Assembly: GCA_050696355.1 (NCBI GenBank)
Contig: JBOGVD010000102.1
Coordinates: forward strand, 1,027 to 65,026
DNA length: 64,000 bases
DNA from: Actinomycetota bacterium
GTDB lineage: Bacteria > Actinomycetota > UBA4738 > HRBIN12
Direction of reading: 5' to 3'
Shown one piece after another: positions 1 through 64,000 of this stretch. Position numbers and translations under genes: made by a program. The notes beneath the pieces are model-generated. The model saw only the letters and a list, made by a program, of their open reading frames with translations, ran no database searches and had not been told where the DNA came from. The number at the start of each line of letters is the position of its first letter. The first letter of the stretch is position 1.

Positions 1-109
1 GCAGCAGCAGGCTGAGCAGGCCAAGCGTCAGCGGCCTCCATGTGAAGGCACGACCACGCACTTCCTCAGTATCCCCCAGACCGCCTTCCTCCACGTACAG
101 AGCCCTCAT
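1..109 (-). CDS. hypothetical membrane protein, 5' end only (runs off window edge)
   Basis: Minus-strand ATG at 109 overlaps the TGA of the upstream SHOCT gene (ATGA at 106-109). Translation MRALYVEEGGLGDTEEVRGRAFTWRPLTLGLLSLLL.. ends in a hydrophobic helix at the edge. Too short to be in the ORF track. Confidence 0.3.
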   Translation of the reverse strand, partial: MRALYVEEGGLGDTEEVRGRAFTWRPLTLGLLSLLL

Positions 110-333
110 CGATCACTCCGCAGGCTGGCACGACGATCGTTGAACTCGTCGGCATCGATCTCGCCTCGGGCGAATCGCTCCTCCAGGATCGGCTGGGGAT
201 CGGCCCGCCGAGACTCTGAGATCCGCCGGACGGCCCAGACGCCGAAGGCGACCAGGGCGCCGACGATGACGGCGGACAACACGGCCACCCACCACATCAT
301 CTCCATCGAGGTCCCATCCATCATCCCTCCCAC
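106..333 (-). CDS. SHOCT domain-containing small membrane protein
   Basis: 75-aa ORF with a TM helix (WWVAVLSAVIVGALVAFGVWAV) followed by LEERFARGEIDADEFNDRRASL, the short C-terminal (SHOCT) pattern. Lies 9 nt downstream of copA on the same strand. Confidence 0.65.
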   Translation of the reverse strand: MGGMMDGTSMEMMWWVAVLSAVIVGALVAFGVWAVRRISESRRADPQPILEERFARGEIDADEFNDRRASLRSDR

Positions 334-342
334 TGGTCTGAC

Positions 343-3333
343 CTACCGCTTTCCCGCCGATGCGTAACGACCCGGGTCCGCGCGGAAGGACTCGAGGCAT
401 GACGTCGAACAGAAGAAATACATCGTTCTGTCGAACTCCTCGCTCCCTGCCGCCGTCGCTGGATCGATGTCCATGCCGCAGACGGGGTCTCGAACCGTCG
501 CCATCTCTCGGTCCTCCTTCTGGTCGTCCGCCGTCACCCGAGCCTCGGGAACCTCGACGTGGACCGGCGTGGCTCGAGGAGTTCCGCTCGCTTCCGATAC
601 GGGTTCCGGGCGGAACCCCCGCAACCGATTCGCGTTCGTTACGACCGACAACGAGCTGAGCGCCATCGCAGCGGCCGCGATGATCGGACTGAGCCGGAGC
701 CCGATCAACGGGTACAGCGCGCCAGCAGCGATCGGGATCCCGACGACGTTGTAGCCGAAGGCGAAGAAGAGGTTCTGCCGGATGTTGCGCATCGCCGCCC
801 GGCTGAGATCGAAGGCCGTCACGACAGCGCGGAGATCCCCGGAGATCAGCGTGACGTCTGCAGCCTCGATCGCGACGTCGGTGCCGGTCCCGATCGCCAC
901 GCCCACGTCAGCCTGGGCCAGCGCCGGCGCGTCGTTGATCCCGTCTCCGACCATCGCGACGATCCGCCCCTCGCCTTGCAGCCGCTTGATCTCCCTAGCC
1001 TTGTCGTCCGGCAACACCTCGGCCAGCACTCGGCTGATGCCGACATCCCGCGCGATCGCTCGAGCCGTCTGCCTGTTGTCCCCCGTGATCATCGCGACCT
1101 CGAGACCCCTCTTCCGCAAGGCTGAGATCGCCGACGGCGCTTCGTCCCGCGACGTGTCGGCGACGGACACCACGCCGGCGGGCCGGCCGTCGATGCCAGC
1201 ATAGATCGCCGTCTTGCCCTGCTCCTCGAGCTCTGAGGCGACGGTCTCAAGCTCCGCGACGTCGATGCCGTCCGCCTCGAGGAACCGTCCCTTCCCGACC
1301 ACGACTTTGCGACCGTCTACCGTCGCCCGGATCCCGAGGCCGGTCACCGACTCGAAATCCTCCGTATCGGAGAGCCGCAAACGACGCTCCTCCGCTCCTC
1401 GGACGATGGCCTGGGCCAGCGGGTGTTCGGATAGCCGCTCCGCGGACGCGACGAGCCTGAGCACCTCCGCTTCGTCCAGAGCTGGCGCGGCGACCACATC
1501 GGTGAGGGCCGGTGAGCCCTTCGTGAGGGTGCCGGTCTTGTCGAGGACGACCGTGCCGATTCGATGCGCGGCCTCGAGCGCCTCGGCCGAGCGGATCAAC
1601 ACGCCGTGTTCCGCGCCCCGGCCGGTCCCGACCATGATCGAGAGCGGTGTCGCGAGGCCGAGGGCGCACGGGCACGCGATGATAAGCACTGAGACCGCAC
1701 TCACGAGCCCGTTCGTGACCGCCGGCAGCGGGCCGACGTCGAACCAGGCCACGAACGTCGCTATCGCCACCACGACGACGGCCGGGACGAAGTAGCTGGC
1801 GACGCGGTCGGCGAGGCGCTGGATCGGGGCCTTGGACGCCTGTGCCTCCCTGACGAGCCGCACGATCTGCGCCAGGACGGTGTCCGACCCGACGGCCGTC
1901 GCCCGGTACCGGAAGGCGCCGGTCTGGTTCATGGTCCCTCCCACGACTGGATCCCCGGGGCCCTTGTCCGCGGGGATCGACTCGCCGGTGATCATCGACT
2001 CGTCGAGCGTCGAGCGACCTTCCATGACCACTCCGTCGACCGGGACGCGCTCCCCCGGTCTCACGACGATCTCGTCCCCGGCCCGTACCTCCTCGATGGG
2101 CACCTCACGCTCAGAGCCCTCCCGGACCACTCGCGCCGTCCTGCGCCGCAGCCCGAGCAGCTGCCGGATCGCCTCCCCCGTCCCCGCCTTCGCCTTCGCC
2201 TCCAGAAGGCGGCCGAGCAGGATGAGCGTCAGGATCACGCCGACCGCCTCGAGGTAGACGTCGCGGACCGATGCGGGGAAGAGGTCTGGCGCGGCCGTCA
2301 CGAGCACGCTGTAGGCGAAGGCCGCCGTGGTGCCCAGCGTGATCAGTGCGTTCATCTCGGCCGTGCGATGGACGAGGGTCCGCCATCCGATGGCGTGGAT
2401 CGGCCACCCCGTGTACACGAAGACGGGCGCGATCAAGGCGAGCTGCACCCACGGCTCCATCAGGAAGGCCGGAACGTCGAGCCCGAAGAACTCCTCGGCC
2501 ATCACCGCACCCACGACGGGAACGGACAGAACGGCGCCCACCAGGACGCGGCGCGAGAGGTCGGCGACCTCGCGACGCCGTTCGGCCTCTTCCTCACCTT
2601 CCGCCGCGGCGCCGGACCCTGGCTGGTCCGTGGCCTCGACCCGGTAGCCGGCAGATGCGACGGCGCGGCGCATCTCGTCGACGGAAACCGCCGAGGGATC
2701 GAACCGGACGCTCGCTTGCTGCTCCGCCACATCAGTCGTCACGCCCGCCACACCGGGGAGCGGCTCGAGCACCGACTCGATCGTCCGCATGCACGTGGCG
2801 CAGACAACACTTCGGTCCCGCAGCCTGAACGCGACTTCACCCGACCTGTCCCCCAACGCTTCGATCGCGATCGCTCTCGGGACGTCGTGCGGGTGATGGT
2901 CGGTTGCGGCGAACGAGGACAGATCCCCGGCTCGATCTGCGAGATCGCCCTCGCCGTCGGTGTCCTCCACGACCAACGTGCCGTGCACCATGTTCATCCC
3001 GCACGCGAACGGGAACTCGCCGCTACGCTCGGGCATCAGCTCAACGGCCGTGCTCGTGAAGGCTGGCAACGTCCGGCGGATCCGGAAGTCGGGGAAGACG
3101 ACCTCAGAGGTGCACTCCCCTCTCTCTTGCCGGTCGAAGACCAGCCGGAGCGGTATTCCTCGCCGCGCGTGGACGGTCGCCGGGGAGTAGCCACCGCGGA
3201 CGGTCACCTCGATCTCCTGATCGCCGCCACGCACCACCGCATCAGCCGACGCTCTCGGCCCGACGAAGAACCAGACCAGACCGGCGCTCACCAGCAACCC
3301 ACCGGCCGTCACCACGATCTCGGCAAACGTCAC
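343..3333 (-). CDS. copA: copper-translocating P1B-type ATPase with N-terminal cupredoxin-like domain, HMA domain and C-terminal YHS/TRASH domain
   Basis: 996-aa ORF with DKTGTLT phosphorylation site, CPC transport motif ([11 protein letters not shown]) and GDGINDAP hinge. N-terminal TM plus cupredoxin-like segment (..[17 protein letters not shown]), HMA-like CxxC ([14 protein letters not shown]), C-terminal [24 protein letters not shown]. Confidence 0.93.
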
Positions 3334-3377
3334 GGCCTGAGTACCTCTGCCTTCGGCATTGTCTGACCCCTCCTACC

Positions 3378-5453
3378 TCAGCGATCCGGCGGTGGCTCGA
3401 TCTCGATCGGGGCATCGAACGCGAAGTAGCGGTGGTCCATGAAGTGGCCCTGCGCGCGCATCTCCGCCCTGCGAACGAGACCTTCGTCGTCCACCCAAAG
3501 TTTGAACCAGATCGGAACCGAGCCTGTTCCGGCGAACGACACGACCTCGGTATTCAGGCCATCGACCCGAGCGGACCCGACGATGTGCGGTCCCACCGCC
3601 GGAAGGTAGTAGTCCCAGATGAACTTCGGCACCTCGGGGACGGGACCTCCCGTCTGCTCCTCCCACGGTGCTTCCGGGGAGGAGCGGAAGTACCGGGTAT
3701 CGTCGATCTCGATCACGTCGACGGTCACCTCCCCATCGCGGATCCCCTGCGACGTGTACCGGTCGGGGGCGACGAAGGCGTAGACCGAGCGAGTCCCACC
3801 TCGGCCGCTCGAGAGCACCTCGATCTGGCGGTAGCTCCCGAGCTGATGCATCCGCTGTTGGACCCGCTCGAGGAGCCTCGAACCGTCTGGGGCCGGGAGC
3901 GACGGGAGCTCGAATGACGCGGTCCCGCCGATCCCTGTCCCGACATCGACGGCCAGACGCTCGCCCCCCTCGAGCTCGAGCTCCGCACGTCGGCACGTCG
4001 TCCCGCACTCTTCCATCGAGGTCGTGCGGCCTCCCAGCTCGATCGTCGCGGGGACGCGCGCCGCGGCTTCCTCCCCCTCGAGCGGGAGCAGGTACACGTA
4101 CACGTCGTTCGTGCCCGGCCGCGCGGGGCGGATCGTCAGTCCGACCAGGACCTCCCCCGCATCGCCCCCGAGCGTGAGATCCCCCTCCCTCGGCAGCGCG
4201 ACCGCTGCAGCTGAAGGCTCCTCCCCTTCCTCGGCTTCCGAGGCCCGGCCAGGCGGTAGCGGGAACGCGGCGAGCAGTGCGGCGACACCGATCACCAGCA
4301 GGGCGACTCCAGCCTCGAACCGCGGGCTCCCGAGGACCCGGCGCCACATCAGGATCGAGAGCGGGACCATGCACAGCACGATCAGGACCTTCAACGAGAG
4401 CAGGAGCCCGTAGGTGGTCTGGACCAGGTCGGCAGGACGACTCAGCTCCTGGATCCCTCTGAGGCTCCCGGTCGCGAGCGTCGCGACGAAGGCCGGGATC
4501 GCCACCGCGGAAAACCCATTGAGCAGCGCTCGGCCCTGGGGTCCCCTCCAGCCGTCCGGTGGCCGGAGCGTCGCGAGGGCGAGGATCCCACCGGTCCAGA
4601 GACCCGCGACGACCAGGTGCATGGCGTCGACCGGCACGCCGAACGCGACCGCCGCCGCGTGACCCGAGGCGGAGAGCGCCACGATCGCGACGAGCAGGAA
4701 GAGGCCGTGACCGCGCCGGATCCACCACCCGACGATCGAAAGAGCCTCCGCGAGCAGCCGGATCGTCCTGGCAGCACCGGATGGTCCGGTCGTCAGGTAC
4801 CCGACGACAGCTCCGGATCGGATCGAGCCCGCCGCGGAGACCGCCTCACCGACCACCACGATCAGCCCGCTCGCGAAGGCCGCGCCGAGCGCCCAGCCGA
4901 CCCGTGGGCGCACCCACTCGAGCCCCGCGGATCTGGCCAGCCGGAGCAGGAGCAACATGCCGATCGCGAGGAGCAGCGACACGTACTCCAAGGCCCGGAA
5001 GATCGCGACGATCAGGTCCGACCTCTGTGGGTCGGTTCCGATCGCGCCCTCGGATCCCGGCCCAGGGTCGACGCCGACGCCGAAACGGAACGAACCGCGC
5101 AGCGTGTGTCCGTCGAGCGTGCTGACCGTGACCCATTCGACCTCGTAGACACCCAGGGCGTTCGTCGTGAGCGGGATCCGGATCTCACGCTCCCCCGTCG
5201 AATCCCCCTCGAAGCGGCGACCGCTCGGGTCGATCACGGTGGCACGCGAGAGCGAGACGTTCAGTGGTTCGGAGAACGCGAGCACCACGACGCCTGGCGC
5301 CGAGCCGAGCTCCTGGCTGGGCTCGGGCTGGGACGACACGATCGCGGCGTGTGCGTGCGCGGTCGCGGGAAGCCCGACGATTGCGGCCGCGACGAAGAGG
5401 GCGACGAAGGACGCCCTCCAGCCGTTCCGATTCGGGGTCGGAGGCCCGCTCAT
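3378..5453 (-). CDS. CopC-CopD fusion copper-resistance membrane protein (YcnJ-like) with extra C-terminal soluble domains
   Basis: ATG 5453 lies inside the 935-aa track ORF, 12 nt after the ccdA stop. Signal/anchor ..FVALFVAAAIVGLPATAHAHA, then a CopC-like sandwich (HAAIVSSQPEP..VYEVEWVTVSTLDGHTLRGSFRFGVG), then multiple CopD-type TM helices, then about 250 aa of soluble C-terminus. Confidence 0.8.
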   Translation of the reverse strand: MSGPPTPNRNGWRASFVALFVAAAIVGLPATAHAHAAIVSSQPEPSQELGSAPGVVVLAFSEPLNVSLSRATVIDPSGRRFEGDSTGEREIRIPLTTNALGVYEVEWVTVSTLDGHTLRGSFRFGVGVDPGPGSEGAIGTDPQRSDLIVAIFRALEYVSLLLAIGMLLLLRLARSAGLEWVRPRVGWALGAAFASGLIVVVGEAVSAAGSIRSGAVVGYLTTGPSGAARTIRLLAEALSIVGWWIRRGHGLFLLVAIVALSASGHAAAVAFGVPVDAMHLVVAGLWTGGILALATLRPPDGWRGPQGRALLNGFSAVAIPAFVATLATGSLRGIQELSRPADLVQTTYGLLLSLKVLIVLCMVPLSILMWRRVLGSPRFEAGVALLVIGVAALLAAFPLPPGRASEAEEGEEPSAAAVALPREGDLTLGGDAGEVLVGLTIRPARPGTNDVYVYLLPLEGEEAAARVPATIELGGRTTSMEECGTTCRRAELELEGGERLAVDVGTGIGGTASFELPSLPAPDGSRLLERVQQRMHQLGSYRQIEVLSSGRGGTRSVYAFVAPDRYTSQGIRDGEVTVDVIEIDDTRYFRSSPEAPWEEQTGGPVPEVPKFIWDYYLPAVGPHIVGSARVDGLNTEVVSFAGTGSVPIWFKLWVDDEGLVRRAEMRAQGHFMDHRYFAFDAPIEIEPPPDR

Positions 5454-5464
5454 CAGCCGGACGG

Positions 5465-6185
5465 TCAGATCGGCGGCCATCGGTTCACCAAGAACCACCC
5501 GATCAAGGGGATGAAGAGTCGGGTCCATTGCCCCGTGATCATCAGGATCCCCATCAGAACCAGGAGCGCGCCGCCGACGCGCTCGATCGCGCGCCCGTGA
5601 CGGCGCAGCCAACCGAACGCCTTGCCGGCGCGCGTGTACCCGACCGCGAGAAGCACGAACGGGACTCCCAATCCAAGCGAGTACGCGAACAGGAGCCCTG
5701 CGCCGGTCCATGCGGTCTGCGTCGCCGCCGCGGCCGAGAGGATGCCCGCGAGCACGGGGCCGATGCATGGGGTCCACCCGAGCGCGAACGCCATCCCCAA
5801 TGGGACGGCCCCGAGAGGCCCAGCCCTGATCCGGCGGAGGTCGATCCGCGCCTCCCGGTACAGGAAGGGGATGCGCAACAGGCCGAGCGCGACCAGGCCC
5901 ATCACGATGACGAAGACGCCGGGCGATCCCCATGAACACCGGCCGGTTCCGGAGGATCACGCCGCCCAGCGTCGAAGCACCCGCTCCGAGGATCGTGAAG
6001 ACAGTGGCGAAGCCGAGCACGAAGAGGAGCGCGGAGGAGATCACCCGGTTGCGCACCGCCACGGCTGCTGACGGCTCTCGTGCCACGCCGCTCACGTACG
6101 AGAGGTATCCAGGCATCAGGGGCAGGCAGCACGGCGACGTGAACGACACGGCGCCGGCAACGAACGCGAGCGCTATGGCCCCCAC
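5465..6185 (-). pseudogene. ccdA: cytochrome c biogenesis / thiol-reductant transporter CcdA (DsbD family), apparent frameshift
   Basis: The N-terminal half (GTG 6185; MGAIALAFVAGAVSFTSPCCLPLMPGYLSYVSG..) and the C-terminal half (ORF 5465..5905; ..GMAFALGWTPCIGPVLAGIL..) are in different frames. The junction is at the GGG run 5921-5923. Deleting one base restores ..RNRPVFMGIAGVFVIVMGLVALG... Confidence 0.7.
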
Positions 6186-6813
6186 GGCAATCCCCCCGTA
6201 GCTTTCAGGACCTCGCGGATCGCGACCTCGAGAGCGGCGCGATCCACGATCCCCACGAACTGGTACGCGATCCGTCGATCCGGCGTGATCACGAAAGTGG
6301 CCGGGAGACCGACGAGTCCGTAGTCGTACGCGAGCCGGCCAGATGGATCGAAGACGCTGGGGTACGTGATGCCGAACTCGTCGAGGAAGGCGCGACCGGC
6401 GTACAAATCATCCTGGTAGTTGACACCCACGAACTGGACCCCTCGGGATCTGTTCGCTTCCCAGGCGGCTTGGAGGTCGCGTGCCTCGAGTCGACACGGG
6501 CCGCACCAAGACGCCCAGAAGTTGAGCACGACGACCCTGCCAGCGTAGTCTTCGAGCCTGAACCCTCGAGGGCCCTCACGTCGAAGTCGGGCGCGGGTCG
6601 ATTTGCCGTCTCCGCGGTCGCTGCGAAATCGGCGATCGAGAGCGGACCGACGACGTTCGTGCCGCCCGAGCGGAACTGCTGCGCGGCGAGCGCGATCACG
6701 AGGGCGATCACGCCGAAGACGATGAGCCACAGGGCGAGACGTGAGTAGGCCACCGAAGCGGACAGCTTCGGGACGCCGGGCGACTCGACTTCGTCTGGAT
6801 CGCGTCGTGTCAC
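6173..6813 (-). pseudogene. TlpA/ResA-type membrane-anchored thioredoxin-like thiol:disulfide oxidoreductase, apparent frameshift
   Basis: The anchor plus ..[13 protein letters not shown] (frame of ORF 6289..7089, GTG 6813 preceded by GGAGA) and the thioredoxin core ..[26 protein letters not shown].. (ORF 6173..6880) are in different frames. The junction is at the CCC run 6563-6565. Adding one base gives ..[25 protein letters not shown]... Confidence 0.65.
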
Positions 6814-7018
6814 GGATGGATCTCCAGACGTTGAGCCCGACGTCTTGACCCTGAAGGTCCGGCGACGCCGTCGAACCCACTGCCGGGGAAGCGCGGGCAC
6901 GCGAACATGACTGATCGATTGGGCTCGTTTGTCCTTATCCCGAACAACTCGACCTCCGAAAGTGATGGACGCGCCGTCATCCGCACGGGAAGCGGCGCAG
7001 GGATCGGTCGGGTTCGGG

Positions 7019-7282
7019 CTACCTCGGTGGTCGCTCGAGGACGCGCGGTTCGCCGTCCCCTGGAGGAGCAGGGAGAGATCCCACGACACGGCGCCACGAT
7101 GACGTCACGGGAAGGATCGTCGCGAGCCCGAGCGCGAGCACGAAGCACATCAGGGGCACCCCCGACAGCGTGCAGTCGGGGCATGGCATCCCCGGCATCC
7201 CGGCGCTCATGCCTATGGGCACGACGAGCAGCAGGAAGACGAGCAGCACGACGACGAGCACGATCCCAGCACGTCGCATCAC
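7019..7282 (-). CDS. small two-TM protein with Met/Cys-rich motif (MSAGMPGMPCPDC), possible metal-binding partner of the copper cluster
   Basis: 87-aa ORF at the head of the minus-strand copper cluster, with two hydrophobic helices flanking MPGMPCPDC. No family assignment possible by eye. Confidence 0.4.
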   Translation of the reverse strand: MMRRAGIVLVVVLLVFLLLVVPIGMSAGMPGMPCPDCTLSGVPLMCFVLALGLATILPVTSSWRRVVGSLPAPPGDGEPRVLERPPR

Positions 7283-7737
7283 GCCGACCGTACCACCAGC
7301 CCCTTCACATCGAACGGCCCCCGCCTCAAGGCCGAGACGGGTGGCGAAGGGTCAGATTCCTACCGAGCGGGCAGTTGGGACAGCAGGGCTCGTACGGGCT
7401 TCTCTCCGGCGCCATACGTTCACGCTACAACGCTTCTAAGATTCGTTGGTACCGATCGCGCGACCTCTCAGACGGGCAGTGGCGGTGTCGGCCAACAGCT
7501 AGCCAGGCGGGCCCATCGGCTCGCGCGACGGCCCCGGTCTGTTGACCTGTTGTTGACCGTCGACTCGCTGGCCCTCTTGAGCAGCAGTGACCGAGCATCT
7601 TCCCAGGGCAGGAAGCGCTCAAGCCGTGTGGGGTACGCGTGGGCGAGAAACGAGCTCGGAGGCATCCAGAGATCCCACTGTCGTGGACAGGCCCGCTGAT
7701 GCTAGCTGGCCTGCACTTTGGCTGGCATGCGAGCTAT

Positions 7738-7811
7738 CGCACGCGGTTCAGATAACCGTTGCTTCGATGACTAGCCCGGTAGAACCAGACTTGCTGCGCA
7801 CGCGGTTCAGA
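7738..7811. repeat. 15-nt perfect direct repeat x2 (CGCACGCGGTTCAGA)
   Basis: Identical 15-mers at 7738-7752 and 7797-7811, immediately upstream of the integrase stub, in a lower-GC non-coding stretch. Confidence 0.8.
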
Positions 7812-7816
7812 GGTAA

Positions 7817-8083
7817 GTGTGCTCCGTGGCCGCCATCGCTGAATCCCTGACCTCGGCTGAAGAGCTCAGCGTCGGCGACTACCTGCAGCAGTGGCTCGCC
7901 CACGTGGCGGGGCGAGTCCGCCCGAAGACCCTGGACGGCTATCGAGGACTGATCCGGCTCTATGCCTCACCGGGACTCGAAAAGCTGCGCCTCGTCGAAC
8001 TGAAACCGCTGGATGTCCAGGGCCTGTACAGCGAGTTGATGGGGCGGGGACTGTCAGCACCATGCCGTGTCGGAGCTCGATGA
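7817..8083 (+). pseudogene. tyrosine recombinase (phage-type integrase) fragment, core-binding SAM-like segment only
   Basis: 88-aa ORF ..LSVGDYLQQWLAHVAGRVRPKTLDGYRGLIRLYASPGLEKLRLVELKPLDVQGLYSELMGRGLSA matches the N-terminal core-binding domain pattern of tyrosine integrases. The arm-binding N-terminus and the whole catalytic domain are missing. Confidence 0.6.
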
Positions 8084-8313
8084 TCGGGCGACGCTCGGGA
8101 GGCCGGGTCACGTGATCGACGGCGGCCCGCCCGAGCCAACGCCTCGCTCCCGGTCCCTGGCCGATCGTGCGAGGGTCCCCGCGGGGGGAAGCGTGGATCA
8201 AGGCGCCCCTCCTTGCCCCTAGGGACGGTCACCCCGAGGTCCCCGGTCCCCGACTTGATTGTGGCGCCGAGCGTCGCCTCGATCCGCTGCTACGACTGAG
8301 CCGGGCCCACCCC

Positions 8314-8703
8314 CTACATCATGTTGGCCATGAGCTCCCGCATCTTCGCGTTGTCGTCGGTCACCATGACCACGCGCGAGTTCGTAGCGAGGTAGACGGC
8401 CCGGACGTTGATCCCCGAGTTCGCGATCTGCCGAGCCATCGCGCCCATCGTTCCCGGCTGCTCTGAACCCTGCACCGGATCGCCGAGGATCGCGTCGGCG
8501 TCGCCCTCGACCTTGACACCGGCGCCCTCGAGCGCCGCCTTCGCGGCGCTTCCGTCCTCCACGCAGACATGGATGATCCCGCGGCCTTCGAAGCCCAGGC
8601 CGCAGACGCCCTCGATGTTGATCCCGGCCGCGCCGAGCGCCTCGCCGACCGACGCGAGTCCACCCGGCCGGTCCTCGACCGAGATCGTGAGATCGGTCGC
8701 CAT
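8314..8703 (-). CDS. ACT domain-containing protein
   Basis: ORF 8314..8739, likely ATG at 8703 (MATDLTISVEDRPGGLASVGEALGAAGINIEG..). Two ACT-like repeats. Confidence 0.7.
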   Translation of the reverse strand: MATDLTISVEDRPGGLASVGEALGAAGINIEGVCGLGFEGRGIIHVCVEDGSAAKAALEGAGVKVEGDADAILGDPVQGSEQPGTMGAMARQIANSGINVRAVYLATNSRVVMVTDDNAKMRELMANMM

Positions 8704-8896
8704 CAGATGCCCCCTTCCTTCGCTGGTCGGTTCCGGCATACGCCCAGGGCGCCGCTCGGGTCAAATCGACGAGCGACGCCGTCGAGGCGGTCCATGGCCG
8801 TAGTGGTCACCGGATGGGGACCAGATCCTGGCCTCGGTGAGAGCGGCGACAGCCTCCTATGATCGACCCCACGACCGGCGAACGGACACGCGGGCC

Positions 8897-9088
8897 GATC
8901 CGGGCTATGTGTCCGATGGCGACCGCGTTTCAGAGGCTACGGTTCGGGACTTCATCCACGAAGCACGCGAGCGTGGTCTGCTGACGCGATCGCCGAAAGG
9001 GCCGACCGGGTGGGGAGCTGACGTCGAAGGCCATTCAGATGCTGATCCGCCAAAGCATCCGTCGCCGAAGCGCCTGACGCGCGAACCC
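8897..9088 (+). pseudogene. decayed HTH-like gene remnant, copy 1
   Basis: Reads ..GYVSDGDRVSEATVRDFIHEARERGLLTRSPKG then shifts frame to GRPGGELTSKAIQMLIRQSIRRRSA*. Nucleotide-similar to 10386-10582. Confidence 0.5.
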
Positions 9089-9102
9089 TTGGAGTCCGGG
9101 CG

Positions 9103-9411
9103 TCAGTCCCCGATCCGGGGACCGTCCAGCGATTCGCCCACACCGAGCACGCCCATCACTCGCTGGGCGAACGGCGAAGGCCGCTCCAGGATCAGGGTGC
9201 CGTCCTCCAGTTGTACGTTGAGCTGGAAGAGCGCGCGGATGCCCGAGCTGTCGATAAAAGTCAGCTCGGACAGATCCAGCCTCAGGTCTCCGCCGGCGGC
9301 CACTTGGGGTTGCAAGCCTTCGGACAGCTCGTCGACCGAGTACATATCCAGCTCCCCCACCAGGCAGTATCGGCGGGGGTCGTCGGTCGCGACGACCTCC
9401 AACGGAGTCAT
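9103..9411 (-). CDS. STAS domain anti-sigma-factor antagonist
   Basis: Last 102 aa of ORF 9103..9726, from ATG 9411: MTPLEVVATDD..CLVGELDMYSVDELSEGL..LDLSELTFIDSSGIRALFQL (SpoIIAA/STAS pattern). Confidence 0.7.
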   Translation of the reverse strand: MTPLEVVATDDPRRYCLVGELDMYSVDELSEGLQPQVAAGGDLRLDLSELTFIDSSGIRALFQLNVQLEDGTLILERPSPFAQRVMGVLGVGESLDGPRIGD

Positions 9412-9561
9412 GAGCGCCTCAACGCTACGCCCACGAATGGACGATGTCTGTTCGCCAGCGTACAGAAGACTGTTGGATCTGAACGCAGGGGTGACGATTT
9501 CGGTTTTCCGTCTGTGCGGGAGGGGAAGGATAGAGGGAGGCCCAGATCCGGAGGTGACGGC

Positions 9562-10272
9562 ATGTCGAACACGGGGGGACCCCAGAGCCCGAGGAGGCTC
9601 ACCAACGTCCTCCTGGATTCGCTTCCCCCCGTCGAGAGAACTCCTCTTCTCGACAGGGGTGACGTCGTTTCCCTCGACGTCGAGTACGTCCTCTACGAAC
9701 CGGGCGAGCCCATGGATCACGTCCACTTCCCGCTGTCTTGCGTCGTCTCACTTCTCACGACGTTGTCGACTGGTCTCAACATCGAGACGGCCACGATCGG
9801 TCGAGAGGGCATGGTCGGGCTCGACCTCTTCCTCGGGGCCGATCGGAGCCCGAACGTCCGAGCGGTCGTGCAGATGCCCGGCGCCGCCCTTCGCATCGCG
9901 ACATCCGGCTTCCGCGGGGCAATGGACGAAGCAAAGCTCTCTCACGCCTTGCGGGCCTACTCGCGGACGCTACTTCTCCAAGCCACGCAGACGGTCGCGT
10001 GCAATCAGGCGCACACGACTTCGGAGCGCCTGGCCAGATGGCTCCTGCAGACCAGCGACCGCACCGGCAAGGAGGAGATCCCGCTCACCCACCAGTTCCT
10101 CTCCGAGGTGATCGGTGTGAGACGTGCCTCGATCTCGGAAGCGGTGAGCGAGCTCAGGGTCCGGGGCGCGGTGACCAGCCGTCGGGGAGGGATACGCATC
10201 CTCGACCGCGCCTCACTCGAGGACGCGGCCTGCGAGTGCTACGGACTCATCCGACGAGAGAACTCAGTCTGA
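9562..10272 (+). CDS. Crp/Fnr family transcriptional regulator
   Basis: ATG 9562 preceded by GGAGGTGA. cNMP-binding-like barrel (..YVLYEPGEPMDHVHFPLSCVVSLL..IGREGMVG..) and C-terminal HTH (THQFLSEVIGVRRASISEAVSELRVRGAV). Confidence 0.85.
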   Translation: MSNTGGPQSPRRLTNVLLDSLPPVERTPLLDRGDVVSLDVEYVLYEPGEPMDHVHFPLSCVVSLLTTLSTGLNIETATIGREGMVGLDLFLGADRSPNVRAVVQMPGAALRIATSGFRGAMDEAKLSHALRAYSRTLLLQATQTVACNQAHTTSERLARWLLQTSDRTGKEEIPLTHQFLSEVIGVRRASISEAVSELRVRGAVTSRRGGIRILDRASLEDAACECYGLIRRENSV

Positions 10273-10305
10273 CACCGAGTCCGGCGACGGCGATGGCGGC
10301 GCTCT

Positions 10306-10582
10306 CTGCAGGCGCAGGCGTATGTTGAGCCTCTGGCGGGAGCCGGTGGCCCATCAAGGACCTGGCAGAGCGCCCACGTCGGGGCGATCCAGGGCTACGT
10401 GTCCGATGGCGACCGAGTGTGAGAGGCGACGGTCGAGACTTCATCGACGAAGCACACCCGAGCGTAGTCTGCTGACCCAATCACAGATAGGTCGAGCGGG
10501 TGGGGAACTGACGCAGAAGGCCATTCGGATGCTGAAGCCTGAAGCGCGAAAGCCCCATCGCCGACGCGCCTCACAAGTCCGG
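10306..10582 (+). pseudogene. decayed HTH-like gene remnant, copy 2 (multiple frameshifts and stops)
   Basis: Its 5' part (10306-10390) matches copy 3 and its 3' part (10386-10582) matches copy 1. The coding sense (..WPIKDLAER.. / ..GYVSDGDRV* / ..GRAGGELTQKAIRML..) is scattered over three frames. Confidence 0.5.
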
Positions 10583-10782
10583 ATCGGATCGCCCTCTGTT
10601 GCAGAACAAGCGCGGTGCCGCTCGGTACTCTGAGCCTCTCAATCCGGCACGAAAGCGGGCTCTTCTCGTACATGCCCTGGTCACGGGGACGACGGATCCT
10701 TGGATGCACAGAACTCAAATGGTCAAGTCATGGGGAACACGGGCACAGGAGGATGTCCCACACCGTTTCCTAAACCGTGTGC

Positions 10783-10810
10783 GCAGGTTCGATTCCTGCC
10801 GGGGGCACCA
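10783..10810 (+). other. tRNA 3'-end stub (T-arm + acceptor 3' strand + CCA), att-like remnant
   Basis: GCAGG-TTCGATT-CCTGC (T-arm) followed by CGGGGGC-A-CCA. No complementary GCCCCCG 5' acceptor strand or D/anticodon arms upstream, so this is a fragment and not a gene. Confidence 0.6.
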
Positions 10811-10980
10811 TCCGATGCGCACCATCCGATGTCATGGGCTCGCGGACGATGGCGTCTGGAGGGTGCATCTCGAAGCGGGGAGGCGACGAAGCTTCTCGAC
10901 CGCGGATACGGGGAGCCCGCTGTTTCCTCGGACGGCCGCCGCATCGTCCTCGTCGGGGCCACCGAGGAACCGGGCGACCC

Positions 10981-11065
10981 CTGCAGGCGCGGCCGTATGT
11001 CGAACGTCTGGCGGGAGCCGGTGGCCCATCAAGGACCTGGCAGAGCGCCCACGTCGGGGCGATCC
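10981..11065 (+). repeat. copy 3 of the HTH-like remnant (5' part only)
   Basis: 10981-11065 parallels 10306-10390. The 58 nt at 11008-11065 are identical to 10333-10390 (CTGGCGGGAGCCGGTGGCCCATCAAGGACCTGGCAGAGCGCCCACGTCGGGGCGATCC). Confidence 0.7.
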
Positions 11066-11327
11066 TAAGCAGCACGGACAGCGCGTCTCAAGGGCAGGAA
11101 CGATCAGGGCTCGTCTGAGGCTGCCCCCAGTGATGTCGGGGATCAGAGATGACTCCTTCTGCCTTGGGCTCCCCCTTCTCGCGCCCCGCTGACAGGTCTC
11201 CCGCTGTTAGGCCTGAGATTCCGACCCCTTTCACCGAATCCCTCCGTCGGACTCGAGAATGGATCGCTCGGAACCTTGGCCCCTCGCCCGGCGTCATCTT
11301 CACGCATCTCCAAGAACGGGAGGCGTG

Positions 11328-12137
11328 ATGCGTGTTCGTCGGTTGGTCACCATCTTGATAGTGCCTCTGCTCGCGGTTCCTGCCTTGGCGGGCACCGCCT
11401 CAGCGGGCGGCTCTTGGCTCGTACCCGAGCGCTCCGCACTAGTGCCGGCGGAGACCGCGGTGTTCGAAGGCGATTTCAGCAGCGGGTCCTTGGAGGGCCG
11501 CATATCGGACGGCCCCTATCTTGCCTTCCTCCTCCCGCAAGCCCGCTGGATGCAGGGCCATGTCGTGCCGCCCGCGGCGATCCAGCTGGGGGAGCTGGAA
11601 ATCGTCCGTACGAACGAATATCTATTCCACGCTCGCGTGGAGTTCGAGGTGCCGAACGTCCCGCCGGGCCTGTACCACATCCAGTACTGCAACGAGCCGT
11701 GCACTGTGGACGGGATCGGCGACCTCATCGGTAGCGAGTACTTCGCGATCGGCACGACGCGAACGGAAGCCCGGTTGCTGATCCTCACGCAGCGTCTCCG
11801 CTGGAAGCTCGACGAGGCCCGGGCTCGGGCCGGCCAGGAAGCGCTCACCGAGCGAGAGCGCCTCGAGGATGAATCGAGTGCGCAGACGTACACCCTGAGG
11901 GCAGCTGAGGTCCGGGCAGGAGAGCTGGCCGGCGAACTCGATCGGACACGCCTCGCCTTGCGGGTCGAGCGCTCGAGGTCATCAGGGGGGCCGGTGGCCG
12001 GCGCGCTGCTGCTGCTGATTCTGGCTCTGCTCTCCCTCGTCCTCGTCATGGCGACACGCCTGCGTCGGGTTCGCGTCGACGCGGAGCTCCATGCCCTGAC
12101 GATCGAGCAACCAGCCCGCGTTGACCAATTGAGCTGA
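11328..12137 (+). CDS. secreted, C-terminally anchored coiled-coil protein with CNEPCT motif (uncharacterised family, paralogue of 47121..47993)
   Basis: ATG 11328 preceded by GGGAGG. Signal peptide MRVRRLVTILIVPLLAVPALAGTASA, beta-rich domain ending ..GLYHIQYCNEPCTVDG.., Glu/Arg-rich coiled coil, TM helix GALLLLILALLSLVLVMA, short tail. Confidence 0.6.
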   Translation: MRVRRLVTILIVPLLAVPALAGTASAGGSWLVPERSALVPAETAVFEGDFSSGSLEGRISDGPYLAFLLPQARWMQGHVVPPAAIQLGELEIVRTNEYLFHARVEFEVPNVPPGLYHIQYCNEPCTVDGIGDLIGSEYFAIGTTRTEARLLILTQRLRWKLDEARARAGQEALTERERLEDESSAQTYTLRAAEVRAGELAGELDRTRLALRVERSRSSGGPVAGALLLLILALLSLVLVMATRLRRVRVDAELHALTIEQPARVDQLS

Positions 12138-12217
12138 GGGCAGTACGGCTAACCCAGGACGCCCCTCGATCAACGGGGATCGCCGGCGGCGGCTCCGACT
12201 GCCGGTAGCATCGCAGA

Positions 12218-14281
12218 ATGACTCAGGGGTCCGCGAATCCTAGGACGACGCAGAGCGGATGGCAAAAGCTAGTTCTTCTGAGTTGTCTGATGCTCTTCTT
12301 GGAGCTGGCACTGATCCGCTTGGTCGCGGCACACAACGTCTATGTGCGCTATTTCACGAACTTCGTTCTCCTCGCCAGCTTCCTCGGTATCGGGCTCGGG
12401 TTCTTGCGCGCGAACTCGAAGCGAGATTCCTTCTTGTCATTGCCCTTCTTCCTGCTCCTCGCCATCGCCTTCGTGATCCTCTTCCCCGTGGGGCAGCGTA
12501 GTGGTGCCACCCACGGCTCGTTCGGCACACCATCCCTCCCGGAATGGCTCTCCCTGCCGCTGATATTCATCCTCGTATCGCTCGTCATGATGGCCTCGGC
12601 GGCTGGCGTCGCTCGCGCATTCGTCACCTTCCGTCCCCTGCATGCCTACCGTCTTGACATCATCGGAAGCATCCTTGGGATCATCCTCTTCACGATCGCC
12701 TCGATCCTCCGGCTGCCGCCGGTCGCTTGGGTACTCGCTGTCGCCCTTCTCTTCGGCGCGACGATAGGCCGGCGCGCAACACCAGGCCATTGGGTGGCCC
12801 TCGGGTTGGCAACCGCTCTGCTGGGCGTGCAGTGGCAGATCTCTGGCGATATCTGGTCTCCCTACTATCGAGTGGACGTCGAAGCACGCCAACGCGATGG
12901 AAGAACGCCGATCTTCGTGAACGGGACCCCACACCAATCCATCTGGACCTTGGAGGATCTGGTGAGAGAACAGCCCTTCTACGGCTACCCGTATCGTCAC
13001 ATCCCGGACAACCCGCTGGACGAGGTGCTCATCATCGGGGCCGGCTCCGGCAACGACGTCGCCCTTGCTCTCGCCCGCGGCGCGGGGCATGTCGACGCAG
13101 TCGAGATAGACCCGGTCCTCCTGGAGTTAGGTCGAGAGCGCCATCCGCACCGGCCATATCAAGACACGCGGGCCCGTGATCACGTGGAGGATGGCCGAGC
13201 GTTCCTCGAGCGGAGCGATCGGAAATATGACCTCATCCTCTTCGCTCTTCCGGACTCGCTCGTCCTCGTAGCAGGGCAGGGATCGCTCAGGCTCGAGAGC
13301 TTCTTGTTCACGAGAGAAGCCTTCGACGCCGTGCGGTCCCACCTCAAACCCGAAGGTGCATTCTCCATGTACAACTATTACCGCCCAGACGTTTTCGCTC
13401 GGTACGCGGCGACCCTTACAGACGTCTTCGATTCGCGCCCGTGCTTGGATGTGGGGGAACCGGGAGCAGGGGCCAACCGTCAAGCGGTGCTTACCATCTC
13501 TGCCCAACCGGATGTCTTACGGTGCTCGACGTTCTGGGTTCCTCCTCGGCTTGTCCCACGCCCAGCGACCGACAACTATCCCTTCCCTTACGCCCAGGGC
13601 TGGGGGTTATCGACCTTCTACATCGTTTCGCTGGCATCTCTGCTCCTAGGTTCTGCAGTCGCGATCCGACGCTTCGGACATGTGGAGGTGGCCGATGCGC
13701 GCCGATACCTGGATCTTTTCTTCATGGGCGCAGCGTTCCTCCTATTGGAAACGAAGAGCGTCGTGCAATTCGCTCTGCTCTTCGGGACAACGTGGCTCGT
13801 GAATTCACTCGTCTTCGCCGGCATCCTCGTGTCCGTCCTTCTCGCCATCGAGATCGCGGAGAGGGTGAAGCGGCTCCGTCCGGGGCTTCTCTACACGGCG
13901 CTGCTCGTCTCCCTCGGAGTGGCATGGGTGGTCAGACCCGAGCAACTTCTCGGTCTTTCGCCTGTGACCAGATTCGTAGCAGCCACGACCATCACATTTG
14001 CCCCGATCTTCTTCGGGAACCTCATCTTTGCAGAGCGGTTCAGGTCTGTAAGCTCCTCAACGACGGCCTTCGGCATCAACCTCTTAGGAGCGATCCTCGG
14101 CGGCGTCCTCGAGTACAGCAGCGTGGTCGTCGGATATAGGGGGCTGATCTTGGTTGTCGCCGCCGCGTACACCGCCGCCTATCTGCTACGCCCAGCCCAG
14201 GGCCCCGCTCACACGCCCAACGTTCTTGAGTGTGCTGGTGAACGAGACCCGACAAGACCAGGGCCGAGCCGCCATCCTTGA
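12218..14281 (+). CDS. polytopic membrane protein with spermidine-synthase-like (class I methyltransferase fold) domain
   Basis: 687 aa. N-terminal and C-terminal clusters of TM helices flank VLIIGAGSGNDVALALARGAGHVDAVEIDPVLLELGRE..YDLILFALPDS. Confidence 0.8.
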   Translation: MTQGSANPRTTQSGWQKLVLLSCLMLFLELALIRLVAAHNVYVRYFTNFVLLASFLGIGLGFLRANSKRDSFLSLPFFLLLAIAFVILFPVGQRSGATHGSFGTPSLPEWLSLPLIFILVSLVMMASAAGVARAFVTFRPLHAYRLDIIGSILGIILFTIASILRLPPVAWVLAVALLFGATIGRRATPGHWVALGLATALLGVQWQISGDIWSPYYRVDVEARQRDGRTPIFVNGTPHQSIWTLEDLVREQPFYGYPYRHIPDNPLDEVLIIGAGSGNDVALALARGAGHVDAVEIDPVLLELGRERHPHRPYQDTRARDHVEDGRAFLERSDRKYDLILFALPDSLVLVAGQGSLRLESFLFTREAFDAVRSHLKPEGAFSMYNYYRPDVFARYAATLTDVFDSRPCLDVGEPGAGANRQAVLTISAQPDVLRCSTFWVPPRLVPRPATDNYPFPYAQGWGLSTFYIVSLASLLLGSAVAIRRFGHVEVADARRYLDLFFMGAAFLLLETKSVVQFALLFGTTWLVNSLVFAGILVSVLLAIEIAERVKRLRPGLLYTALLVSLGVAWVVRPEQLLGLSPVTRFVAATTITFAPIFFGNLIFAERFRSVSSSTTAFGINLLGAILGGVLEYSSVVVGYRGLILVVAAAYTAAYLLRPAQGPAHTPNVLECAGERDPTRPGPSRHP

Positions 14282-15234
14282 CGGATTCCACCACGGGGAG
14301 CGGCGCCTACTAGATCGTGGTCGCTGTCCTTGACAACGAGGATCCTCCGCCCTTTCTCACGAGGAAGGACCCGGACGTGCGACGGCACGGTCGTCGCGAG
14401 ACGTGGGTCCATTGACGAGTGCAAGAAGGATCCTTGGATTCATCGAGGAGCCGTCGTAGCCCGTCCGTCTCTCGGCGTCCATGACTGCCAGCAGCCTGAG
14501 CGGAACCCTCTCGAGCACCCATCCTCCGCAGGGTGAGAGGAACGCCGAGGGTCGGGACACCCCGGAACGTTGCGTTGGCCGGTGGTGCCTCCGTTGGCAC
14601 CCATCGGCGGGTCGACGGAATCGTTCGGTGGTCGTGGCGTCCGTTCTGGATGGGACCGACTCGGGTCCACCGACTACTCGGGTCCACCGAAATGAGGGGG
14701 AGTCGATGGATGCGACGCGCTCTGCTCCAAGACGGACGTGGTTGTCGTGGCATCACGTGGCGCACCGGAGCGCTGCTCGGCGTCGCGGCCGCCGTTGTCA
14801 TGGGCATGTTCGCCATGCTCGCCTCGGCGACGTACCACGACACCGGGTTCTTCACGCCACTGCATCACATCGCTTCTGCGCTGATAGAGCCGAACGCCAT
14901 GATGCGGTCGATGGAGGCCGGGATGGCCGGCGACACCTTCACCATATCGGTGGGACCGGCCCTGCTCGGCTTGACGCTGCACCTCGCCACCGGCGCCTTC
15001 TGGGGAGCGATCTTCGAGCTGCCGGCCCGGGCACGTCGATGGTTCGAGCGCCATCTGCTCGACTGCGAGGACTGCTGGCGGGAGGTCCTGCCTCGGTCGC
15101 TTCGGTATGCGGGTCGCGGAGGACGCGCGCGAGCCTGTCCCGGTCGGGCTCCGGGACAGGGTGCGGGCCGCGGTCCTCCTCTCCTCCGACTGAGCCCCCA
15201 GCCGCGCCGGCTCCGCTCGGGAGCGTCGAGCCCC

Positions 15235-15423
15235 TCAACCGCCGTGCGCATGCGGCTGGGCGAGCGACTGACGGAGCTCCTGTCGGAGGCAGCGGTAACA
15301 GATGACGTTCGAGCAGTCGGCGCTCTCGCAGAAGGCGCAGAGGTCGATCAGAGAGCCGCAGCGCGTACAGCGGTGGAGACGCTCGCGGCTCGCCCCTAGA
15401 ACGGCCGGCGACTGATCGGCCAT
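15235..15423 (-). CDS. Cys-rich mini-protein (CxxC..CAFCE..DC..ICYR..PHAHGG), partner of rhodanese-CBS, copy 1
   Basis: ORF 15235..15426. ATG 15423 overlaps the TGA of the upstream gene (TGATG). Paralogue at 37179..37349 with the same Cys spacing and the same PHAHGG C-terminus. Confidence 0.6.
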   Translation of the reverse strand: MADQSPAVLGASRERLHRCTRCGSLIDLCAFCESADCSNVICYRCLRQELRQSLAQPHAHGG

Positions 15424-16142
15424 CACTCCTCCTCGGCCTCGTGACGGTGCCCGTGGAGCTCGAGCGCGGCTCTGACGGCGTCCTCTTTCCTCAGCAGTCC
15501 GATCAATCGCCCATCCGACGAGGTGATCGGGGAGCTTGCCAGGTCATGGTCCATCATGAACCCGGCCAGCTCCTCGATCGGAACGTTGGGCCGGAAGGTG
15601 CTCGGTCCCGGTCGCATGACATGTTCCGCGGGCTCGTCGGCGCTCTCATCCAGCTGTGCCGCGCGCAGGAGCCCGAGGACGATCCGTTCCTCGTTCACCA
15701 CGACACAGGTGTCCCAGCCGGCGGCGTGGACGCGACTGCGGACCTCGCCGATCCGCTCGTCCAGGCGACAGGTGGGCACGTCGGCCCGGGCGACATCCCT
15801 CGCGCTCGGTCTCTCCGCCTTCGTGCCCTCGGTCGGTAGGCCGGCCGCGAGCCAGTCGGCTATCCCATCGACGTAGTCGTACACCTCGGAGAACCCGAGG
15901 CTCTCGAGCCGCCACGCGGCTCGCGGGCTGAGGTCTCAGGCCGAGTCCCAGCAATAGACGAGGATCGGCCGCGATGAGTCGAGCCGTGCCCTCGCCTCGG
16001 TCTCGATCTTCCGGAGCGGCAGGTTGATCGCCCCGGGGAGGTGATCCTCCTCGAATTCCTCCGGGCCAAGCACGTCGACGACCTGAACCCCTCGGTCGAT
16101 CAGCGCTCGGACCTGCGTGCGTTCGTGCACCTCGTGTGCCAT
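15423..16142 (-). CDS. rhodanese-CBS pair fusion protein with in-frame TGA (candidate selenocysteine at codon 69), copy 1
   Basis: ATG 16142 preceded by GGAGG. Track ORFs 15936..16244 and 15423..15884 are in the same frame, separated only by TGA 15936-15938. The reading is ..PILVYCWDSA-TGA-DLSPRAAWRLESLGFSEVYDYVDGIADWLAAGLPTEG (rhodanese completed), followed by two CBS motifs. Confidence 0.55.
15905..15923 (-). promoter_or_regulatory. hairpin 12 nt downstream of the in-frame TGA (candidate bacterial SECIS), copy 1
   Basis: CGAGCCGC-GUG-GCGGCUCG: 8-bp stem with GU in the apical loop. Identical in the paralogue, while flanking codons differ synonymously. Confidence 0.4.
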
Positions 16143-16445
16143 CGACTGTCCTCCGGGTAGTCGACCTACGAGCAGACTACGCCCACATGGAACGGACGCA
16201 CCAGTCGCCGCGCGATTCCCATCGGACCCGACCAGACGCCGCATGGGGAGTGGCGTCGTCCAACTTCAGTCTCAGGTGGCGGGTACTTGACGAGCCTGGC
16301 GCGCCCGGCACGAGACCGGCTCGCGCGGGTCGTTCCCGGTTGTCGCATGGATCCGAACGAGCGCTGCTGCTCTGCAGACTCTGAACCCTTCCTGGATCGC
16401 GCCCGTACTCCTATAAGAATCTGAAGGTGAACGAAGGGAGATGTC

Positions 16446-16724
16446 ATGCGCAGGGCAAAGCGGATCCTCCTCGTCGCCGCCGCGGTCATGGGATCGGTGG
16501 CGGTCCCGGTCGGAGGAGCCTCGGCGCACGTCCACGGCATCACGCCGCTCCTGGCGTGCGGCAACACCGCGGTCAACGGCGCGAACCGCACCGACTCGAC
16601 GCCGGCGGCCGCGGCGAACGGCGGGCCCATCACCGGACTGATCCCGCGCGACGTGGGGAACGCGCCGCTGACGGTGGGCGACGGTGGGTTCGACGCTGCA
16701 GCCGTGGGCCACTGCCAGAGCTGA
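16446..16724 (+). CDS. small secreted protein, unknown function
   Basis: 92 aa, ATG preceded by GAAGGGAG. Signal peptide MRRAKRILLVAAAVMGSVAVPVGGASA and two Cys (..LLACGNT.., ..GHCQS). Confidence 0.5.
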   Translation: MRRAKRILLVAAAVMGSVAVPVGGASAHVHGITPLLACGNTAVNGANRTDSTPAAAANGGPITGLIPRDVGNAPLTVGDGGFDAAAVGHCQS

Positions 16725-16801
16725 GTCGCCGATCCGCGTGCCGCGGTCAGGGCATCCGCGTGAAGACGATGACCGGATCCGGTCGTGGATAAGCTGGCGG
16801 C

Positions 16802-17446
16802 ATGGGGGAGGACCCGCTCAGCCAGGTCGACCGCACCATCAGCGCCCTCCAGGATCCGACGAGGCGGCGGATCCTGCTCGACTTCTTCGTCCACCAGCCC
16901 GAATGGACGTCGGCCGAGGTCGCCGAGACCGTCGGGGTCCACCGGACCGTCGCCCACGGCCATCTCGAGCGGCTCGTCGCGCTCGGGTATCTGGTGTCGA
17001 GCCAGCGCCGAGGGACCTCCGGCAAGCCGGCCAAGCTCTATCGGCTGGCCGGACGACAGATTGATCTCAGCTATCCGGTGAGGCGGTTCGCCCGACTGTC
17101 CGCGCTGCTCGCGGAAGGTCTCCGAAGCGCTCGTGATGGCACCCGGCTCGCACGCGAGGCAGGCCGCCGGTACGGCGCGTCCCTGGTCAGCACACACGCG
17201 GACTCCCCCGGATCCGTCCTCGCCCAGTTGGCCCCGCTCGGCGCCAAGTACTCGCTCACCGGTGACGAGGTGCGTGCCGACAACTGCATCTTCCGCCAGG
17301 CGTGCGAGGCCGCCGAAGAAGTCGTGTGTGAGCTGCACGCCGGCATCCTCGAAGGTGCTTTCCAGAGGGCGGGACTTGGGCTTCGCACTGAGGCCTTCCG
17401 CAACTACGCGGAGAATGGGTGCGCCTACCGCCTCTTGACCGTCTGA
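16802..17446 (+). CDS. winged-helix (ArsR-like) transcriptional regulator with Cys-containing C-terminal domain
   Basis: 214 aa. ISALQDPTRRRILLDFF..WTSAEVAETVGVHRTVAHGHLERLVALGYLV, then ..NCIFRQACEAAEEVVCELHAGILEGAF... Paralogues at 41074..41781 (intact) and 27900..28380 (decayed). Confidence 0.8.
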   Translation: MGEDPLSQVDRTISALQDPTRRRILLDFFVHQPEWTSAEVAETVGVHRTVAHGHLERLVALGYLVSSQRRGTSGKPAKLYRLAGRQIDLSYPVRRFARLSALLAEGLRSARDGTRLAREAGRRYGASLVSTHADSPGSVLAQLAPLGAKYSLTGDEVRADNCIFRQACEAAEEVVCELHAGILEGAFQRAGLGLRTEAFRNYAENGCAYRLLTV

Positions 17447-17458
17447 TGGAGCGGATGA

Positions 17459-17482
17459 TATAGAGGCTCCATAGCCTCTATA
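17459..17482. promoter_or_regulatory. AT-rich inverted repeat TATAGAGGCT-N4-AGCCTCTATA (candidate operator or hairpin), copy A
   Basis: Perfect 10-bp arms, 13 nt after the regulator stop. The same arms recur at 27876-27899. Confidence 0.6.
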
Positions 17483-17672
17483 CCCTCCTGCTGATGCCCC
17501 GGGAGGTGGCGCGCCCCTTGAGTCTGGCCTCGATCGGGTACGTGATTCGGTCCTGTCACGAAGATCACCTTCCGCTGCGCGCGTGCCCCAGATGCGGGCC
17601 GCGCGGGGACGAAGCCCTCCACCTCGCCCGTCTTCACGAACCGATTCTCGCGCTGCACGACGTCCGGGAGGG

Positions 17673-17890
17673 ATGCAAGCAGAGCAGGGCATGAAGGTGC
17701 ACACGCGAAGCGGGGGGACCGACTTCGAAGAGCCGTTCGAGAAGCCCGTGATCCTGCCGGAGGAGCAAGGATCGAGATCCAGCGCGCCAGGCCTGGGCGG
17801 ACGCCCGGTTCGCGACCGACATCATGTCCGAGCACGGCCTGTTCTTCGCGTTGCTGATGTCCCCGAGGTCGCGAACGAGGAACGGTTCAT
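17673..17890 (+). pseudogene. DUF2935-like protein, truncated and frameshifted remnant
   Basis: MQAEQGMKVHTRSGGTDFEEPFEKPVILPEE.. then (other frame) ..ARQAWADARFATDIMSEHGLFFALLMSP.. parallels the N-terminus of the intact 26945..27814 gene. At least two frameshifts are present, and similarity ends near 17890. Confidence 0.6.
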
Positions 17891-18034
17891 CAGGCAGTCT
17901 TCCGTTGTAGTAGAACGCAACTTGGGCTATGCCCACAAGTGTCATGTTGGGGGTCGTTCAGGGCTCGCAAGTACCAAACGGTCTTTGTCGCTGCCGCCGA
18001 ACCGACTCGCGTGGGCGACCCGGCACGCGAGCCG

Positions 18035-18361
18035 CTACGCGCCAGGCGTTCGGTAGTGGACCTGCTCGGTCTTGCGCAGGGCATCCATCGTTTCGTCGAC
18101 GGTCAGGAGGACGGTCGTTTCGAGCGAGCTCAGCCCACCACCGGCGCTGATCGCCAGGGCAACCGCGGCCATGGACACGTTGTCGGGGGCCTCCCACAGG
18201 GTGTAACCGTCATGTGTGCCGAAGGCGTACCAGAACCCTTGGAGCTTCCCACCGACCGATTCGATGTACGACTGAGCGGCCCTTCGACGGTCCTCCGGGT
18301 TGCTGATCAGCCTGGCCCACGTCTCCGGCGTGTAGCTGAACCTCGATAGATAGAGTGGCAT
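18035..18361 (-). CDS. GYD domain-containing protein
   Basis: 108 aa: MPLYLSRFSYTPETWARLI..GGKLQGFWYAFGTHDGYTLWE... Confidence 0.8.
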   Translation of the reverse strand: MPLYLSRFSYTPETWARLISNPEDRRRAAQSYIESVGGKLQGFWYAFGTHDGYTLWEAPDNVSMAAVALAISAGGGLSSLETTVLLTVDETMDALRKTEQVHYRTPGA

Positions 18362-18484
18362 CTTCCTCTCCTTTCGTTCGCCGACCCACGCGATGGGCCG
18401 TTACACGTCGAAGTATGACCCGCCGGGCTCAGGCTAGAGTTCGCGTGACACCGTTGCCACCGGCCACTCGACCTTCGCCGCTCG

Positions 18485-19264
18485 TCAGCGAAGCTCAGCG
18501 AGACGCTCCGCGACCACATGAGCGTGCGGTAGTCGCGCCTCCGCGCCCTCCCGCGTGAGTGCGAGAATGGAGGCGGCGAGGGCTGCCCGGAGCGCCCCAG
18601 GCTCGACCGCGCCGATGTGGGCATGCTCGAAGCGAGCGAGGGTCTCAGCGGAAAGATCGTCGTAGCTGCGCGCCTGCACCGCGAACAGCCCCTGGCGGAG
18701 GCAGGCAAGCGAGAGCGCGTGGTCGCGCACGGCGCCGACGTAATGCTCCGCCTGCCAGATGCGCCCGCGCTCGATGCACGCGCGCGCGTGGAGGGCGTAG
18801 ATGATTCCCCACCCGAAGATGTCCGCTGGGATCGCCGGCGTGGGGAGGAAGAGGTCGCCTGCTACCGGCGGCGTGCGAGCCTGCTCCGACTCGTCCGAAG
18901 CCGTGTGGCCGAAGAGCAGTCGGAATCGCGGCCCGGCGGGACGGAACTGAGCGGCTGGCGTCATCGAGAGGTCCAACTGCAGCGCGTGCGGCAGCAGGAA
19001 GACCCGGTAGGTGGTCGGCCCGCGCTCGAGCTCGGCGAGCCGCACCGCGTCGAGCTCCTCGACGAGCGTGCGCGTCCAGTCGTCGAGGACGTTGGCGACC
19101 TCGACATCGTCGGCGATGCCGAAGGTGAGATCCACGTCGGAGAAGCGGTCGCCGACGTCGATGGCGAGCGAACCCACGGCGGCTCCGGCGACGGCGCGCT
19201 CATCCTCCTCCGCGAGCTCTCGCACGCGCTCGCGGAGAGCATCCCGCTCTTCAAGAGTGAACAC
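18485..19264 (-). CDS. nucleotidyltransferase domain-containing protein
   Basis: ORF 18485..19387 with GS..DxD NTase motif (AVGSLAIDVGDRFSDVDLTF). The start is uncertain: GTG 19264 is preferred, because ATG 19378 would overlap the divergent DivIVA start. Confidence 0.55.
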   Translation of the reverse strand: MFTLEERDALRERVRELAEEDERAVAGAAVGSLAIDVGDRFSDVDLTFGIADDVEVANVLDDWTRTLVEELDAVRLAELERGPTTYRVFLLPHALQLDLSMTPAAQFRPAGPRFRLLFGHTASDESEQARTPPVAGDLFLPTPAIPADIFGWGIIYALHARACIERGRIWQAEHYVGAVRDHALSLACLRQGLFAVQARSYDDLSAETLARFEHAHIGAVEPGALRAALAASILALTREGAEARLPHAHVVAERLAELR

Positions 19265-19376
19265 GACACGCGATCGTAGCTCTGCCGCAGTCTTCGCGCC
19301 CTGGTCTTCGACGACCGATGGTGACCCGGCCCGGTGCGCGAAGGTGATACGGTTCTCCGATCCGGGAGGTGCATCC

Positions 19377-20144
19377 ATGCCGACCAACGACCTGGACCTG
19401 CCGCTGCGATCGAGCGCGGACCAGATCCGCAGACAAGACTTCCCTCTGACGCGCCGTGGCTACGACCCCCAGCAGGTGCGTTCCTACCTCACGTCGATCG
19501 CGAAGCAGATGGGGACGCTGGAGCGCGAGCTGAGTCGGTTGCGTCTCGAAGCGGCTTCGGCTGCCGCGAGGAGCGAACAGATGGCCGACCCGGTGACGAC
19601 GTCGGACCAGACGCCGCCGGCGGAGGACCCGTACGGCGCGCTCTCGAAGCGCTTCGCCACGCTCATCGAGACGGCCGACCAGGAGGCTGAGAAGATCGTC
19701 GAGAACGCGAGGTCGGAAGCCACGCGAGCGCTCGAGGAGGCGGCGAGCGAGGCCGATCAGACCAGGCGCGGCGCGCAAGCACACGCCGAGGAGACCCGTC
19801 ACGAGGTCGCGGATCTGCGGGCACGAGCGACGAGGGAGTCAGATCGGGTGCTCTCCGGTCTCGCCGAACGGCGGCGGAGCCTCGTCACCCAGCTGGAGGA
19901 GATCCGCGGGAAACTCATGTCGGTGGCGGAGGATCTCGCGGTCCCGCTCGAAGACGCTGCGCGAATCGATCCGGGTGACCACGACCTCACGGACACGAGC
20001 GGCGACGATGAGGCAGACGAGCGGGCCGACGCCGGAGCGCCTATCGACCCTCGATACGAGGACCTCTGGCTGAAGAAGGACGAGCCGCTGCAGATCCCCG
20101 ATCTCGCGTCGCTCGACCTGGATCTCGGAGAACGGGAGCAGTAG
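19377..20144 (+). CDS. DivIVA domain-containing protein
   Basis: ATG 19377 preceded by GGGAGG. DFPLTRRGYDPQQVRSYL N-terminal DivIVA motif followed by a long coiled coil. Confidence 0.8.
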   Translation: MPTNDLDLPLRSSADQIRRQDFPLTRRGYDPQQVRSYLTSIAKQMGTLERELSRLRLEAASAAARSEQMADPVTTSDQTPPAEDPYGALSKRFATLIETADQEAEKIVENARSEATRALEEAASEADQTRRGAQAHAEETRHEVADLRARATRESDRVLSGLAERRRSLVTQLEEIRGKLMSVAEDLAVPLEDAARIDPGDHDLTDTSGDDEADERADAGAPIDPRYEDLWLKKDEPLQIPDLASLDLDLGEREQ

Positions 20145-20173
20145 GCGAGCGCCACATCCTCTACGCTCCGGCC

Positions 20174-20560
20174 GTGGACCTGGCCGGATGGATCGAGGAT
20201 TACCGCCGAGCCTGGGAAACCGCCGACGCGGACCTCGTGCTCACGCTCTTCACCGAGGACGCGAACTATCGATCGAACCCCTTCGAGGAGCCGCATCACG
20301 GGCATGACGGCATCCGCGCCTATTGGGAATCGGTGACCAGCCAGCAGCGTGAGCCTCGTGTCCACATGGGCCGGCCGTTCGTCGACGGTGATCGCGTGGC
20401 GGTCGAGTGGTGGACCACCATGGTCTCCGAAGGTCAGGAGGTGACGCTCCCCGGATGCCTCCTCCTCCGGTTCGAGCCGGGCGGGCGGTGCGGTGACCTG
20501 CGGGAGTATTGGAACTTCACGACCGGTCGACGCGAGCCCTTCGACGGTTGGGGCACCTAG
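20174..20560 (+). CDS. SnoaL-like / NTF2 family protein
   Basis: 128 aa: ..YRRAWETADADLVLTLFTEDANYRSNPFEEP..GIRAYW.. is typical of the NTF2-like fold family. Confidence 0.65.
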   Translation: MDLAGWIEDYRRAWETADADLVLTLFTEDANYRSNPFEEPHHGHDGIRAYWESVTSQQREPRVHMGRPFVDGDRVAVEWWTTMVSEGQEVTLPGCLLLRFEPGGRCGDLREYWNFTTGRREPFDGWGT

Positions 20561-20682
20561 CCGACGACGATGACCCGGCCGTTTCCCTTGCGGCGGGTGC
20601 TGGTCTGCCCGATGTCGCTTCCTACGCCGCGGATTGGTACGGTCCACCGTCAGTGGCGCGGATCGGGAGGGAGGAGCGAACC

Positions 20683-20844
20683 ATGGACCGCATCCCCGAA
20701 TGGGTGTGGTTGCTCACGGCGTCGGTGTTCGTTGGGATGGCGATCTGGTCCGCGACCGACGAGAACTGGTCCGGGGTGATCGTCAGCCTGGTGCTGGCGG
20801 GACTCTCCTTGGGATTGCTCCGCGATCGGAAAGCCTCGAGATAG
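20683..20844 (+). CDS. small two-TM membrane protein (hypothetical)
   Basis: ATG 20683 preceded by GGGAGGGAGG. MDRIPEWVWLLTASVFVGMAIWSATDENWSGVIVSLVLAGLSLGLL... Overlaps the 3' end of the opposite-strand ORF 20783..21064, so only one of the two may be real there. Confidence 0.3.
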   Translation: MDRIPEWVWLLTASVFVGMAIWSATDENWSGVIVSLVLAGLSLGLLRDRKASR

Positions 20845-21064
20845 CCGGATCTCCGCCACCGTGATCCTCGTCTTCGCCGGGCTCCTCCGATCCAACCGGC
20901 TCGTCTCCCGGGGCCGTCGCGCGAGGACGATCGACCATGAGGGCGGGCGGATCGCTGGCCGGGAAGGACTCCCGACCGGCCTCATCCAACATCGCATCCA
21001 GTCGTTGCCATTCGGTAACGCCGGAGGTCTCGTCGGCGGGAGCCGCGCGTCGGCGATCCGTCAC
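20783..21064 (-). CDS. small protein with SFPASDPP motif, copy 1
   Basis: ..EWQRLDAMLDEAGRESFPASDPPALMV... The same LDxxxDEAxxxSFPASDPPA block occurs in 32109..32327. Confidence 0.4.
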   Translation of the reverse strand: MTDRRRAAPADETSGVTEWQRLDAMLDEAGRESFPASDPPALMVDRPRATAPGDEPVGSEEPGEDEDHGGGDPAISRLSDRGAIPRRVPPAPG

Positions 21065-21321
21065 CGGGACGGCCCTCCCCGCGCGTCGGAGAGCCAGATG
21101 TGGGCGGCGGCGGCGGCGGTCGGCATCCGGCTACGTCTCCCGATGGTCGTGAGCTCCGTCGCCCTCATCGCATCGCGGGTGGGCCACGCCACGTTCCCTC
21201 CATGAGGGTCAGACTCTAGTCTTACCTGGCCCGTTGAGATCCGCTCGGTTGCCAGCTGGCTTTGCGTCGGGCACAGGAGTCACGCCGAAACGGATCCCGA
21301 CATCAGCAAGGGGTGATCCGA

Positions 21322-22071
21322 GTGTGTCGTGAAGACCGGGAACGACCACCCCCCGGAAGGGCGATCGCGGCCGGCCCGCTCGCGATCCTCTTCGATGTCG
21401 ACGGGACGCTCATCTCCACCGGCGGCGCCGGGACCAGGAGCTGGCGCTGGGCCTTCGAGGTGCTCTATGGGCGCCCCGCCGACATCGGTGAGTTCTCGGA
21501 GGCGGGCATGACCGACCCGATGGTGGCCCGCAGCACGTTCCTTCATGTCATCGGACGACAGCCGACCGATCGGGAGTTGGTTCGGCTCCTGGCGGCCTAC
21601 CTCGAGCGACTCCCCGAGGAGGTCGAGACCTCGGAGCGGTACCGCGTGCTCCCGGGAGCCGAGCCGTTGCTCGGACGCCTCTGCCAGGAGGGCTGCCTAG
21701 TTGGGATCGTGACGGGGGCCCTCGAAGCGGCGGCACATATCAAGCTCGCGCGCGCGCACCTGAACAGGTTCTTCGCTTTCGGCGGGTATGGGTCCGATTC
21801 CGCCGATCGCGGCGAGCTCACACGCCGGGCGATCGAACGAGCCGGCGCGATCCTCGCGCGCGATCTCGACCCCTCGCGCGTCTACGTGATCGGCGACACC
21901 CCGAAGGATATGGAAGCGGCCCGTGCGGTGGATGCCGTAGGGGTGGGGATCGCCTCCGGCCACTACTCGACGGAGGATCTACGTCGGGCCGGCGCGGACA
22001 TGGTCCAACCTTCCCTCGAGGAACCGATCCCCGGACTCGAGTGGGCCTGGGCACAGCCCGAAGGAACGTAG
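21322..22071 (+). CDS. HAD family hydrolase (phosphoglycolate-phosphatase-like)
   Basis: ORF 21262..22071. GTG 21322 follows AAGGGG. Motif I ILFDVDGTLISTGG and motif IV VIGDTPKDMEAA. Confidence 0.8.
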   Translation: MCREDRERPPPGRAIAAGPLAILFDVDGTLISTGGAGTRSWRWAFEVLYGRPADIGEFSEAGMTDPMVARSTFLHVIGRQPTDRELVRLLAAYLERLPEEVETSERYRVLPGAEPLLGRLCQEGCLVGIVTGALEAAAHIKLARAHLNRFFAFGGYGSDSADRGELTRRAIERAGAILARDLDPSRVYVIGDTPKDMEAARAVDAVGVGIASGHYSTEDLRRAGADMVQPSLEEPIPGLEWAWAQPEGT

Positions 22072-22140
22072 CGCGCGGTTGGCGAGAGTCCGGATCGATA
22101 CCACCGGCCCCGATCGCGGCGTTCGGATCTGATCCAGCCG

Positions 22141-23160
22141 TCACCTCGCCAGGCTGGCGCGCTCACCATCGAGCTGTCCCGTGACTGCGAGGTTGTCGAG
22201 CAACAGATGGAAGTAGACCATCCCGGCGAAGGGTCGCCAGGGGGAGACAGCCTGCCTGACGGCGTCGTAGTCGAGTGGTGGCTCGAGGCCGAGCCAGCGC
22301 GCCAGGTTGTTCCGCGCGCCGACGTCATCGCCGGGGAAGACGTGCAAGCGTCCGAGACCTCGCAGGAGTACGTACTCAGCGCTCCAACGTCCGATCCCTC
22401 TCAAGCTCGTCAACCTTGCGATGACTTCGTCGTCAGCGAGGTGCTCGAGTCCCTCGAGATCGAGGCGTTCGTCGACCACTGCCTGGGCCAGATCGATGAT
22501 GGTCGCTGCCTTCCGGAGGCTGTAGCCGAGCTCGCGAAGTGACGATCGCTCGAGGCCGGCAAGGTCCTGCGGGCGCGGGAAGGCATGGAGCGAGGTCCGG
22601 TCCTCCGAGACGGCCGGCCCGTGGGCCGCCGCCAGACGGTTGAGCAGGCTCAGTCCCGACTCGAGTGACAACTGCTGACACGCCACCGCATTCAGCAGAC
22701 ACTCGAAGACGGTCGGAAAGCGCGGCGGTTTCAAGCCTCGGTAACGCGCCGCGAGGCGCCCGATCAGAGCGTCTCCCTCGGCCATCCGATAGAAGCTCGA
22801 CAGGTCGACGCGCAGCCCGAGGGTGCGCTCGATGCTCGACGCCACGTCCCTCTCGACCGGCCGCCCGATGCGCCTGCCGGTCAGTGCGACGGCAAGAGAC
22901 GGAGCCTCACGACCGGCGGCCCGAGTGACCGAGAGCTCGACAGGAGCATCGGTGAGCGCGAGCGCACGTCGGTACGAGGTGCCGTCCCAAAGGTCGATGG
23001 TGTTTCCCGGGCGTCGACGCAGGGCCCAGACGCTGAGGTCGAGCCGGAACGGCGGCTCGGGGTCGATCCGGAGATCGCCCCGATACAGGCCTTTCGGATC
23101 GAACGTAGCTCCTCTTCCCGACTGCACCCGGTTCCTCCTCAGCCCTAGCATGGACCACAT
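22141..23160 (-). CDS. HhH-GPD DNA glycosylase (AlkA-like 3-methyladenine glycosylase II)
   Basis: ORF 22141..23238 with LTSLRGIGRWSAEYVLLRGLGRLHVFPGDDVGARNNL helix-hairpin-helix/GPD motif. Start uncertain (ATG 23160 or 23151). Confidence 0.75.
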   Translation of the reverse strand: MWSMLGLRRNRVQSGRGATFDPKGLYRGDLRIDPEPPFRLDLSVWALRRRPGNTIDLWDGTSYRRALALTDAPVELSVTRAAGREAPSLAVALTGRRIGRPVERDVASSIERTLGLRVDLSSFYRMAEGDALIGRLAARYRGLKPPRFPTVFECLLNAVACQQLSLESGLSLLNRLAAAHGPAVSEDRTSLHAFPRPQDLAGLERSSLRELGYSLRKAATIIDLAQAVVDERLDLEGLEHLADDEVIARLTSLRGIGRWSAEYVLLRGLGRLHVFPGDDVGARNNLARWLGLEPPLDYDAVRQAVSPWRPFAGMVYFHLLLDNLAVTGQLDGERASLAR

Positions 23161-23445
23161 GCGACGACCGGGATCCTCGTGCCGATGCGAACGGTCGCTC
23201 CATCGACCTCCGGCTGCCGTGAACGGCGCCGCGATCATCGCCCTTCGTGGCAGATCGGCTGCCGCGCGGGCACCACCTCAGGATCCGCCCTCGATGCCAG
23301 GTGCCTCGGGCTGCCCGCCTCATGGTCCGACAGAGAGGTCTCTGGGGCTCGCGATGCGTCGCGAGCAGCCCGAAGATGCAGAACACGATATCGACCGTCG
23401 AAGTGGGCGATCGCACAGGAACCATCCATTCCTCGGAGGTTCGCA

Positions 23446-24828
23446 ATGCGTAGATCCATTCGAACTCTTCTCCCGCTCGTGACCCTCGCGATCCTGATGT
23501 CCCCGGACGTCACGCTGGCCACGGCCGCCGCGGGCGCGTCTCCGGCGACCGAACCCGGACCGAGCCCGATCGGATCCCCGATCCCGATCGGTGTCGAGGA
23601 GGTCGCGACCGGCCTCGTGTCGCCCGTGCAGCTTGTCCAAGCACCGGGCGGGCACGGTCGACGATTCATCGTCGACCAGGTCGGAGTGATTTGGGGACTC
23701 AACCGGGGTGGACACTTGAGGCCGAAGCCGTTCCTCGACATCAGCAGCAAGATCACGCCGCTGACCCCCGATTTCGACGAGCGCGGCCTGTTGGGGCTCG
23801 CGTTCCACCCCGGCTTCGCCCGCAACGGCCGCTTCTTCGTCTTCTACACGGCGCCGCCGCGACCGAGCGCGCCGGCCGGCTACAACAACACGGTGACGAT
23901 CGCCGAGTACCACGCGAAGAATCAGATCCACGCGGACGCTGCGTCGGAGCGCATCATCCTGCAGGTCGACCATCCGCAGTTCAACCACGACGGCGGCACG
24001 GTCGCCTTCGGACCGGACGGTTACCTCTACATCTCCATCGGCGACGGTGGCGGCGGGGGCGACGATGAATTCGGCCACGTCGAGGACTGGTACGCGGAGA
24101 ACGCGGGCGGGAACGGGCAGGACATCACGAGCAATCTGCTCGGCAACATCCTCCGCATCGACGTGGACCACGGCTCGCCCTACGCGATCCCGGCGGACAA
24201 CCCCTTCGTCGGTCATCCGGGTCTCGACGAGATCTGGGCGTATGGCTTGCGCAACCCCTACCGGTTCTCCTTCGATATGGGCGGCAACCACAAGCTGCTC
24301 TCGATGGACGCAGGGCAGGAGCTCTGGGAAGAGGTGAGCGTCATCGTCAGGCGCGGCAACTACGGATGGAACGTCAAGGAGGGCACACACTGCTTCGACA
24401 CAGACAACCCAGAGGTGTCGCTGCCATCCTGCCCGAGCGTTGACCCGACGACGGGCGAGCCGCTCCGTGACCCAGTGATCGAGTTCGCCAACGCGGGGCA
24501 GCCGGGCGGCCTTTCGTTCACCGTCGTCGGCGGTCACGTGTATCGCGGCCGAGATGTGCCGAGGCTTTCCAGACGCTATGTATACGGCGGTGCCACCGGG
24601 CCTTCGCTCACCGTGACGGAGGGCCGCCTGTTCGCCTCCAGACCCCGGGAAAGGGGACTTTGGACGATCCGCGAGCTGCTCATCAACGGCACCGACCGTC
24701 TCGGCTACTTCGTGAAGGGGTTCGGCCAGGATCGACGCGGCGAGGTGTACGTCATGGCCTCGAAGATCCTCGGTCCGTCCGGCACGACCGGGACCGTATT
24801 CAAGATCGTGCGTCCGGGCAAGCACTGA
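23446..24828 (+). CDS. PQQ-dependent soluble sugar (glucose/sorbosone) dehydrogenase family beta-propeller
   Basis: ATG 23446. Signal peptide MRRSIRTLLPLVTLAILM. GLLGLAFHPGF, HNGGTVAFGPDGYLYISIGDGG, NLLGNILRIDVD, EIWAYGLRNPYRFSFD. Confidence 0.85.
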   Translation: MRRSIRTLLPLVTLAILMSPDVTLATAAAGASPATEPGPSPIGSPIPIGVEEVATGLVSPVQLVQAPGGHGRRFIVDQVGVIWGLNRGGHLRPKPFLDISSKITPLTPDFDERGLLGLAFHPGFARNGRFFVFYTAPPRPSAPAGYNNTVTIAEYHAKNQIHADAASERIILQVDHPQFNHDGGTVAFGPDGYLYISIGDGGGGGDDEFGHVEDWYAENAGGNGQDITSNLLGNILRIDVDHGSPYAIPADNPFVGHPGLDEIWAYGLRNPYRFSFDMGGNHKLLSMDAGQELWEEVSVIVRRGNYGWNVKEGTHCFDTDNPEVSLPSCPSVDPTTGEPLRDPVIEFANAGQPGGLSFTVVGGHVYRGRDVPRLSRRYVYGGATGPSLTVTEGRLFASRPRERGLWTIRELLINGTDRLGYFVKGFGQDRRGEVYVMASKILGPSGTTGTVFKIVRPGKH

Positions 24829-24835
24829 TCCGGGA

Positions 24836-24876
24836 GGTGGTGGCCGAGCCGAGTTCCCCGCGGCTCGGTCACCACC
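24836..24876 (+). terminator. strong hairpin after the sugar dehydrogenase gene (terminator-like, no U-tract)
   Basis: GGTGGTGGCCGAGCCG / CGGCTCGGTCACCACC form a 16-bp stem (one G-U pair) with a 9-nt loop, starting 8 nt after the TGA. Confidence 0.55.
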
Positions 24877-25067
24877 ACACGAAGCTGCGAAGTGGTGACG
24901 AGCTGAGACGCGGCCGTTGGGTCACGTCATCCGTCTGCGGTTGCGTCCTTTCACCAGGAATCAGCTCTTGACTGGCAAGCGCATGCTGGCACCCACCCGA
25001 TGGCCGGCGCGTGAAATCGGACATGGTTGTACGCTCGGCGAAAAGGGACGAGAGCATCGAGGTACCC

Positions 25068-26078
25068 GTGGCGAACGTAGCTATCAACGGCCTTGGCCGG
25101 ATCGGCCGGGCGGCACTCAAGATCCTCCTGGACACCGATGGGTTGGAGGTCGTGGCCGTGAACGACCTCATCCCGCCGGACAACCTCGCGTATCTGCTCA
25201 GGTACGACACCGTGTACGGGCGGTACCCGAAAACGGTCGGGCCGCAGGTCGACGCCATCGTGGTCGACGGGCGATCCATCCCGGCGTTCGCGGAGAAGGA
25301 TCCCTCAGAGCTCCCCTGGTCCGAACTCGGCGTAGACCTGGTCCTGGAATGCACGGGGGTGTTCCGTCAGCAACAGGATCTGGAGAAGCACATCGACGCG
25401 GGCGCGAGGTTCGTGATCCTCTCGGCGCCCGCCAAGACCGAGACGATCGGGACCGTGGTGCCCGGCGTGAATGACCCGGAAGGTGCCGAGCCCAGGATCA
25501 TCTCTTGCGCGAGCTGCACGACGAACTGCATCGCGCCGCTGGTGGAGGTCATGCACCGGCGGATCGGTGTGGAGCGCGCGGTCATGACGACCGTGCACGC
25601 GTACACGTCGTCGCAGCGGATGGTGGACGGACCTGCCAAGAGCTTCACCCGCGGCCGGGCCGGCGCGGCGAACCTCGTGCCGACGTCCACGGGCGCGGCT
25701 CTGGCGACCACCAAAGCCGTCCCTGATCTCGAGGGGAGGTTCGACGGGGTCGCGATCCGGGTTCCGGTCGCAGTCGGCTCGATCGCAGATGTCGTCGCCG
25801 TGACTGCCCGGCCGACCGCTCGCGAGGAGGTCGTCGACATCTTCCGCGAGGAAGCTTCATCAGACCGGTATGGAGGTATCCTCGGCGTCTCCGAGGAACC
25901 GCTGGTGTCTTCCGACATCATCGGCGACCCGCGAGCCTCGGTCGTGGATCTCCAGATGACTCGAGTGGTCGATGGCTCCCTGGTGAAGATCATGAGTTGG
26001 TACGACAACGAGTGGGGCTTCACCAACCAGATGATCCGCCAGGCCAAGGAGATGCTCGGCATCCGTGTCTCCGCGTGA
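25068..26078 (+). CDS. gap: type I glyceraldehyde-3-phosphate dehydrogenase
   Basis: INGLGRIGR NAD motif, catalytic ISCASCTTNCIAPL, C-terminal WYDNEWGF. GTG 25068 after GAGG gives a typical length of about 336 aa; the track ORF starts at 25011. Confidence 0.9.
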   Translation: MANVAINGLGRIGRAALKILLDTDGLEVVAVNDLIPPDNLAYLLRYDTVYGRYPKTVGPQVDAIVVDGRSIPAFAEKDPSELPWSELGVDLVLECTGVFRQQQDLEKHIDAGARFVILSAPAKTETIGTVVPGVNDPEGAEPRIISCASCTTNCIAPLVEVMHRRIGVERAVMTTVHAYTSSQRMVDGPAKSFTRGRAGAANLVPTSTGAALATTKAVPDLEGRFDGVAIRVPVAVGSIADVVAVTARPTAREEVVDIFREEASSDRYGGILGVSEEPLVSSDIIGDPRASVVDLQMTRVVDGSLVKIMSWYDNEWGFTNQMIRQAKEMLGIRVSA

Positions 26079-26605
26079 TCGCGAACCGGTTCGTTCTTTG
26101 CACGGTCGGCCACGGCACCCTCGAGGCGGAGCGATTCGCGAGACTGCTCACATCATCGGGAGTATCGCACCTCGTCGATGTGCGCAGCGTGCCGGGCAGC
26201 CGCCGCAACCCGCGATTCGGTCGACGGGCCATGGAGGAGTGGCTGCCTGCCTACGGCATCCCGTATCGGTGGGAGCCTGACCTCGGAGGGTTCCGCCGAG
26301 CTTCGAAGAGCAGCGTGAACACGGGGCTACGCCACCCGGCGTTCCGCGGCTACGCCGACCACATGCAGACCCCCACGTTCCGGACCGCCCTCGACCGTCT
26401 GCTCGCCGAATCTGCTCGATCCTCGACCGTGATCATGTGCTCGGAAACGCTGTGGTGGCGGTGTCATCGTCGTCTGATCGCCGATGCGGCCACGCTCCTT
26501 GCCGGCATCGATGTTCTCCATCTGATGCATGACGGGAAGCTTCAGCCTCATGTCGTCACAGCGCCCGCGCGTCTGGACGACGGATCCGTGGTGTATCTGT
26601 CGTAG
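26075..26605 (+). CDS. DUF488 domain-containing protein
   Basis: GTG 26075 overlaps the gap stop (GTGA). ..LCTVGHGTLEAERFARLL..VDVRSVPGSRRNPRF..CSETLWWRCHRRLIAD... Confidence 0.7.
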   Translation: MIANRFVLCTVGHGTLEAERFARLLTSSGVSHLVDVRSVPGSRRNPRFGRRAMEEWLPAYGIPYRWEPDLGGFRRASKSSVNTGLRHPAFRGYADHMQTPTFRTALDRLLAESARSSTVIMCSETLWWRCHRRLIADAATLLAGIDVLHLMHDGKLQPHVVTAPARLDDGSVVYLS

Positions 26606-26944
26606 TTCGGACATCGGCCTCGTTCGACGTCCTGCGGCTCGTCCAACTGTCAGAGCAGAGCTGAATAGCTCCTCGGTTCGCCCGTTGACCCAGGCCGTGG
26701 CGAACAAGATCGGATCAGACCATCCCAGGGGTAGGGCTGCAAGGGCGACACGAGCTTCCCGACGGCGACCGATATCCTCGTCGATCTCGGAGAGCTCGTC
26801 GACCCCGATGAAACGTGGCCGCCCACGTCCCGATGGCTGCGGCCAACGGTTCGACACCATCTGGCCGCGGTCCAGCATGGGCAATCCGATCCTCGCCGGC
26901 GCGGAAGATCAAATGCAGGTGTCTGGGCGAACGAAGCAGACCAC

Positions 26945-27814
26945 TCAGACAGCGCGCTTGAACTCGTCCACGAACTTGAAGGCCTCGCGTCTCACGTGGT
27001 CGGTAAGCCTCGGATCGATGATGCTCTTGATCCGCGCGGCCTCGATGTCCCTCGCAGCCTGCGTCTTGAACTCGAGGATCGTCTCAGCAGCACTCAGGAC
27101 GGCGCTCGTCTCCGGGTGCTCCGTCAAGGCGCTCGCGACGGTGCCGGGTTCTGTGACGAGCGCGGAGGCCGCGCCTCCGACACCCCCAGTGCCCAGCTCC
27201 CGGAAGACATTGCTCGTTTGAGTCGCCTTCTCGATGAGTTCGAACTCATCGGGATCGAGGAGGTGCGCGATGAACCGGGCATGCTCATCCATGATGTTGT
27301 TCCAGAACCCCGCAACTTCCTCTTTGTCGAACTCGGATTCTCCCTGCCCTAGCTGCTCCAAGCGCCGGGTCCAGCGGTCGGCTTCTTTGAGAGTGTGATC
27401 GAAGAACAATGGCCAGACCAGGCTGCGCAGGGTGCCATTCCGTTGAGCGTCCCCCAACGTTGCCTTGTACTCGATGAGGGGTTTCATGGCCTCGATGACC
27501 TCGGCTGTGAACCGGCCCACATCCCCCCGGTCGGGAGGAGGCGCGTCTGCGATCCGCTTGTGTAGCTCCGCGAATGAGGATGTGAACTGGAGAGCCTGCG
27601 TCCGTTCCTCTTGGGCGACCTCGGGGGGCATCAGGAGCGCGAAGAAGAATGCGTGCTCGGACATGATGTCGGTCGCGAACCGCGCATCTGCCCATGCGTG
27701 CCGTGCGGGATCCATGTCCGCCTCTTCCGGCAGGACCATGGGCTTCTCGAAGGGCTTCTCGACCTCCGCGCCGCCGCTTCTCGTGTGGATCTTCATCCCG
27801 TGGTCGCCCTGCAT
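26945..27814 (-). CDS. DUF2935-like two-repeat helical protein (family name from memory, unverified)
   Basis: 289 aa with two repeats carrying W/F..IMSEHAFFFALLMPPE and FWNNIMDEHARFIAHLLDPDE. The N-terminus MQGDHGMKIHTRSGGAEVEKPFEKP.. is shared with the remnant at 17673. Confidence 0.7.
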   Translation of the reverse strand: MQGDHGMKIHTRSGGAEVEKPFEKPMVLPEEADMDPARHAWADARFATDIMSEHAFFFALLMPPEVAQEERTQALQFTSSFAELHKRIADAPPPDRGDVGRFTAEVIEAMKPLIEYKATLGDAQRNGTLRSLVWPLFFDHTLKEADRWTRRLEQLGQGESEFDKEEVAGFWNNIMDEHARFIAHLLDPDEFELIEKATQTSNVFRELGTGGVGGAASALVTEPGTVASALTEHPETSAVLSAAETILEFKTQAARDIEAARIKSIIDPRLTDHVRREAFKFVDEFKRAV

Positions 27815-27874
27815 GGCCGTCCTCCTTCGAATCGCAGCGCCCGGCCGAATGGCTCCACTCGGCTGACGGCGCCT

Positions 27875-27900
27875 ATATAGAGGCTATATAGCCTCTATAT
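27875..27900. promoter_or_regulatory. AT-rich perfect palindrome ATATAGAGGCTATATAGCCTCTATAT (candidate operator or hairpin), copy B
   Basis: 26-nt perfect palindrome, about 60 nt upstream of the DUF2935-like start (27814) and abutting the stop of the decayed regulator. Confidence 0.6.
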
Positions 27901-28380
27901 CATTCGTGTTCGCTGGTGGTCAAGAGCCGGAATGCGCATCCCTTCTCCGCGTAGTTGCGGAAGGCTTCGGCGCGCAGGTCCAAGCGAGCCTTCTGAAGGG
28001 CCCCTTCAAGGATGCCGGGCGTGGAGCTCGCAGACCACGGCTTCCGAAGACCGCGCAGGCTTGCCGGAGATGCAGTTCTGCGCCAGGACCTGATCCTCGC
28101 CGATGAGGAGGTACTCAGCACCGAGAGGGGCGAGCTAGCCAAGTACTGATTCGGAAGAGTCCGCGCGCCCACTCATGAGTTGCGTCGTTCTCGACGCCGC
28201 GACGGCGAAGGGTTGCGTCAGCATCGAGCCGTCCAACCCCCTGGCGGAAGCACCTCGGGACTCCCCGGGCGAACCGCCAGCACGTCGACCAGCATCTTCG
28301 TGCAGGGGACCGCGTGATGCACGAGAAGCTGCGCGTCGAGACGTCAGGGTGGCGAGGAGCTGCGCGATCCGTGCACCGTG
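27900..28380 (-). pseudogene. decayed paralogue of the 16802..17446 winged-helix regulator (HTH lost, frameshifted)
   Basis: C-terminal ..GILEGALQKARLDLRAEAFRNYAEKGCAFRLLT.. (ORF 27900..28172), ..LAPLGAEYLLIGEDQVLAQNCISG..AVVCELHA.. in another frame, and ..ARIAQLLATL..AGRRAGGS.. in a third all parallel the intact regulator. The N-terminal HTH is absent. Confidence 0.55.
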
Positions 28381-28432
28381 ATCAGCGCAAGTAGCATGGC
28401 GCCCGAGGGCGAGACGCGTCCTGGGAGGAAGC

Positions 28433-31400
28433 ATGAGAGAGTTCGACCGGGCGCAGTTCGGGCCGAACGTCTGGCTCCTCGACGAGCTCTATCGGGACTA
28501 TCTTGCCGACCCGGCATCCGTGAGCGAACCGTGGCGGGAGTTCTTCGAAGACTACCGTCCACGCGGTGACGACAAGCGGGCCGGCGCCGGGCCCGTGCCG
28601 GACCTGCCCGCGCCCGCTCCGGACGCGACGCCGGCGCAACCGGCGCCGGTCGAGGTCGCGGATCCGCAGCCCGCTCCGGGTGGGGAGCCGGAGAAGGGCC
28701 TCCCGCTCGTGGGGGCCGCCGGGGTGATCGCTCGGCGGATGGAGGAGAGTCTCACCGTCCCGACCGCCACCTCGGTTCGAAACGTCCCCGCTCGTCTGCT
28801 GGAGCTCAATCGCACACTTATCAACCGCCACCTCGAGCGCGTGCAGGGTGGACGGGTTTCCTTCACGCATCTGATCGGTTATGCGATCGTGAAGGCGCTG
28901 GTTGCCTTCCCGGGCATGAACCGCTCATTCGCGCTGGTCGACGGGAAGCCGACGGTCATCGAGCACGCACATGTCAACCTCGGGCTCGCCGTCGACGTGA
29001 AGCGCGACGACGGGACGCGGATCCTGCTCGTTCCGAAGATCACGGCCGCCGACGACCTCGAGTTCACGCGGTTCCACGACGCGTACGAGGATCTGATCCG
29101 CAAGGTCCGCACGAACGAGCTGACCCCCGACGACTTCGCGGGAACCACCGTCACGATCACGAACCCTGGCACGATCGGCACCGTCCTGTCCGTGCCCCGG
29201 CTCATGGCCGGGCAGGCCGCGATCGTCGGGATCGGTGCGATCGCCTATCCACCCGAATACCAGGGTGCGGACCAGGACACGCTGACCGAGCTGGGACTGT
29301 CCAAGGTCCTGACGCTCACCAGCACCTACGACCATCGCGTGATCCAGGGTGCCGAGAGCGGCGAGTTCCTCGGTCGGGTGCACGAGCTGCTGATCGGCGA
29401 GCACAACTTCTACGGCGATGTCTTCAGGTCGCTGGAGCTCCCATACCGGCCGATCCACTGGACGGTCGACGAGCGGCCCGCCGAGGACTCCTTGCCGGCT
29501 CGGGAGAAGCAGGCTCGCGTGCTCCAGCTGATCAACAACTACCGGGTGCGCGGGCACCTCATCGCCGACCTGGATCCGCTCGCCACCGTCCCACCGGCCA
29601 CCCACCCGGAACTCGACCCGGCGAACCTGGGCTTCTCCATCTGGGACCTGGACCGCCGATTCGTCACGGGAGGGATCGCGGGAACGCGCGAAGCCACGCT
29701 GAACGAGATCTGGGGGGTGCTCCGCGATGCGTACTGCGGGACCCTCGGCGTCGAGTACATGCACATCCAAGATCCCGACCAGAAGGAGTGGATCCAGGAA
29801 CAGCTGGAACGCGTCGGCGAAGGGGTCACTCCCGACGACCGCCGCCAGATCCTGTTGAAGCTGAGCGAGGCGGAGGCCATCGAACGATTCCTCCATCAGC
29901 GCTACGTGGGACACAAGCGCTTCTCGCTGGAGGGTGCCGAGAGCCTGATCCCGATCCTTGACGCGATCCTCGACCGGGCCGCCGATGCGGAGCTCTCGGA
30001 AACCGTCATGGGCATGGCGCACAGAGGCCGCCTCAACGTGCTGGCGAACATCATCGGGAAGAGCTACCGACAGATCTTCCGCGAGTTCGAGGGCGAGCTG
30101 GACCCGCTCTCCGTCGAAGGATCGGGCGACGTGATCTACCACCTCGGCGCCTCGGGGAAGCACGTGTCCCGGGCCGGGAACGGCATCATCGTGTCGGTCG
30201 CTTCCAACCCCAGCCATCTGGAGTCGGAGGACCCGGTGGTGGAGGGGATGGCCCGGGCGAAGCAGGATCTCATCGACTCGCCTGACGGTGCGCGGGTGTT
30301 GCCCGTGTTGATCCACGGGGAGGCCGCCTTCGCCGGGCAGGGGGTGGTCGCGGAGACGCTGAACCTCTCACAGCTCCCCGGCTATCAGACCGGGGGCACG
30401 ATCCACGTGATCATCAACAATCAGCTCGGGTTCACGACGACACGCGAGCACGGACGCTCGAGTGTGTACGCGAGCGACGTCGCGAAGATGGTGCAGGCGC
30501 CCATCTTCCACGTGAACGGCGACGACCCCGAGACCTGCGTTCGAGCGGCTCGCCTGGCGTTCGCGTTCCGGCAGGAGTTCCGCAAGGACGTGATCGTCGA
30601 CATGTGGTGCTATCGACGCTGGGGCCACAACGAGGCCGACGAACCGTCGTTCACGCAGCCTCTCATGTACCGCCGCATCGGAGAGCTCCGCTCCGTCCGC
30701 AAACGCTACATGGAAGCCCTGGTGAACCGAGGCGATCTCACGACGGAAGACGCCGAGCAGGCGCTCAGGACGTACTCCGACCGTCTTCGCCAGGTGTTCG
30801 AGGAGACCAGGGGGCAGCACGCGGACGTGCCCGCGCTCGAGCGGCGCGAGCCGGAGCCCGTGCCCGAGGCACCCATGCAGACCGGGGTGCTCCGCGCGCG
30901 TCTCGAGGAGGTGGCGGATGCGCTCACCCGAACACCCGATGGATTCGAGATCCACCCGAAGCTTGCACGGATGCTGGAACAGCGCAGGGCGGCGCTCGAC
31001 GAGGATCGGATCGACTGGGCCTTCGCGGAAGCCATGGCATTCGGCACCCTGCTCCTGGATGGGATCACGATCCGGCTCACCGGCCAGGACACCCGGCGCG
31101 GGACGTTCAGCCAGCGCCACGCGGTCCTCGTCGACCAGCAGACGGGCCGGGAACATCTTCCGTTCCAGCACCTGGCCGACCGGCAGGGGAAGGCGTTCAT
31201 CTATGACAGCTTGCTGTCGGAGTTCGCGGCGGTTGGCTTCGAGTACGGGTATTCGGTGGCGGATCCCGGCGCGCTGGTGTTGTGGGAGGCGCAGTTCGGC
31301 GACTTCGTGAACGGCGCACAGGTGATCATCGATCAGTACGTCGTCGCAGCCGAGGAGAAGTGGGGCCAGGAGAGCGGACTGGTGCTCTTGCTCCCCCATG

Positions 31401-32038
31401 GACACGAGGGTCAGGGGCCGGAGCATTCGAGCGCTCGGCTCGAGCGGTTCCTCGACCTCGCCGCGAGGGACAACATCGAGGTGACCGTGCCCTCGACGCC
31501 GGCACAGTACTTCCATCTCCTCCGCCGGCAGGCCTTGCGGAGCGTCAGGAAGCCGCTCGTCGTGATGACGCCGAAGTCGCTCCTTCGGTTGGCCGCTGCC
31601 GCCAGCAACACGCAGGAGCTGGGATCGGGTCACTTCCAACCGGTTCTCCCGGATCCCTCACCGCCGAAGGCAGCGTCTCGCGTCTTGCTCTGCCAGGGGA
31701 AGGTGTTCTTCGAGATCACGGGACAGCGCGCGAAGAGCGGCCGTGAGGATGTCGCCGTGATCCGCGTGGAGCAGTGCTACCCGCTCCCGGTCGATGCCCT
31801 ACGGGAAGAGATCGGACGCTTCCCCGGTGCCGAATTGATCTGGGCACAGGAGGAACCGGAGAACATGGGAGCAGGCCGATACATGCTGCGCGAGCTCCGC
31901 GAGCGTTTGGGTATGGACGCACGGCTGGTGTCGCGGCCGGAGAGCCCGAGTCCCGCAACGGGGAGCCTCACCCTGCACCGGGAGGAACAGTCAGACCTGC
32001 TCGATCGCATGCTCAGCGGCCGACCGCCGGGTAACTGA
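28433..32038 (+). CDS. kgd: multifunctional 2-oxoglutarate metabolism enzyme (Kgd/OdhA type: E2-like acyltransferase domain fused to E1o)
   Basis: 1201 aa, ATG after GGGAGGAAGC. N-terminal FGPNVWLLDELYRDYL, acyltransferase core ..TYDHRVIQGAESGEFL.., E1o/ThDP region ..GMAHRGRLNVLANI.., HGEAAFAGQGVV, YRRWGHNEADEPSFTQP. Confidence 0.95.
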   Translation: MREFDRAQFGPNVWLLDELYRDYLADPASVSEPWREFFEDYRPRGDDKRAGAGPVPDLPAPAPDATPAQPAPVEVADPQPAPGGEPEKGLPLVGAAGVIARRMEESLTVPTATSVRNVPARLLELNRTLINRHLERVQGGRVSFTHLIGYAIVKALVAFPGMNRSFALVDGKPTVIEHAHVNLGLAVDVKRDDGTRILLVPKITAADDLEFTRFHDAYEDLIRKVRTNELTPDDFAGTTVTITNPGTIGTVLSVPRLMAGQAAIVGIGAIAYPPEYQGADQDTLTELGLSKVLTLTSTYDHRVIQGAESGEFLGRVHELLIGEHNFYGDVFRSLELPYRPIHWTVDERPAEDSLPAREKQARVLQLINNYRVRGHLIADLDPLATVPPATHPELDPANLGFSIWDLDRRFVTGGIAGTREATLNEIWGVLRDAYCGTLGVEYMHIQDPDQKEWIQEQLERVGEGVTPDDRRQILLKLSEAEAIERFLHQRYVGHKRFSLEGAESLIPILDAILDRAADAELSETVMGMAHRGRLNVLANIIGKSYRQIFREFEGELDPLSVEGSGDVIYHLGASGKHVSRAGNGIIVSVASNPSHLESEDPVVEGMARAKQDLIDSPDGARVLPVLIHGEAAFAGQGVVAETLNLSQLPGYQTGGTIHVIINNQLGFTTTREHGRSSVYASDVAKMVQAPIFHVNGDDPETCVRAARLAFAFRQEFRKDVIVDMWCYRRWGHNEADEPSFTQPLMYRRIGELRSVRKRYMEALVNRGDLTTEDAEQALRTYSDRLRQVFEETRGQHADVPALERREPEPVPEAPMQTGVLRARLEEVADALTRTPDGFEIHPKLARMLEQRRAALDEDRIDWAFAEAMAFGTLLLDGITIRLTGQDTRRGTFSQRHAVLVDQQTGREHLPFQHLADRQGKAFIYDSLLSEFAAVGFEYGYSVADPGALVLWEAQFGDFVNGAQVIIDQYVVAAEEKWGQESGLVLLLPHGHEGQGPEHSSARLERFLDLAARDNIEVTVPSTPAQYFHLLRRQALRSVRKPLVVMTPKSLLRLAAAASNTQELGSGHFQPVLPDPSPPKAASRVLLCQGKVFFEITGQRAKSGREDVAVIRVEQCYPLPVDALREEIGRFPGAELIWAQEEPENMGAGRYMLRELRERLGMDARLVSRPESPSPATGSLTLHREEQSDLLDRMLSGRPPGN

Positions 32039-32108
32039 TCGCAGCACCCATGATCTCGCCGATCACGATGTGGCCTGCTCGTCGCGCCTGGGTGATGCGT
32101 GCAACCGC

Positions 32109-32327
32109 TCACGGTTCGGGCGAGCCAGCTTTCGGAGACGAGGGCCGCACCAGGGCATCGTCATCGAACAGGAACGCTGGTGGGTCGCTCGCCGGGAATG
32201 ACTGGAGGGAAGCCTCGTCGACCAATTCATCCAGACGTGCGCGGATCGCCTCCCTCCGCTCGAGCTCCTCGTCAGACGGGGGGCCACTCGACATCCGGGA
32301 TCCGACGATCCGCTTTTCACCATCCAT
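32109..32327 (-). CDS. small protein with SFPASDPP motif, copy 2
   Basis: 72 aa: ..IRARLDELVDEASLQSFPASDPPAFLF... Confidence 0.5.
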   Translation of the reverse strand: MDGEKRIVGSRMSSGPPSDEELERREAIRARLDELVDEASLQSFPASDPPAFLFDDDALVRPSSPKAGSPEP

Positions 32328-32501
32328 GGGTCTATTCCATCACACGGTCGACACCTCGGATCTCGTCCACGCCTGGCGCGGGTAGACCGCGCGCATCAGT
32401 CGTGTCTCGGTCGTGTCGGCCGGGGCCAGATTGGATGCCATGGGGGTAGACGCCTAGGGTGTCATCGAGCGACGGATCGCCGGGCCGCAGGGGAGGATGA
32501 G

Positions 32502-32873
32502 ATGAGGATCGGAGACATCTATCGCCGCGGGGTGTTCACCGTCCAAGCCTCCGACACACTCGCTCATTGCGCCCGGCGCCTCGAGGTCGCGGCGGTGGGA
32601 GCACTCGGCGTGGTAGAGGGTTCCGACATCGTGGGCATCATCTCGGAGCGCGACCTGGTCCTGGCCCTGTCTCGAAGGGATGATCCCAGGGGCGCGCTCG
32701 TCCGCGAGTTCATGTCGGTTGATCTGTTGACCGCCGACGTGGACGAAGCGGCGCGCGAAGTGGCGCACCGGATGCTTGATGCTGGGATCCGGCACCTGCC
32801 GGTGGCGGAGGAAGGAAACCTCGTGGGGATGGTCTCCATGCGGGACCTGCTCCATCTGGAGACGTGGGGCTAG
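32502..32873 (+). CDS. CBS domain pair protein
   Basis: 123 aa, ATG after GGGGAGGATGAG. Two CBS repeats (..VVEGSDIVGIISERDLV.. and ..VAEEGNLVGMVSMRDLL..). Confidence 0.8.
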   Translation: MRIGDIYRRGVFTVQASDTLAHCARRLEVAAVGALGVVEGSDIVGIISERDLVLALSRRDDPRGALVREFMSVDLLTADVDEAAREVAHRMLDAGIRHLPVAEEGNLVGMVSMRDLLHLETWG

Positions 32874-32877
32874 GCCC

Positions 32878-34026
32878 GTGGACCTCCTGTCCCGGAAGGA
32901 TCTCCAGCGTCTCGCATCCCGCCGACCTGGGAGGTGCGTGTCCCTCTTCGTGCCGACGCATCGGTCCGGCCCGGGCGTCAAGCAGGACCGGATCCGGTGG
33001 AGGAAGCTCCTGGCTGAGACGGAGAAGACGCTTCGCGGCGAAGACGCGCGGAGAACGGAGGCCGAGGATCTCCTTCGACCAGCTCGGGAGCTCCTGGATG
33101 ACGCGCTGTTCTGGCAGTACCAGAGCGACGGCCTGGCCATGTTCATCGGTGCCGGATGGTCGCGCTTCTTCCGCGTCGCCATCCCCCTGCCGGAGCTCGG
33201 GACCGTCGGGCGGCGGTTCGTCGTCGGCCCGCTTCTGCCGCTGCTCGCGGACGGCGGACGCTACTTCGTCCTGGCCTTGAGCCAGAACGAGATCCGGTTA
33301 CTCGAGGGCACGCGCTTCGGCCTGGAGGAGGTCGAGCTCCAAGATCCGCCGCGGAGCCTTCGCGCGATGCTCGCGCGCGAGGAACAGAGGCCGGAAGTGC
33401 ATGGCTTCCTGGCGGACCGTGGCGGCGTGGGCTCTCGGGTCGTGTTCTATGGTCAAGGTGGCGGAGCCGACGTGGGGCGGAAGGAGCAGATCGTCCGCTA
33501 CTTCCGGAAGGTCGATCGCGTGCTCCGCAGCGTCATCAAGGACGATCGCGCTCCGGTCGTCCTGGCAGGCGTCGAGTACCTGCTCCCGCTCTACCGCAGG
33601 GCCAGCGAGCTCCCCCACCTGCTACGGCGGGGGGTCAGGGGTAGCCCGGAAGAGCTATCACCGCACGAGCTGCACGGCCGCGCGTGGAGGCTCGCGGAGC
33701 CCGTCTTCCGACGCCGGGAACGGGAGGCAGCCGCCCGCTATCGACGTCTCCTCGGCACTGGTCTGACCGTGAACGACCCAGAGGCGGCCCTGGAAGCATC
33801 GCGGGCCTCACGCATCGAGGCGCTTTTCCTATCGTCCTCCACGACAACCTGGGAGACCCACGCTTCGAGTCCGGTTGTCCGGCTCGAGGAGGCTGCGCCG
33901 GAGCCGACCTGGCAGGTGCTGGATCTGCTCGCGATCACGACTCTCCGCCGGGGTGGGGATGTGTACGCAGTACCCGATGATCGAGTGCCGGATCGTACCG
34001 GCGTTGCAGGCGTCCTCCGCTTCTAG
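32878..34026 (+). CDS. eRF1-fold 'bacterial archaeo-eukaryotic release factor'-like (baeRF-type) protein, family assignment from memory
   Basis: GTG 32878, 4 nt after the CBS stop. VDLLSRKDLQRLASRRPGRCVSLFVPTHRSGPGVKQDRIRWRKLL.., ..GRYFVLALSQNEIRLLEGTRF.., ..VVFYGQGGGADVGRKEQIVRYFRKVD... Confidence 0.5.
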   Translation: MDLLSRKDLQRLASRRPGRCVSLFVPTHRSGPGVKQDRIRWRKLLAETEKTLRGEDARRTEAEDLLRPARELLDDALFWQYQSDGLAMFIGAGWSRFFRVAIPLPELGTVGRRFVVGPLLPLLADGGRYFVLALSQNEIRLLEGTRFGLEEVELQDPPRSLRAMLAREEQRPEVHGFLADRGGVGSRVVFYGQGGGADVGRKEQIVRYFRKVDRVLRSVIKDDRAPVVLAGVEYLLPLYRRASELPHLLRRGVRGSPEELSPHELHGRAWRLAEPVFRRREREAAARYRRLLGTGLTVNDPEAALEASRASRIEALFLSSSTTTWETHASSPVVRLEEAAPEPTWQVLDLLAITTLRRGGDVYAVPDDRVPDRTGVAGVLRF

Positions 34027-34128
34027 ATCCCGCGGCCATCGGCCACGAAGAGGGCGCACGAAGATGTGCGTCGTTCTGCTCGTTCAGTTCTGGTCTCCGC
34101 CATCATGTCGCTCGGTACCGTGTGGTCC

Positions 34129-35394
34129 ATGACGAACGCTGCCTCGGACCCTCCTTCGAGGCTCTCACGGCGTCTCGGCACGTTCGACGCGGTGATGATC
34201 GGCCTTGGCTCGATGATCGGCGCGGGAGTCTTCGGGGCCATCGGACCCGCAGCAGCGGCGGCGGGCGGCGGACTCCTGGTCGGTCTGGCGGTGGCCGCGG
34301 TGGTCGCCTACTTGAATGCTTCGTCGTCCGCCCAGCTCGCCGCGATCTATCCGCGGTCCGGCGGGGCGTATGTCTACGGCCATGAGAGGCTCGGGCACCT
34401 GTGGGGATTCTTCGCGGGGTGGGGGTTCGTGATCGGAAAGATCGCGAGTTGCGCGGCGATGGCGCTCACCTTCGGGGCGTATGCATCTCCGGATCTCGCC
34501 CGCCCACTTGCGGTTGGAGCTGTTGTCTGGCTGACCGCCGTGAACCTCAAAGGGATCCGGGCCACCGCTGGTCTTGCGAGGGTGATCGTGGCTCTGGTGC
34601 TCGGGTCTCTCGCCTCAGTGGTGGTTGCCTCGTCGACTGCCAAGCTCTCGTGGGAACGGATAGGTCCTCTTGGCGAAGGAGGTCTCCCGGGTGTCCTGCA
34701 GGCATCGGGGATCCTCTTCTTCGCGTTCGCTGGATATGCTCGGATCGCGACGCTCGGAGAAGAGGTTCGAGAGCCGGCTCGAACCATCCCTCGCGCGATC
34801 ATGTGCGCACTCGCCATCACGTTGGCGGTCTACGTGACGGTCGCGACGACCGCGCTCATGGCTGTTGGGCCGGCGGTCCTGGCCGACAGTTCTGCCCCAC
34901 TCGCCGCGGCCGTGCGGGCAGGCACCATGAGCTGGGCCGTCCCCGTGACGCGGGTGGGTGCGTCGATCGCGAGCCTCGGTGTGCTTCTGTCCTTGCTTGC
35001 CGGAGTGAGCCGAACAACCTTCGCGATGGCTGAGGAGGGCGACCTGCCGCGCTGGCTCGCGGGGGTCCATGCAGGTTCCCATGCGCCCCATCGAGCACAG
35101 ATCCTGATCAGCGGCATCGTCGTCATGGTGGCAATGCTCGTCGATCTTCGTGGCGCGATCGGCTTCAGCTCGTTCGCCGTGCTCCTCTACTATGGCATCA
35201 CGAACGCCTCTGCCTGGACGCTGCGATCCGACGAACGGCGCTCCCCCAGGAGTTTCGCGCTACTAGGGATGGTCGGCTGCATGGCGCTCGCCTTCAGTCT
35301 TCCGATCATCAGCATCATCACGGGCTTCGGGGCGCTCCTGGCAGGACTCACTCTGTGGGCCGTCCGTCAACGCATGCGACCCGACGAGAGCTAG
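34129..35394 (+). CDS. APC superfamily amino-acid permease
   Basis: ORF 34066..35394, likely ATG 34129. GTFDAVMIGLGSMIGAGVF and about 12 TM helices. Confidence 0.85.
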   Translation: MTNAASDPPSRLSRRLGTFDAVMIGLGSMIGAGVFGAIGPAAAAAGGGLLVGLAVAAVVAYLNASSSAQLAAIYPRSGGAYVYGHERLGHLWGFFAGWGFVIGKIASCAAMALTFGAYASPDLARPLAVGAVVWLTAVNLKGIRATAGLARVIVALVLGSLASVVVASSTAKLSWERIGPLGEGGLPGVLQASGILFFAFAGYARIATLGEEVREPARTIPRAIMCALAITLAVYVTVATTALMAVGPAVLADSSAPLAAAVRAGTMSWAVPVTRVGASIASLGVLLSLLAGVSRTTFAMAEEGDLPRWLAGVHAGSHAPHRAQILISGIVVMVAMLVDLRGAIGFSSFAVLLYYGITNASAWTLRSDERRSPRSFALLGMVGCMALAFSLPIISIITGFGALLAGLTLWAVRQRMRPDES

Positions 35395-35512
35395 CTGATG
35401 TCGGCGAGATGACGGCGTCCATCATCTGCTGACGGGGGATGAGCGTGAGGAGTCTGGACCTTCTCCTACGGACCGGCCGGTACACCTTCCGGAGCGAGCC
35501 TAGACTGGGATC

Positions 35513-36247
35513 GTGAAGATCCTGGCCACGTGCCTGAACTGCAAGCGGACGCTGCTCCTTGAACAGCTGATCGAGGGTCCGGTGATGGATGGGAAGTGCC
35601 CGTGGTGTGGGGTCGTCCTTGCGCCGGAATACACCCACCTCTTGATCGAGGAGGTGCGCAGGGCAGAGCAGGCCGGGGCCGATCTCGTCTCTGCCCTGAA
35701 GGCGCTGCGTGGAAGCTGGGCCCGGTTGCGGCTCAGACCCGAGACGATCTTGGGTCCCGTCCGCGAACAGCTCGATCTCGCCAACGGAGAGGCGACGTGG
35801 GCGCAAACCGAAGGCGAGATCGTGGCGGCGTTGGAGCTGATCGAACGGACTGAAGACAGAGGTCGGCTCCCTGAGAAGCTTGCCGATCTCGACGCCCGGG
35901 CAGGAATCATCGAGGAACGGTTACGTACGCATCTGGCTTCGGTCGATGGGATCGACAGAGCCTCCGTAGAGGAGATCTCCGCGAGCGTCGAACGGATCGT
36001 GGAGTCTGTCGAGCACGAAGCCGCGCCGGAGGCCGCCTTGAAGGAAGAGGTCAGCCGCCTCCTCCAGGCGGGTCGGAAGCACGGCGATACATGGGAGCAA
36101 CTCAGTCTGGCTGAGGCTCACCTCTCCGATGCCCATCGTGCGCTCGCGGGCGCGGCCACGAATCGAGAGAACCTGCAGGACGCGCTGGAACAACTGCGAA
36201 GCGCTCTACGCGAAGCCGAGCAGGCTCTCGTCGCCGACATCGATTGA
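35513..36247 (+). CDS. hypothetical protein: N-terminal zinc-ribbon (CxxC..CxxC) + long helical domain
   Basis: 244 aa: MKILATCLNCKRT..DGKCPWCGVVL.., followed by Glu/Ala/Leu-rich helices. No family recognised. Confidence 0.5.
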   Translation: MKILATCLNCKRTLLLEQLIEGPVMDGKCPWCGVVLAPEYTHLLIEEVRRAEQAGADLVSALKALRGSWARLRLRPETILGPVREQLDLANGEATWAQTEGEIVAALELIERTEDRGRLPEKLADLDARAGIIEERLRTHLASVDGIDRASVEEISASVERIVESVEHEAAPEAALKEEVSRLLQAGRKHGDTWEQLSLAEAHLSDAHRALAGAATNRENLQDALEQLRSALREAEQALVADID

Positions 36248-36458
36248 CCACCGATCCGGCCCGACGTCAGGAGAGCAGCGCATGTTGAGTGGCACGTGCA
36301 CATCCCGCATAAGAACGGGGGCAAGGAACATCCACAGGAGGCCCACGCACGTGACCATGCTCGTCCCGCCGAATCACCAGGGTGAACGGCGGACAGGAGA
36401 CTTGGTCTCGATCCCCTTGCATTAGGATCGTTCGACGGGTCCATCCGGAGGGGCAGCC

Positions 36459-37157
36459 ATGCCGCACGAGGTTCACCAGCGGGACGAGGTTCGTGCCCTG
36501 ATCGATCGGGGTGCACAGCTGGTCGACGTGCTGGGCGCGGAGGAGTTCGAGGAAGACCACCTTCCTGGAGCGATCAACCTACCCCTCCGGAAGATCGAGA
36601 CCGAGGCCAGACGGCAGCTCGCTCCGACCCGGCCGATCGTCGTCTACTGCTGGGACTCCGCCTGAGACCTCAGTCCACGAGCCGCGTGGCGGCTCGAGAG
36701 CCTGGGGTACTCGCAGGTCTACGACTACGTCGACGGGAAACTCGACTGGCTCGCGGCCGGTCTTCCGATCGAGGGCACCAGCGCTGAGCGCCCGCGCGCC
36801 GGCGACGTGGCCCGCGGGGACGTACCGACGTGCCGTCTGGACGAGCCGATCGGCGATGTCCGCGATCGCGTCCGTTCGGCCGGATGGGCTGCGTGCGTGG
36901 TCGTGAACGAGGAGCGGGTGGTCCTTGGCTTGCTTCGCGGACCCGAGCTTGACAAGGGACGCGATGAGCCCGCGGAGCAGGTCATGCGGCCCGGCCCCAG
37001 CACGTTCCGCCCGCATGTGCCGATAGCGGAGATGGCGCATTTCATGGTGGACCACAACCTCTCGACCTCACCCATCACCTCGTCGGACGGTCGCTTGATC
37101 GGGCTTCTTCATCGGGAGGACGCGGTCGGCCTCGCACACGGACACGAACCGCGATGA
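36459..37157 (+). CDS. rhodanese-CBS pair fusion protein with in-frame TGA (candidate selenocysteine at codon 69), copy 2
   Basis: ATG 36459 after GGAGGGG. Track ORFs 36459..36665 and 36807..37157 share a frame. TGA at 36663-36665 sits inside ..PIVVYCWDSA-TGA-DLSPRAAWRLESLGYSQVYDYVDGKLDWLAAGLPIEG... The 47 in-frame codons between the TGA and the next ATG/GTG/TTG (36807) are conserved with copy 1. Confidence 0.55.
36678..36696 (+). promoter_or_regulatory. hairpin 12 nt downstream of the in-frame TGA (candidate bacterial SECIS), copy 2
   Basis: CGAGCCGC-GTG-GCGGCTCG, identical to copy 1 (15905-15923, minus strand). Confidence 0.4.
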
Positions 37158-37178
37158 GACCGTCGAGGAGGGATCGCG

Positions 37179-37349
37179 GTGACGTCCATGGATCGAGGGG
37201 CCGTGGTTCTCACGTGCACGGGGTGCGGCGTCATCGTCGAGGTCTGCGCCTTCTGCGAGCGAGAGGACTGCCGCGAGACGATCTGCTATCGATCCCTGCG
37301 GATACAGCTTGGGCAGTCCATGGCGCATCCGCACGCCCACGGGGGATGA
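37179..37349 (+). CDS. Cys-rich mini-protein (CxxC..CAFCE..DC..ICYR..PHAHGG), copy 2
   Basis: Not in the ORF track (under 60 aa). GTG 37179 or ATG 37188 after GAGGAGGGA. ..MDRGAVVLTCTGCGVIVEVCAFCEREDCRETICYRSLRIQLGQSMAHPHAHGG*, with TGA at 37347-37349. Confidence 0.55.
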   Translation: MTSMDRGAVVLTCTGCGVIVEVCAFCEREDCRETICYRSLRIQLGQSMAHPHAHGG

Positions 37350-37563
37350 GTGAACCGCTCCGGGCAACTCAGCCGGGTCGTGCTCGATACGGGCGTAGTT
37401 TGGATGCGCGCCCTCGTCGATGTCGCGCTCGAAGGTCCGCGGCGCCCGAGCGGTGGATATCCGCGGGTCCGCGACAGCGCCGGAGACCGCCCGGGCCTCG
37501 CCACCGCCAGCATCCACTGCGTGGCCAGCCGCGGGCTGCGACGCGGCAGGCGCTGCAGGAGAG

Positions 37564-38223
37564 CTAATCGCGTGGCGCCGCCTCCTCACGTTCCACTCCG
37601 GGCACGATGAAGACCGGCGCTGGTGAGTGCCGAGCGAGGCGAGAGGCGACGCTGCCCAACAGCGCTTTCGAGGCACCTCGACCCCGGCTGCCGATCGCTA
37701 TGACGTGATGGCCCTCGCGTTCAACGTGTCGACCGAGAGCATCAGACGGTTCCCCCTGCAGCAGGACGGTCTCGGCCGACACGGGGGCAACCGACCTGGC
37801 CGCAACCTCGAGTCGGGCTCTTGCCCGCTTCTCCTCCTCCATCCCGGTGCGAGTCTTCAGGTACCCGTGTTCCATCACGGCCGCCAGCGTGAGCCGGCCA
37901 AGGCGTGGACCGATCAAGCGGACGATCCCGTCCAACGCGGCAAGCGACTCGGGCGACCCGTCGATCCCGACGAGCGCGTCCACCGGCCCGGCTTCAGACG
38001 TTCCAGCCGTCAGGACTTGACCCTGAACCCCTCGGTACTGGCGAAGCTCGGAGATGATCAACGGAACAACGAGTGGCCCCAGCACGGCACCGATCATGGT
38101 CCAGGCGAACCACGAGTGGCCCTGGCGAGCCATGAGGAAGCCGGCGAGGATCCCGATGCTTATCCAGCCCAGTCCTAGAGCCACGAACATCGCGGTTGTG
38201 TTCATGCGTCCATCTTGCGTCAA
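37564..38223 (-). CDS. membrane-anchored universal stress protein (UspA family)
   Basis: 219 aa. Two N-terminal TM helices, then ..ALVGIDGSPES.. and ..HHVIAIGSRGRGASKALLGSVASRLARHSPAPVFIV. Confidence 0.8.
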   Translation of the reverse strand: MTQDGRMNTTAMFVALGLGWISIGILAGFLMARQGHSWFAWTMIGAVLGPLVVPLIISELRQYRGVQGQVLTAGTSEAGPVDALVGIDGSPESLAALDGIVRLIGPRLGRLTLAAVMEHGYLKTRTGMEEEKRARARLEVAARSVAPVSAETVLLQGEPSDALGRHVEREGHHVIAIGSRGRGASKALLGSVASRLARHSPAPVFIVPGVEREEAAPRD

Positions 38224-38300
38224 GAGTCGAGGACACGACTCGCCCGAAGGGCGTTTCGCCCTGCCAGTCTCGTCCCCCGGTGCAGGATGAGCACGGATCG

Positions 38301-40937
38301 CTACCGCATGCTCCCGAGCTGGTCCAGCGTGACTCGAGCGACCCGCCTGCCTCGCGCCCGAAGAGCATGAAGGTCCCCGAGGGCCTGCGCATCGATCAGC
38401 TCGCCGAAGGTGTAGGGCGCGCCGGGGATGGGGACGTCGGCGTCGCGCGTGCGATCGACAACCTGAACGAACACCCCGGTGTCTGGCCCACCTTTGTGAA
38501 GCTGCCCGGTCGAGTGAAGGAACCGTGGCCCGAACCCCACGGTCACGGCGACCTTGTGCCGGTCGCGGATCGCGAAGCGCGCGCGCTGGAGGATCTGCAC
38601 GGTCTCGACCGTCGCGTCGAGGTATGCCTGGATCGCGACATAGTCGCGTGGTTCGAGCGTACGCAGCAGATCCCCGAGGTCATCGAACCCGTCGTTCGGG
38701 ACGGGATCGGATCCGAGGATCTGCTTGGCGGCGCGCTTCGCCTCTTCCACGTTCGGCTGATCGAACGGGTGGATGCCGAGCACGTTTCCGGCCACCGCGG
38801 TCGCGAATTCCCAGCGGAAGAACTCGGAGCCGAGTGAGACGGGGCCGTCTGCGATGCGGACGACCGGGTGCCCAGTCGCTTCGAGTCCCTCGAGCCCGCT
38901 GTGCTCGCCGTAGGAGACGAACAGCCTGTCGGGACCGTAGACATCTGGTCGGCCGACGTCCTCTCCAATGACCGGGACGATCCCCTTGCCGTCCTTGCCG
39001 GTGGACTCGGCGATGAGCTGCTCTACCCAGTCACCGAAGCTCTCGAGCTCCGGGGGCAGGACCAGGGTGAGCTTGTCCCGGCCGCTCGTCTCCGCTTCGC
39101 CCAGGACGGCGCCGAGCCACGCACCGGGGTTCTCCCCGCTCGGCACGCAGTCATGGCATGCGCATGCCATCCCCTCGGCGCCCTCGAGCAGCGCCCCGAG
39201 GTCGGCGCCGATGAGCGACGCCGGGACGACCCCGAAGAGCGAGAGGGCCGAATAGCGTCCGCCGATGTCGGGCGGGTTGAGGAACACACGTCGGAAGTCG
39301 CGCTCGCGGGCAAGCACCTCGAGCGGCGTACCAGGATCGGTGATGGCCACGAACTGGCCGCCCCGCCGGCCCGTTCGCTCGAAGAAGTAGGCGAGGTGGG
39401 ACAGGGTCTCGGTCGTCCCGCCCGATTTGCTCGCAACGACGAAGAGCGTTCGCGCGAGATCGAGCGATCCCTCGATACGCGCGACCGTGACGGGGTGTGT
39501 CGTGTCGAGGACGATCAGGTCGAGGAAGCCGTCGCGCACCCCGAGGGTGCGGCGGATCACCTCGGGCGCGAGGCTCGATCCGCCCATCCCGAGGAGAACC
39601 GCGGTGCGGAAGCCCTCGCCGGCGACCTCCCTCGCGAACGCCTCGATCTCATCCACCCGCTCGCGCATGAGATCCGAGACGCCGAGCCATCCCAAGCGGG
39701 AGGTGATCTCGGCGGGATCGGGTCGCCAGACGGTGTGGTCCTTCCGCCAGATCCTCGCGACGACGTCCTCATGATCGAGCTGAGCCAAACGATCCTCGAC
39801 GTCGTGGGAGAGTGAACCGAGCATCGCCGTCACGCGCGCACGTCCGGCTCGGACCTCCTCGAGCTTCCCCTCGATCACACCGAGCAGCTTCTCGAGGTCT
39901 GCCTGGAACGCGCGAAGCCCGTCCTCCACGAGCCCTTGGGTGATCGCGTCCAGGTCGATGCCGTGCTCGGGGAGGAGCGACAAGATCGCCTCGGCCTCCT
40001 CGATCCCTTCGGAGACCGATCGCGGGCGCACGACACCGTGATCACGGAACGCGTTGAGCGTCGCCTCCGGGATCGTGTTCACGGTGTCGGGGCCGATCAG
40101 CTCCTCCACGTAGAGCACATCTGAGTAGTCGGGATCCTTCGTGCCGGTCGATGCCCACAGGGGTCGCTGCACCCGCGCGCCGGTGGACATGAGGCGGTGC
40201 CAGCGTTCTCCCGAGAAGAGATGACCGAAACGGTGGTATGCACGCTTGGCATTGGCGATCGCGACCTTGCCACGGAGCGGCGATCCCTCGGGAAGCTCCC
40301 TATCAGCCACCGTATCGACCCGCGAGACGAAGAACGACGCCACGGAGACGACGTGGTCCACCGGCTCCCCCGCATCGAGTCGTCGCTCGAGGCCGCGGAT
40401 GTAGGCCCGGGCGACCTGCTCGTACATCTCGACAGAGAACAGGAGCGTGATGTTCACGCTGACGCCGATCGCGGTGAGCTCCTCGACCGCCGGTACGCCT
40501 TCGTCGGTCCCGGGAACCTTGATCATGACGTTCGGCTTCCCGATGCGCTCGAAGAGCGAGCGAGCGGCCTCGACGGAGCCGTCGGTGTCATGCGCGAGCC
40601 GCGGTTCGAGCTCGAAGGACACCAACCCATCGGCGCCACGTGTCTCTTGATAAACGGGGAGGAAGACGTCTGCCGCCATCTGGACGTCGGCGAGCGCGAG
40701 ATCATAGAAGACCTCGATCGCGTTCCGCCCGTCCTTCTCGGCGATCGCACGGATCGCCTCGTCGTAGTCGGTGGAGCTCCCGATCGCCTTCCCGAAGATG
40801 CTCGGATTGGAGGTCAGCCCGCTCACGCCATCCTCGCGGACGAGTCGCTCCAGTCCGCCTCCGGTGATGAGGCTCCGCCGCAGGAAGTCCAGCCAGACAC
40901 CCTGCCCCGCCTCGCGGAGCTGGAGGAGCGGATTCAT
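38301..40937 (-). CDS. bifunctional transaldolase / glucose-6-phosphate isomerase
   Basis: 878 aa. N-terminal transaldolase (..GVSGLTSNPSIFGKAI.., ..VMIKVPGT..) fused to PGI (..LGMGGSSLAPEV.., ..VVASKSGGTTETL..). Confidence 0.93.
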   Translation of the reverse strand: MNPLLQLREAGQGVWLDFLRRSLITGGGLERLVREDGVSGLTSNPSIFGKAIGSSTDYDEAIRAIAEKDGRNAIEVFYDLALADVQMAADVFLPVYQETRGADGLVSFELEPRLAHDTDGSVEAARSLFERIGKPNVMIKVPGTDEGVPAVEELTAIGVSVNITLLFSVEMYEQVARAYIRGLERRLDAGEPVDHVVSVASFFVSRVDTVADRELPEGSPLRGKVAIANAKRAYHRFGHLFSGERWHRLMSTGARVQRPLWASTGTKDPDYSDVLYVEELIGPDTVNTIPEATLNAFRDHGVVRPRSVSEGIEEAEAILSLLPEHGIDLDAITQGLVEDGLRAFQADLEKLLGVIEGKLEEVRAGRARVTAMLGSLSHDVEDRLAQLDHEDVVARIWRKDHTVWRPDPAEITSRLGWLGVSDLMRERVDEIEAFAREVAGEGFRTAVLLGMGGSSLAPEVIRRTLGVRDGFLDLIVLDTTHPVTVARIEGSLDLARTLFVVASKSGGTTETLSHLAYFFERTGRRGGQFVAITDPGTPLEVLARERDFRRVFLNPPDIGGRYSALSLFGVVPASLIGADLGALLEGAEGMACACHDCVPSGENPGAWLGAVLGEAETSGRDKLTLVLPPELESFGDWVEQLIAESTGKDGKGIVPVIGEDVGRPDVYGPDRLFVSYGEHSGLEGLEATGHPVVRIADGPVSLGSEFFRWEFATAVAGNVLGIHPFDQPNVEEAKRAAKQILGSDPVPNDGFDDLGDLLRTLEPRDYVAIQAYLDATVETVQILQRARFAIRDRHKVAVTVGFGPRFLHSTGQLHKGGPDTGVFVQVVDRTRDADVPIPGAPYTFGELIDAQALGDLHALRARGRRVARVTLDQLGSMR

Positions 40938-41073
40938 GACTCACCCCCGACTCGTTCGAGCCGACCGACGGCGGCGTCGCTTTCCGGCACCATCTGATGC
41001 TACTGCTACGGAGGCGCGCCCTTCGTCGAGCGTAGCGAAGGGAAAGCGGAGCCGGAAACCTGTTCGGATCGGG

Positions 41074-41781
41074 TCAGCGTCCCGGGGGGTCGACCCTGAC
41101 GCAGCACTCCCCCGGCACGAACTCCGGCACGATCTCGATCGTCTCGTTCCCCAATCCCCGGACGATCCCCTCGATCAGACGCTCGTTCATGCCGCATACG
41201 AGAGCACGCTCCTGTTCCGCCAGCGCGTGGAACGGGCAGTTCCGCAGACGCAGGCAACCTCGGTCGTCCTTGTAGGGCTCGTACCCGGTTTCCTCGAGGA
41301 CGTGAGCGGTTGCCGCCATCGCACGCTCGGCTCCCGGCGGCGGGATCTCGCGGCGCTCACGCTCCCTCCGGCCCATCTCCAGGCCTGCTTCCCCGGCGGC
41401 TCGCCGCGCCGCCTCCTCTCCCTCCTCCCCCTGTCTCTTCGAGCGGAGGGCTCGCAGGAACACCGACCCCATCAGGTCGTAGCGCCGCTCGGGGATGGTG
41501 ACCCCGATCTCTCGATCCGACGGCTCGTAATACTTCGCGGGGCGACCGGCACCGCGACCTCCGCGGCCGGCCGGCCGGGCGTACGAGTGGATCAGAAGGC
41601 CGCGATCGACGAGCTTGTCCAGGTGGAACGCCGCCAGCTTCCGCGAGATCCCGGCATCCTCGGCCGCCTCCTCACGGCTGACCGGGCGTCCTTGCGCGCG
41701 AACGTAGACGTAGAGCGTCCGACGGAGCTCGTCCTCCAGCGCTCCGAGGGCCTTCGCGTCGCGTCTCAGGTTGGACAGCAC
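41074..41781 (-). CDS. winged-helix transcriptional regulator with Cys-containing C-terminal domain (third paralogue)
   Basis: 235 aa: ..VSREEAAEDAGISRKLAAFHLDKLVDRGLL.., then ..LRNCPFHALAEQERALVCGMNERLIEGIV.. (same C-terminal pattern as 16802..17446). Confidence 0.75.
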   Translation of the reverse strand: MLSNLRRDAKALGALEDELRRTLYVYVRAQGRPVSREEAAEDAGISRKLAAFHLDKLVDRGLLIHSYARPAGRGGRGAGRPAKYYEPSDREIGVTIPERRYDLMGSVFLRALRSKRQGEEGEEAARRAAGEAGLEMGRRERERREIPPPGAERAMAATAHVLEETGYEPYKDDRGCLRLRNCPFHALAEQERALVCGMNERLIEGIVRGLGNETIEIVPEFVPGECCVRVDPPGR

Positions 41782-41906
41782 GTTCGGATATTACACCAAA
41801 TCGAGTGGGTCTTAGTACAGCCATCCTCTTCGAGGCGCACTTACGCCAATAACTTTTGGAGATAAGGACTTGACGGCTTCCCCTTCGGGGTGATAGACCC
41901 TCCCCG

Positions 41907-41930
41907 TAACACCAGCGGACGTTGGTGTTA
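41907..41930. promoter_or_regulatory. inverted repeat TAACACCAGC-GGAC-GTTGGTGTTA abutting the RBS of 41949..42629 (candidate operator)
   Basis: 9 of 10 arm positions are complementary. A related half-site TTACACCAA lies at 41791-41799 next to the divergent regulator start. The intergenic region is lower in GC. Confidence 0.45.
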
Positions 41931-41948
41931 GGAGGAAAGGAGGAGTCG

Positions 41949-42629
41949 ATGGCTCCCAGGGGAAGGATCTGGCAACGCGGGATCGCGGCATCGTTGGCGG
42001 TCGCGACGGCCGCCGCACTCGCGCTCGGGATCACGTCGTTCGCTACGGCGGACACGAGATCCGAGGTGGCGGCGACGACGTCGCGGGTCGTCGAGAAAGG
42101 CGAGTTCCACGACGGGATGCGCCGGCTCTGGGTCGACCACGTGACCTGGACCCGTCTGTTCATCGTGAGCTTCGCTGCCGACCTACCGGACCTGCAGGCG
42201 ACCACGGATCGGCTGCTGCGGAATCAGGTCGACATCGGGGACGCCGTCAAGCCGTTCTACGGCGAGAGGGCCGGGAACCGACTCGCCGGCTTGCTCAGGG
42301 AGCACATCCTCACGGCAGCAGATGTGCTGGTGGCCGCGAAGGCCGGCGACACCCCGGCATTCGAGGATGCGAGTGACTCCTGGTACAGGAACGCGAGGCA
42401 GATCGCCCGGTTCCTTCACGACGCGAACCCGAACCACTGGCCGCTCGCCGAGATGCGGATGATGATGAGGCACCACCTCGACCTGACCCTTGAGGAGGCT
42501 GCCCACCAGCTCGGAGGCGACTACCCCGCGAGCGTTGCCGACTACGACGCCGTCGAGACCGAGATCCTCGCGATGGCCGACATGCTGTCGAAGGGGATCA
42601 TCAGGCAGTTCCCCCAGAAGTTCGCCTGA
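41949..42629 (+). CDS. secreted helical protein, conserved hypothetical
   Basis: ATG 41949 after GGAGGAAAGGAGGA. Signal-like ..GIAASLAVATAAALALGITSFATA. ..LWVDHVTWTRLFIVSFAADLPD..LLRNQVDIGDAVKPFYG..LLREHILTAADVL.. helical repeats. Confidence 0.6.
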   Translation: MAPRGRIWQRGIAASLAVATAAALALGITSFATADTRSEVAATTSRVVEKGEFHDGMRRLWVDHVTWTRLFIVSFAADLPDLQATTDRLLRNQVDIGDAVKPFYGERAGNRLAGLLREHILTAADVLVAAKAGDTPAFEDASDSWYRNARQIARFLHDANPNHWPLAEMRMMMRHHLDLTLEEAAHQLGGDYPASVADYDAVETEILAMADMLSKGIIRQFPQKFA

Positions 42630-42730
42630 GGATCCGGTGGCGAGCGCCCGGCGGCCTGGACGGCCGCCGGGCGTCGCCGGCGCGGAGCTCGAGCTGCTCC
42701 GCGCGAGCCGGGCTCGATTACGCTGGCGAC

Positions 42731-44053
42731 GTGGCACTCCTCGAGAAGACGGTCACGACGTTGCCCGAGTATCTGGCGTCGGGCGGAGGCCGTGGCCTCG
42801 AAGTTGCGCTGGGTGCCTCCCCCGAGGCGGTGATCGAGGAGGTTGCCAAGAGCGGCCTCCGTGGCCGAGGCGGCGGGGGCTTCCCCACCGGCGAGAAGTG
42901 GCGATCGATCCGGACGACCGGGACGGGGACGAGGTTCGCCGTGTGCAACGGGGCTGAAGGGGAACCTGCAACCTTCAAGGATCGGTCCCTCCTCCGGACC
43001 AACCCGTATCAGGTCCTGGAAGGCCTCGCGATCGCGGCGTACGCGGTCGGCGCCGAGCGCTGCTACATCGGCATCAAGGAGGCGTTCGCCGAGGAGGTCC
43101 GGACGGTCGGCCGAGCCCTGGAGGAGATGCGATCCGCCGACGCGCTCGGTGGCACCACGATCGACGTGGTTCTCGGGCCGGACCTCTACCTGTTCGGCGA
43201 AGAGACGGGCCTCGAGGAGGTCATCGAACGCCGCCCGCCGTTGCCCAGGATCGCGCGCCCGTTCATGCTCGGGTTGTTCGCAACGCCCCCCAAGGACAAC
43301 CCCACCCTCGTGAACAACGTCGAGACGCTGGCCAACGTCCCACGGATCCTGGCGGATGGTCCCGACTGGCTGCGAGCGAACGGAACGGAGACCTCACCGG
43401 GCACCATGGTCTTCACCGTGTGCGGGGACGTCCGGCGTGAGGGCGTCTTCGAGTTGCCGCTCGGAACACCCCTTCGTTCCCTGATGGAGGACCAGGCGGG
43501 AGGTCCGAGGGAGGGCGGTTCGATCAAGGCCATCTTCCCGGGGGCTTCGAACACGGTCATCCTCCCGGAGCAACTCGACACACCGATGGACTTCGACTCG
43601 ATGCGCGAAACCGGCTCGAGCCTGGGCGCCGGCGGGTTCGCGGTGTTCGACGACACCGCGTGCATGGTTCGTGCGGCGTACCTCTACTCTCGCTTCCTCT
43701 GGGTCGAGTCATGCGCTCAGTGTCCGGCCTGCAAGTTCGGCACCGGCGAGGTCACGAGAGCGCTGGATGAGATCGAACTTCGGGGTCGCGCCCCGGACCT
43801 CGAGCTGATCCTGATGCGAGCCAGGAGCTCCACCGACGGACAGAAGTGCGCGCTCCCGACGGGAGAGAGTCTCCTGATCCAGAGCCTGGTGCAGGTCTTC
43901 GCCGACGAGTTCCACGCTCATGTCGGCACGTCGTGTCCTCTGCCGCGGGACCTTCCCTTCCACAAGATCGTGGACTGGGATCCCACGACCAACAGGTTCC
44001 GGTACGACCTCACCTATGCCGCTAAGCAGCCGGACTGGACCTTCGCGTCGTGA
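42731..44053 (+). CDS. NuoF-like NADH dehydrogenase (FMN/4Fe-4S) family protein, orphan
   Basis: 440 aa with GLRGRGGGGFPTGEKW and ..ESCAQCPACKFGTGE... No other nuo genes nearby. Confidence 0.8.
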   Translation: MALLEKTVTTLPEYLASGGGRGLEVALGASPEAVIEEVAKSGLRGRGGGGFPTGEKWRSIRTTGTGTRFAVCNGAEGEPATFKDRSLLRTNPYQVLEGLAIAAYAVGAERCYIGIKEAFAEEVRTVGRALEEMRSADALGGTTIDVVLGPDLYLFGEETGLEEVIERRPPLPRIARPFMLGLFATPPKDNPTLVNNVETLANVPRILADGPDWLRANGTETSPGTMVFTVCGDVRREGVFELPLGTPLRSLMEDQAGGPREGGSIKAIFPGASNTVILPEQLDTPMDFDSMRETGSSLGAGGFAVFDDTACMVRAAYLYSRFLWVESCAQCPACKFGTGEVTRALDEIELRGRAPDLELILMRARSSTDGQKCALPTGESLLIQSLVQVFADEFHAHVGTSCPLPRDLPFHKIVDWDPTTNRFRYDLTYAAKQPDWTFAS

Positions 44054-44063
44054 GACGGGGTGG

Positions 44064-44441
44064 ATGAACGTGGACGTGCGTTTGAAACGCGCCTATGAGC
44101 CGGCAGCACCCTCGGACGGATATCGCGTCCTGGTCGACCGACTCTGGCCGCGCGGGGTCTCGCGCGACCGGGCCGAACTCGACGGATGGGACCGGGAACT
44201 ACCGCCCAGCACCAGCCTGCGCCGATGGTTCGGGCACGACCCAGGTCGCTTCGAGGAATTCCGCCGCCGCTATCTCGATGAGCTCCGCGACCAACGGCCT
44301 CGGCTCAAAGAGCTCCGGCGCCGGGCACGGGAAGGCACACTGACGCTCGTCTACTCCGCGCGTGATCGGGACCACAACGACGCGGTCGTCCTCGCCGAGG
44401 TCCTACGCCGCGGGCTCCCGCGATCGCGGGATGACGGGTGA
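44064..44441 (+). CDS. DUF488 (YeaO-like) protein
   Basis: ATG 44064: MNVDVRLKRAYEPAAPSDGYRVLVDRLWPRGVSRDRAELDGWDRELPPSTSLRRWFGHDP... Confidence 0.75.
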   Translation: MNVDVRLKRAYEPAAPSDGYRVLVDRLWPRGVSRDRAELDGWDRELPPSTSLRRWFGHDPGRFEEFRRRYLDELRDQRPRLKELRRRAREGTLTLVYSARDRDHNDAVVLAEVLRRGLPRSRDDG

Positions 44442-44671
44442 ACCCGACACCATGGATGGGCGATGGGGACCTTGCCGGCGTTGCGATACGCTCGGGGCGA
44501 TCCTCGATGCCGTCGGTGGGATCTTCGGGAGATCCGGCATTTAGGCCGTTGGTCTCTTCCCGCCGAGCCGGCTCAGGTGATATCTAGGAGGGGTTGCGTT
44601 CCGCGCCATCGGCTGCCTCGGCGGTGAGATGAGGTCCCGCCGGTGACGATCCCTAACAGGAGGCTTGACAG

Positions 44672-46186
44672 ATGAGTGATGGGTTTCGCGTTTCATCGTC
44701 TGCGCTGAAGCGCTTCTCGTGGGCAGGGATGGTGCTCGCGCTGATGGCCGTCTTCGGTCTGCCGACGGCTGCCTTCGCCGCCGCGACCACGGTGATGCTC
44801 GTCGGGGACCCCGGCACGGTCACGGTGACCGCGGACGATCTCGTGAGCGAGGTGAGCATCGGCGACTCGGCCAGCTTCGTCACGGTGGTGGATAGCCAGG
44901 GAGTCACGCCGGGCGCGGGGTGCGAGGTCGACCCTGACGTCGTCGGTGGGGTCCGATGCGCCAAACCGATCGGAGGGGTCACGGTCATCGACGTGATCCT
45001 GGCCGCGGGGGACGACATCCTCCTGACGGCGGGCCTGGGTGAGCCGCTGGACGTTTCGGGTGGGGACGGGAACGACACGCTCAACGGTGGGTCACAGGCG
45101 GACATCCTGGATGGAGGAGCCGGAGACGACACCCTCGACGGCAAGGGCCTCGACGACATCCTGATCGGCGGAGCCGACACCGACACCGCCGACTACGACG
45201 GCATCCCGGATCGGATCGTCTCGTTGGACGGCATCGCGAACGACGGCGCCGTGGGCGAGAACGACAACGTCGGCACGGAGGACGTCACCACCGCTAACGG
45301 CAACGACACCCTCACCGGCGACGCGAACGCGAACAGGTTCGTGAGCGGCAACGGCGACGACACACTGAGCGGCGGTCCCGGCGGGGACATCCTGAACGGC
45401 GGAAATGATGTCGACACGGTGGACTACTCGAGCGCCGCCGGGCCGGTGGTCATGACGATCGGTGGAGGCGCCAACGACGGCGAGCTGGGCGAGAACGACA
45501 ACGTGTCCATCAGCGTCGAGAACGTCATCGGAGGACCGGACGATGACACCATCACGGGATCGACCGTCGCCAACCGCCTGAGTGGCGGTGTGGATCCGAC
45601 CCCCGCGGTGGACGACGGGGACACGGGCAACGACACGCTGATGGGTGGACTCGGGAACGACACGCTGAACGGTTTCGACGGTGACGACGAACTGTTCGGC
45701 GAAGGAGACGCGGACAGGTTGAACGGAGGAGTCGGGGCCGACATCCTGGACGGTGGGCCCGGCATCGACGACAGGGTCAGCTACCAGGGCCGGACCGGCG
45801 GGGTCAAGGTCAACCAGAACGTCCCCGGTGGTGACGGGCAGGGTGGAGCCGCGGAGGGCGACGACGTGCGTGCGAACGTCGAACGGGTGACCGGCACGGC
45901 GTTCGCCGACACCTTGGTCGGTGGGCAGCTCAATGCCAGCATCCTGAGCGGGAGCAGCGGCCACGACGTACTGAACGGAGGGAACAGCCACAACGACGCC
46001 GTCAACGGCGGACCCGGGAACGACACGATCAAGGACAACGGGGGCCGCGACAGCGTCATCGGCTCCCTGGGGAAGGACATCTTCCACACGAGCGACGGCG
46101 CGAGGGATCTCATCAACTGCGGCGTCGGGGCCGATCGATCCTCAGACCGCGACCGGATCGACGTTCGGAACGCGAGCTGCGAATAG
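44672..46186 (+). CDS. secreted calcium-binding RTX-type (hemolysin-type GGxGxD repeat) protein
   Basis: 504 aa with a signal peptide and many GGDGNDTLNGG / GGAGDDTLDG / GGPGGDILNGG nonapeptide repeats. Confidence 0.8.
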   Translation: MSDGFRVSSSALKRFSWAGMVLALMAVFGLPTAAFAAATTVMLVGDPGTVTVTADDLVSEVSIGDSASFVTVVDSQGVTPGAGCEVDPDVVGGVRCAKPIGGVTVIDVILAAGDDILLTAGLGEPLDVSGGDGNDTLNGGSQADILDGGAGDDTLDGKGLDDILIGGADTDTADYDGIPDRIVSLDGIANDGAVGENDNVGTEDVTTANGNDTLTGDANANRFVSGNGDDTLSGGPGGDILNGGNDVDTVDYSSAAGPVVMTIGGGANDGELGENDNVSISVENVIGGPDDDTITGSTVANRLSGGVDPTPAVDDGDTGNDTLMGGLGNDTLNGFDGDDELFGEGDADRLNGGVGADILDGGPGIDDRVSYQGRTGGVKVNQNVPGGDGQGGAAEGDDVRANVERVTGTAFADTLVGGQLNASILSGSSGHDVLNGGNSHNDAVNGGPGNDTIKDNGGRDSVIGSLGKDIFHTSDGARDLINCGVGADRSSDRDRIDVRNASCE

Positions 46187-46191
46187 GCGAC

Positions 46192-47094
46192 GTGGTGACC
46201 CTGCGCGGTTTCGTTCGTGTCCGGTCGGGTGGTCTCCTGTCGCTCGCGCTGCTCGGCGTCCTGGTCGCATCGGCTCCGGCTCTCGCGTCGCTTCCCACCA
46301 CGTCCGATCCGGAGCTGCGTCTCGCGAGGACGATCCGAACCTCACCCTTCGCGGGATCTGCCATCTCGATGCGCGACGCGGAAGGAAGCGCGTACGTAGC
46401 CAGGGACGATTCCCTCTGGCTAGCCGACGACAACGGCCGGGCCATCTACGAGGTGAACCCGGCCACGGGGACCCTGAAGCGGAAGATCAGCGGTAGCACC
46501 TTCGAAGCCGCCGCGCGGTTCGGGGGCGGCTCGACGGCAGGCTCCAACCGGATCCGGGACTTCGAGAGCCTGGCCTACGACGAGGCGAACGACATCCTCT
46601 ACGTCTTCTCCGGCCCCTGCTGCGCCTCCTCCGTCCTGCCGACCGCGTTCCGCCTGGTGCGAGGTTCCGGCGGAGCCCTGCACGTGGACTCGTTCCAGCC
46701 CCTGGCGAGCGGCGCGAACTACACGGCAGCCGGTTGGAACAGCGCTGATGCGAAGGTCTACGTCGGTGTGGGCGCGCAGCTCCGCTCCTATGACTACGTG
46801 TCGAACACCGCAGGCCCCGTCTTCAAGGTGCGGAGCCTTCGGGGGATCACCGGGATAGACTTCTCCTCCAACGACCTGTTCGTCACGACGAACGCGGAGT
46901 CGCTGCGTCGCGTCGACTGGGAGCGCAAGACGCTCGTCGCGGGATGGACCTTCGACCTCACGCCGTTCCAGGTCAAGGACAGCCGAGCGGTCGACCTGAT
47001 CGACGATCGGTTCTACGTGCTCGACGGCTACGACGGTCGCTCGAGCGGCGACCCGCTCAGGCGCGCCGTCTTCGTCTTCGACGTCCTCCCCTGA
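46192..47094 (+). CDS. secreted beta-propeller-like protein, hypothetical
   Basis: 300 aa. Signal peptide ..LLSLALLGVLVASAPALA, then repeated ..LWLADDNGRAIYEV.. / ..LYVFSG.. / ..FYVLDGYDG.. blades. Confidence 0.55.
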   Translation: MVTLRGFVRVRSGGLLSLALLGVLVASAPALASLPTTSDPELRLARTIRTSPFAGSAISMRDAEGSAYVARDDSLWLADDNGRAIYEVNPATGTLKRKISGSTFEAAARFGGGSTAGSNRIRDFESLAYDEANDILYVFSGPCCASSVLPTAFRLVRGSGGALHVDSFQPLASGANYTAAGWNSADAKVYVGVGAQLRSYDYVSNTAGPVFKVRSLRGITGIDFSSNDLFVTTNAESLRRVDWERKTLVAGWTFDLTPFQVKDSRAVDLIDDRFYVLDGYDGRSSGDPLRRAVFVFDVLP

Positions 47095-47120
47095 ACAACG
47101 CCGTGATCCGAGGGGCGACG

Positions 47121-47993
47121 TCAGGGGCGGTCGTCGAAGGAGCCGACGGGTACGCCTCTGTTCCCCTCACGCTGTTCGGGGCCGCGGCTCACGAAGGAGG
47201 CTTCGGCGATGTCTTCGAGCGCATCGAGTGACGACAGCTCGGTCGTCATCCGCCGCCGACGGAAGGCGAGGACGGCGGCGACCCCCGTCAGCAGCAAGAT
47301 CGCCCCGATGACCTGGGGATCGAACGCCGGGCGCGACTCGGCGGCCGCCGCCTCACTCCTGGCCGACGCGAGCTGCTCCTCCAGGCGAGCGATCTCTCCG
47401 GTCAGTCGCTCGCGCTCCGACCGTGCGAATCCGAGCTGCACATCGAGCTGGGCATCGATCTGCTCGAGCCGACGTTCGGCTCGGCGCGCTTCTCGACGGA
47501 AGCCGAACACCCGGCCGCCCAGGCGTCCGTTCTCCCGCAGCAGCTGCGCCTCCCGGCGCGTCGCCACCACGGAGACCGCTCCGGACAGCCCCTCGCGGAA
47601 GCCGGTGATCGTGCACGGGTCGTTGCACACGCCCATGTCGTAGTAGCCGGACGCCACCTCGGGCATCGTGAACGGCGCGCGCAGCTCGAAGCTGGCCCCC
47701 TTCTCCTGCTCGAACTCGAACGTTCCGAGCCTCATGGCGCCGGTCGGGATCGCTTCGCCTTCATCGAGCACCGCGCCGCGAGGCAGCAGGAACAGGTAGA
47801 AGGGCCCCGCATCGAGCAGCGACCGGCGCTTCTCCGGGATGCGCACGTAGGTGCTCGCGATCCCGGTGTCGCCGGGCAGGTAGTGCGTCCGGTCGAGGTC
47901 GAGGTAGGCGCCTCCGTTCGCCGCGGCGTCCACCGGAAGCCCACCCAGCGTACCGATCGTCGCGATGAGCACCAGGGATCGTCTTCCTCGCAT
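47121..47993 (-). CDS. secreted, C-terminally anchored coiled-coil protein with CNDPCT motif (paralogue of 11328..12137)
   Basis: ATG 47993 after GAGGAGG, inside the 613-aa track ORF. MRGRRSLVLIATIGTLGGLPVDAAA.., ..GPFYLFLLP.., ..GYYDMGVCNDPCTITG.., coiled coil, TM IGAILLLTGVAAVLAF. Confidence 0.6.
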   Translation of the reverse strand: MRGRRSLVLIATIGTLGGLPVDAAANGGAYLDLDRTHYLPGDTGIASTYVRIPEKRRSLLDAGPFYLFLLPRGAVLDEGEAIPTGAMRLGTFEFEQEKGASFELRAPFTMPEVASGYYDMGVCNDPCTITGFREGLSGAVSVVATRREAQLLRENGRLGGRVFGFRREARRAERRLEQIDAQLDVQLGFARSERERLTGEIARLEEQLASARSEAAAAESRPAFDPQVIGAILLLTGVAAVLAFRRRRMTTELSSLDALEDIAEASFVSRGPEQREGNRGVPVGSFDDRP

Positions 47994-48041
47994 CACGTCC
48001 TCCTCGATCGAACGGTCGACGGCTAGACCGAACGAGCTCTC

Positions 48042-48061
48042 CGGAAGTTCCGCGGAACTTC
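48042..48061. promoter_or_regulatory. perfect 20-bp palindrome GGAAGTTCCGCGGAACTTCC in a divergent intergenic region
   Basis: Read directly. Lies between divergent starts 47993 (-) and 48126 (+). Confidence 0.6.
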
Positions 48062-48125
48062 CAGGTCCGGCCGGCGGTACATCGAACGAGACCGGACGGA
48101 GAACGCACTCGCGAAGGAGGGCGAC

Positions 48126-49382
48126 ATGAGAGCTCGGATGATCGTCGGCGTGCTCCTGCTCGTCGGATGCACGGCCGGCATCGATGGGCCCACGCGACCC
48201 GCGGGCCCAGCGATCCTCGATGTGGTGGCCCTGGGATCGGAGATGGGCTCGATGATCGTCGACGCGCGCACCGGGGCCGTCCTCGCGGCCGATGCCGGAG
48301 AGATCCCGTCGCCCGACGGCTCGCGCCTCTACGCCACAGCCTCCGCCGCCGGCCTGACGACGCTGCGCACGCGTGACACCGCGTCGGGCGAGGTGCTGAG
48401 CGCGAGAACGATCGACGGCAGGCTGGAGGCGCGCGTCGCGTCGACCACCGGCAGCGCCGTCGCGCTGATGAGCCCCCTGCCGGAGGGCCTCGATCCATCG
48501 GATGCGATCCCGCGCAGCCGCACGACGATCGTCGTGGTCGACCCGACCGGCGATGCCGCGCCTCGCCGGTACCGGCTGACGGGCAACTTCGAGCCGGAGG
48601 CGTTCTCCGTCGACGACTCCCGACTCTTCCTGATCCAATACCTCCCTGCGGAGGCGCCTTCCGTGTATCGCGTCACGTACCTGGATCTCCGGGAAGGCGG
48701 GGTTCACGCGGTCTTCGGTCGGTTCAAGAGCCCACCGGAGCGGATGCCGGGCGTCCGGCTCTCGCAGGTCTTCGACCCTGCCTCCGAGCAGCTCTACACC
48801 TTGTACACGAACCGCAAGGCGGCGCACTTCCACGACCACTGGCAGACCGAGAGCTACGGCGGCAACGAGGTGAGCTTCGTCCACGTGCTGAACCTCCGGG
48901 ACGGCTGGGCGTTCTGCGCCGGGCTCCCGCGGGTGTTGTGGGGGCAGCCGGCCTCCGCGCAAGCGATGGCGCCATCCCCCGACGGGACGCAGCTCTACGT
49001 CGTGGATTCCGTCCGCGGCCGCATCGCCCAGCTCGACACGCGCTCGATGCGGATCGTCAGGAGGGCGACGATCGACCTCGGGTCCGGCGAAGGAGGACGC
49101 ACAGCCGCGGTCATGAGCCCTGAGGGCGGAACCCTGTTCGTGACCTCCGCACGGAACGACGCGGTGGTCTACGGCATCGACGTGGGGTCCTTCACCGTGC
49201 GCGACCGGTGGTCGATAGGCGAGGCCGTCGCCGAGCTCGGGCTCTCCGACGACGGAGGCCGTCTGTATGCGGCCCTACCGGATGCGATCGCGATCGTGGA
49301 CACCGACACTGGGGACCCCCTCGGCGAGCTCGACGTCGGGCACATCGAGTCGATCGTGCACATCGCCACGCCGAGCCGGTAG
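48126..49382 (+). CDS. lipoprotein with beta-propeller-like repeats (YncE-like)
   Basis: 418 aa, ATG after GAAGGAGGG. Lipobox LLLVGC. ..SPDGSRLYA.., ..SPDGTQLYVVD.., ..SPEGGTLFVTS.., ..SDDGGRLYAAL... Confidence 0.65.
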   Translation: MRARMIVGVLLLVGCTAGIDGPTRPAGPAILDVVALGSEMGSMIVDARTGAVLAADAGEIPSPDGSRLYATASAAGLTTLRTRDTASGEVLSARTIDGRLEARVASTTGSAVALMSPLPEGLDPSDAIPRSRTTIVVVDPTGDAAPRRYRLTGNFEPEAFSVDDSRLFLIQYLPAEAPSVYRVTYLDLREGGVHAVFGRFKSPPERMPGVRLSQVFDPASEQLYTLYTNRKAAHFHDHWQTESYGGNEVSFVHVLNLRDGWAFCAGLPRVLWGQPASAQAMAPSPDGTQLYVVDSVRGRIAQLDTRSMRIVRRATIDLGSGEGGRTAAVMSPEGGTLFVTSARNDAVVYGIDVGSFTVRDRWSIGEAVAELGLSDDGGRLYAALPDAIAIVDTDTGDPLGELDVGHIESIVHIATPSR

Positions 49383-49528
49383 GTGCGGAGGGAACCGCTC
49401 GGCCCTCGGCTCGGTCACCTCCCAGATGGACGGACGCGTGCCAGCGGGGACCGGCGGACCTCCGGAGAGGTGCGCGCGGAGCCCGGGGTGCCTAGGCTTC
49501 GGTGTCGAGAACGGCTGAGAGGAAGCGG

Positions 49529-50053
49529 ATGCGGGATCCGGATCCACGCATCGTTCAGCGAGCCCGTCACGGCGACCTCCTCGCCTTCGAGGACCTGGTC
49601 CGCGAGTTCCAGGCCGACGCCTACCGTTTCGCTCGGTACCTCATCGGCGACCCCCAGCTCGCGGAGGACGCCACGCAGGAGGCGTTCCTCCGCGCCTACC
49701 GGTTCGTTGGGACCTTCCGAGGCGACCGGAAGTTCGGGTCCTGGCTCTTCGCGATCGTGCGTAACTGCGCGATGGACGCCCTCCGACGGGAGCGGCGGTC
49801 GTGGTCCCCGCTCGATGACCGCACGTGGCCGGGCAGCGTCGCCGATGCCTCGGCTCGCGTCGAGCTCTCGGCGGCGCTCGGCGCGGTCTCGACCGAGCAC
49901 CGCGAGGCCTTCCTCCTCGTGGAGGTGTTCGGGCTGTCGTACCAAGAGACCGCCGACGTGCTCGGCGTGGCGGTCGGCACGGTGAAGAGCCGGATGTTCC
50001 GGGCCCGGGAAGCCCTCTGTCACGCCATCGCCGAGGAAGAGGAGGCGACGTGA
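49529..50053 (+). CDS. ECF-type RNA polymerase sigma-70 family factor
   Basis: ORF 49502..50053; ATG 49529 after GAGAGGAAG. Region 2 ..DATQEAFLRAYR..SWLFAIVRNCAMDALRRERR, region 4 ..SYQETADVLGVAVGTVKSRMFRAREAL. Confidence 0.9.
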   Translation: MRDPDPRIVQRARHGDLLAFEDLVREFQADAYRFARYLIGDPQLAEDATQEAFLRAYRFVGTFRGDRKFGSWLFAIVRNCAMDALRRERRSWSPLDDRTWPGSVADASARVELSAALGAVSTEHREAFLLVEVFGLSYQETADVLGVAVGTVKSRMFRAREALCHAIAEEEEAT

Positions 50054-52026
50054 ACTGCAGCCGGGCCCAACTCGTGCTCTCCGCCCGGATGGACGGCGAG
50101 CGCGTCGGCGCGGGGGAGCTGCAAGCCGCCCTCGCGCACTCGTCGAGCTGTGCCACGTGCACCCGCTTCTCGGAGCGAGCGACGTGGGTCCGCGGCGCCG
50201 TCCGGATCCGACCGGCCGAGCCCGTCCCCGATCTCGTGACGCCGATCATGTCGGCGGTCGCGACGGAGCCGCGGCGTGCGGTGGCCACGGCGCCGTCGCT
50301 GGCGGTCCTGCCGAACCGCGCCCACCCGTACCGCCCCCGGCATCGTCGACCGTTCCGGCTCGCGCCGGCGGCCGCCGCCGCGATCGTCGGCGTGGTGATC
50401 GGCAGCCTGCTCGTCGGAGGGCCCTGGCAACGACCGACGGACCGGCCAATCGCGGCCGCCGCCGTGGTCCGCAGCGTCAGGAACGCCGCTCCAGCTCTCG
50501 ACGCCTTCCAGGCAACGTACGCGATCCGGGAGCTCGGCCTCTCGTCGGACGTCCCGGAGCGACGGCTCGAGATGGACGTCGCCTTCCTCTCGCCCCAGCG
50601 GTTCCGGATGGAGGTGCACGACCGGACGCGGTATCCGACGCGATCGTGGACGCCGACCGACCTCCTCTACGTCCAGAACGTCACGACGACGTTCGTGTCC
50701 GGACCATCCGGTTGTCCCGGCGACCTCGCACCGGATGTCTGTCCCCGAACCCGCGCCACCGTGACCAGGCTCTCGGAGTTCTCGGCGGCGGCCCCGCTCC
50801 CGGCGGACCTGATCCTGCCCGTGACGACGTTCGGCTCGCCGCACGGCGTGGAGGTGATCGGGACCGACGACGTCGCCGGCCGCCGAGCCGTCCGGCTCCG
50901 CCTGTCCTTCTCCCGGGCGGAGGCGATGTTCCCGTTCCGTCGGCTCGGTGGCACCTGGCGTCCGTTCTTCGAACGCGATCGCGTCCTGCTGTGGCTCGAC
51001 TCGAGCTCGTGGCTGCCGCTGCGCTACGTGGTCTACCCCTCGGTCTCCGAGGAGCGTCGGGAGTGGGAGCTCAGATTCGGGCTGCCGTCGGAATCTCCGG
51101 AAGATCCCATCCTGGACGTCCGCATGGTGTCGTGGTCGACCGAGTTCCCCGACGACGGGCTGTTCCGGATCCCGGGAGCGCGACAGCCGACGACCCGTTC
51201 GTTGGAGGAGGTCGCCGATCGCATCGGCTATTCGCCGGCGACGCCCGCCGCGCCGGAGGATCTCTCGCTCGTGTCCGTTCAGACGCCACCCTGGCCGACC
51301 CGCATCACGCCCCGCACGCTCCTCGTCTACGCCGACGGCCTCGACTACCTCAAGGTCGGGGAGCGCGCGGACTGGACGGGCCCCGGGCCCTTCGGACCGG
51401 TCGATGCGGCGGCGGAACGCGTGGACCTGCCCGGAGGTGGCGTCGGGTACTACGAGCCCGCCGGAGAGGGGTTCGGGCGGCGACTGGCGATCCACGCATC
51501 GGCCAAGGACCTCTACCTCGAGAGCAACCTGCCTCGGCAACGCCTGCTGGCGATCGCCGCATCGCTGCCGCTCCTAGGTGAGCCGCTCCCCGCCTCGTGG
51601 CGGACGCAGTCGTCGAAGGGCCTCGAGATCCGGCGCGTGCCCGTCGAGGAGGCGCTCGAGGCGGCGGATCTCCACCCGTCGTTGCTCTCCGAGCTGCCGC
51701 CCGGGTATGTGGCAGCGAGCGCCGAGATCTCCTCGGCCGGCTCTGCGATCCGGGCCGTGACCTTGCATCTGCGTCGTCTCGACATGGACGCCGCAGGCGG
51801 ACCGATCACGCTGCACGTGGAACCGGGCGCCGTGCTCCCTCGACCCTCCTCGGCCGCCCAGTCGAGGATCCGGCTCGGTCCCGGTGTCGACGGGACCGGC
51901 CGGTGGACGCCGGCGCGATCGCAGCTCGAGTGGATCGACGATGGCTCGTACCACTCACTGCAAGGCGAGCTCGGCCTCCGAACCTTGATCGCTATCGCGT
52001 CCGCCGTGACCGTGGCCGGGCGATGA
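50050..52026 (+). CDS. anti-sigma factor (zf-HC2-like N-terminus, one TM, ~500-aa extracytoplasmic domain)
   Basis: GTG 50050 overlaps the sigma stop (GTGA). ..LAHSSSCATCTRF.., TM AAAAAIVGVVIGSLLVGG, then a large periplasm-side domain. Confidence 0.75.
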   Translation: MNCSRAQLVLSARMDGERVGAGELQAALAHSSSCATCTRFSERATWVRGAVRIRPAEPVPDLVTPIMSAVATEPRRAVATAPSLAVLPNRAHPYRPRHRRPFRLAPAAAAAIVGVVIGSLLVGGPWQRPTDRPIAAAAVVRSVRNAAPALDAFQATYAIRELGLSSDVPERRLEMDVAFLSPQRFRMEVHDRTRYPTRSWTPTDLLYVQNVTTTFVSGPSGCPGDLAPDVCPRTRATVTRLSEFSAAAPLPADLILPVTTFGSPHGVEVIGTDDVAGRRAVRLRLSFSRAEAMFPFRRLGGTWRPFFERDRVLLWLDSSSWLPLRYVVYPSVSEERREWELRFGLPSESPEDPILDVRMVSWSTEFPDDGLFRIPGARQPTTRSLEEVADRIGYSPATPAAPEDLSLVSVQTPPWPTRITPRTLLVYADGLDYLKVGERADWTGPGPFGPVDAAAERVDLPGGGVGYYEPAGEGFGRRLAIHASAKDLYLESNLPRQRLLAIAASLPLLGEPLPASWRTQSSKGLEIRRVPVEEALEAADLHPSLLSELPPGYVAASAEISSAGSAIRAVTLHLRRLDMDAAGGPITLHVEPGAVLPRPSSAAQSRIRLGPGVDGTGRWTPARSQLEWIDDGSYHSLQGELGLRTLIAIASAVTVAGR

Positions 52027-53243
52027 GTCGTCGGACCGTGACGTCCGTGGTTGGGGCGCTCGTCGGCGTGATGCTGGGAGGCCTGATCACCCTCGGCATC
52101 CAGGCACGGACGATGGAAGCGCCGAGCCGGCCAGAAGACGCACTGCCCCTCCCGGTCACACGTCCGACACGTGCCGAGACGTTCCTCGCGTGGATACCCC
52201 GGGGGCTGCCCTCCGGATTCGCGGCGCGAGTCCGGCGGCTCCCCGAGGTCGGACACCTCGCGATCGTCGCCGAGGACAACGTCTGGCTGTCGCGCACCTG
52301 GAGCGTGACGGGCGAGCTGGTGGACCGAGCGCCGCGACCCTACCTCTATCCGGTCGACGCAGCGGCGGTCGACCCGACGACGTTCGCGGCGTTCCTTCCT
52401 CCGCCGGATCGTGGCGTGCTCGGTGCGATCGAGGACGGCGATGGGGTCCTGGGGTCCAGCTCGGCTTCCCTCCGGAGACTCGGTCCTGGCGCGATCCTCG
52501 AGTTCCGCCGAGGGGACCACGCGGAGCGCATCCGGATCGCGGCGGTCCTCCCCGACGAGCTGATGGGAGCAGCGGAGCTCCTGGTGTCTGAGGAGACCGG
52601 ACGCCGGATCGGTATCGACCGGAACCGCTACCTGCTGATCCAGCCGGCCGCGGATCGCCCGCTCACGTCGCGGCAGCTCAGGGGGGAGCTCGCACCGATG
52701 GTGCCGGAGGAGCTCGGCGCTCTCGCCCGTGTCCAGGTGCGCGCGCCAGGCGAGACGCCGTACTTCCGCGCGGGCGATGCGGTCCTGCCGCCGGTGCTGC
52801 TCAAGATCCTGTTCGGCGAGTTCGCGGCGCGACCCGACGACCTGCGCTCGGGGGACGTCGCGGTGGACCCAGCCTGGGTTCGGGAACACATCGTGACCAC
52901 CCGGATCCCGCCGCTCGGGGAGGTGACCTGCCACCGTGGGGTCGTGTTCCAGCTACGTGCGGCGATGCACGAGCTCCGGACGGAGGGGCTCGCTCACCTG
53001 ATCCGGTCGTTCCATGGATGCTTCGTGCCGAAGTTCATCAACCGAGATCCCACGGCGATGCTGTCCCACCACTCGTGGGGCATCGCTTTCGATACCAACC
53101 TCGTCGGCAACTACTACGGCAGCGCTCCCCATCAGGATCCGAGGTTGGTCTCGATCCTCGAGCGGTGGGGCTTCCTCTGGGGAGGGTCGTTCGTGGTACC
53201 CGACGGGAACCACTTCGAGTACCGACGGTCCCCACTCGCGTGA
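52023..53243 (+). CDS. membrane-anchored M15 (VanY-like) D,D-peptidase family protein
   Basis: ATG 52023 overlaps the anti-sigma stop (ATGA). TM VVGALVGVMLGGLITLGI. C-terminal ..SHHSWGIAFD.. and ..WGGSFVVPDGNHFEY... Confidence 0.7.
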   Translation: MSRRTVTSVVGALVGVMLGGLITLGIQARTMEAPSRPEDALPLPVTRPTRAETFLAWIPRGLPSGFAARVRRLPEVGHLAIVAEDNVWLSRTWSVTGELVDRAPRPYLYPVDAAAVDPTTFAAFLPPPDRGVLGAIEDGDGVLGSSSASLRRLGPGAILEFRRGDHAERIRIAAVLPDELMGAAELLVSEETGRRIGIDRNRYLLIQPAADRPLTSRQLRGELAPMVPEELGALARVQVRAPGETPYFRAGDAVLPPVLLKILFGEFAARPDDLRSGDVAVDPAWVREHIVTTRIPPLGEVTCHRGVVFQLRAAMHELRTEGLAHLIRSFHGCFVPKFINRDPTAMLSHHSWGIAFDTNLVGNYYGSAPHQDPRLVSILERWGFLWGGSFVVPDGNHFEYRRSPLA

Positions 53244-53274
53244 CGGGGGGTGGCGCCCCCCGCGGGGCGCCCCG

Positions 53275-54045
53275 CTACACAGCAGGCAGCGTGCGTGCGT
53301 GCGTCCTCGCGGTTGGACGGGATGCCGTCGTCTCGAGCCCCAGGGCCACCACCCGACCAACCACGAGCGTGGCCGGCGGGCCGACGCTCGCCCGCTCGGC
53401 GAGGGTCGGTAGGTCAGCCAGCACCCCGACGACCGAGCGTTGATCTCGCGTCCACGCCCACTGGACGATCGCGGCTGGCTCCTCGGCTGGGCGGCCGGAA
53501 GCGATGAGGCCGGCGCACGTCTCCGCGAGGCGGCCCGCGGCCATCAGCACGACGATCGTGTCGGCGCCGGCGACGTGAGCGAGATCCACCTCGGCGTCGT
53601 GGGCCGTCGAACCCGTCACGACCGCGAAGGATCGAGCAACGCCGCGGTGCGTGACCGGGATGCCCAGGGCAGCGGGGGCGGCGACGGCCGCCGACACGCC
53701 CGGGACCACCTCGCACGGGATCCCGGCGGCGGCACAACCCGTGAGCTCTTCGCCGCCCCGTCCGAAGACGAATGGATCTCCGCCCTTCAGCCGAACCACG
53801 ACGGAGCCACCGAGGGCACGGTCGACCAGCAGCCGCTCGATCTCTCGCTGCGGGACGGCGGCGGTTCCCGGCTCCTTGCCCACGTAGATCCGCTCGGCCC
53901 TCGCCGGCGCCAGGTCGAGGAGGGCGGGCGCGACGAGCCGGTCGAACACCACCACGTCCGCCGCGACCAGCGCGCGGGCGCCGCGGACGGTGATGAGGCC
54001 GGGGTCGCCGGGACCCGCGCCGACGAGGACGACCCGCCCCGTCAT
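53275..54045 (-). CDS. cobA: uroporphyrinogen-III C-methyltransferase (SUMT)
   Basis: ATG 54045 overlaps the upstream stop (ATGA). VVLVGAGPGDPGLITVRG, LKGGDPFVFGRGGEE. Confidence 0.85.
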   Translation of the reverse strand: MTGRVVLVGAGPGDPGLITVRGARALVAADVVVFDRLVAPALLDLAPARAERIYVGKEPGTAAVPQREIERLLVDRALGGSVVVRLKGGDPFVFGRGGEELTGCAAAGIPCEVVPGVSAAVAAPAALGIPVTHRGVARSFAVVTGSTAHDAEVDLAHVAGADTIVVLMAAGRLAETCAGLIASGRPAEEPAAIVQWAWTRDQRSVVGVLADLPTLAERASVGPPATLVVGRVVALGLETTASRPTARTHARTLPAV

Positions 54046-54686
54046 GGGGAGGCCACCTCGCCGAGGAGCCGCCCTCGGAGCGTCGCCCGCAGGTCGTCGC
54101 CGCGTCCCTCCCGGACCAGCCGGACCGCCTCCTCCGAATCGAGTGCCTCTCGCCACCGCCGCGCGCGATCGGCCAGACCCGGAAGCGCGGGGAGCGTCTC
54201 CCGGCGCACCTCGCCGACGATGCGCAGGATCTCCGCCCACTCCGGCCCGAACCCGTCCCGGAGCTCCTCGCGGACGAGCCGCGCGACCGCGGGTGAGACC
54301 CCACCGGTTCCGACCGCCAGGACGAGATCCCCCCGGCGAACGATCGCCGGCGCCGCCCAGTCGCACCCAGGGACGTCGTCGATGACGTTGACGAGCCCGC
54401 CGCGGCGCCGGGCCTCCCGGGCGATCGCGGCTCGCTCGGTCGCGTCGTCGGAGGAGGCGACGAGGAGGAAGGCTCCGTCGAGGTCATCGGGTCGCCACGC
54501 GCGCCGCTCGGTCCGCACACCGGCGACGCCACCGAACCGGCCATCCAGGCTCGGCTCGATCACCGAGACGTCGTCCGCACCGCCCGCGAGCAACCCCTCG
54601 ACCTTGCCCTCGCGGATGGCTTGAGCGCCGATCACGACGCAGCGCCGGCCGCCGAGCTCGAGCATCGCCGGGAAGCCGAAGCTCAT
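54042..54686 (-). CDS. precorrin-2 dehydrogenase / sirohydrochlorin ferrochelatase (CysG N-terminal / Met8-like)
   Basis: ATG 54686 overlaps the cysH stop (ATGA). ..LELGGRRCVVIGAQAIREGKVEGLLAGGA.. Rossmann fold, ..LVNVIDDVPGCDWAAPAIV... Confidence 0.75.
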   Translation of the reverse strand: MSFGFPAMLELGGRRCVVIGAQAIREGKVEGLLAGGADDVSVIEPSLDGRFGGVAGVRTERRAWRPDDLDGAFLLVASSDDATERAAIAREARRRGGLVNVIDDVPGCDWAAPAIVRRGDLVLAVGTGGVSPAVARLVREELRDGFGPEWAEILRIVGEVRRETLPALPGLADRARRWREALDSEEAVRLVREGRGDDLRATLRGRLLGEVASP

Positions 54687-55543
54687 CCGGCAGCCCCCTG
54701 TCGCTCGCGGCCATCGACGTCGCGCATCGCCGCCGCGCGTTCGCGATCGGTCGCGGAGCCGAGCAGTCCCACCGAGCCATGGATCCCGCACTCCTTGTCA
54801 GTCTCCTGCTCCCACCACCAGCGGCCGGCGCGCTCGGGCTCGCCCGGAGCGACGGCCCGCGTGCACGGCGCGCGACCGACCGACGTGTAGCCCTGATCGA
54901 ACAGCGCGTGGGAGGGGACGTCGTGTTCGTGGACGTAGTCCCACACGCGATCGAGGGTCCAGTCGGCCACCGGGTTCAGCTTCACGATCCCGCCGTGATC
55001 GCGGTCGAGCTCCACCTTGGCGATGTTCCTGCGGCTGCGCCATCGTTCACGCCGCAGGCCCGCGACCCATGCATCGAGCGTGGAGAGCTTCCGCTTCAGG
55101 GGCTCCACCTTCCTGATCTCGCAGCACCGGAGGCGGCGATCGAAGCCGCCGAACATCAGGTTTGGACCGTGGTCGGTCACCACGGCGGCGACGGCGTCCG
55201 TCTCGGGGTATTCGAACTCGACCGCGATCCCGTACCGCTCGCGGACGCGTTCGAACAGCGCGTAGGTCTCGGCCGGCAGCCGGCCGGTGTCCAGGGTGAA
55301 GACACGCACGTCAGAGCGCAGGCGCAACGCGATGTCGATCAGCACCATCCCGTCGACGCCTCCTGCCGCGCTGATCGCGAGACGCGGATGGAACCGCTCG
55401 AGCGCCCAGGCGAGGAGGTACTCGGCCTCGGCGTCCTCGAATCGCTCCGCGGCCCGTGCGATCCATAGCTCCTCCTCGTCGAACAGCGGCAGGATGGGCT
55501 GGTGGAGCGGCGGACGGGGTCCCGGTCGCCCATCAGGACGCAC
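54683..55543 (-). CDS. cysH: adenylyl-/phosphoadenylyl-sulfate reductase (thioredoxin-dependent)
   Basis: ORF 54683..55636, probable GTG 55543. ..VFTLDTGRLPAETY.., ..RLRCCEIRKVEPL.., ..KECGIHG... Start uncertain. Confidence 0.85.
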   Translation of the reverse strand: MRPDGRPGPRPPLHQPILPLFDEEELWIARAAERFEDAEAEYLLAWALERFHPRLAISAAGGVDGMVLIDIALRLRSDVRVFTLDTGRLPAETYALFERVRERYGIAVEFEYPETDAVAAVVTDHGPNLMFGGFDRRLRCCEIRKVEPLKRKLSTLDAWVAGLRRERWRSRRNIAKVELDRDHGGIVKLNPVADWTLDRVWDYVHEHDVPSHALFDQGYTSVGRAPCTRAVAPGEPERAGRWWWEQETDKECGIHGSVGLLGSATDRERAAAMRDVDGRERQGAAG

Positions 55544-55682
55544 TCCCCACAGCGAGGAGCCGGAGCTCGAAGATCCGTTCGCAGCTCTCGCACCGCCAGC
55601 CGGATGGGTCGGCGGGCCGCAGGTCCTGCTCGCCACAGAACGGGCAATAGAACGGGACGGCCCGCGGCGTCGGGACGCTCAT
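55533..55682 (-). CDS. 49-aa zinc-ribbon protein between sulfite reductase and cysH
   Basis: Not in the track (under 60 aa). ATG 55682 overlaps the sirA stop (ATGA). MSVPTPRAVPFYCPFCGEQDLRPADPSGWRCESCERIFELRLLAVGSAS*. A small ORF in this position is recalled from actinobacterial sulfate-assimilation operons. Confidence 0.5.
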   Translation of the reverse strand: MSVPTPRAVPFYCPFCGEQDLRPADPSGWRCESCERIFELRLLAVGSAS

Positions 55683-57391
55683 CGGCCTCGGTCCGGGGTC
55701 GCGAACGCGGTGAGCTCGTCATCGTCCAGCCCTCGCACGAACGCCGAGAAGCTGGGACTCGCGGGGCCTCGTCTCGATCGGTAGCGCCGGATCAGCGCCT
55801 CGACGTAGTCGGCGGCGTCCTCGCCGAGGACGCGGACGCCCTTCACCTTCCTGCCGAAGGAGCCCTCATCGTCGCTCCCCTCCCCCATGGCTCCACCGAG
55901 GTGGACGAGGAACGCATCCGACCTCGTGCCGTCGGGACGTTTCGCGAGCGCCGACATCAGGCCGATGTCGGCGACCTGGAAGCGCGCGCAGGAGTTCGGG
56001 CAGCCGTTCACGTGCACGCGGATCTCCTCGCCGAACCCCGGCAGGCGGCGATCCAGCTCCTCGGCGAGCCAGCGGGCCCGACCCTTCGTTTCGCCGATCG
56101 CGAGCTTGCAGAACTCGATCCCCGTGCACGCCATCACGCCCTTGCGGAACGGGCTCGGCGAGGAGGGGAGGTCCAGATCGTCCAACCGTGCTGCCAGCTC
56201 GGGCGCCGCAGCCGGCTCCACGTCGACGATCACGAACTTCTGCCGGGAGGTGGTACGGATCCGCCCTCTGCCGAACCGGTCGGCGAGGTCGGCCACCAGC
56301 CGCAGCTGATGGCCGCTCACACGTCCGGCCCTCGGCGCGAAGCCGACGTAGGCACGTCCGTCGATCTGGCGGTGCACGCCCACGTGATCGCGGAGGGGCA
56401 TCGGTGCCGGCGCCGGAGCCGGGCCGTCGGGGAGCCGCGAGTCGAGGAACTCCTCCTCGAGCACACGGCGGAACGCGTCGGCGCCCCAGTCCCTCACCAG
56501 GAACTTCAGCCGGGAGCGATTGCGGGAGCGCCGATACCCGTACTCGCGGAAGAGCGACGTCACCGCCCGCCACGCTTCGGCGGTGCGCTCGGGTTCCACG
56601 AACGCGCCGAGTCGCTGCGCGAACATCGGGTTCGTGGACAGCCCGCCCCCGACCCACAGGTCGTAGCCCGGACCGAGGGCCGGGTGGTCGACGCCGACGA
56701 AGGAGACGTCGTTGATCTCCGGGTCCGTGCAGCGAACGGCGCAGCCGCTGATGGAGGACTTGTACTTGCGCGGCAGGTTCGAGAACTCGGTCGTGCCCAC
56801 GAATCGGTCGCGGATCTCGGCGATCGCGCCGGAGCCGTCCAGGACCTCGTCGGCGTCGATCCCGGCGAGCGGGCACCCGAGGATCACGCGCGGGGTGTCC
56901 CCGCAGGCCTCCGCCGTCGTGAGGCCCGTGGATTCGAGCCTCTCCCAGATCGCCGGCACGTCCTCGATCCGGATCCAATGGAGCTGCACGTTCTGGCGGT
57001 CCGTCACGTCGGCGAGGTCGCGGCCGTGGGTCTCGCTCGCCCACGCGATCGCCCGGAGCTGTTCGGCGGTCAGTCGGCCGCCGTCGATCCGGATCCGCAT
57101 CATGAAGAACTCGTCCTCGAGCTCCTCCGGCTCGGCGCTGCCGGTCCGCTCCCCGGGAAGCCCCTGCTTGCGCTGGGTGTAGAGCCCCCACCAGCGCATC
57201 CGATTGCGCAGGTCCTGCTTGCCGATCGAGCGGAACCCACCCGGCGCGAAGATCCGCTCGATGCGCTCGCGTACCTCGAGCGGCTCGGCCTCCTTCTTGA
57301 TCTGTTCTGCGCTGTTCAGCGGTTCGCGGTAGGCGAGCGCCCACTGCCCCTGACCCGTGGGTCGGGGAGCCGCGCGTTGGATGGATGCCAT
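55679..57391 (-). CDS. sirA: ferredoxin-dependent sulfite reductase (NirA/SirA type)
   Basis: 570 aa of the nitrite/sulfite reductase family. ..ACTGIEFCKLA.. and ..VNGCPNSCARFQVADIG.. siroheme/4Fe-4S Cys motifs. Confidence 0.9.
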   Translation of the reverse strand: MASIQRAAPRPTGQGQWALAYREPLNSAEQIKKEAEPLEVRERIERIFAPGGFRSIGKQDLRNRMRWWGLYTQRKQGLPGERTGSAEPEELEDEFFMMRIRIDGGRLTAEQLRAIAWASETHGRDLADVTDRQNVQLHWIRIEDVPAIWERLESTGLTTAEACGDTPRVILGCPLAGIDADEVLDGSGAIAEIRDRFVGTTEFSNLPRKYKSSISGCAVRCTDPEINDVSFVGVDHPALGPGYDLWVGGGLSTNPMFAQRLGAFVEPERTAEAWRAVTSLFREYGYRRSRNRSRLKFLVRDWGADAFRRVLEEEFLDSRLPDGPAPAPAPMPLRDHVGVHRQIDGRAYVGFAPRAGRVSGHQLRLVADLADRFGRGRIRTTSRQKFVIVDVEPAAAPELAARLDDLDLPSSPSPFRKGVMACTGIEFCKLAIGETKGRARWLAEELDRRLPGFGEEIRVHVNGCPNSCARFQVADIGLMSALAKRPDGTRSDAFLVHLGGAMGEGSDDEGSFGRKVKGVRVLGEDAADYVEALIRRYRSRRGPASPSFSAFVRGLDDDELTAFATPDRGR

Positions 57392-57702
57392 CGACGATGC
57401 CTTCCTGGGAGATGGGAACGGCCGCCTCGCGGCGGCCGGGTGGTGCTGCGAACGTCGGAACGCTACGGCCGAGCGAGGGGTTCGAGGCCGGGGTCGGCCT
57501 CGGTGGTCTCCTCGCGACAGCAGAGGCGGTCGGGGATCATCGCCGCCACCTGTCCTGCCGTTCGCGTTCGGATCATCAGCTCGGATCCCATCCAGAAGGT
57601 CGGAATCGCAAGTGCGAACCGTATCGGGGTCGTCGGGTCGACGTCAAGCCGGGAGACGTGATCGTTCGACACAGCCTGGCGCTCGCCCGCGATGTTGGAG
57701 GG

Positions 57703-58950
57703 CTAGCGTCCGATGGGTGCTCGTAGCGCCGCATCCGTCGGTCGGCCACCAGGGCGGCGGATCGGCCATTCCCACGCACCATCCCTCATCGACGGGATCG
57801 GCCCGGGGCGTCCGAGCAGGAATCCCTGCCCGGTCCCGACGCCGAGTCCAAGGAGGGATGCGAACTCCCCCGCCGTCTCGATCCCTTCGGCGACGACCAC
57901 CATGCCGACCTCATCCGCGAACGCGGTCAGCCGTGCGATCAGTGCGCTCTTGGTGTCATCAGCGTCGACTCCGGCCACGAGGCTCCGATCGAACTTCAGG
58001 AATTCGGGCGACAGCTCGACGACATGCCTGAGTCCGGAGAATCCGCTTCCCACGTCGTCCACCGCGAGCCGCGCGCCGAGCGCGCGAAGTTCGGCCAGAT
58101 GCGCCCTGGTGTCCTCGTAGTCGACGATCGGTGATCGCTCCGTGAGCTCCAGGACCACGCGGCGTGCCGAGATCGATCGCAAGACCCGTTCCAGACGTGG
58201 GTCGCACAGCGTTTCCGGAGAGACGTTCACGGAGAGATACACGTCCTCGGGGATCGCATCCAGATGGTCGAACGCCCGGAGCACGGCGGCGTGCTCGAGC
58301 TGGGTCAGCAGCCCGAACCCCGCCGCCTCGGCGAACCAGGTCTCGGGGGTCCGCCGGGGCTTGGACGTGAATCGGGAGAGAGCTTCCACCCCGCGGATGG
58401 CGCCATCCGCGAGATCCACGATGGGTTGGAAGACCGTTTCGAGCACGTCGCCGTCGATCGCCTCCTCGATCCGTTCCCGCGAGATGCGTCTCCGGTCGCG
58501 GACGGGGGCGACGGGACGAGCCTGGTGCTCGGCCAACCGTTCAGCCACCTCGCCCAGTCGATCGACGGCGATGCTGGCGCGCCCATCGGCCGACCGATGG
58601 ATGGCGCGGAGGACCTCATCGGCCGGCTGATCCTTGCCCACGTATCCCACGGCGCCTGCGCGCACCATCGACGCGACCGTTCTGGGATCCGTGCTCGCCG
58701 ACAAGGCGACGATGCGGGTCTCGGGCGAGCGCCGGCGGATCTCGCGAGCGGCTCGACTACCACCGCCACCAGGCATCCGGACGTCGAGGAGCGCGACGTC
58801 CGGCGCCTGGAACTCGGCCAGCTCGATCGCTTCGCCCACGTCTCGTGCGGTCCCCACGATGTCGATGTATCGGTCCGTCGACACGAGTTGGCACATCGCC
58901 TCGAGGACCGGCGCCTCATCGTCGGCCAGCATCAGTCGGATGCGTCCCAT
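57703..58950 (-). CDS. response regulator with REC + catalytically intact-looking EAL (c-di-GMP phosphodiesterase) domain
   Basis: ATG 58950. REC (IRLMLADDE..DVALLDVRMPGG). EAL motifs present: GVEALSRF, SVNVS, LELTE, DDVGSG, KFD, AEGIET, GQGF. Confidence 0.85.
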   Translation of the reverse strand: MGRIRLMLADDEAPVLEAMCQLVSTDRYIDIVGTARDVGEAIELAEFQAPDVALLDVRMPGGGGSRAAREIRRRSPETRIVALSASTDPRTVASMVRAGAVGYVGKDQPADEVLRAIHRSADGRASIAVDRLGEVAERLAEHQARPVAPVRDRRRISRERIEEAIDGDVLETVFQPIVDLADGAIRGVEALSRFTSKPRRTPETWFAEAAGFGLLTQLEHAAVLRAFDHLDAIPEDVYLSVNVSPETLCDPRLERVLRSISARRVVLELTERSPIVDYEDTRAHLAELRALGARLAVDDVGSGFSGLRHVVELSPEFLKFDRSLVAGVDADDTKSALIARLTAFADEVGMVVVAEGIETAGEFASLLGLGVGTGQGFLLGRPGPIPSMRDGAWEWPIRRPGGRPTDAALRAPIGR

Positions 58951-58957
58951 CCGCTCC

Positions 58958-60937
58958 CTACCCTCTCCCGGTCCCGTGAGCTCGCACCGCCTGGCCGCCT
59001 CTCGGATGCGCCCGTCCCCGTGCCCGTGGGACCCGGCGCGACATCGGGAGGACGTCGGCGACCGGCGCCGGATCGGCCTCGAGCGGGGAAGGGATCGGAT
59101 CCACCTGCTCGTGTGGTAGCCAGATCTCGAGCGTGGTTCCCTGACCCGGGAGACTCCACAGCTCCGACCAGCCGCCCGCCATCTCGGCCCGCTCGCGGAT
59201 CGCGGCAAGCCCGAGATGGCCGGGCGTCGCGTCGAGCGCGTTCTGGGGCATGAATCCCACACCGTCATCGACGACCTGCATCCACGTGCCACCGTCGCGA
59301 GGCTGCAGCGTGACGCGGATGTGTGCTGCTTCCGCGTGCTTGCGGGCATTGGCGAACGCTTCCTGGGCGATCCGATAGAGGATGAGAGAGATCTGGATCG
59401 GCGGCTCCTCACCCAGCGCGTCGTCGTCGACCGTCCATTCGTAGAGCGAGGTCGAGTTGTCCAGCAGATACGTGAGCGCCGACCCGATCCCGATCTCCTC
59501 GAGCGTCGGGGGGCTGAGGTCGAACAGCAACGTGCGCATGCTCTTGATGGTCACGCGCATGACCTCGAGGGCATCGTCGAGATCGGACCATGCGGGATGC
59601 TTCTTCTGGAGCAGCTCCAGTCGCATCTTCAGAGCCACCAGCTTCTGGACCGGATCGTCGTGGATGTCGTGTGCGATCCGCGTGCGTTCTTCTTCCGCCG
59701 CTCGCACGACGTGCTCCAGGAGCCGGCGCCGTTGCTCGTCGATCTCTTGGAGGTCGGTGATGACGTCACGCAGCTCTTCGGTGCGCTCGGCGACCGTCGC
59801 CTCGAGTTCCTCGTTGTGCGCGCGGAGCCGTCCCTCGAGGCTCTGGATGGTTCGGAACTGGGATTCGCGCTCCTCTGTGAGCCAGGCGTTGCGCAATGCG
59901 AGCGCCGCATGCTCGGCGAACTGTTCGACCATCGCGACCACCCATCGGCGCATGGATGCGTGCCCGCCGCCCCGTTCGAGGACCACGACTCCGAGCCCTT
60001 GTCGCCCGTCGCGGAGCAACGGCACCACCAGCACGTTGCGCGCCTCCGGGATGAGCGCCGCGAGCCGTGGGTCCGTATCGGGATCGATCGCGCGCAGGAG
60101 CTGGGTCCTGCGTTCCTCCCACGCTCTGACCATCGACCGATCGGGCGCGGTGGCGAGATCGGCCGGCCTCTCGATCCCGGTCCATCCGAAGATCTGGAGA
60201 TCATCACGCCGGGATGCGAGGAGGACGCCTCGCGAGAAGCCGAACGTCGAGCACAACTCTTCGAGCACCACATCGGGGATGTCCCCGGGCTCGGGGTCGG
60301 CGTCGAGCCGAGCCACCATGGCGGAGAGACGCGACAGGTCGTGCTTCTGTCTCCGGAGCTGGCGCTCGCTGACCGCTGAGAACAGAGCGGTCCCGAGCGC
60401 GAACACCCAGAGTCCGGCGATCGAGAGCGTCACAGCTTGCTGGATGTTGGCCTTGATGGTGCCGTCACCGACCGACGTCGGCGCGCGCAGGATGCCGGCG
60501 GTCGAGGCTTCGACCACGAGGAGGAGCAACAGCGTGTGCCACAGGGCGAGCTTCAGCCCGGTCCGATAGGAACAGAGCAGCGTGACCGCGACGACGTGCA
60601 CCCACGGAAGGAGCCTGATGGCTTCTGCGTTTCCTCCCGTCAGTGCGAGCCCGGTTGCGAGGTACAGCCCGTCGACGAGCAGCGTCCCCTGCATAACGGG
60701 AACCGCCGCACGCCCTCCCCGCCGGACGATCGCCGCGGAAAGGAGCGAGACCGCCAGGTAGGTGACTCCGGTGGTCCAGGCCGCGACGGCCGGCCCATCG
60801 TCGGACATGAGGGCGAACGAGACGACGACGACGGCCAGACCGAGTCGAAGTCCGAAGAGGTAGGCGCCACGTTCGGTGATCGACAGGAGCTCAACCGGGT
60901 CCGCCGGAGGGCCTCGATGGAGGCGGCGGGGGATCAC
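58958..60937 (-). CDS. sensor histidine kinase (multi-TM + GAF-like + HisKA_3 + HATPase_c)
   Basis: 659 aa; GTG 60937 overlaps the upstream stop (GTGA). H-box IAHDIHDDPVQKL; ..VVDDGVGF.., ..GHLGLAAIRERAEMAGG... Confidence 0.85.
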   Translation of the reverse strand: MIPRRLHRGPPADPVELLSITERGAYLFGLRLGLAVVVVSFALMSDDGPAVAAWTTGVTYLAVSLLSAAIVRRGGRAAVPVMQGTLLVDGLYLATGLALTGGNAEAIRLLPWVHVVAVTLLCSYRTGLKLALWHTLLLLLVVEASTAGILRAPTSVGDGTIKANIQQAVTLSIAGLWVFALGTALFSAVSERQLRRQKHDLSRLSAMVARLDADPEPGDIPDVVLEELCSTFGFSRGVLLASRRDDLQIFGWTGIERPADLATAPDRSMVRAWEERRTQLLRAIDPDTDPRLAALIPEARNVLVVPLLRDGRQGLGVVVLERGGGHASMRRWVVAMVEQFAEHAALALRNAWLTEERESQFRTIQSLEGRLRAHNEELEATVAERTEELRDVITDLQEIDEQRRRLLEHVVRAAEEERTRIAHDIHDDPVQKLVALKMRLELLQKKHPAWSDLDDALEVMRVTIKSMRTLLFDLSPPTLEEIGIGSALTYLLDNSTSLYEWTVDDDALGEEPPIQISLILYRIAQEAFANARKHAEAAHIRVTLQPRDGGTWMQVVDDGVGFMPQNALDATPGHLGLAAIRERAEMAGGWSELWSLPGQGTTLEIWLPHEQVDPIPSPLEADPAPVADVLPMSRRVPRARGRAHPRGGQAVRAHGTGRG

Positions 60938-61587
60938 GCGAAATCCACCACGTCGGACTCGACCGGCGCGAGGGCGAGCCTCGGGTCGCCCCGATCGAGT
61001 CGGTCCTGGATCGCGACGAAGGCAACGGCGAGCCCGAAGAGGACGAGCACGATCGCCAGGCTGCGCGCAAGGCCTCCGAGTGCCGCGTCCAAGCGGTTCC
61101 CCGTGGTCCGGTCCGCAGGGCCGGGGGGAGCGGTTCCCGAAGCCGACGAGACGATCGGCACGGGAGGGGTGAACCCGAACTCGAGGAGACCCCTTCCGCC
61201 CACGACATCACCTCGACCGTCGGGGCCAACGGGCATCGGTGAGTCCGATGGCTCCTCGCCGATCGGAGGTCCGCCACGGTCACCGCCACCGCCGTCCCCG
61301 TCGCCGGGATCGGGGGGGCCGACGTCACCGCCACGCACGAGGTCGCGGACAGGGTCAAGGACGTCGTCCACGATCGGACCGACGACGGGATCGATCGTGT
61401 CGTCGACCGGTGTATCGACGAGATCGATCGCGTCGTCCGCGAGCTTCTCGCCGGCGCTCAGGGCATCGTCGGCGTGACAGGCGACGTCCAACGGGGAACA
61501 CGATGCGTGAGCGGAGGGATGTCCGGCGACGGCGAGGGGAAGCGCTGCCAGCCAGGCGAGCGCAAGGCGCCCAGTCCACCGTCTCAC
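60934..61587 (-). CDS. secreted Asp/Pro/Gly-rich protein with C-terminal TM anchor, hypothetical
   Basis: GTG 61587 overlaps the upstream stop (GTGA). Signal peptide MRRWTGRLALAWLAALPLAVAGHPSAHA, acidic low-complexity middle, TM LAIVLVLFGLAVAFVAI. Confidence 0.5.
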   Translation of the reverse strand: MRRWTGRLALAWLAALPLAVAGHPSAHASCSPLDVACHADDALSAGEKLADDAIDLVDTPVDDTIDPVVGPIVDDVLDPVRDLVRGGDVGPPDPGDGDGGGGDRGGPPIGEEPSDSPMPVGPDGRGDVVGGRGLLEFGFTPPVPIVSSASGTAPPGPADRTTGNRLDAALGGLARSLAIVLVLFGLAVAFVAIQDRLDRGDPRLALAPVESDVVDFA

Positions 61588-62909
61588 GAGGCACCACCTT
61601 CCGAGGTTGTGCTCGACCCAGGGACGCGATCCCTCTCCTCATCGACCGCAGGGTCGAGCAGCTTGACCTGCCCCTCCCACAGTTCGTGCTGATCGTCCAG
61701 CTCCGAAGGCGGGATGGGCTCCCCGACGAGAGGGCCCTGCACCAGGTCGACTCCGAGGTTCCGGAGTTCATGCACTTGCTCATGAGAGGTGACACCAGGA
61801 GCGATCACCCGAGCCCCCACCTCGGATGCGCACGCTGCCACGGCGGCCACGAGGGAATGGCCCGAGAAGCTGTGGTGCAAGGCGTTGACCAGCGTCTCGT
61901 CCAGCCGGACCAGCTCGGGGGCGAAGAGGGAGAGGTGCCGTAGGCTCGCGAGCCCAGGACCGGAGTCCCGCGAGACGATGCGAACACCACGTGCGCGGAG
62001 CGTCGCCAAGATCCCGCCGGTATCGGCCGCCCCGAGCGCGGGCACGTCGGTCGAGGAGAGGGGGGAGAATCCGAGGGCGATCCGCGAGGCGACGGGCCTC
62101 CTGATCGCTCGCCGGAACCGTCCGTCTGCGGCCGTCGACTGGGTCACGTCGAACTCGAGGAAGAGGTCCTCCGGGATCAGCTGGAATGCTCGGAGGCTCG
62201 CCCGGAACGCTGCCAGCTCCACGTCCGCGAGGAGATCGGCGGCCTCAGCATCGGCCAGCCAGGTGTCGTAGGAACGGAGCGGGAGGGTCGCGACACTCGG
62301 CCGTGCGGCGAGACCGACGATCCGACCGGAAGAAAGGTCGGCGATCGGTTCGAACTCGGCGGTGATCGCGCCTTCCAGGATGGCCTTGGCGACCGCCATG
62401 CTCTGCTGGGTGCGACGGGGCAGCATCGGAGAGATCGGCGAGATCTGAGGCGTCTCTTCATCTGCCACGTATCCCGAATCGATCGTTCGATGGATCGTCC
62501 TCAGGATCTTGTCCGTCGAGTCGCCCTTCGGAACGTACGCGCTCGCCCCTGCGCTGATCATCCCGATCACGGTGTCCGCATCCTCGTGCGCCGAAAGCGC
62601 GACGACCTTCGTCGGAGAGCATCGCCGTGTGATCTCGCGTGTCGCACGCAGTCCCCCGCCACCGGGCATGCGCACATCCAGCAGGACGACATCGGGCCGT
62701 TCGCGGACCGACAGCTCGATCGCGTCCTCGGCGTTGTGGGCGGCCCCCACGAAGCGAAGCGACGCGTCCGATCCGATGAGCGCGCGGAGGACGTCAACGA
62801 CCGTCTCCTCGTCGTCGGCGACCAGGACGCGGATCGGACTCGCCTCATCGCTCCCCTTCGTCGAGCCTCTCGCTCCGACCACGCCCCCGCTCCTTCCCTC
62901 TCGAGCCAT
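61584..62909 (-). CDS. response regulator with REC + degenerate EAL-like domain
   Basis: 441 aa. REC (IRVLVADDE..DVVLLDVRMPGG). The EAL-like domain has catalytic motifs replaced: GLAARP for EALxR, ALGFSP for ELTE, SRDSGPG for DDFGTG, APGVTS for EGVET. Confidence 0.75.
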   Translation of the reverse strand: MAREGRSGGVVGARGSTKGSDEASPIRVLVADDEETVVDVLRALIGSDASLRFVGAAHNAEDAIELSVRERPDVVLLDVRMPGGGGLRATREITRRCSPTKVVALSAHEDADTVIGMISAGASAYVPKGDSTDKILRTIHRTIDSGYVADEETPQISPISPMLPRRTQQSMAVAKAILEGAITAEFEPIADLSSGRIVGLAARPSVATLPLRSYDTWLADAEAADLLADVELAAFRASLRAFQLIPEDLFLEFDVTQSTAADGRFRRAIRRPVASRIALGFSPLSSTDVPALGAADTGGILATLRARGVRIVSRDSGPGLASLRHLSLFAPELVRLDETLVNALHHSFSGHSLVAAVAACASEVGARVIAPGVTSHEQVHELRNLGVDLVQGPLVGEPIPPSELDDQHELWEGQVKLLDPAVDEERDRVPGSSTTSEGGAS

Positions 62910-63223
62910 CCGGGCTCTCGGTGCGTACCTGGAACTAGGTATCGGCAGCCACTTGACCTGTCACGATGGTTCCTTGGCACCAAATCTCGGTGACTCGGGC
63001 TGACCAGCGATCTGCGAGATGAGCCGTCGGTCGCCAGGCCGACAGCCAGGGCGCATCCGGCGTAGGTCGGATCCCTCGCAGACATGGGAGGACATCGCAG
63101 GACTGACGGATCGATCACGTTGGAGAGGTAGCGCACCTGCACCGTGTTCCCTACGGCGGTCGCACCTCGAGAGCGCAGGGGGTGCTCGCTACGGTGGGGT
63201 TCCCCGGAGATCGAGGTGATGAC

Positions 63224-63865
63224 ATGAAGCGCGCCGCCGGGGTCTGGCTGATCTCGTTCCTCATCGTGTTCGCGTTCGCCCTGCCCGCGCACGCGGAACC
63301 GGGACCGTTCGGCGAGGTCGCCGTGGTCACCGGTGACTGCGAGGACGGGACGACGGTCGTCCGCGCGACCAACATCACCGACACCGACCTCTCGTGGCTC
63401 ATCAGGATCGACGGGCGGACCGTGGAAACGGGACGGCTCGCGCCCGGAGAGTCACTCGAGCGGGCCTACGTGGTGGAGATGGGCGAGTCGCACTTCTACC
63501 GCATCAGGCTCGGTCTGCCGCCGGACGGCTACTACCGCTCGGACGAGGGCCTCACCGATCTGACCGACTGCGCATCCGAGAGTCCTTCACCCTCGCCGAG
63601 CCCCACGCAGAGCGCCTCGCCCTCCCCGAGCCCGAGCTCGTCGAGCAGCTCGAGCCCGCCCGTCGTTGGTGGCGGAGGCGGCTCCACCAGCCCACCGGAC
63701 GTGCTCGGGGACGCGGGATCGAACCCCGGGGACTCGCCGACGCTCCCCTTCACCGGGCCGGAGGACGCGCTCATGCTGATCGCGATCGCGCTCGGCTTCG
63801 TCCTCGTGGGCACGCTGGCCCTCCGGCTCACCTCGAAACCGGCACCTGTCCGGTCGAGGGACTGA
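63224..63865 (+). CDS. LPXTG-type (LPFTG) cell-wall-anchored surface protein
   Basis: ATG 63224. Signal peptide MKRAAGVWLISFLIVFAFALPAHA, Ser/Pro-rich linker, LPFTG + TM + RSRD tail. Confidence 0.7.
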   Translation: MKRAAGVWLISFLIVFAFALPAHAEPGPFGEVAVVTGDCEDGTTVVRATNITDTDLSWLIRIDGRTVETGRLAPGESLERAYVVEMGESHFYRIRLGLPPDGYYRSDEGLTDLTDCASESPSPSPSPTQSASPSPSPSSSSSSSPPVVGGGGGSTSPPDVLGDAGSNPGDSPTLPFTGPEDALMLIAIALGFVLVGTLALRLTSKPAPVRSRD

Positions 63866-64000
63866 CCGGCTCGAGCTCACGGCGCGGACGCGAGCTCAGG
63901 CGGGCCTGTGTCCGCGGCGCCGACCTTACAAGCGGCGGCACTGATCCTCCTTGTTCCCGTGCACCACGTTGCCACCGCCGAAGGGCGCCGGACGGTTCTC

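Follow-up and report, generated by a model that had tools for sequence, protein, structure and literature searches.

Does an in-frame TGA in the middle of a rhodanese domain end the protein, or does it code for selenocysteine (Sec)? The question is raised by a contig from a soil actinobacterium, of which a stretch of 64 kb (hereafter the window) was analysed. Two paralogous genes in this window carry one in-frame TGA each, and the comparisons described below indicate that this TGA is almost certainly the Sec codon of a rhodanese-CBS protein. The features concerned are collected in Table 1.

Table 1. Features of the two rhodanese-CBS loci in the window
Feature	Position	Strand	Remarks
Copy 1, predicted rhodanese(Sec)-CBS selenoprotein gene	15423..16142	(-)	239 codons including Sec69
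GGAGG ribosome-binding site, copy 1	16150..16154	(-)	7-nt spacer to ATG 16142, read directly
In-frame TGA of copy 1, proposed Sec codon 69 (C64-x4-U69)	15936..15938	(-)	Reading frame and alignment with Cys forms
Putative SECIS-type hairpin, copy 1	15905..15923	(-)	8-bp stem CGAGCCGC / GCGGCUCG, GUG loop
Partner gene 1, 62-aa, 7-Cys protein ending ...PHAHGG	15235..15423	(-)	ATG overlaps the copy 1 stop (TGATG)
Copy 2, predicted paralogous rhodanese(Sec)-CBS gene	36459..37157	(+)	77% aa identity to copy 1
In-frame TGA of copy 2, same codon (69)	36663..36665	(+)	Reading frame
Putative SECIS-type hairpin, copy 2	36678..36696	(+)	Sequence identical to copy 1 hairpin
Partner gene 2, small Cys-rich protein ending ...PHAHGG	37179..37349	(+)	One motif Cys replaced by Ser

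Two rhodanese-CBS genes with a TGA at the same codon

The reading frame of copy 1 starts at ATG 16142-16140, behind a GGAGG sequence, and is open to the TGA stop at 15425-15423 with a single internal TGA, around which it reads ...SRPILVYCWDSA-TGA-DLSPRAAWRLESLGF...; both the coordinates and the translation were as given in the original prediction. In the source record the same gene is annotated as two CDS, MGH2680688.1 (68 aa) and MGH2680687.1 (153 aa). When U was replaced by C, the Pfam Rhodanese profile (PF00581) matched residues 9-99 and hence spanned the TGA, in keeping with the proposal that the codon falls in the middle of the rhodanese fold, five residues after the loop Cys. The two copies scored 57.1 and 55.3 bits with this profile (cut-off 22.2), and in the model of a Cys orthologue (see below) the central strand runs up to a Cys with which the active-site loop opens. 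The C-terminal part matched the CBS profile (PF00571) with 45 and 51 bits (cut-off 24), and its counterpart in the model has the fold of a CBS pair.

The label "copy 1" proved apt, as copy 2 carries its TGA at the same codon, followed by the same hairpin. The two paralogues are old (dS about 1.1). Both have kept the TGA, and their dN/dS was 0.10 before it and 0.14 after it, so purifying selection acts on both halves in the same frame. Thus, an in-frame UGA lies within an open reading frame that is under coding constraint on either side. Copy 2, including its TGA, was found base-identical or nearly so in two further NCBI assemblies and in one Logan assembly, so the TGA does not stem from faulty sequencing. 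The assemblies GCA_973786195.1 and GCA_050700195.1 are among those with these genes.

By default an in-frame stop points to a pseudogene, and the TGA might be a nonsense mutation that arose as a rhodanese-CBS gene decayed, or an error of assembly. The chance of this is negligible in our estimation. The same codon is hit in both diverged paralogues as well as in at least 120 metagenome loci (see below), a placement far beyond chance; the dN/dS values are low on both sides; the frame is intact as far as the normal stop; and the TGA is reproduced in independent assemblies. The comparative data effectively refute a pseudogene.

TGA and Cys forms among the homologues

The best 120 database relatives included 29 full-length proteins with Cys at the Sec column, 77 C-terminal fragments starting just past the TGA, and 12 "W" forms, one of which was checked and proved to be a TGA to which a TGA=Trp code had been applied. 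U was annotated in none of these 120. At the DNA level, TGY was present at the column in 46 genome loci; the scan of the genome collection employed a peptide pattern starting with the Cys, and consequently returned Cys forms only. A TGA-specific DNA pattern, used to scan metagenomes, detected at least 120 loci with TGA at the same column, and about 150-175 codons past the TGA were open in nearly all of those long enough to judge. The homologues, then, do not end at this position but continue, carrying Cys or presumed Sec there, and the orthologous rhodanese-CBS proteins have a C-x4-C motif where the window genes have C-x4-U. The suggestion of a Cys/Sec homologue pair, which the original prediction had drawn from single-domain rhodaneses (YCRGPYC), was thus upheld on the direct orthologues. 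Rare AGA (Arg) and Ser forms also exist at the column; the single Arg form still has its hairpin intact and seems to have arisen recently by a one-base change. The family is widespread, and annotation pipelines cut its members into two fragments.

These fragments may be taken at face value, if UGA ends a 68-aa N-terminal fragment and this assembles with a C-terminal part made by reinitiation or from an internal start. Public annotations do call two CDS, and 62% of the TGA forms have an ATG two codons past the TGA. However, this column holds either Met or Leu in the Cys forms, which makes the ATG ordinary amino-acid variation, and both window copies have CTC at that codon. Past the TGA, copy 1 offers no possible start before the GTG at codon 87, although the in-frame conservation of residues 70-86 is high. 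Splitting would also leave unexplained the freezing of synonymous sites in the hairpin of the TGA forms only, described in the next section. We know of no precedent for a rhodanese fold that is broken within the active-site loop. A split gene is in our view quite improbable.

A hairpin downstream of the TGA

Returning to UGA as a Sec codon, an 8-bp hairpin with a G/U-containing loop had been noticed starting 12 nt after the TGA. It was confirmed, the loop being GUG and beginning 20 nt past the UGA. The published model of bacterial SECIS elements (bSECIS) asks for a loop of 3-9 nt, a stem of 4-16 bp and G[G/U] at the loop start, at 16-37 nt from the UGA and with MFE <= -7.5 kcal/mol (PMC13188914 section 5). 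With its GUG loop, 8 bp, distance of 20 nt and a mean MFE of -14.6 kcal/mol in the TGA forms, the hairpin falls within all these limits, as had been expected of it. The mean MFE of the Cys forms was -10.7 kcal/mol (Mann-Whitney p = 6e-15).

Within the hairpin, synonymous sites were almost invariant in 112 TGA forms but free in 46 Cys forms. The third-position entropies at +20/+23/+29/+32 were 0.07/0/0/0.26 bits in the former and 1.60/1.39/1.32/1.12 bits in the latter, while third positions flanking the hairpin in the TGA forms varied normally (1.3-1.65 bits). Between the two paralogues, dS falls to 0.40 over codons 70-86. The fixed TGG at +24..26 and several fixed first and second codon positions are uninformative here, because the metagenome DNA pattern itself had fixed them.

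All eight stem pairs were formed in 100 of the TGA sequences and seven of eight in 13, compared with mostly 5-7 in the Cys forms. In the stem alignment of the TGA forms, 98.5% of the cells were paired, and the 50 one-sided changes were all G-U wobbles. No pair was altered on both sides; the stem is so nearly invariant that compensatory covariation does not arise, and the structural support rests on the invariance of synonymous sites together with the wobble-only changes. Taken together, the data support the reading that the hairpin behaves as a SECIS. Rfam returned only chance-level matches and no bacterial SECIS family, both for the whole window at the gathering threshold and for the TGA region at E <= 10.

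Like the E. coli fdhF-type SECIS and the bSECIS consensus, the hairpin lies in the coding region just downstream of the UGA; its small apical loop opens with G-U about 20 nt from the UGA, and its MFE is well below -7.5 kcal/mol. Unlike the fdhF-type element, this putative SelB-binding hairpin has a perfect, G+C-rich stem of 8 bp, a 3-nt loop and no bulged U.

Stop-codon usage and Sec genes

Stable hairpins that follow a stop codon can promote its read-through, and UGA could accordingly be decoded by a near-cognate tRNA as Trp, Cys or Arg with no involvement of Sec, or else by a variant genetic code. The JGI gene callers translated some members with TGA=Trp, and the rare Arg and Ser forms would agree with such decoding. 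Against this, TGA is the main stop codon in the window; it ends 17 of the 25 well-supported ORFs, both rhodanese-CBS genes and the two partner genes. This rules out a reassigned code, and genetic code 4/25 was rejected. Near-cognate decoding, for its part, does not sit well with the Cys that non-TGA orthologues have at the column (the classical Cys/Sec pair), with the fit of the hairpin and its GU loop to SelB-type bSECIS geometry, or with the apparent recency of the single Arg form. On balance, we regard read-through or a variant code as a poor explanation with little chance of being right.

As to the genes for Sec insertion, selA, selB, selD and tRNA-Sec were not found within the 64-kb window, tRNA-Sec was not found in 60 related loci, and precomputed Pfam lists for three loci showed no sel genes. 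Actinobacteria with the Sec trait are on record (PMC5029168, Table 2). A scan of the window for other TGA-interrupted coding regions gave none, with a filter so crude that it missed even both known copies.

Active site and proposed mechanism

The AF2 model of a Cys orthologue with 65% identity (pLDDT 95.6) has a strand at 59-62, Cys 63 and a helix at 70-80, and the loop that connects strand and helix holds both Cys. The first Cys marks the end of the strand; the second, which occupies the Sec column, immediately precedes the helix. The TGA is thereby placed in the active-site loop of the rhodanese, where the original prediction had put it. The two halves of the model superpose with 1.5-2 A rmsd on BH2092 (3nhv, a single rhodanese domain) and on the CBS pairs of AcuB (9s4y) and MgtE (5x9g), at 24-31% sequence identity; there is no solved structure with both domains together. 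For the CBS half, Foldseek gave AcuB, MgtE and CBSX at E about 1e-9.

On this evidence, both copies very likely encode a selenoprotein of ~26 kDa, with a single rhodanese domain at the N terminus, a CBS pair at the C terminus, and Sec at UGA codon 69. Its insertion mechanism appears entirely conventional. Following established bacterial Sec biology, when the ribosome reaches the UGA, SelB with Sec-tRNA(Sec) would bind the hairpin CGAGCCGC-GUG-GCGGCUCG 12 nt downstream and deliver Sec, so that termination would be avoided. The hairpin doubles as the coding sequence for R-A-A-W-R-L-E. Sec would then lie in the loop C64-W-D-S-A-U69-D70, between the central beta-strand and the next helix, at the position of the second Cys in the C-x4-C motif of the Cys-type orthologues. 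Cys64 and Sec69 would most likely form a redox or sulfur/soft-metal-transfer pair that cycles via a selenenylsulfide, and the CBS pair may be a regulatory module that senses nucleotides. Two invariant Asp and a third invariant Cys (C125) accompany the C-x4-U site, an unusual rhodanese active site that is worth biochemical study.

Relation to known rhodanese proteins

The Cys-type orthologues (YC-x-D-x-x-C-D-[LM]-S-P-R-A-A) occur, for example, in Streptomyces, Acidimicrobiia, Solirubrobacterales, Acidobacteriota and Dehalococcoidia. They share the two-domain architecture at 40-65% identity, along with the invariant C64, D66, D70, S72, R74 and C125, but have Cys for Sec, no conserved hairpin and free synonymous sites.

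Selenoproteins of the rhodanese type are as such well established; five forms are catalogued and numbered 1-5: UxxS, UxxG, CxU (NF041203, rhodanese_LYCAU), UxxG, and TsoB with UxxxxU (NF045694) (PMC13188914). In all of them a rhodanese domain carries Sec within or beside the active-site loop, and, as here, the prediction came from Cys/Sec pairing and bSECIS. They differ from the present proteins in several respects. In the latter the classical catalytic position remains Cys and Sec stands five residues downstream, a C-terminal CBS pair is fused and there is no DsbD part; and they come from soil Actinomycetota and relatives, whereas the catalogued forms are from marine organisms or Deltaproteobacteria. 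Each of the five was considered and rejected. In forms 1, 2 and 4 we read the Sec that starts the UxxS or UxxG motif as the classical catalytic-Cys position, which is Cys64 here, Sec being at 69. NF041203, whose motif is CxU instead of C-x4-U, gave 21.5 bits against a cut-off of 115. TsoB resembles the present proteins in spacing, with two redox residues four positions apart in the rhodanese domain; NF045694 gave 29.7 bits against a cut-off of 805, and the window proteins have no DsbD domain and one Sec. The comparison with TsoB was made from the review table and the NCBIfam scores.

According to the original prediction, a rhodanese(Sec)-CBS fusion with this partner gene was not known to be described, and our searches agreed. 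A rhodanese(Sec)-CBS protein was not encountered in the selenoprotein catalogues and literature searched, it is absent from the 2026 catalogue cited above (PMC13188914), and no NCBIfam selenoprotein model reached its cut-off on these proteins. The literature search gave no description of the small Cys-rich partner either.

If the reading as Sec is right, a catalogue in which marine, gut and anaerobe examples predominate would gain a common soil-borne family, with one genome holding two paralogues. The reading would also expose a systematic annotation error, since NCBI and JGI records present these genes as a "rhodanese-like" stub of 66-68 aa and a "CBS domain" or "MgtE" protein of 150-175 aa, and the translation in some JGI records uses the wrong genetic code. 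A profile combined with the frozen motif UGA-N12-CGRGCCGCGUGGCGGCUYG would retrieve hundreds of members.

The Cys-rich partner and the gene neighbourhood

The overlap of the copy 1 stop with the ATG of its partner suggests translational coupling. In the subclade of the window genes, the rhodanese(Sec)-CBS protein appears to be coupled to this ~60-aa, 7-Cys protein with its Gly-Gly end; no partner gene was detected at E <= 1e-3 beside the Cys-type orthologues. The small protein is probably a substrate, chaperone or redox partner of the rhodanese(Sec)-CBS protein. The C-terminal GG brought to mind a sulfur carrier of the ThiS/MoaD type, an idea that we keep as speculation only, because the partner is Cys-rich and only ~60 aa long and no E1-like gene is nearby. 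Some distant homologues of the partner that do not have the terminal GG also count against it.

A MerB-like lyase is encoded directly upstream in a subset of the loci, and Usp, pentose-phosphate and ECF-sigma genes recur in the neighbourhoods. It is conceivable, though we hold it rather unlikely, that the rhodanese(Sec)-CBS protein and its coupled ~60-aa partner make up an unrecognised Se-dependent relay of soil Actinomycetota, which would act on soft metals or organometals or transfer S or Se to the small carrier. The recurrence of the Usp, pentose-phosphate and ECF-sigma genes is the reason for tying such a relay to stress and dormancy metabolism.

The rhodanese-CBS genes and their in-frame TGA

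Copy 1 is translated as a frame of 239 codons and, as the original prediction had stated, this frame runs from an ATG behind a GGAGG ribosome-binding site and contains one internal TGA. The sequence around the internal stop is ...SRPILVYCWDSA-TGA-DLSPRAAWRLESLGF.... When the stop was replaced by Cys, Pfam Rhodanese matched residues 9-99 (57 bits; cut-off 22.2), and therefore the domain spans the stop. The C-terminal half of the product matched CBS in Pfam, so the placing of the TGA inside the rhodanese fold, with CBS after it, was borne out. The name 'copy 1' implied another copy, and a search of the window found it, with TGA at the identical codon. In the source record both genes are cut into two CDS: copy 1 into MGH2680688.1 (68 aa, 'rhodanese-like') and MGH2680687.1 (153 aa, 'CBS domain-containing'); MGH2680708.1 is the N-terminal part of copy 2.

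Features of the window (G+C content 67.6%)
Feature	Position	Strand	Remarks
Copy 1, frame	16142..15423	-	239 codons
Copy 1, start ATG	16142	-	GGAGG at 16154-16150, seven bases upstream
Copy 1, sole internal stop TGA	15938-15936	-	codon 69
Copy 1, hairpin	C15923...G15905	-	8 base pairs, GUG loop; begins 12 nt past TGA
Copy 1, terminal stop TGA	15425-15423	-	
Copy 1, partner gene	15235-15423	-	ATG overlaps the rhodanese-CBS stop (TGATG)
Copy 2	36459-37157	+	tblastn with copy 1 product; protein identity 77%
Copy 2, in-frame TGA	36663-36665	+	same codon as in copy 1
Copy 2, hairpin	36678-36696	+	sequence identical to copy 1 hairpin
Copy 2, partner gene	37179-37349	+	
Usp gene	37564-38223	-	
Copper-resistance-like pair	343-6185	-	996-aa P-type ATPase (N-terminal cupredoxin, HMA, C-terminal YHS); 935-aa protein with CopC and CopD domains
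Stretch downstream of partner gene 1	14281-15235		about 950 bp, no clean gene call
ORF overlapping partner gene 1	14533-15399	+	weak zf-HC2 anti-sigma match only
2-Oxoglutarate dehydrogenase E1 fused to E2 acyltransferase domain	28433-32038	+	1201 aa
Release-factor-like gene	32776-34026	+	416 aa; bacterial archaeo-eukaryotic release-factor-like families (baeRF_family3, E = 5e-40)
Transaldolase-phosphoglucose isomerase fusion	38301-40937	-	878 aa
Assimilatory sulfate-reduction cluster	54042-57391	-	sulfite reductase haemoprotein, PAPS reductase, sirohaem synthase-like protein

Comparison of copy 1 with copy 2 gave a dS of about 1.1, so the two paralogues are old. The dN/dS was 0.10 for codons 1-68 and 0.14 from codon 70 to the end; therefore both halves are kept as protein, in one shared frame. 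Copy 2, including its TGA, was also found in two further NCBI assemblies, GCA_973786195.1 and GCA_050700195.1 (891/891 and 888/891 bases identical) and, over a shorter stretch, in one Logan assembly. Within the window TGA serves as an ordinary stop, closing 17 of the 25 well-supported long ORFs as well as copy 1, copy 2 and the partner gene downstream of each, and a reassigned genetic code was thereby ruled out.

Neither selA, selB, selD or tRNA-Sec nor any other tRNA gene was detected within the window. No tRNA-Sec was found in 60 related loci, and no sel genes in the three TGA-form loci with precomputed Pfam lists. The Sec trait is documented in Actinobacteria (PMC5029168, Table 2), and therefore nothing speaks against that trait here.

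The hairpin downstream of the TGA

The 8-bp hairpin that had been described 12 nt after the TGA is present. We compared 112 distinct TGA forms (homologues with TGA at the codon-69 column) with 46 distinct Cys forms (orthologues with Cys there), column by column, taking the T of TGA as position 0. At the third codon positions +20, +23, +29 and +32, all unconstrained by the search pattern for TGA forms, the values were 0.07, 0, 0 and 0.26 bits for TGA forms versus 1.60, 1.39, 1.32 and 1.12 bits for Cys forms. Third positions flanking the stem vary normally in TGA forms (+14, 1.43; +35, 1.30; +38, 1.65; +44, 1.56 bits). Between the two copies, dS over codons 70-86 is 0.40, down from about 1.1.

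The stem pairs are C15-G33, G16-C32, R17-U31, G18-C30, C19-G29, C20-G28, G21-C27 and C22-G26. Among TGA forms, all eight were present in 100 sequences and seven in 13, while Cys forms mostly had 5-7; the mean MFE over +12..+36 was -14.6 kcal/mol for TGA forms versus -10.7 for Cys forms (Mann-Whitney p = 6e-15). In an alignment of 110 sequences, 98.5% of stem cells were paired and every one of the 50 one-sided stem changes was a G-U wobble; no pair had changed on both sides, and hence this alignment holds no compensatory covariation. The structural support for the hairpin is sequence freezing specific to TGA forms.

The hairpin had been placed within the range of bacterial SECIS elements, and it agrees with the published model on every count (PMC13188914, section 5; required values in brackets): an apical loop of 3 nt (3-9 nt), an upper stem of 8 bp (4-16 bp), a loop starting G-U (G, then G or U), a UGA-to-loop distance of 20 nt (16-37 nt) and a mean MFE of -14.6 kcal/mol (<= -7.5 kcal/mol). 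No Rfam family matched it. By its sequence features, the hairpin is a predicted SECIS-type element.

Homologues with Cys, TGA or another residue

A search covering 5.8 billion proteins returned full-length rhodanese-CBS homologues (225-240 aa, 50-65% identity) and many 'CBS only' proteins (150-175 aa, 70-82% identity). The full-length homologues align as YC-x-D-x-x-C-D-[LM]-S-P-R-A-A, the second Cys falling on the TGA column. Cys occupied this column in 29 of the 120 best hits, all full-length, as expected of the Cys/Sec pair that had been proposed. C-terminal fragments made up 77; S-P-R-A-A was kept in 41 of them, 39 of which start at Met or Leu two codons past the TGA column, and the remaining 36 start further downstream. 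U was annotated in none of the 120, which otherwise carried Trp (12), Arg (1) or Ser (1).

The Trp forms are JGI calls (P0004, P0018, P0024-26, P0041, P0044, P0069, P0073, P0077, P0083, P0114). In P0083, the sole Trp form examined (L173:198-968, a high-GC soil contig), Trp proved an artefact of gene calling with a TGA=Trp code: the DNA has TGA at the column, and the called frame runs past a further TGA close to its 3' end as well. The Arg form, locus L172, has the codon AGA, a single base from TGA, and an intact hairpin, with a MerB gene upstream and the partner gene downstream; this AGA seems either to have arisen recently or to be erroneous.

The DNA pattern C-x-D-x-x-TGA-D-[LMI]-x-[PA]-R-[AG]-A-W-R matched at least 120 metagenome contigs; other DNA does have TGA at the column where Cys aligns. 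Most of the matches listed were from soil. Nearly all listed loci of sufficient length, whatever their source, kept an open frame of about 150-175 codons past the TGA. A scan of genome collections gave Cys forms only, because its pattern began at Cys; its 51 loci came from Streptomyces, Acidimicrobiia, Solirubrobacterales, Acidobacteriota, Dehalococcoidia and others.

The active-site loop

An AlphaFold2 model was built on the Cys orthologue P0001 (65% identical to the window protein) with a 37-sequence alignment, and was confident (pLDDT 95.6, pTM 0.86). C63, the first Cys (equivalent to C64 of the window protein), lies at the end of strand 59-62 and the second, C68 (equivalent to U69), in the loop just ahead of helix 70-80, which would place the predicted Sec69 in the active-site loop. 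Compared with E. coli GlpE, this loop seems to be longer than in classical C-x5-[ST] rhodaneses and to be without their basic residues. In family alignment A2 the invariant residues include D66, D70, S72, R74 and a third Cys, C125 (motif DVPTC), where the CBS pair starts. Foldseek matched the rhodanese half to the rhodanese domain of BH2092 (3nhv) and the CBS half to the CBS pairs of AcuB, MgtE and CBSX, and returned no full-length solved relative. By analogy, the Cys/Sec pair might cycle via a selenenylsulfide under control of the CBS pair.

Relation to known rhodanese selenoproteins

Predictions of rhodanese selenoproteins date from the Sargasso Sea and GOS analyses. A May 2026 catalogue gives five forms, UxxS, UxxG, CxU (NF041203), UxxG and TsoB UxxxxU (NF045694), and includes neither a C-x4-U form nor CBS (PMC13188914). 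No NCBIfam release 20 model matched at its cut-off: rhodanese-CBS scored 21.5 against 115 bits for NF041203 and 29.7 against 805 bits for NF045694. The fusion with this partner gene was not known to be described, and no paper joining 'CBS domain', selenocysteine and rhodanese was found in the literature searched. Copy 1 and copy 2 are very probably Sec-containing rhodanese-CBS genes with a conventional in-ORF bacterial SECIS. The selenoprotein family is uncatalogued, abundant in soil metagenomes and systematically mis-annotated; it is marked by an unusual Sec position, a CBS fusion and a Cys-rich partner of no named family.

The partner gene and the neighbourhood

Immediately downstream of each copy lies an ORF of about 60 aa with 7 Cys and the motif C-x2-C-G-x5-C-A-F-C-E-x3-C-x4-C-Y-R-C-L-R...Q-S...P-H-A-H-G-G, which closes the C-terminus; in partner gene 2, Ser stands in for one motif Cys. 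It was present in 24 of 81 TGA-form loci with enough downstream DNA, and next to Cys forms none was found at E <= 1e-3. Its 20 database relatives (P0123-P0142) are all 'hypothetical' or unnamed and carry no Pfam domain; 19 end in Gly-Gly and one in Asp-Gly. The C-terminal GG beside a rhodanese is reminiscent of ThiS/MoaD-type sulfur carriers, but the protein's size, its richness in Cys and the absence of any E1-like gene nearby speak against this reading.

In at least six loci of the TGA lineage (L052, L095, L104, L129, L144 and L172, the AGA variant), a gene of the MerB family (alkylmercury lyase, PF03243) abuts the gene start, its end being some 200-240 nt ahead of the TGA; where there is enough DNA, the rhodanese(Sec)-CBS gene is followed by the Cys-rich partner. 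Copy 1 and the gene for an ArsR-like HTH/V4R regulator are divergently oriented. Copy 2 has an amino-acid permease gene on one side and a Usp gene on the other, and adjoins the transaldolase-PGI fusion.

Usp, oxidative pentose-phosphate genes, transaldolase, ECF sigma/zf-HC2 anti-sigma pairs and cupredoxins recur by TGA and Cys forms. Usp genes occur, besides the window, in L174 (3106-3747), L179 (6001-6906) and the Streptomyces loci L005-L044, where phosphoribosyltransferase genes recur too; NarL-type response regulators recur by other Cys-form loci (Acidobacteriota, Acidimicrobiia, others). The Usp, pentose-phosphate and NarL neighbourhoods recall dormancy or redox-stress regulons. Loci L177 and L178 have a zf-HC2/ECF-sigma pair at the place equivalent to the stretch downstream of partner gene 1.

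The distance from the release-factor-like gene to copy 2, which follows it downstream, is 2.4 kb; the nearness of this gene to a recoded stop is curious, and there is no evidence of a link. The sulfate-reduction cluster shares the contig with the two genes of putative sulfur/selenium chemistry.

What the first reader, a model, noticed from the sequence alone, without database searches (positions are those of the whole stretch)
36459..37157. Second copy keeps the same in-frame TGA; differences between the copies argue for translation through it
Copy 2 has TGA at the identical codon (69; 36663-36665) in ..RPIVVYCWDSA-TGA-DLSPRAAWRLESLGYSQVYDYVDG...

I compared the 24 codons after the TGA between the copies and counted 8 codon differences. 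Six are synonymous (AGC/AGT, CCG/CCA, CTC/CTG, TCC/TCG, GTG/GTC, GAT/GAC). Two are conservative (F/Y, E/Q).

In copy 2 there is no in-frame ATG/GTG/TTG between the TGA and 36807. The GTG that could restart copy 1 is GTC here. So 47 conserved codons have no way to be translated except by decoding the TGA.

By eye, divergence looks similar upstream and downstream of the TGA. Within the stretch compared, the hairpin codons (CGA GCC GCG TGG CGG CTC GAG) show no change, while the two codons just 5' of it differ synonymously. Both genes also end with a normal TGA, so TGA is not a general sense codon.
Basis: seen in the sequence. Interest (0 to 1): 0.85.

Follow-up and report, generated by a model that had tools for sequence, protein, structure and literature searches.

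The report
Selenocysteine rhodanese-CBS gene, second copy
The in-frame TGA in this gene is almost certainly read as selenocysteine: it marks one of two copies of a widespread soil-bacterial rhodanese-CBS selenoprotein that the databases searched here annotate only as a truncated "CBS domain" protein.

Summary
Gene 36459-37157(+) and its paralogue 16142-15423(-) both carry TGA at codon 69, inside a single rhodanese fold that is followed by a CBS pair.

- dN/dS between the copies is 0.10 before and 0.145 after the TGA, with dS about 1.
- 157 of 160 related loci fetched from genomes and metagenomes (Actinomycetota, Dormibacterota, Rokubacteria, Chloroflexota) have TGA at the same codon. All 155 complete ones stay open for at least 153 codons afterwards.
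- Full-length homologues have Cys exactly there (YCWDxxC/U-DLSPRAAW).
- A hairpin, GAGCCGC-GUG-GCGGCUC, starts 13 nt after the UGA and meets all four published bacterial SECIS criteria.
- Its synonymous sites are 98-100% fixed in 148 unique sequences. Neighbouring third positions vary freely, and two of four Cys forms with the same peptide have drifted.
- One relative (L014) has a selD gene with its own in-frame TGA 1.5 kb away.

Sec machinery could not be checked in the source genome, because none lies in the window.

A small seven-Cys ORF follows both copies and about 70% of Sec-form loci, but none of eight Cys-form loci.

Verdict: a real selenoprotein gene and a new member of a known kind. 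No catalogue entry I could check fits it.

The parts
36459..37157 (+). Copy 2 of the rhodanese-CBS selenoprotein gene (232 codons plus terminal TGA). A GGAGG sits about 9 nt upstream of the ATG.
   Evidence: Searches give the sequence and translation. Pfam Rhodanese covers aa 9-99 and so spans the TGA (55.3 bits against a cut-off of 22.2); Pfam CBS covers aa 173-223. Orthologues were found in 160 loci.
36663..36665 (+). In-frame TGA at codon 69, the predicted selenocysteine codon. It lies 5 residues after the canonical rhodanese catalytic Cys64 (motif C-W-D-S-A-U).
   Evidence: It aligns with Cys in 32 full-length homologues. 157 of 160 related loci have TGA here. Cys64 aligns with the catalytic Cys of solved rhodaneses.
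36678..36696 (+). SECIS-like hairpin CGAGCCGC-GUG-GCGGCUCG, starting 12-13 nt after the UGA. The apical loop lies 20 nt from the UGA.
   Evidence: The hairpin folds at -14 kcal/mol. The stem pairs in 147-148 of 148 unique sequences. Third-codon positions inside it are 98-100% fixed. All four bSECIS criteria from PMC13188914 are met.
37179..37349 (+). Small Cys-rich ORF of 56 aa directly downstream. The family consensus is CxxCGxxIxxCAFCxxPDCxxxICYxCL...QPHxHGG.
   Evidence: One search lists the ORF. tblastn finds it right after the selenoprotein stop in more than 100 loci. It follows 102 of 146 Sec-form loci and 0 of 8 Cys-form loci. It matches no Pfam or NCBIfam family.
15423..16142 (-). Copy 1 of the same gene (239 codons plus TGA). 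It is 76% identical to copy 2 at both the protein and the DNA level.
15936..15938 (-). In-frame TGA (codon 69) of copy 1.
15905..15923 (-). The identical SECIS-like hairpin of copy 1.
15235..15426 (-). Small Cys-rich ORF of 63 aa downstream of copy 1. Its GTG start overlaps the TGA stop of copy 1 (GTGA), which suggests translational coupling.

Best explanation
36459-37157 encodes one 232-residue cytoplasmic protein: an N-terminal rhodanese-like domain followed by a C-terminal CBS pair. UGA at codon 69 is decoded as selenocysteine.

Inferred decoding mechanism: a 17-19-nt GC-rich hairpin with a GUG apical loop lies 12-13 nt downstream, within the coding sequence. It would recruit SelB carrying Sec-tRNA(Sec) to the ribosome, as in standard bacterial Sec insertion. 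The terminal UGA has no such hairpin and terminates normally.

Inferred chemistry: the Sec sits at the last position of an extended active-site loop, just before the helix, five residues after the canonical catalytic Cys (C-x4-U). The two residues most likely form a redox-active selenenylsulfide or persulfide-relay pair. The CBS pair probably makes activity respond to an adenine-nucleotide ligand. The co-transcribed small seven-Cys protein is the likely partner or substrate.

Shown here: the UGA is conserved; it pairs with Cys in homologues; selection acts on both sides of it; and the hairpin is constrained at the RNA level. Inferred, not shown: SelB dependence, Sec chemistry, CBS regulation and the role of the partner.
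For: 1. One fold: Pfam Rhodanese spans aa 9-99 across the TGA. An AlphaFold2 model of the Cys homologue P0001 has pLDDT 95.3 and pTM 0.86, with strand 59-62, loop C63..C68 and helix 70-80.
2. Sec/Cys pair: 32 full-length homologues have Cys at the aligned column. The solved structure BH2092 (3NHV) has YCWGPAC there.
3. Conservation of the TGA: 78 of 80 species-level genome loci and 79 of 80 metagenome loci have it. All 155 complete loci stay open for 153-325 codons after it, and 137 of them end in an ordinary TGA.
4. Selection: dN/dS is 0.10 before and 0.145 after the TGA, with dS about 1.
5. No restart: copy 2 has no in-frame start codon before codon 117.
6. SECIS: the stem pairs in 147-148 of 148 unique sequences. 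Codon usage is GCC 147/148, GCG 148/148, CGG 147/148 and CTC 145/148 with 3 CTT. The Arg codon at +5 is never CGC or CGT. Flanking Ser, Pro, Gly and Val codons vary freely.
7. The loop pattern C-GUG-G, the 7-8 bp stem, the 20-nt spacing and -14 kcal/mol satisfy the bSECIS model.
8. Cys-form control: of four Cys forms with the same RAAWRL peptide, two use other synonymous codons and lose the hairpin. Four more changed the Trp or one of the Ala residues of RAAWRL.
9. Sec trait in the clade: L014 encodes SelD with an in-frame TGA at the known Sec/Cys site (SHGAG*ACK), 1.5 kb from the orthologue.
10. TGA is the commonest normal stop in the window.
Against: - No selA, selB, selD or tRNA-Sec gene lies in the 64-kb window, and no tRNA-Sec lies in the flanks of the first 80 loci. 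Whether the source genome has the Sec trait is therefore unverified.
- The stem shows no compensatory covariation, because every synonymous stem position pairs with a fixed non-synonymous position. The RNA argument rests on frozen synonymous sites.
- The 148 sequences are phylogenetically related.
- Rfam has no matching family.
- Only 8 Cys-form DNA sequences were available as a control, and two of them retain the hairpin.
- There is no experimental evidence of selenium incorporation.
Confidence: 0.88

Rival explanations
1. The UGA is read through, but not as Sec. A near-cognate or suppressor tRNA inserts Trp, Cys or Gly, and the downstream hairpin acts as a generic read-through stimulator.
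For: No Sec machinery was found in the window or in most flanks. JGI pipelines translated 13 family members with Trp at the site.
Against: - The one 'W' call whose DNA could be read is TGA, mistranslated under code 4.
- TGA is the main ordinary stop in the window and ends 137 of 155 family genes.
- The aligned residue in homologues is Cys, in a redox-type C-x4-C loop.
- The hairpin fits the SelB-type bSECIS model in loop sequence and spacing.
- A selD gene with its own in-frame TGA sits next to the orthologue in L014.
Confidence: 0.06
2. It is a split gene. Translation stops at codon 69 to give a 68-residue peptide, and the CBS part is made separately from an internal start.
For: Gene callers annotate the downstream part as a 150-175-aa 'CBS domain-containing protein'. 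Copy 1 has a GTG at codon 87.
Against: - Copy 2 has no in-frame start until codon 117, yet codons 70-116 are under purifying selection with dN/dS 0.21.
- The TGA cuts the rhodanese fold between its central strand and its active-site helix.
- The frame is preserved across the TGA in all 155 complete loci.
Confidence: 0.03
3. It is a pseudogene, or a duplicated dead gene, or the TGA is a sequencing error.
For: There is an internal stop codon, and the public annotations are truncated.
Against: - dN/dS is 0.10-0.15 on both sides, with dS about 1.
- The flanks of the two copies are unrelated.
- The same TGA appears in 157 independent assemblies from several phyla, with intact downstream frames.
Confidence: 0.01

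Closest known systems
Rhodanese-like selenoproteins, forms 1-5 in the 2026 catalogue (PMC13188914): UxxS (Geobacter WP_010941598.1), UxxG (two forms), CxU (NF041203) and UxxxxU (TsoB, NF045694)
   Same: All have a rhodanese homology domain with Sec in or at the active-site loop, encoded by UGA with a downstream bacterial SECIS. TsoB has the same five-residue spacing (U-x4-U) where this family has C-x4-U, and its model gives a weak rhodanese-domain match (E 4.8e-8).
   Different: - This family scores far below the cut-offs of both dedicated models: 31.5 bits against 805 for TsoB, and 20.4 against 115 for NF041203.
- It keeps the canonical Cys and places Sec at +5.
- It carries a C-terminal CBS pair and a conserved small Cys-rich downstream gene.
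- It occurs in soil Actinomycetota, Dormibacterota, Rokubacteria and Chloroflexota.
- No paper in the searchable library combines selenoprotein, rhodanese and CBS domain.
BH2092 of Bacillus halodurans (PDB 3NHV/3O3W), a structural-genomics rhodanese with the loop YCWGPACNGATKAA
   Same: It is the closest solved rhodanese domain by sequence (E 1.1e-11) and by fold (30-31% identity, rmsd 1.6-1.8 Å). It has the same extended loop with two Cys five residues apart, and the second Cys aligns with the Sec.
   Different: It has Cys rather than Sec, no CBS pair, and no known function.
Escherichia coli fdhF-type bacterial SECIS and SelB recoding (bSECIS consensus of Zhang and Gladyshev 2005, as summarised in PMC13188914)
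   Same: It is a hairpin inside the ORF immediately 3' of the UGA. The apical loop carries G then U in its first positions, the UGA-to-loop spacing falls within 16-37 nt, and the stem is stable.
   Different: The sequence is unrelated to fdhF. The loop is only 3 nt (or 5 with the C-G closing pair opened). No conserved lower stem or bulged U was detected.
CBS-pair (Bateman) regulatory modules such as AcuB, the MgtE cytosolic domain and CBSX1/2
   Same: The C-terminal half superposes on these nucleotide-binding CBS pairs (Foldseek E about 2e-9, rmsd 1.6-2.4 Å), and Pfam CBS matches.
   Different: No solved structure in the top 50 Foldseek matches covered both domains. Ligand binding was not tested.

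Membership tests
Bacterial selenoprotein gene (SelB/SECIS-dependent UGA recoding) | In-frame UGA conserved among orthologues, with an intact reading frame downstream | tested here: met
   157 of 160 loci have TGA at the codon. All 155 complete loci have 153-325 open codons after it.
Bacterial selenoprotein gene (SelB/SECIS-dependent UGA recoding) | Cys-containing homologues with Cys aligned to the UGA | tested here: met
   32 of the top 120 homologues have Cys at the column, and 50 of the top 150 representatives at 50% identity do. The Cys-form DNA is TGC or TGT.
Bacterial selenoprotein gene (SelB/SECIS-dependent UGA recoding) | bSECIS: 3-9-nt apical loop, 4-16-bp stem, G in the first two loop positions, 16-37 nt from the UGA, MFE at or below -7.5 kcal/mol | tested here: met
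   The loop is GUG (C-GUG-G), the stem is 7-8 bp, the spacing is 20 nt and the MFE is -11.6 to -14 kcal/mol. Synonymous sites in the stem and loop are 98-100% fixed.
Bacterial selenoprotein gene (SelB/SECIS-dependent UGA recoding) | selA, selB, selC (tRNA-Sec) and selD present in the same genome | tested here: inconclusive
   None lies in the 64-kb window, and no tRNA-Sec lies in the flanks of L001-L080. A selD with its own in-frame TGA sits 1.5 kb from the orthologue in L014. The rest of the source genome could not be reached.
Bacterial selenoprotein gene (SelB/SECIS-dependent UGA recoding) | Selenium demonstrably incorporated at the UGA position | not testable with these tools
   This needs 75Se labelling or mass spectrometry.
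Rhodanese homology domain (PF00581) | Domain match above the curated cut-off, with the catalytic Cys at the start of the active-site loop | tested here: met
   The score is 55.3 bits against a cut-off of 22.2, over aa 9-99. Cys64 aligns with the catalytic Cys of 3TP9 and 1YT8 and follows the central strand in the model.
Rhodanese selenoprotein form 3 (NF041203, CxU) | Score above the NCBIfam cut-off | tested here: not met
   The score is 20.4 bits against a cut-off of 115. The motif here is C-x4-U.
TsoB rhodanese/DsbD-fusion selenoprotein (NF045694, UxxxxU) | Score above the NCBIfam cut-off, two Sec residues, and a DsbD-like fusion | tested here: not met
   The score is 31.5 bits against a cut-off of 805. 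There is one Sec, and the C-terminal domain is a CBS pair rather than DsbD.
Rhodanese selenoprotein forms 1, 2 and 4 (PF00581 only; UxxS and UxxG) | Sequence identity with the catalogue exemplars (WP_010941598.1, MBM9537886.1, MCY3690685.1) | not tested
   The exemplar sequences were not obtainable with these tools. The catalogue motifs do not mention a preceding Cys or a CBS domain, and 'CBS' occurs nowhere in the review. U-D-L-S does formally fit 'UxxS', so form 1 cannot be excluded.
CBS pair (PF00571, Bateman module) | Two tandem CBS motifs that fold as a pair | tested here: met
   Pfam CBS scores 51 bits over aa 173-223. In the model, residues 113-228 superpose on the CBS pairs of AcuB, MgtE and CBSX.

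The most novel reading that the evidence does not exclude
This may be a selenoprotein family that is not yet catalogued.
- It is a rhodanese with a C-x4-U loop fused to a CBS pair.
- It is usually co-transcribed with a dedicated small seven-Cys, two-His protein.
- It is unusual in that Sec forms far outnumber Cys forms among close relatives: 157 against 2 in the scans.
- It is spread across soil Actinomycetota, Dormibacterota, Rokubacteria/Methylomirabilota and Chloroflexota, with an almost invariant 17-nt SECIS.

If so, it would be one of the commonest selenoproteins of soil bacteria, and public annotation would be truncating it systematically.
Probability: 0.45. Interest if true: 0.6.

Novelty: new member of a known kind. 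Interest (0 to 1): 0.5.

Why it matters
- **Annotation.** Among the database members examined here, those with TGA at the site are either called as roughly 160-aa 'CBS domain' or 'MgtE' fragments, or translated with Trp at the site. None of the 270 top hits carries U. A family model would correct these calls, and the family numbers at least 451 clusters at 50% identity with E at or below 1e-30.
- **Ecology.** It points to selenocysteine use, and so to a selenium requirement, in abundant soil lineages where little is known about selenoproteins.
- **Biochemistry.** A C-x4-U rhodanese loop under CBS control, with a dedicated Cys-rich partner, is a tractable system for asking what Sec adds to sulfur-transfer or redox chemistry.
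- **SECIS evolution.** The nearly invariant SECIS embedded in the conserved RAAWRLE codons shows how RNA and protein constraints can lock each other in place.

Tried and rejected
- **tRNA-Sec.** ARAGORN found none in the window or in L001-L080.
- **Rfam.** No relevant family, either at gathering scores over the whole window or at E up to 10 over 36600-36800, where only chance miRNA hits appeared.
- **Pfam on about 40 window genes.** No SelA, SelB or SelD.
- **tblastn for Sec machinery.** I used E. coli SelA, SelB and SelD sequences recalled from memory, as a lead only. The single hit, in L014, was then verified by Pfam and by translation. Searching again with the L014 SelD found nothing more.
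- **Source contig.** An exact-protein look-up was not on record.
- **Gene neighbourhood.** Clustering pieces of 70 aa or more found no neighbour shared by more than 9 loci. The small ORF was missed by that length threshold and was found later.
- **Other selenoprotein genes in the window.** The scan returned only the two copies plus antisense artefacts.
- **The hairpin motif elsewhere.** Only chance matches appeared. The L045 case follows an ordinary stop codon.
- **Lower-stem or covariation signal.** RNAalifold found none.
- **SelD SECIS in L014.** Comparison with this hairpin was inconclusive.
- **Data not obtainable.** DNA for the 'W' form P0010 was unavailable. Haft and Tolstoy 2025 is not held.
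- **Readings rejected.** Pseudogene, split gene and code-4 reassignment; see the rival explanations.

Full report
**1. Observation**

The sequence is exactly as described. Gene 36459-37157(+) translates to 232 residues with one internal TGA at 36663-36665, codon 69, in RPIVVYCWDSA*DLSPRAAWRLESLGY. The paralogue 16142-15423(-) has TGA at the same codon.

There are eight differences in codons 70-93, six synonymous and two conservative. The seven hairpin codons do not differ.

In copy 2 the first in-frame start after the TGA is the GTG at 36807. Codon 87 is GTG in copy 1 and GTC in copy 2.

Both genes end in TGA. TGA also ends most of the roughly 53 genes I called in the window, so it is not a general sense codon.

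**2. The proposed selection test**

The two proteins align without gaps for 225 codons. Nei-Gojobori estimates:

| Codons | dN/dS |
|---|---|
| 1-68 | 0.10 |
| 70-225 | 0.145 |
| 70-116 (the stretch with no possible restart) | 0.21 |
| 117-225 | 0.12 |

Overall dS is about 1.07, so the duplication is old.

DNA similarity between the copies runs only from 14 nt upstream of the start to about 190 nt past the stop, at 73% identity. The wider flanks are unrelated. Each copy is about as far from the other (76%) as from the best orthologues in other genomes (78-80%). The idea of a recent duplicate of a dead gene is refuted.

**3. What the protein is**

Pfam places a Rhodanese domain at residues 9-99, so it spans the TGA. 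A CBS domain lies at 173-223.

An AlphaFold2 model of the Cys homologue P0001 is confident (pLDDT 95.3, pTM 0.86). It shows a rhodanese fold followed by a CBS pair. The critical loop, C63-W-D-T-V-C68-D, sits between the central strand (59-62) and the following helix (70-80).

Alignments to solved rhodaneses put Cys64 of the window protein on the canonical catalytic Cys. The closest structure, BH2092 (3NHV), has YCWGPAC, with its second Cys aligned to the TGA. The C-terminal half superposes on nucleotide-binding CBS pairs such as AcuB, MgtE and CBSX.

**4. Homologues and the Sec/Cys pair**

A protein search returned two classes:
- Full-length proteins of about 230 aa, 32 of them with Cys at the aligned column.
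- 73 proteins of about 150-175 aa, with higher identity, that begin just after the site. Many start at [L/M]SPRAAW. These are gene-caller truncations.

Thirteen 'Trp' forms also appeared. The one whose DNA could be read (P0048, L167) is TGA, mistranslated under code 4.

A profile search of 1.84 billion cluster representatives found 451 clusters with E at or below 1e-30. Of the top 150, about 50 are Cys-type, 3 are Ser-type and about 70 are truncated just after the site. None carries U.

**5. Conservation of the TGA**

A scan of one genome per species returned 80 loci from Actinomycetota, Dormibacterota, Rokubacteria/Methylomirabilota, Chloroflexota and others. Of these, 78 have TGA, one has TGC and one has CGA.

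A metagenome scan seeded with Cys forms still returned TGA in 79 of 80 loci.

All 155 complete TGA loci remain open for 153-325 codons after the TGA, and 137 of them terminate at an ordinary TGA.

**6. The hairpin**

Counting the U of UGA as position 0, positions +16 to +32 form G-R-G-C-C-G-[C-GUG-G]-C-G-G-C-U-C. The stem pairs in 147-148 of 148 unique sequences.

Every synonymous stem position pairs with a fixed non-synonymous one, so covariation is impossible. The synonymous sites are frozen instead:

| Codon after the TGA | Usage in 148 unique sequences |
|---|---|
| Ala +6 | GCC 147 |
| Ala +7 | GCG 148 |
| Arg +9 | CGG 147 |
| Leu +10 | CTC 145, CTT 3 (keeps a G-U pair) |
| Arg +5 | third base only A or G, pairing with U31; never CGC or CGT |

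In the same sequences the neighbouring Ser, Pro, Gly and Val codons use three to five synonymous codons freely.

The eight Cys forms with readable DNA give this control:
- Two of the four that keep the RAAWRL peptide use other codons (GCG GCC, and GCT GCT..CGC) and lose the hairpin.
- Four others changed the Trp or one of the Ala residues of RAAWRL.
- Two (L081, L166) keep the hairpin intact, which looks like a fossil of a recent Sec-to-Cys switch.

The hairpin folds at -11.6 to -14 kcal/mol. It meets all four criteria of the published bSECIS model: loop size, G then U in the loop, 20-nt spacing and stability. RNAalifold found no conserved lower stem. Rfam has no matching family.

**7. Sec machinery**

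None lies in the window, and no tRNA-Sec lies in the flanks of L001-L080. The source contig is not on record.

One positive result came from a tblastn lead, verified afterwards by Pfam and translation. In L014, an Actinomycetota MAG, a selD gene lies 1.5 kb from the orthologue. It has its own in-frame TGA at the classical Sec/Cys site, MASVRLTQYSHGAG*ACK. This shows the Sec trait in at least that lineage.

For the window's own organism, this defining feature remains untested.

**8. A conserved partner gene**

Both copies are followed by a small ORF: 37179-37349(+), 56 aa, and 15426-15235(-), 63 aa. The second has a GTG start that overlaps the TGA stop of copy 1.

The ORF lies directly after the selenoprotein stop in 102 of 146 Sec-form loci with enough downstream sequence, and in 0 of 8 Cys-form loci.

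Its consensus is CxxCGxxIxxCAFCxxPDCxxxICYxCLxxALxQxxxxPHxHGG, with seven near-invariant Cys. It has no Pfam or NCBIfam family, and database homologues are all 'hypothetical protein'.

No other neighbour is conserved.

**9. Mechanism**

Best explanation, confidence about 0.88: standard SelB/SECIS-directed Sec insertion at codon 69 yields a rhodanese whose canonical Cys64 and Sec69 form a C-x4-U redox or persulfide-relay pair. The CBS pair regulates it, and it acts with or on the small Cys-rich protein. The recoding part is strongly supported. The chemistry is inference.

Rivals:
- Non-Sec read-through (0.06).
- Split gene (0.03).
- Pseudogene or sequencing error (0.01).

**10. Comparison with known families, and novelty**

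Rhodanese-family selenoproteins are established. The 2026 catalogue lists five forms. This protein fails the two forms that have dedicated NCBIfam models: 20.4 bits against 115 for NF041203, and 31.5 against 805 for TsoB.

The catalogue does not mention CBS. No paper in the library combines selenoprotein, rhodanese and CBS domain. Identity with forms 1, 2 or 4 could not be checked by sequence, and U-D-L-S formally fits the 'UxxS' motif of form 1.

I therefore file it as a new member of a known kind. Interest is 0.5. The recoding mechanism is ordinary. The family's abundance, the dominance of Sec forms over Cys forms, the near-invariant SECIS across phyla, the systematic misannotation and the dedicated partner gene make it worth reporting.

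Noticed in passing
window 37179-37349 (+) and 15235-15426 (-); also downstream of the gene in more than 100 of L001-L160: A small ORF of 56-63 aa follows both copies and about 70% of Sec-form loci, but none of 8 Cys-form loci. It has seven near-invariant Cys and a C-terminal PHxHGG. It has no Pfam or NCBIfam family. In copy 1 its start overlaps the upstream stop (GTGA).
   Followed up: yes
L014 7429-8490 (-): A selD homologue (AIRS and AIRS_C domains, 43% identical to E. coli SelD as recalled from memory) has an in-frame TGA at the known Sec/Cys position (SHGAG*ACK). It lies 1.5 kb from the rhodanese-CBS orthologue in an Actinomycetota MAG.
   Followed up: partly
window 32502-32873 (+) and 32878-34026 (+): A stand-alone CBS-pair protein is immediately followed by a bacterial archaeo-eukaryotic release-factor-like protein (baeRF_family3, E 4e-40), about 2.5 kb upstream of copy 2. 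No link to the UGA recoding was found, and this is not a conserved neighbour in other loci.
   Followed up: no
L167 (P0048) and 12 other 'W' proteins among P0001-P0120: JGI gene calls give Trp at the Sec position. The one whose DNA could be read has TGA, so these look like code-4 mistranslations rather than real Trp variants.
   Followed up: partly
L081 and L166 (Cys forms): Two TGC (Cys) forms keep the complete GCC GCG TGG CGG CTC hairpin. This looks like a fossil SECIS left by a recent Sec-to-Cys conversion.
   Followed up: partly
L047 (site codon CGA) and L048 10760-10762: One locus has CGA (Arg) in place of TGA but keeps the hairpin intact. Another has an in-frame TAG inside the small Cys-rich ORF. 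Either could be decay or an assembly error.
   Followed up: no
window 343-6185 (-): A copper-handling cluster: a P-type ATPase with N-terminal cupredoxin-like and HMA domains and a C-terminal YHS domain, followed by a large CopC/CopD fusion protein.
   Followed up: no
window 53275-57391 (-): A sulfate-assimilation cluster: sirohaem synthase parts (TP_methylase, NAD_binding_7), a PAPS/APS reductase and a sulfite reductase (NIR_SIR).
   Followed up: no
window 28433-32038 (+) and 38301-40937 (-): Two fusion enzymes: a 2-oxoglutarate dehydrogenase E1 with an N-terminal E2 acyltransferase domain (from my own knowledge, an actinobacterial OdhA/Kgd-type architecture) and a transaldolase-phosphoglucose isomerase fusion. 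The first fits the Actinomycetota origin suggested by the closest loci.
   Followed up: no
L013 and L029 (same MAG, DASWJF01): Another MAG also carries two copies of the Sec-form gene, so two paralogues per genome may be common.
   Followed up: no
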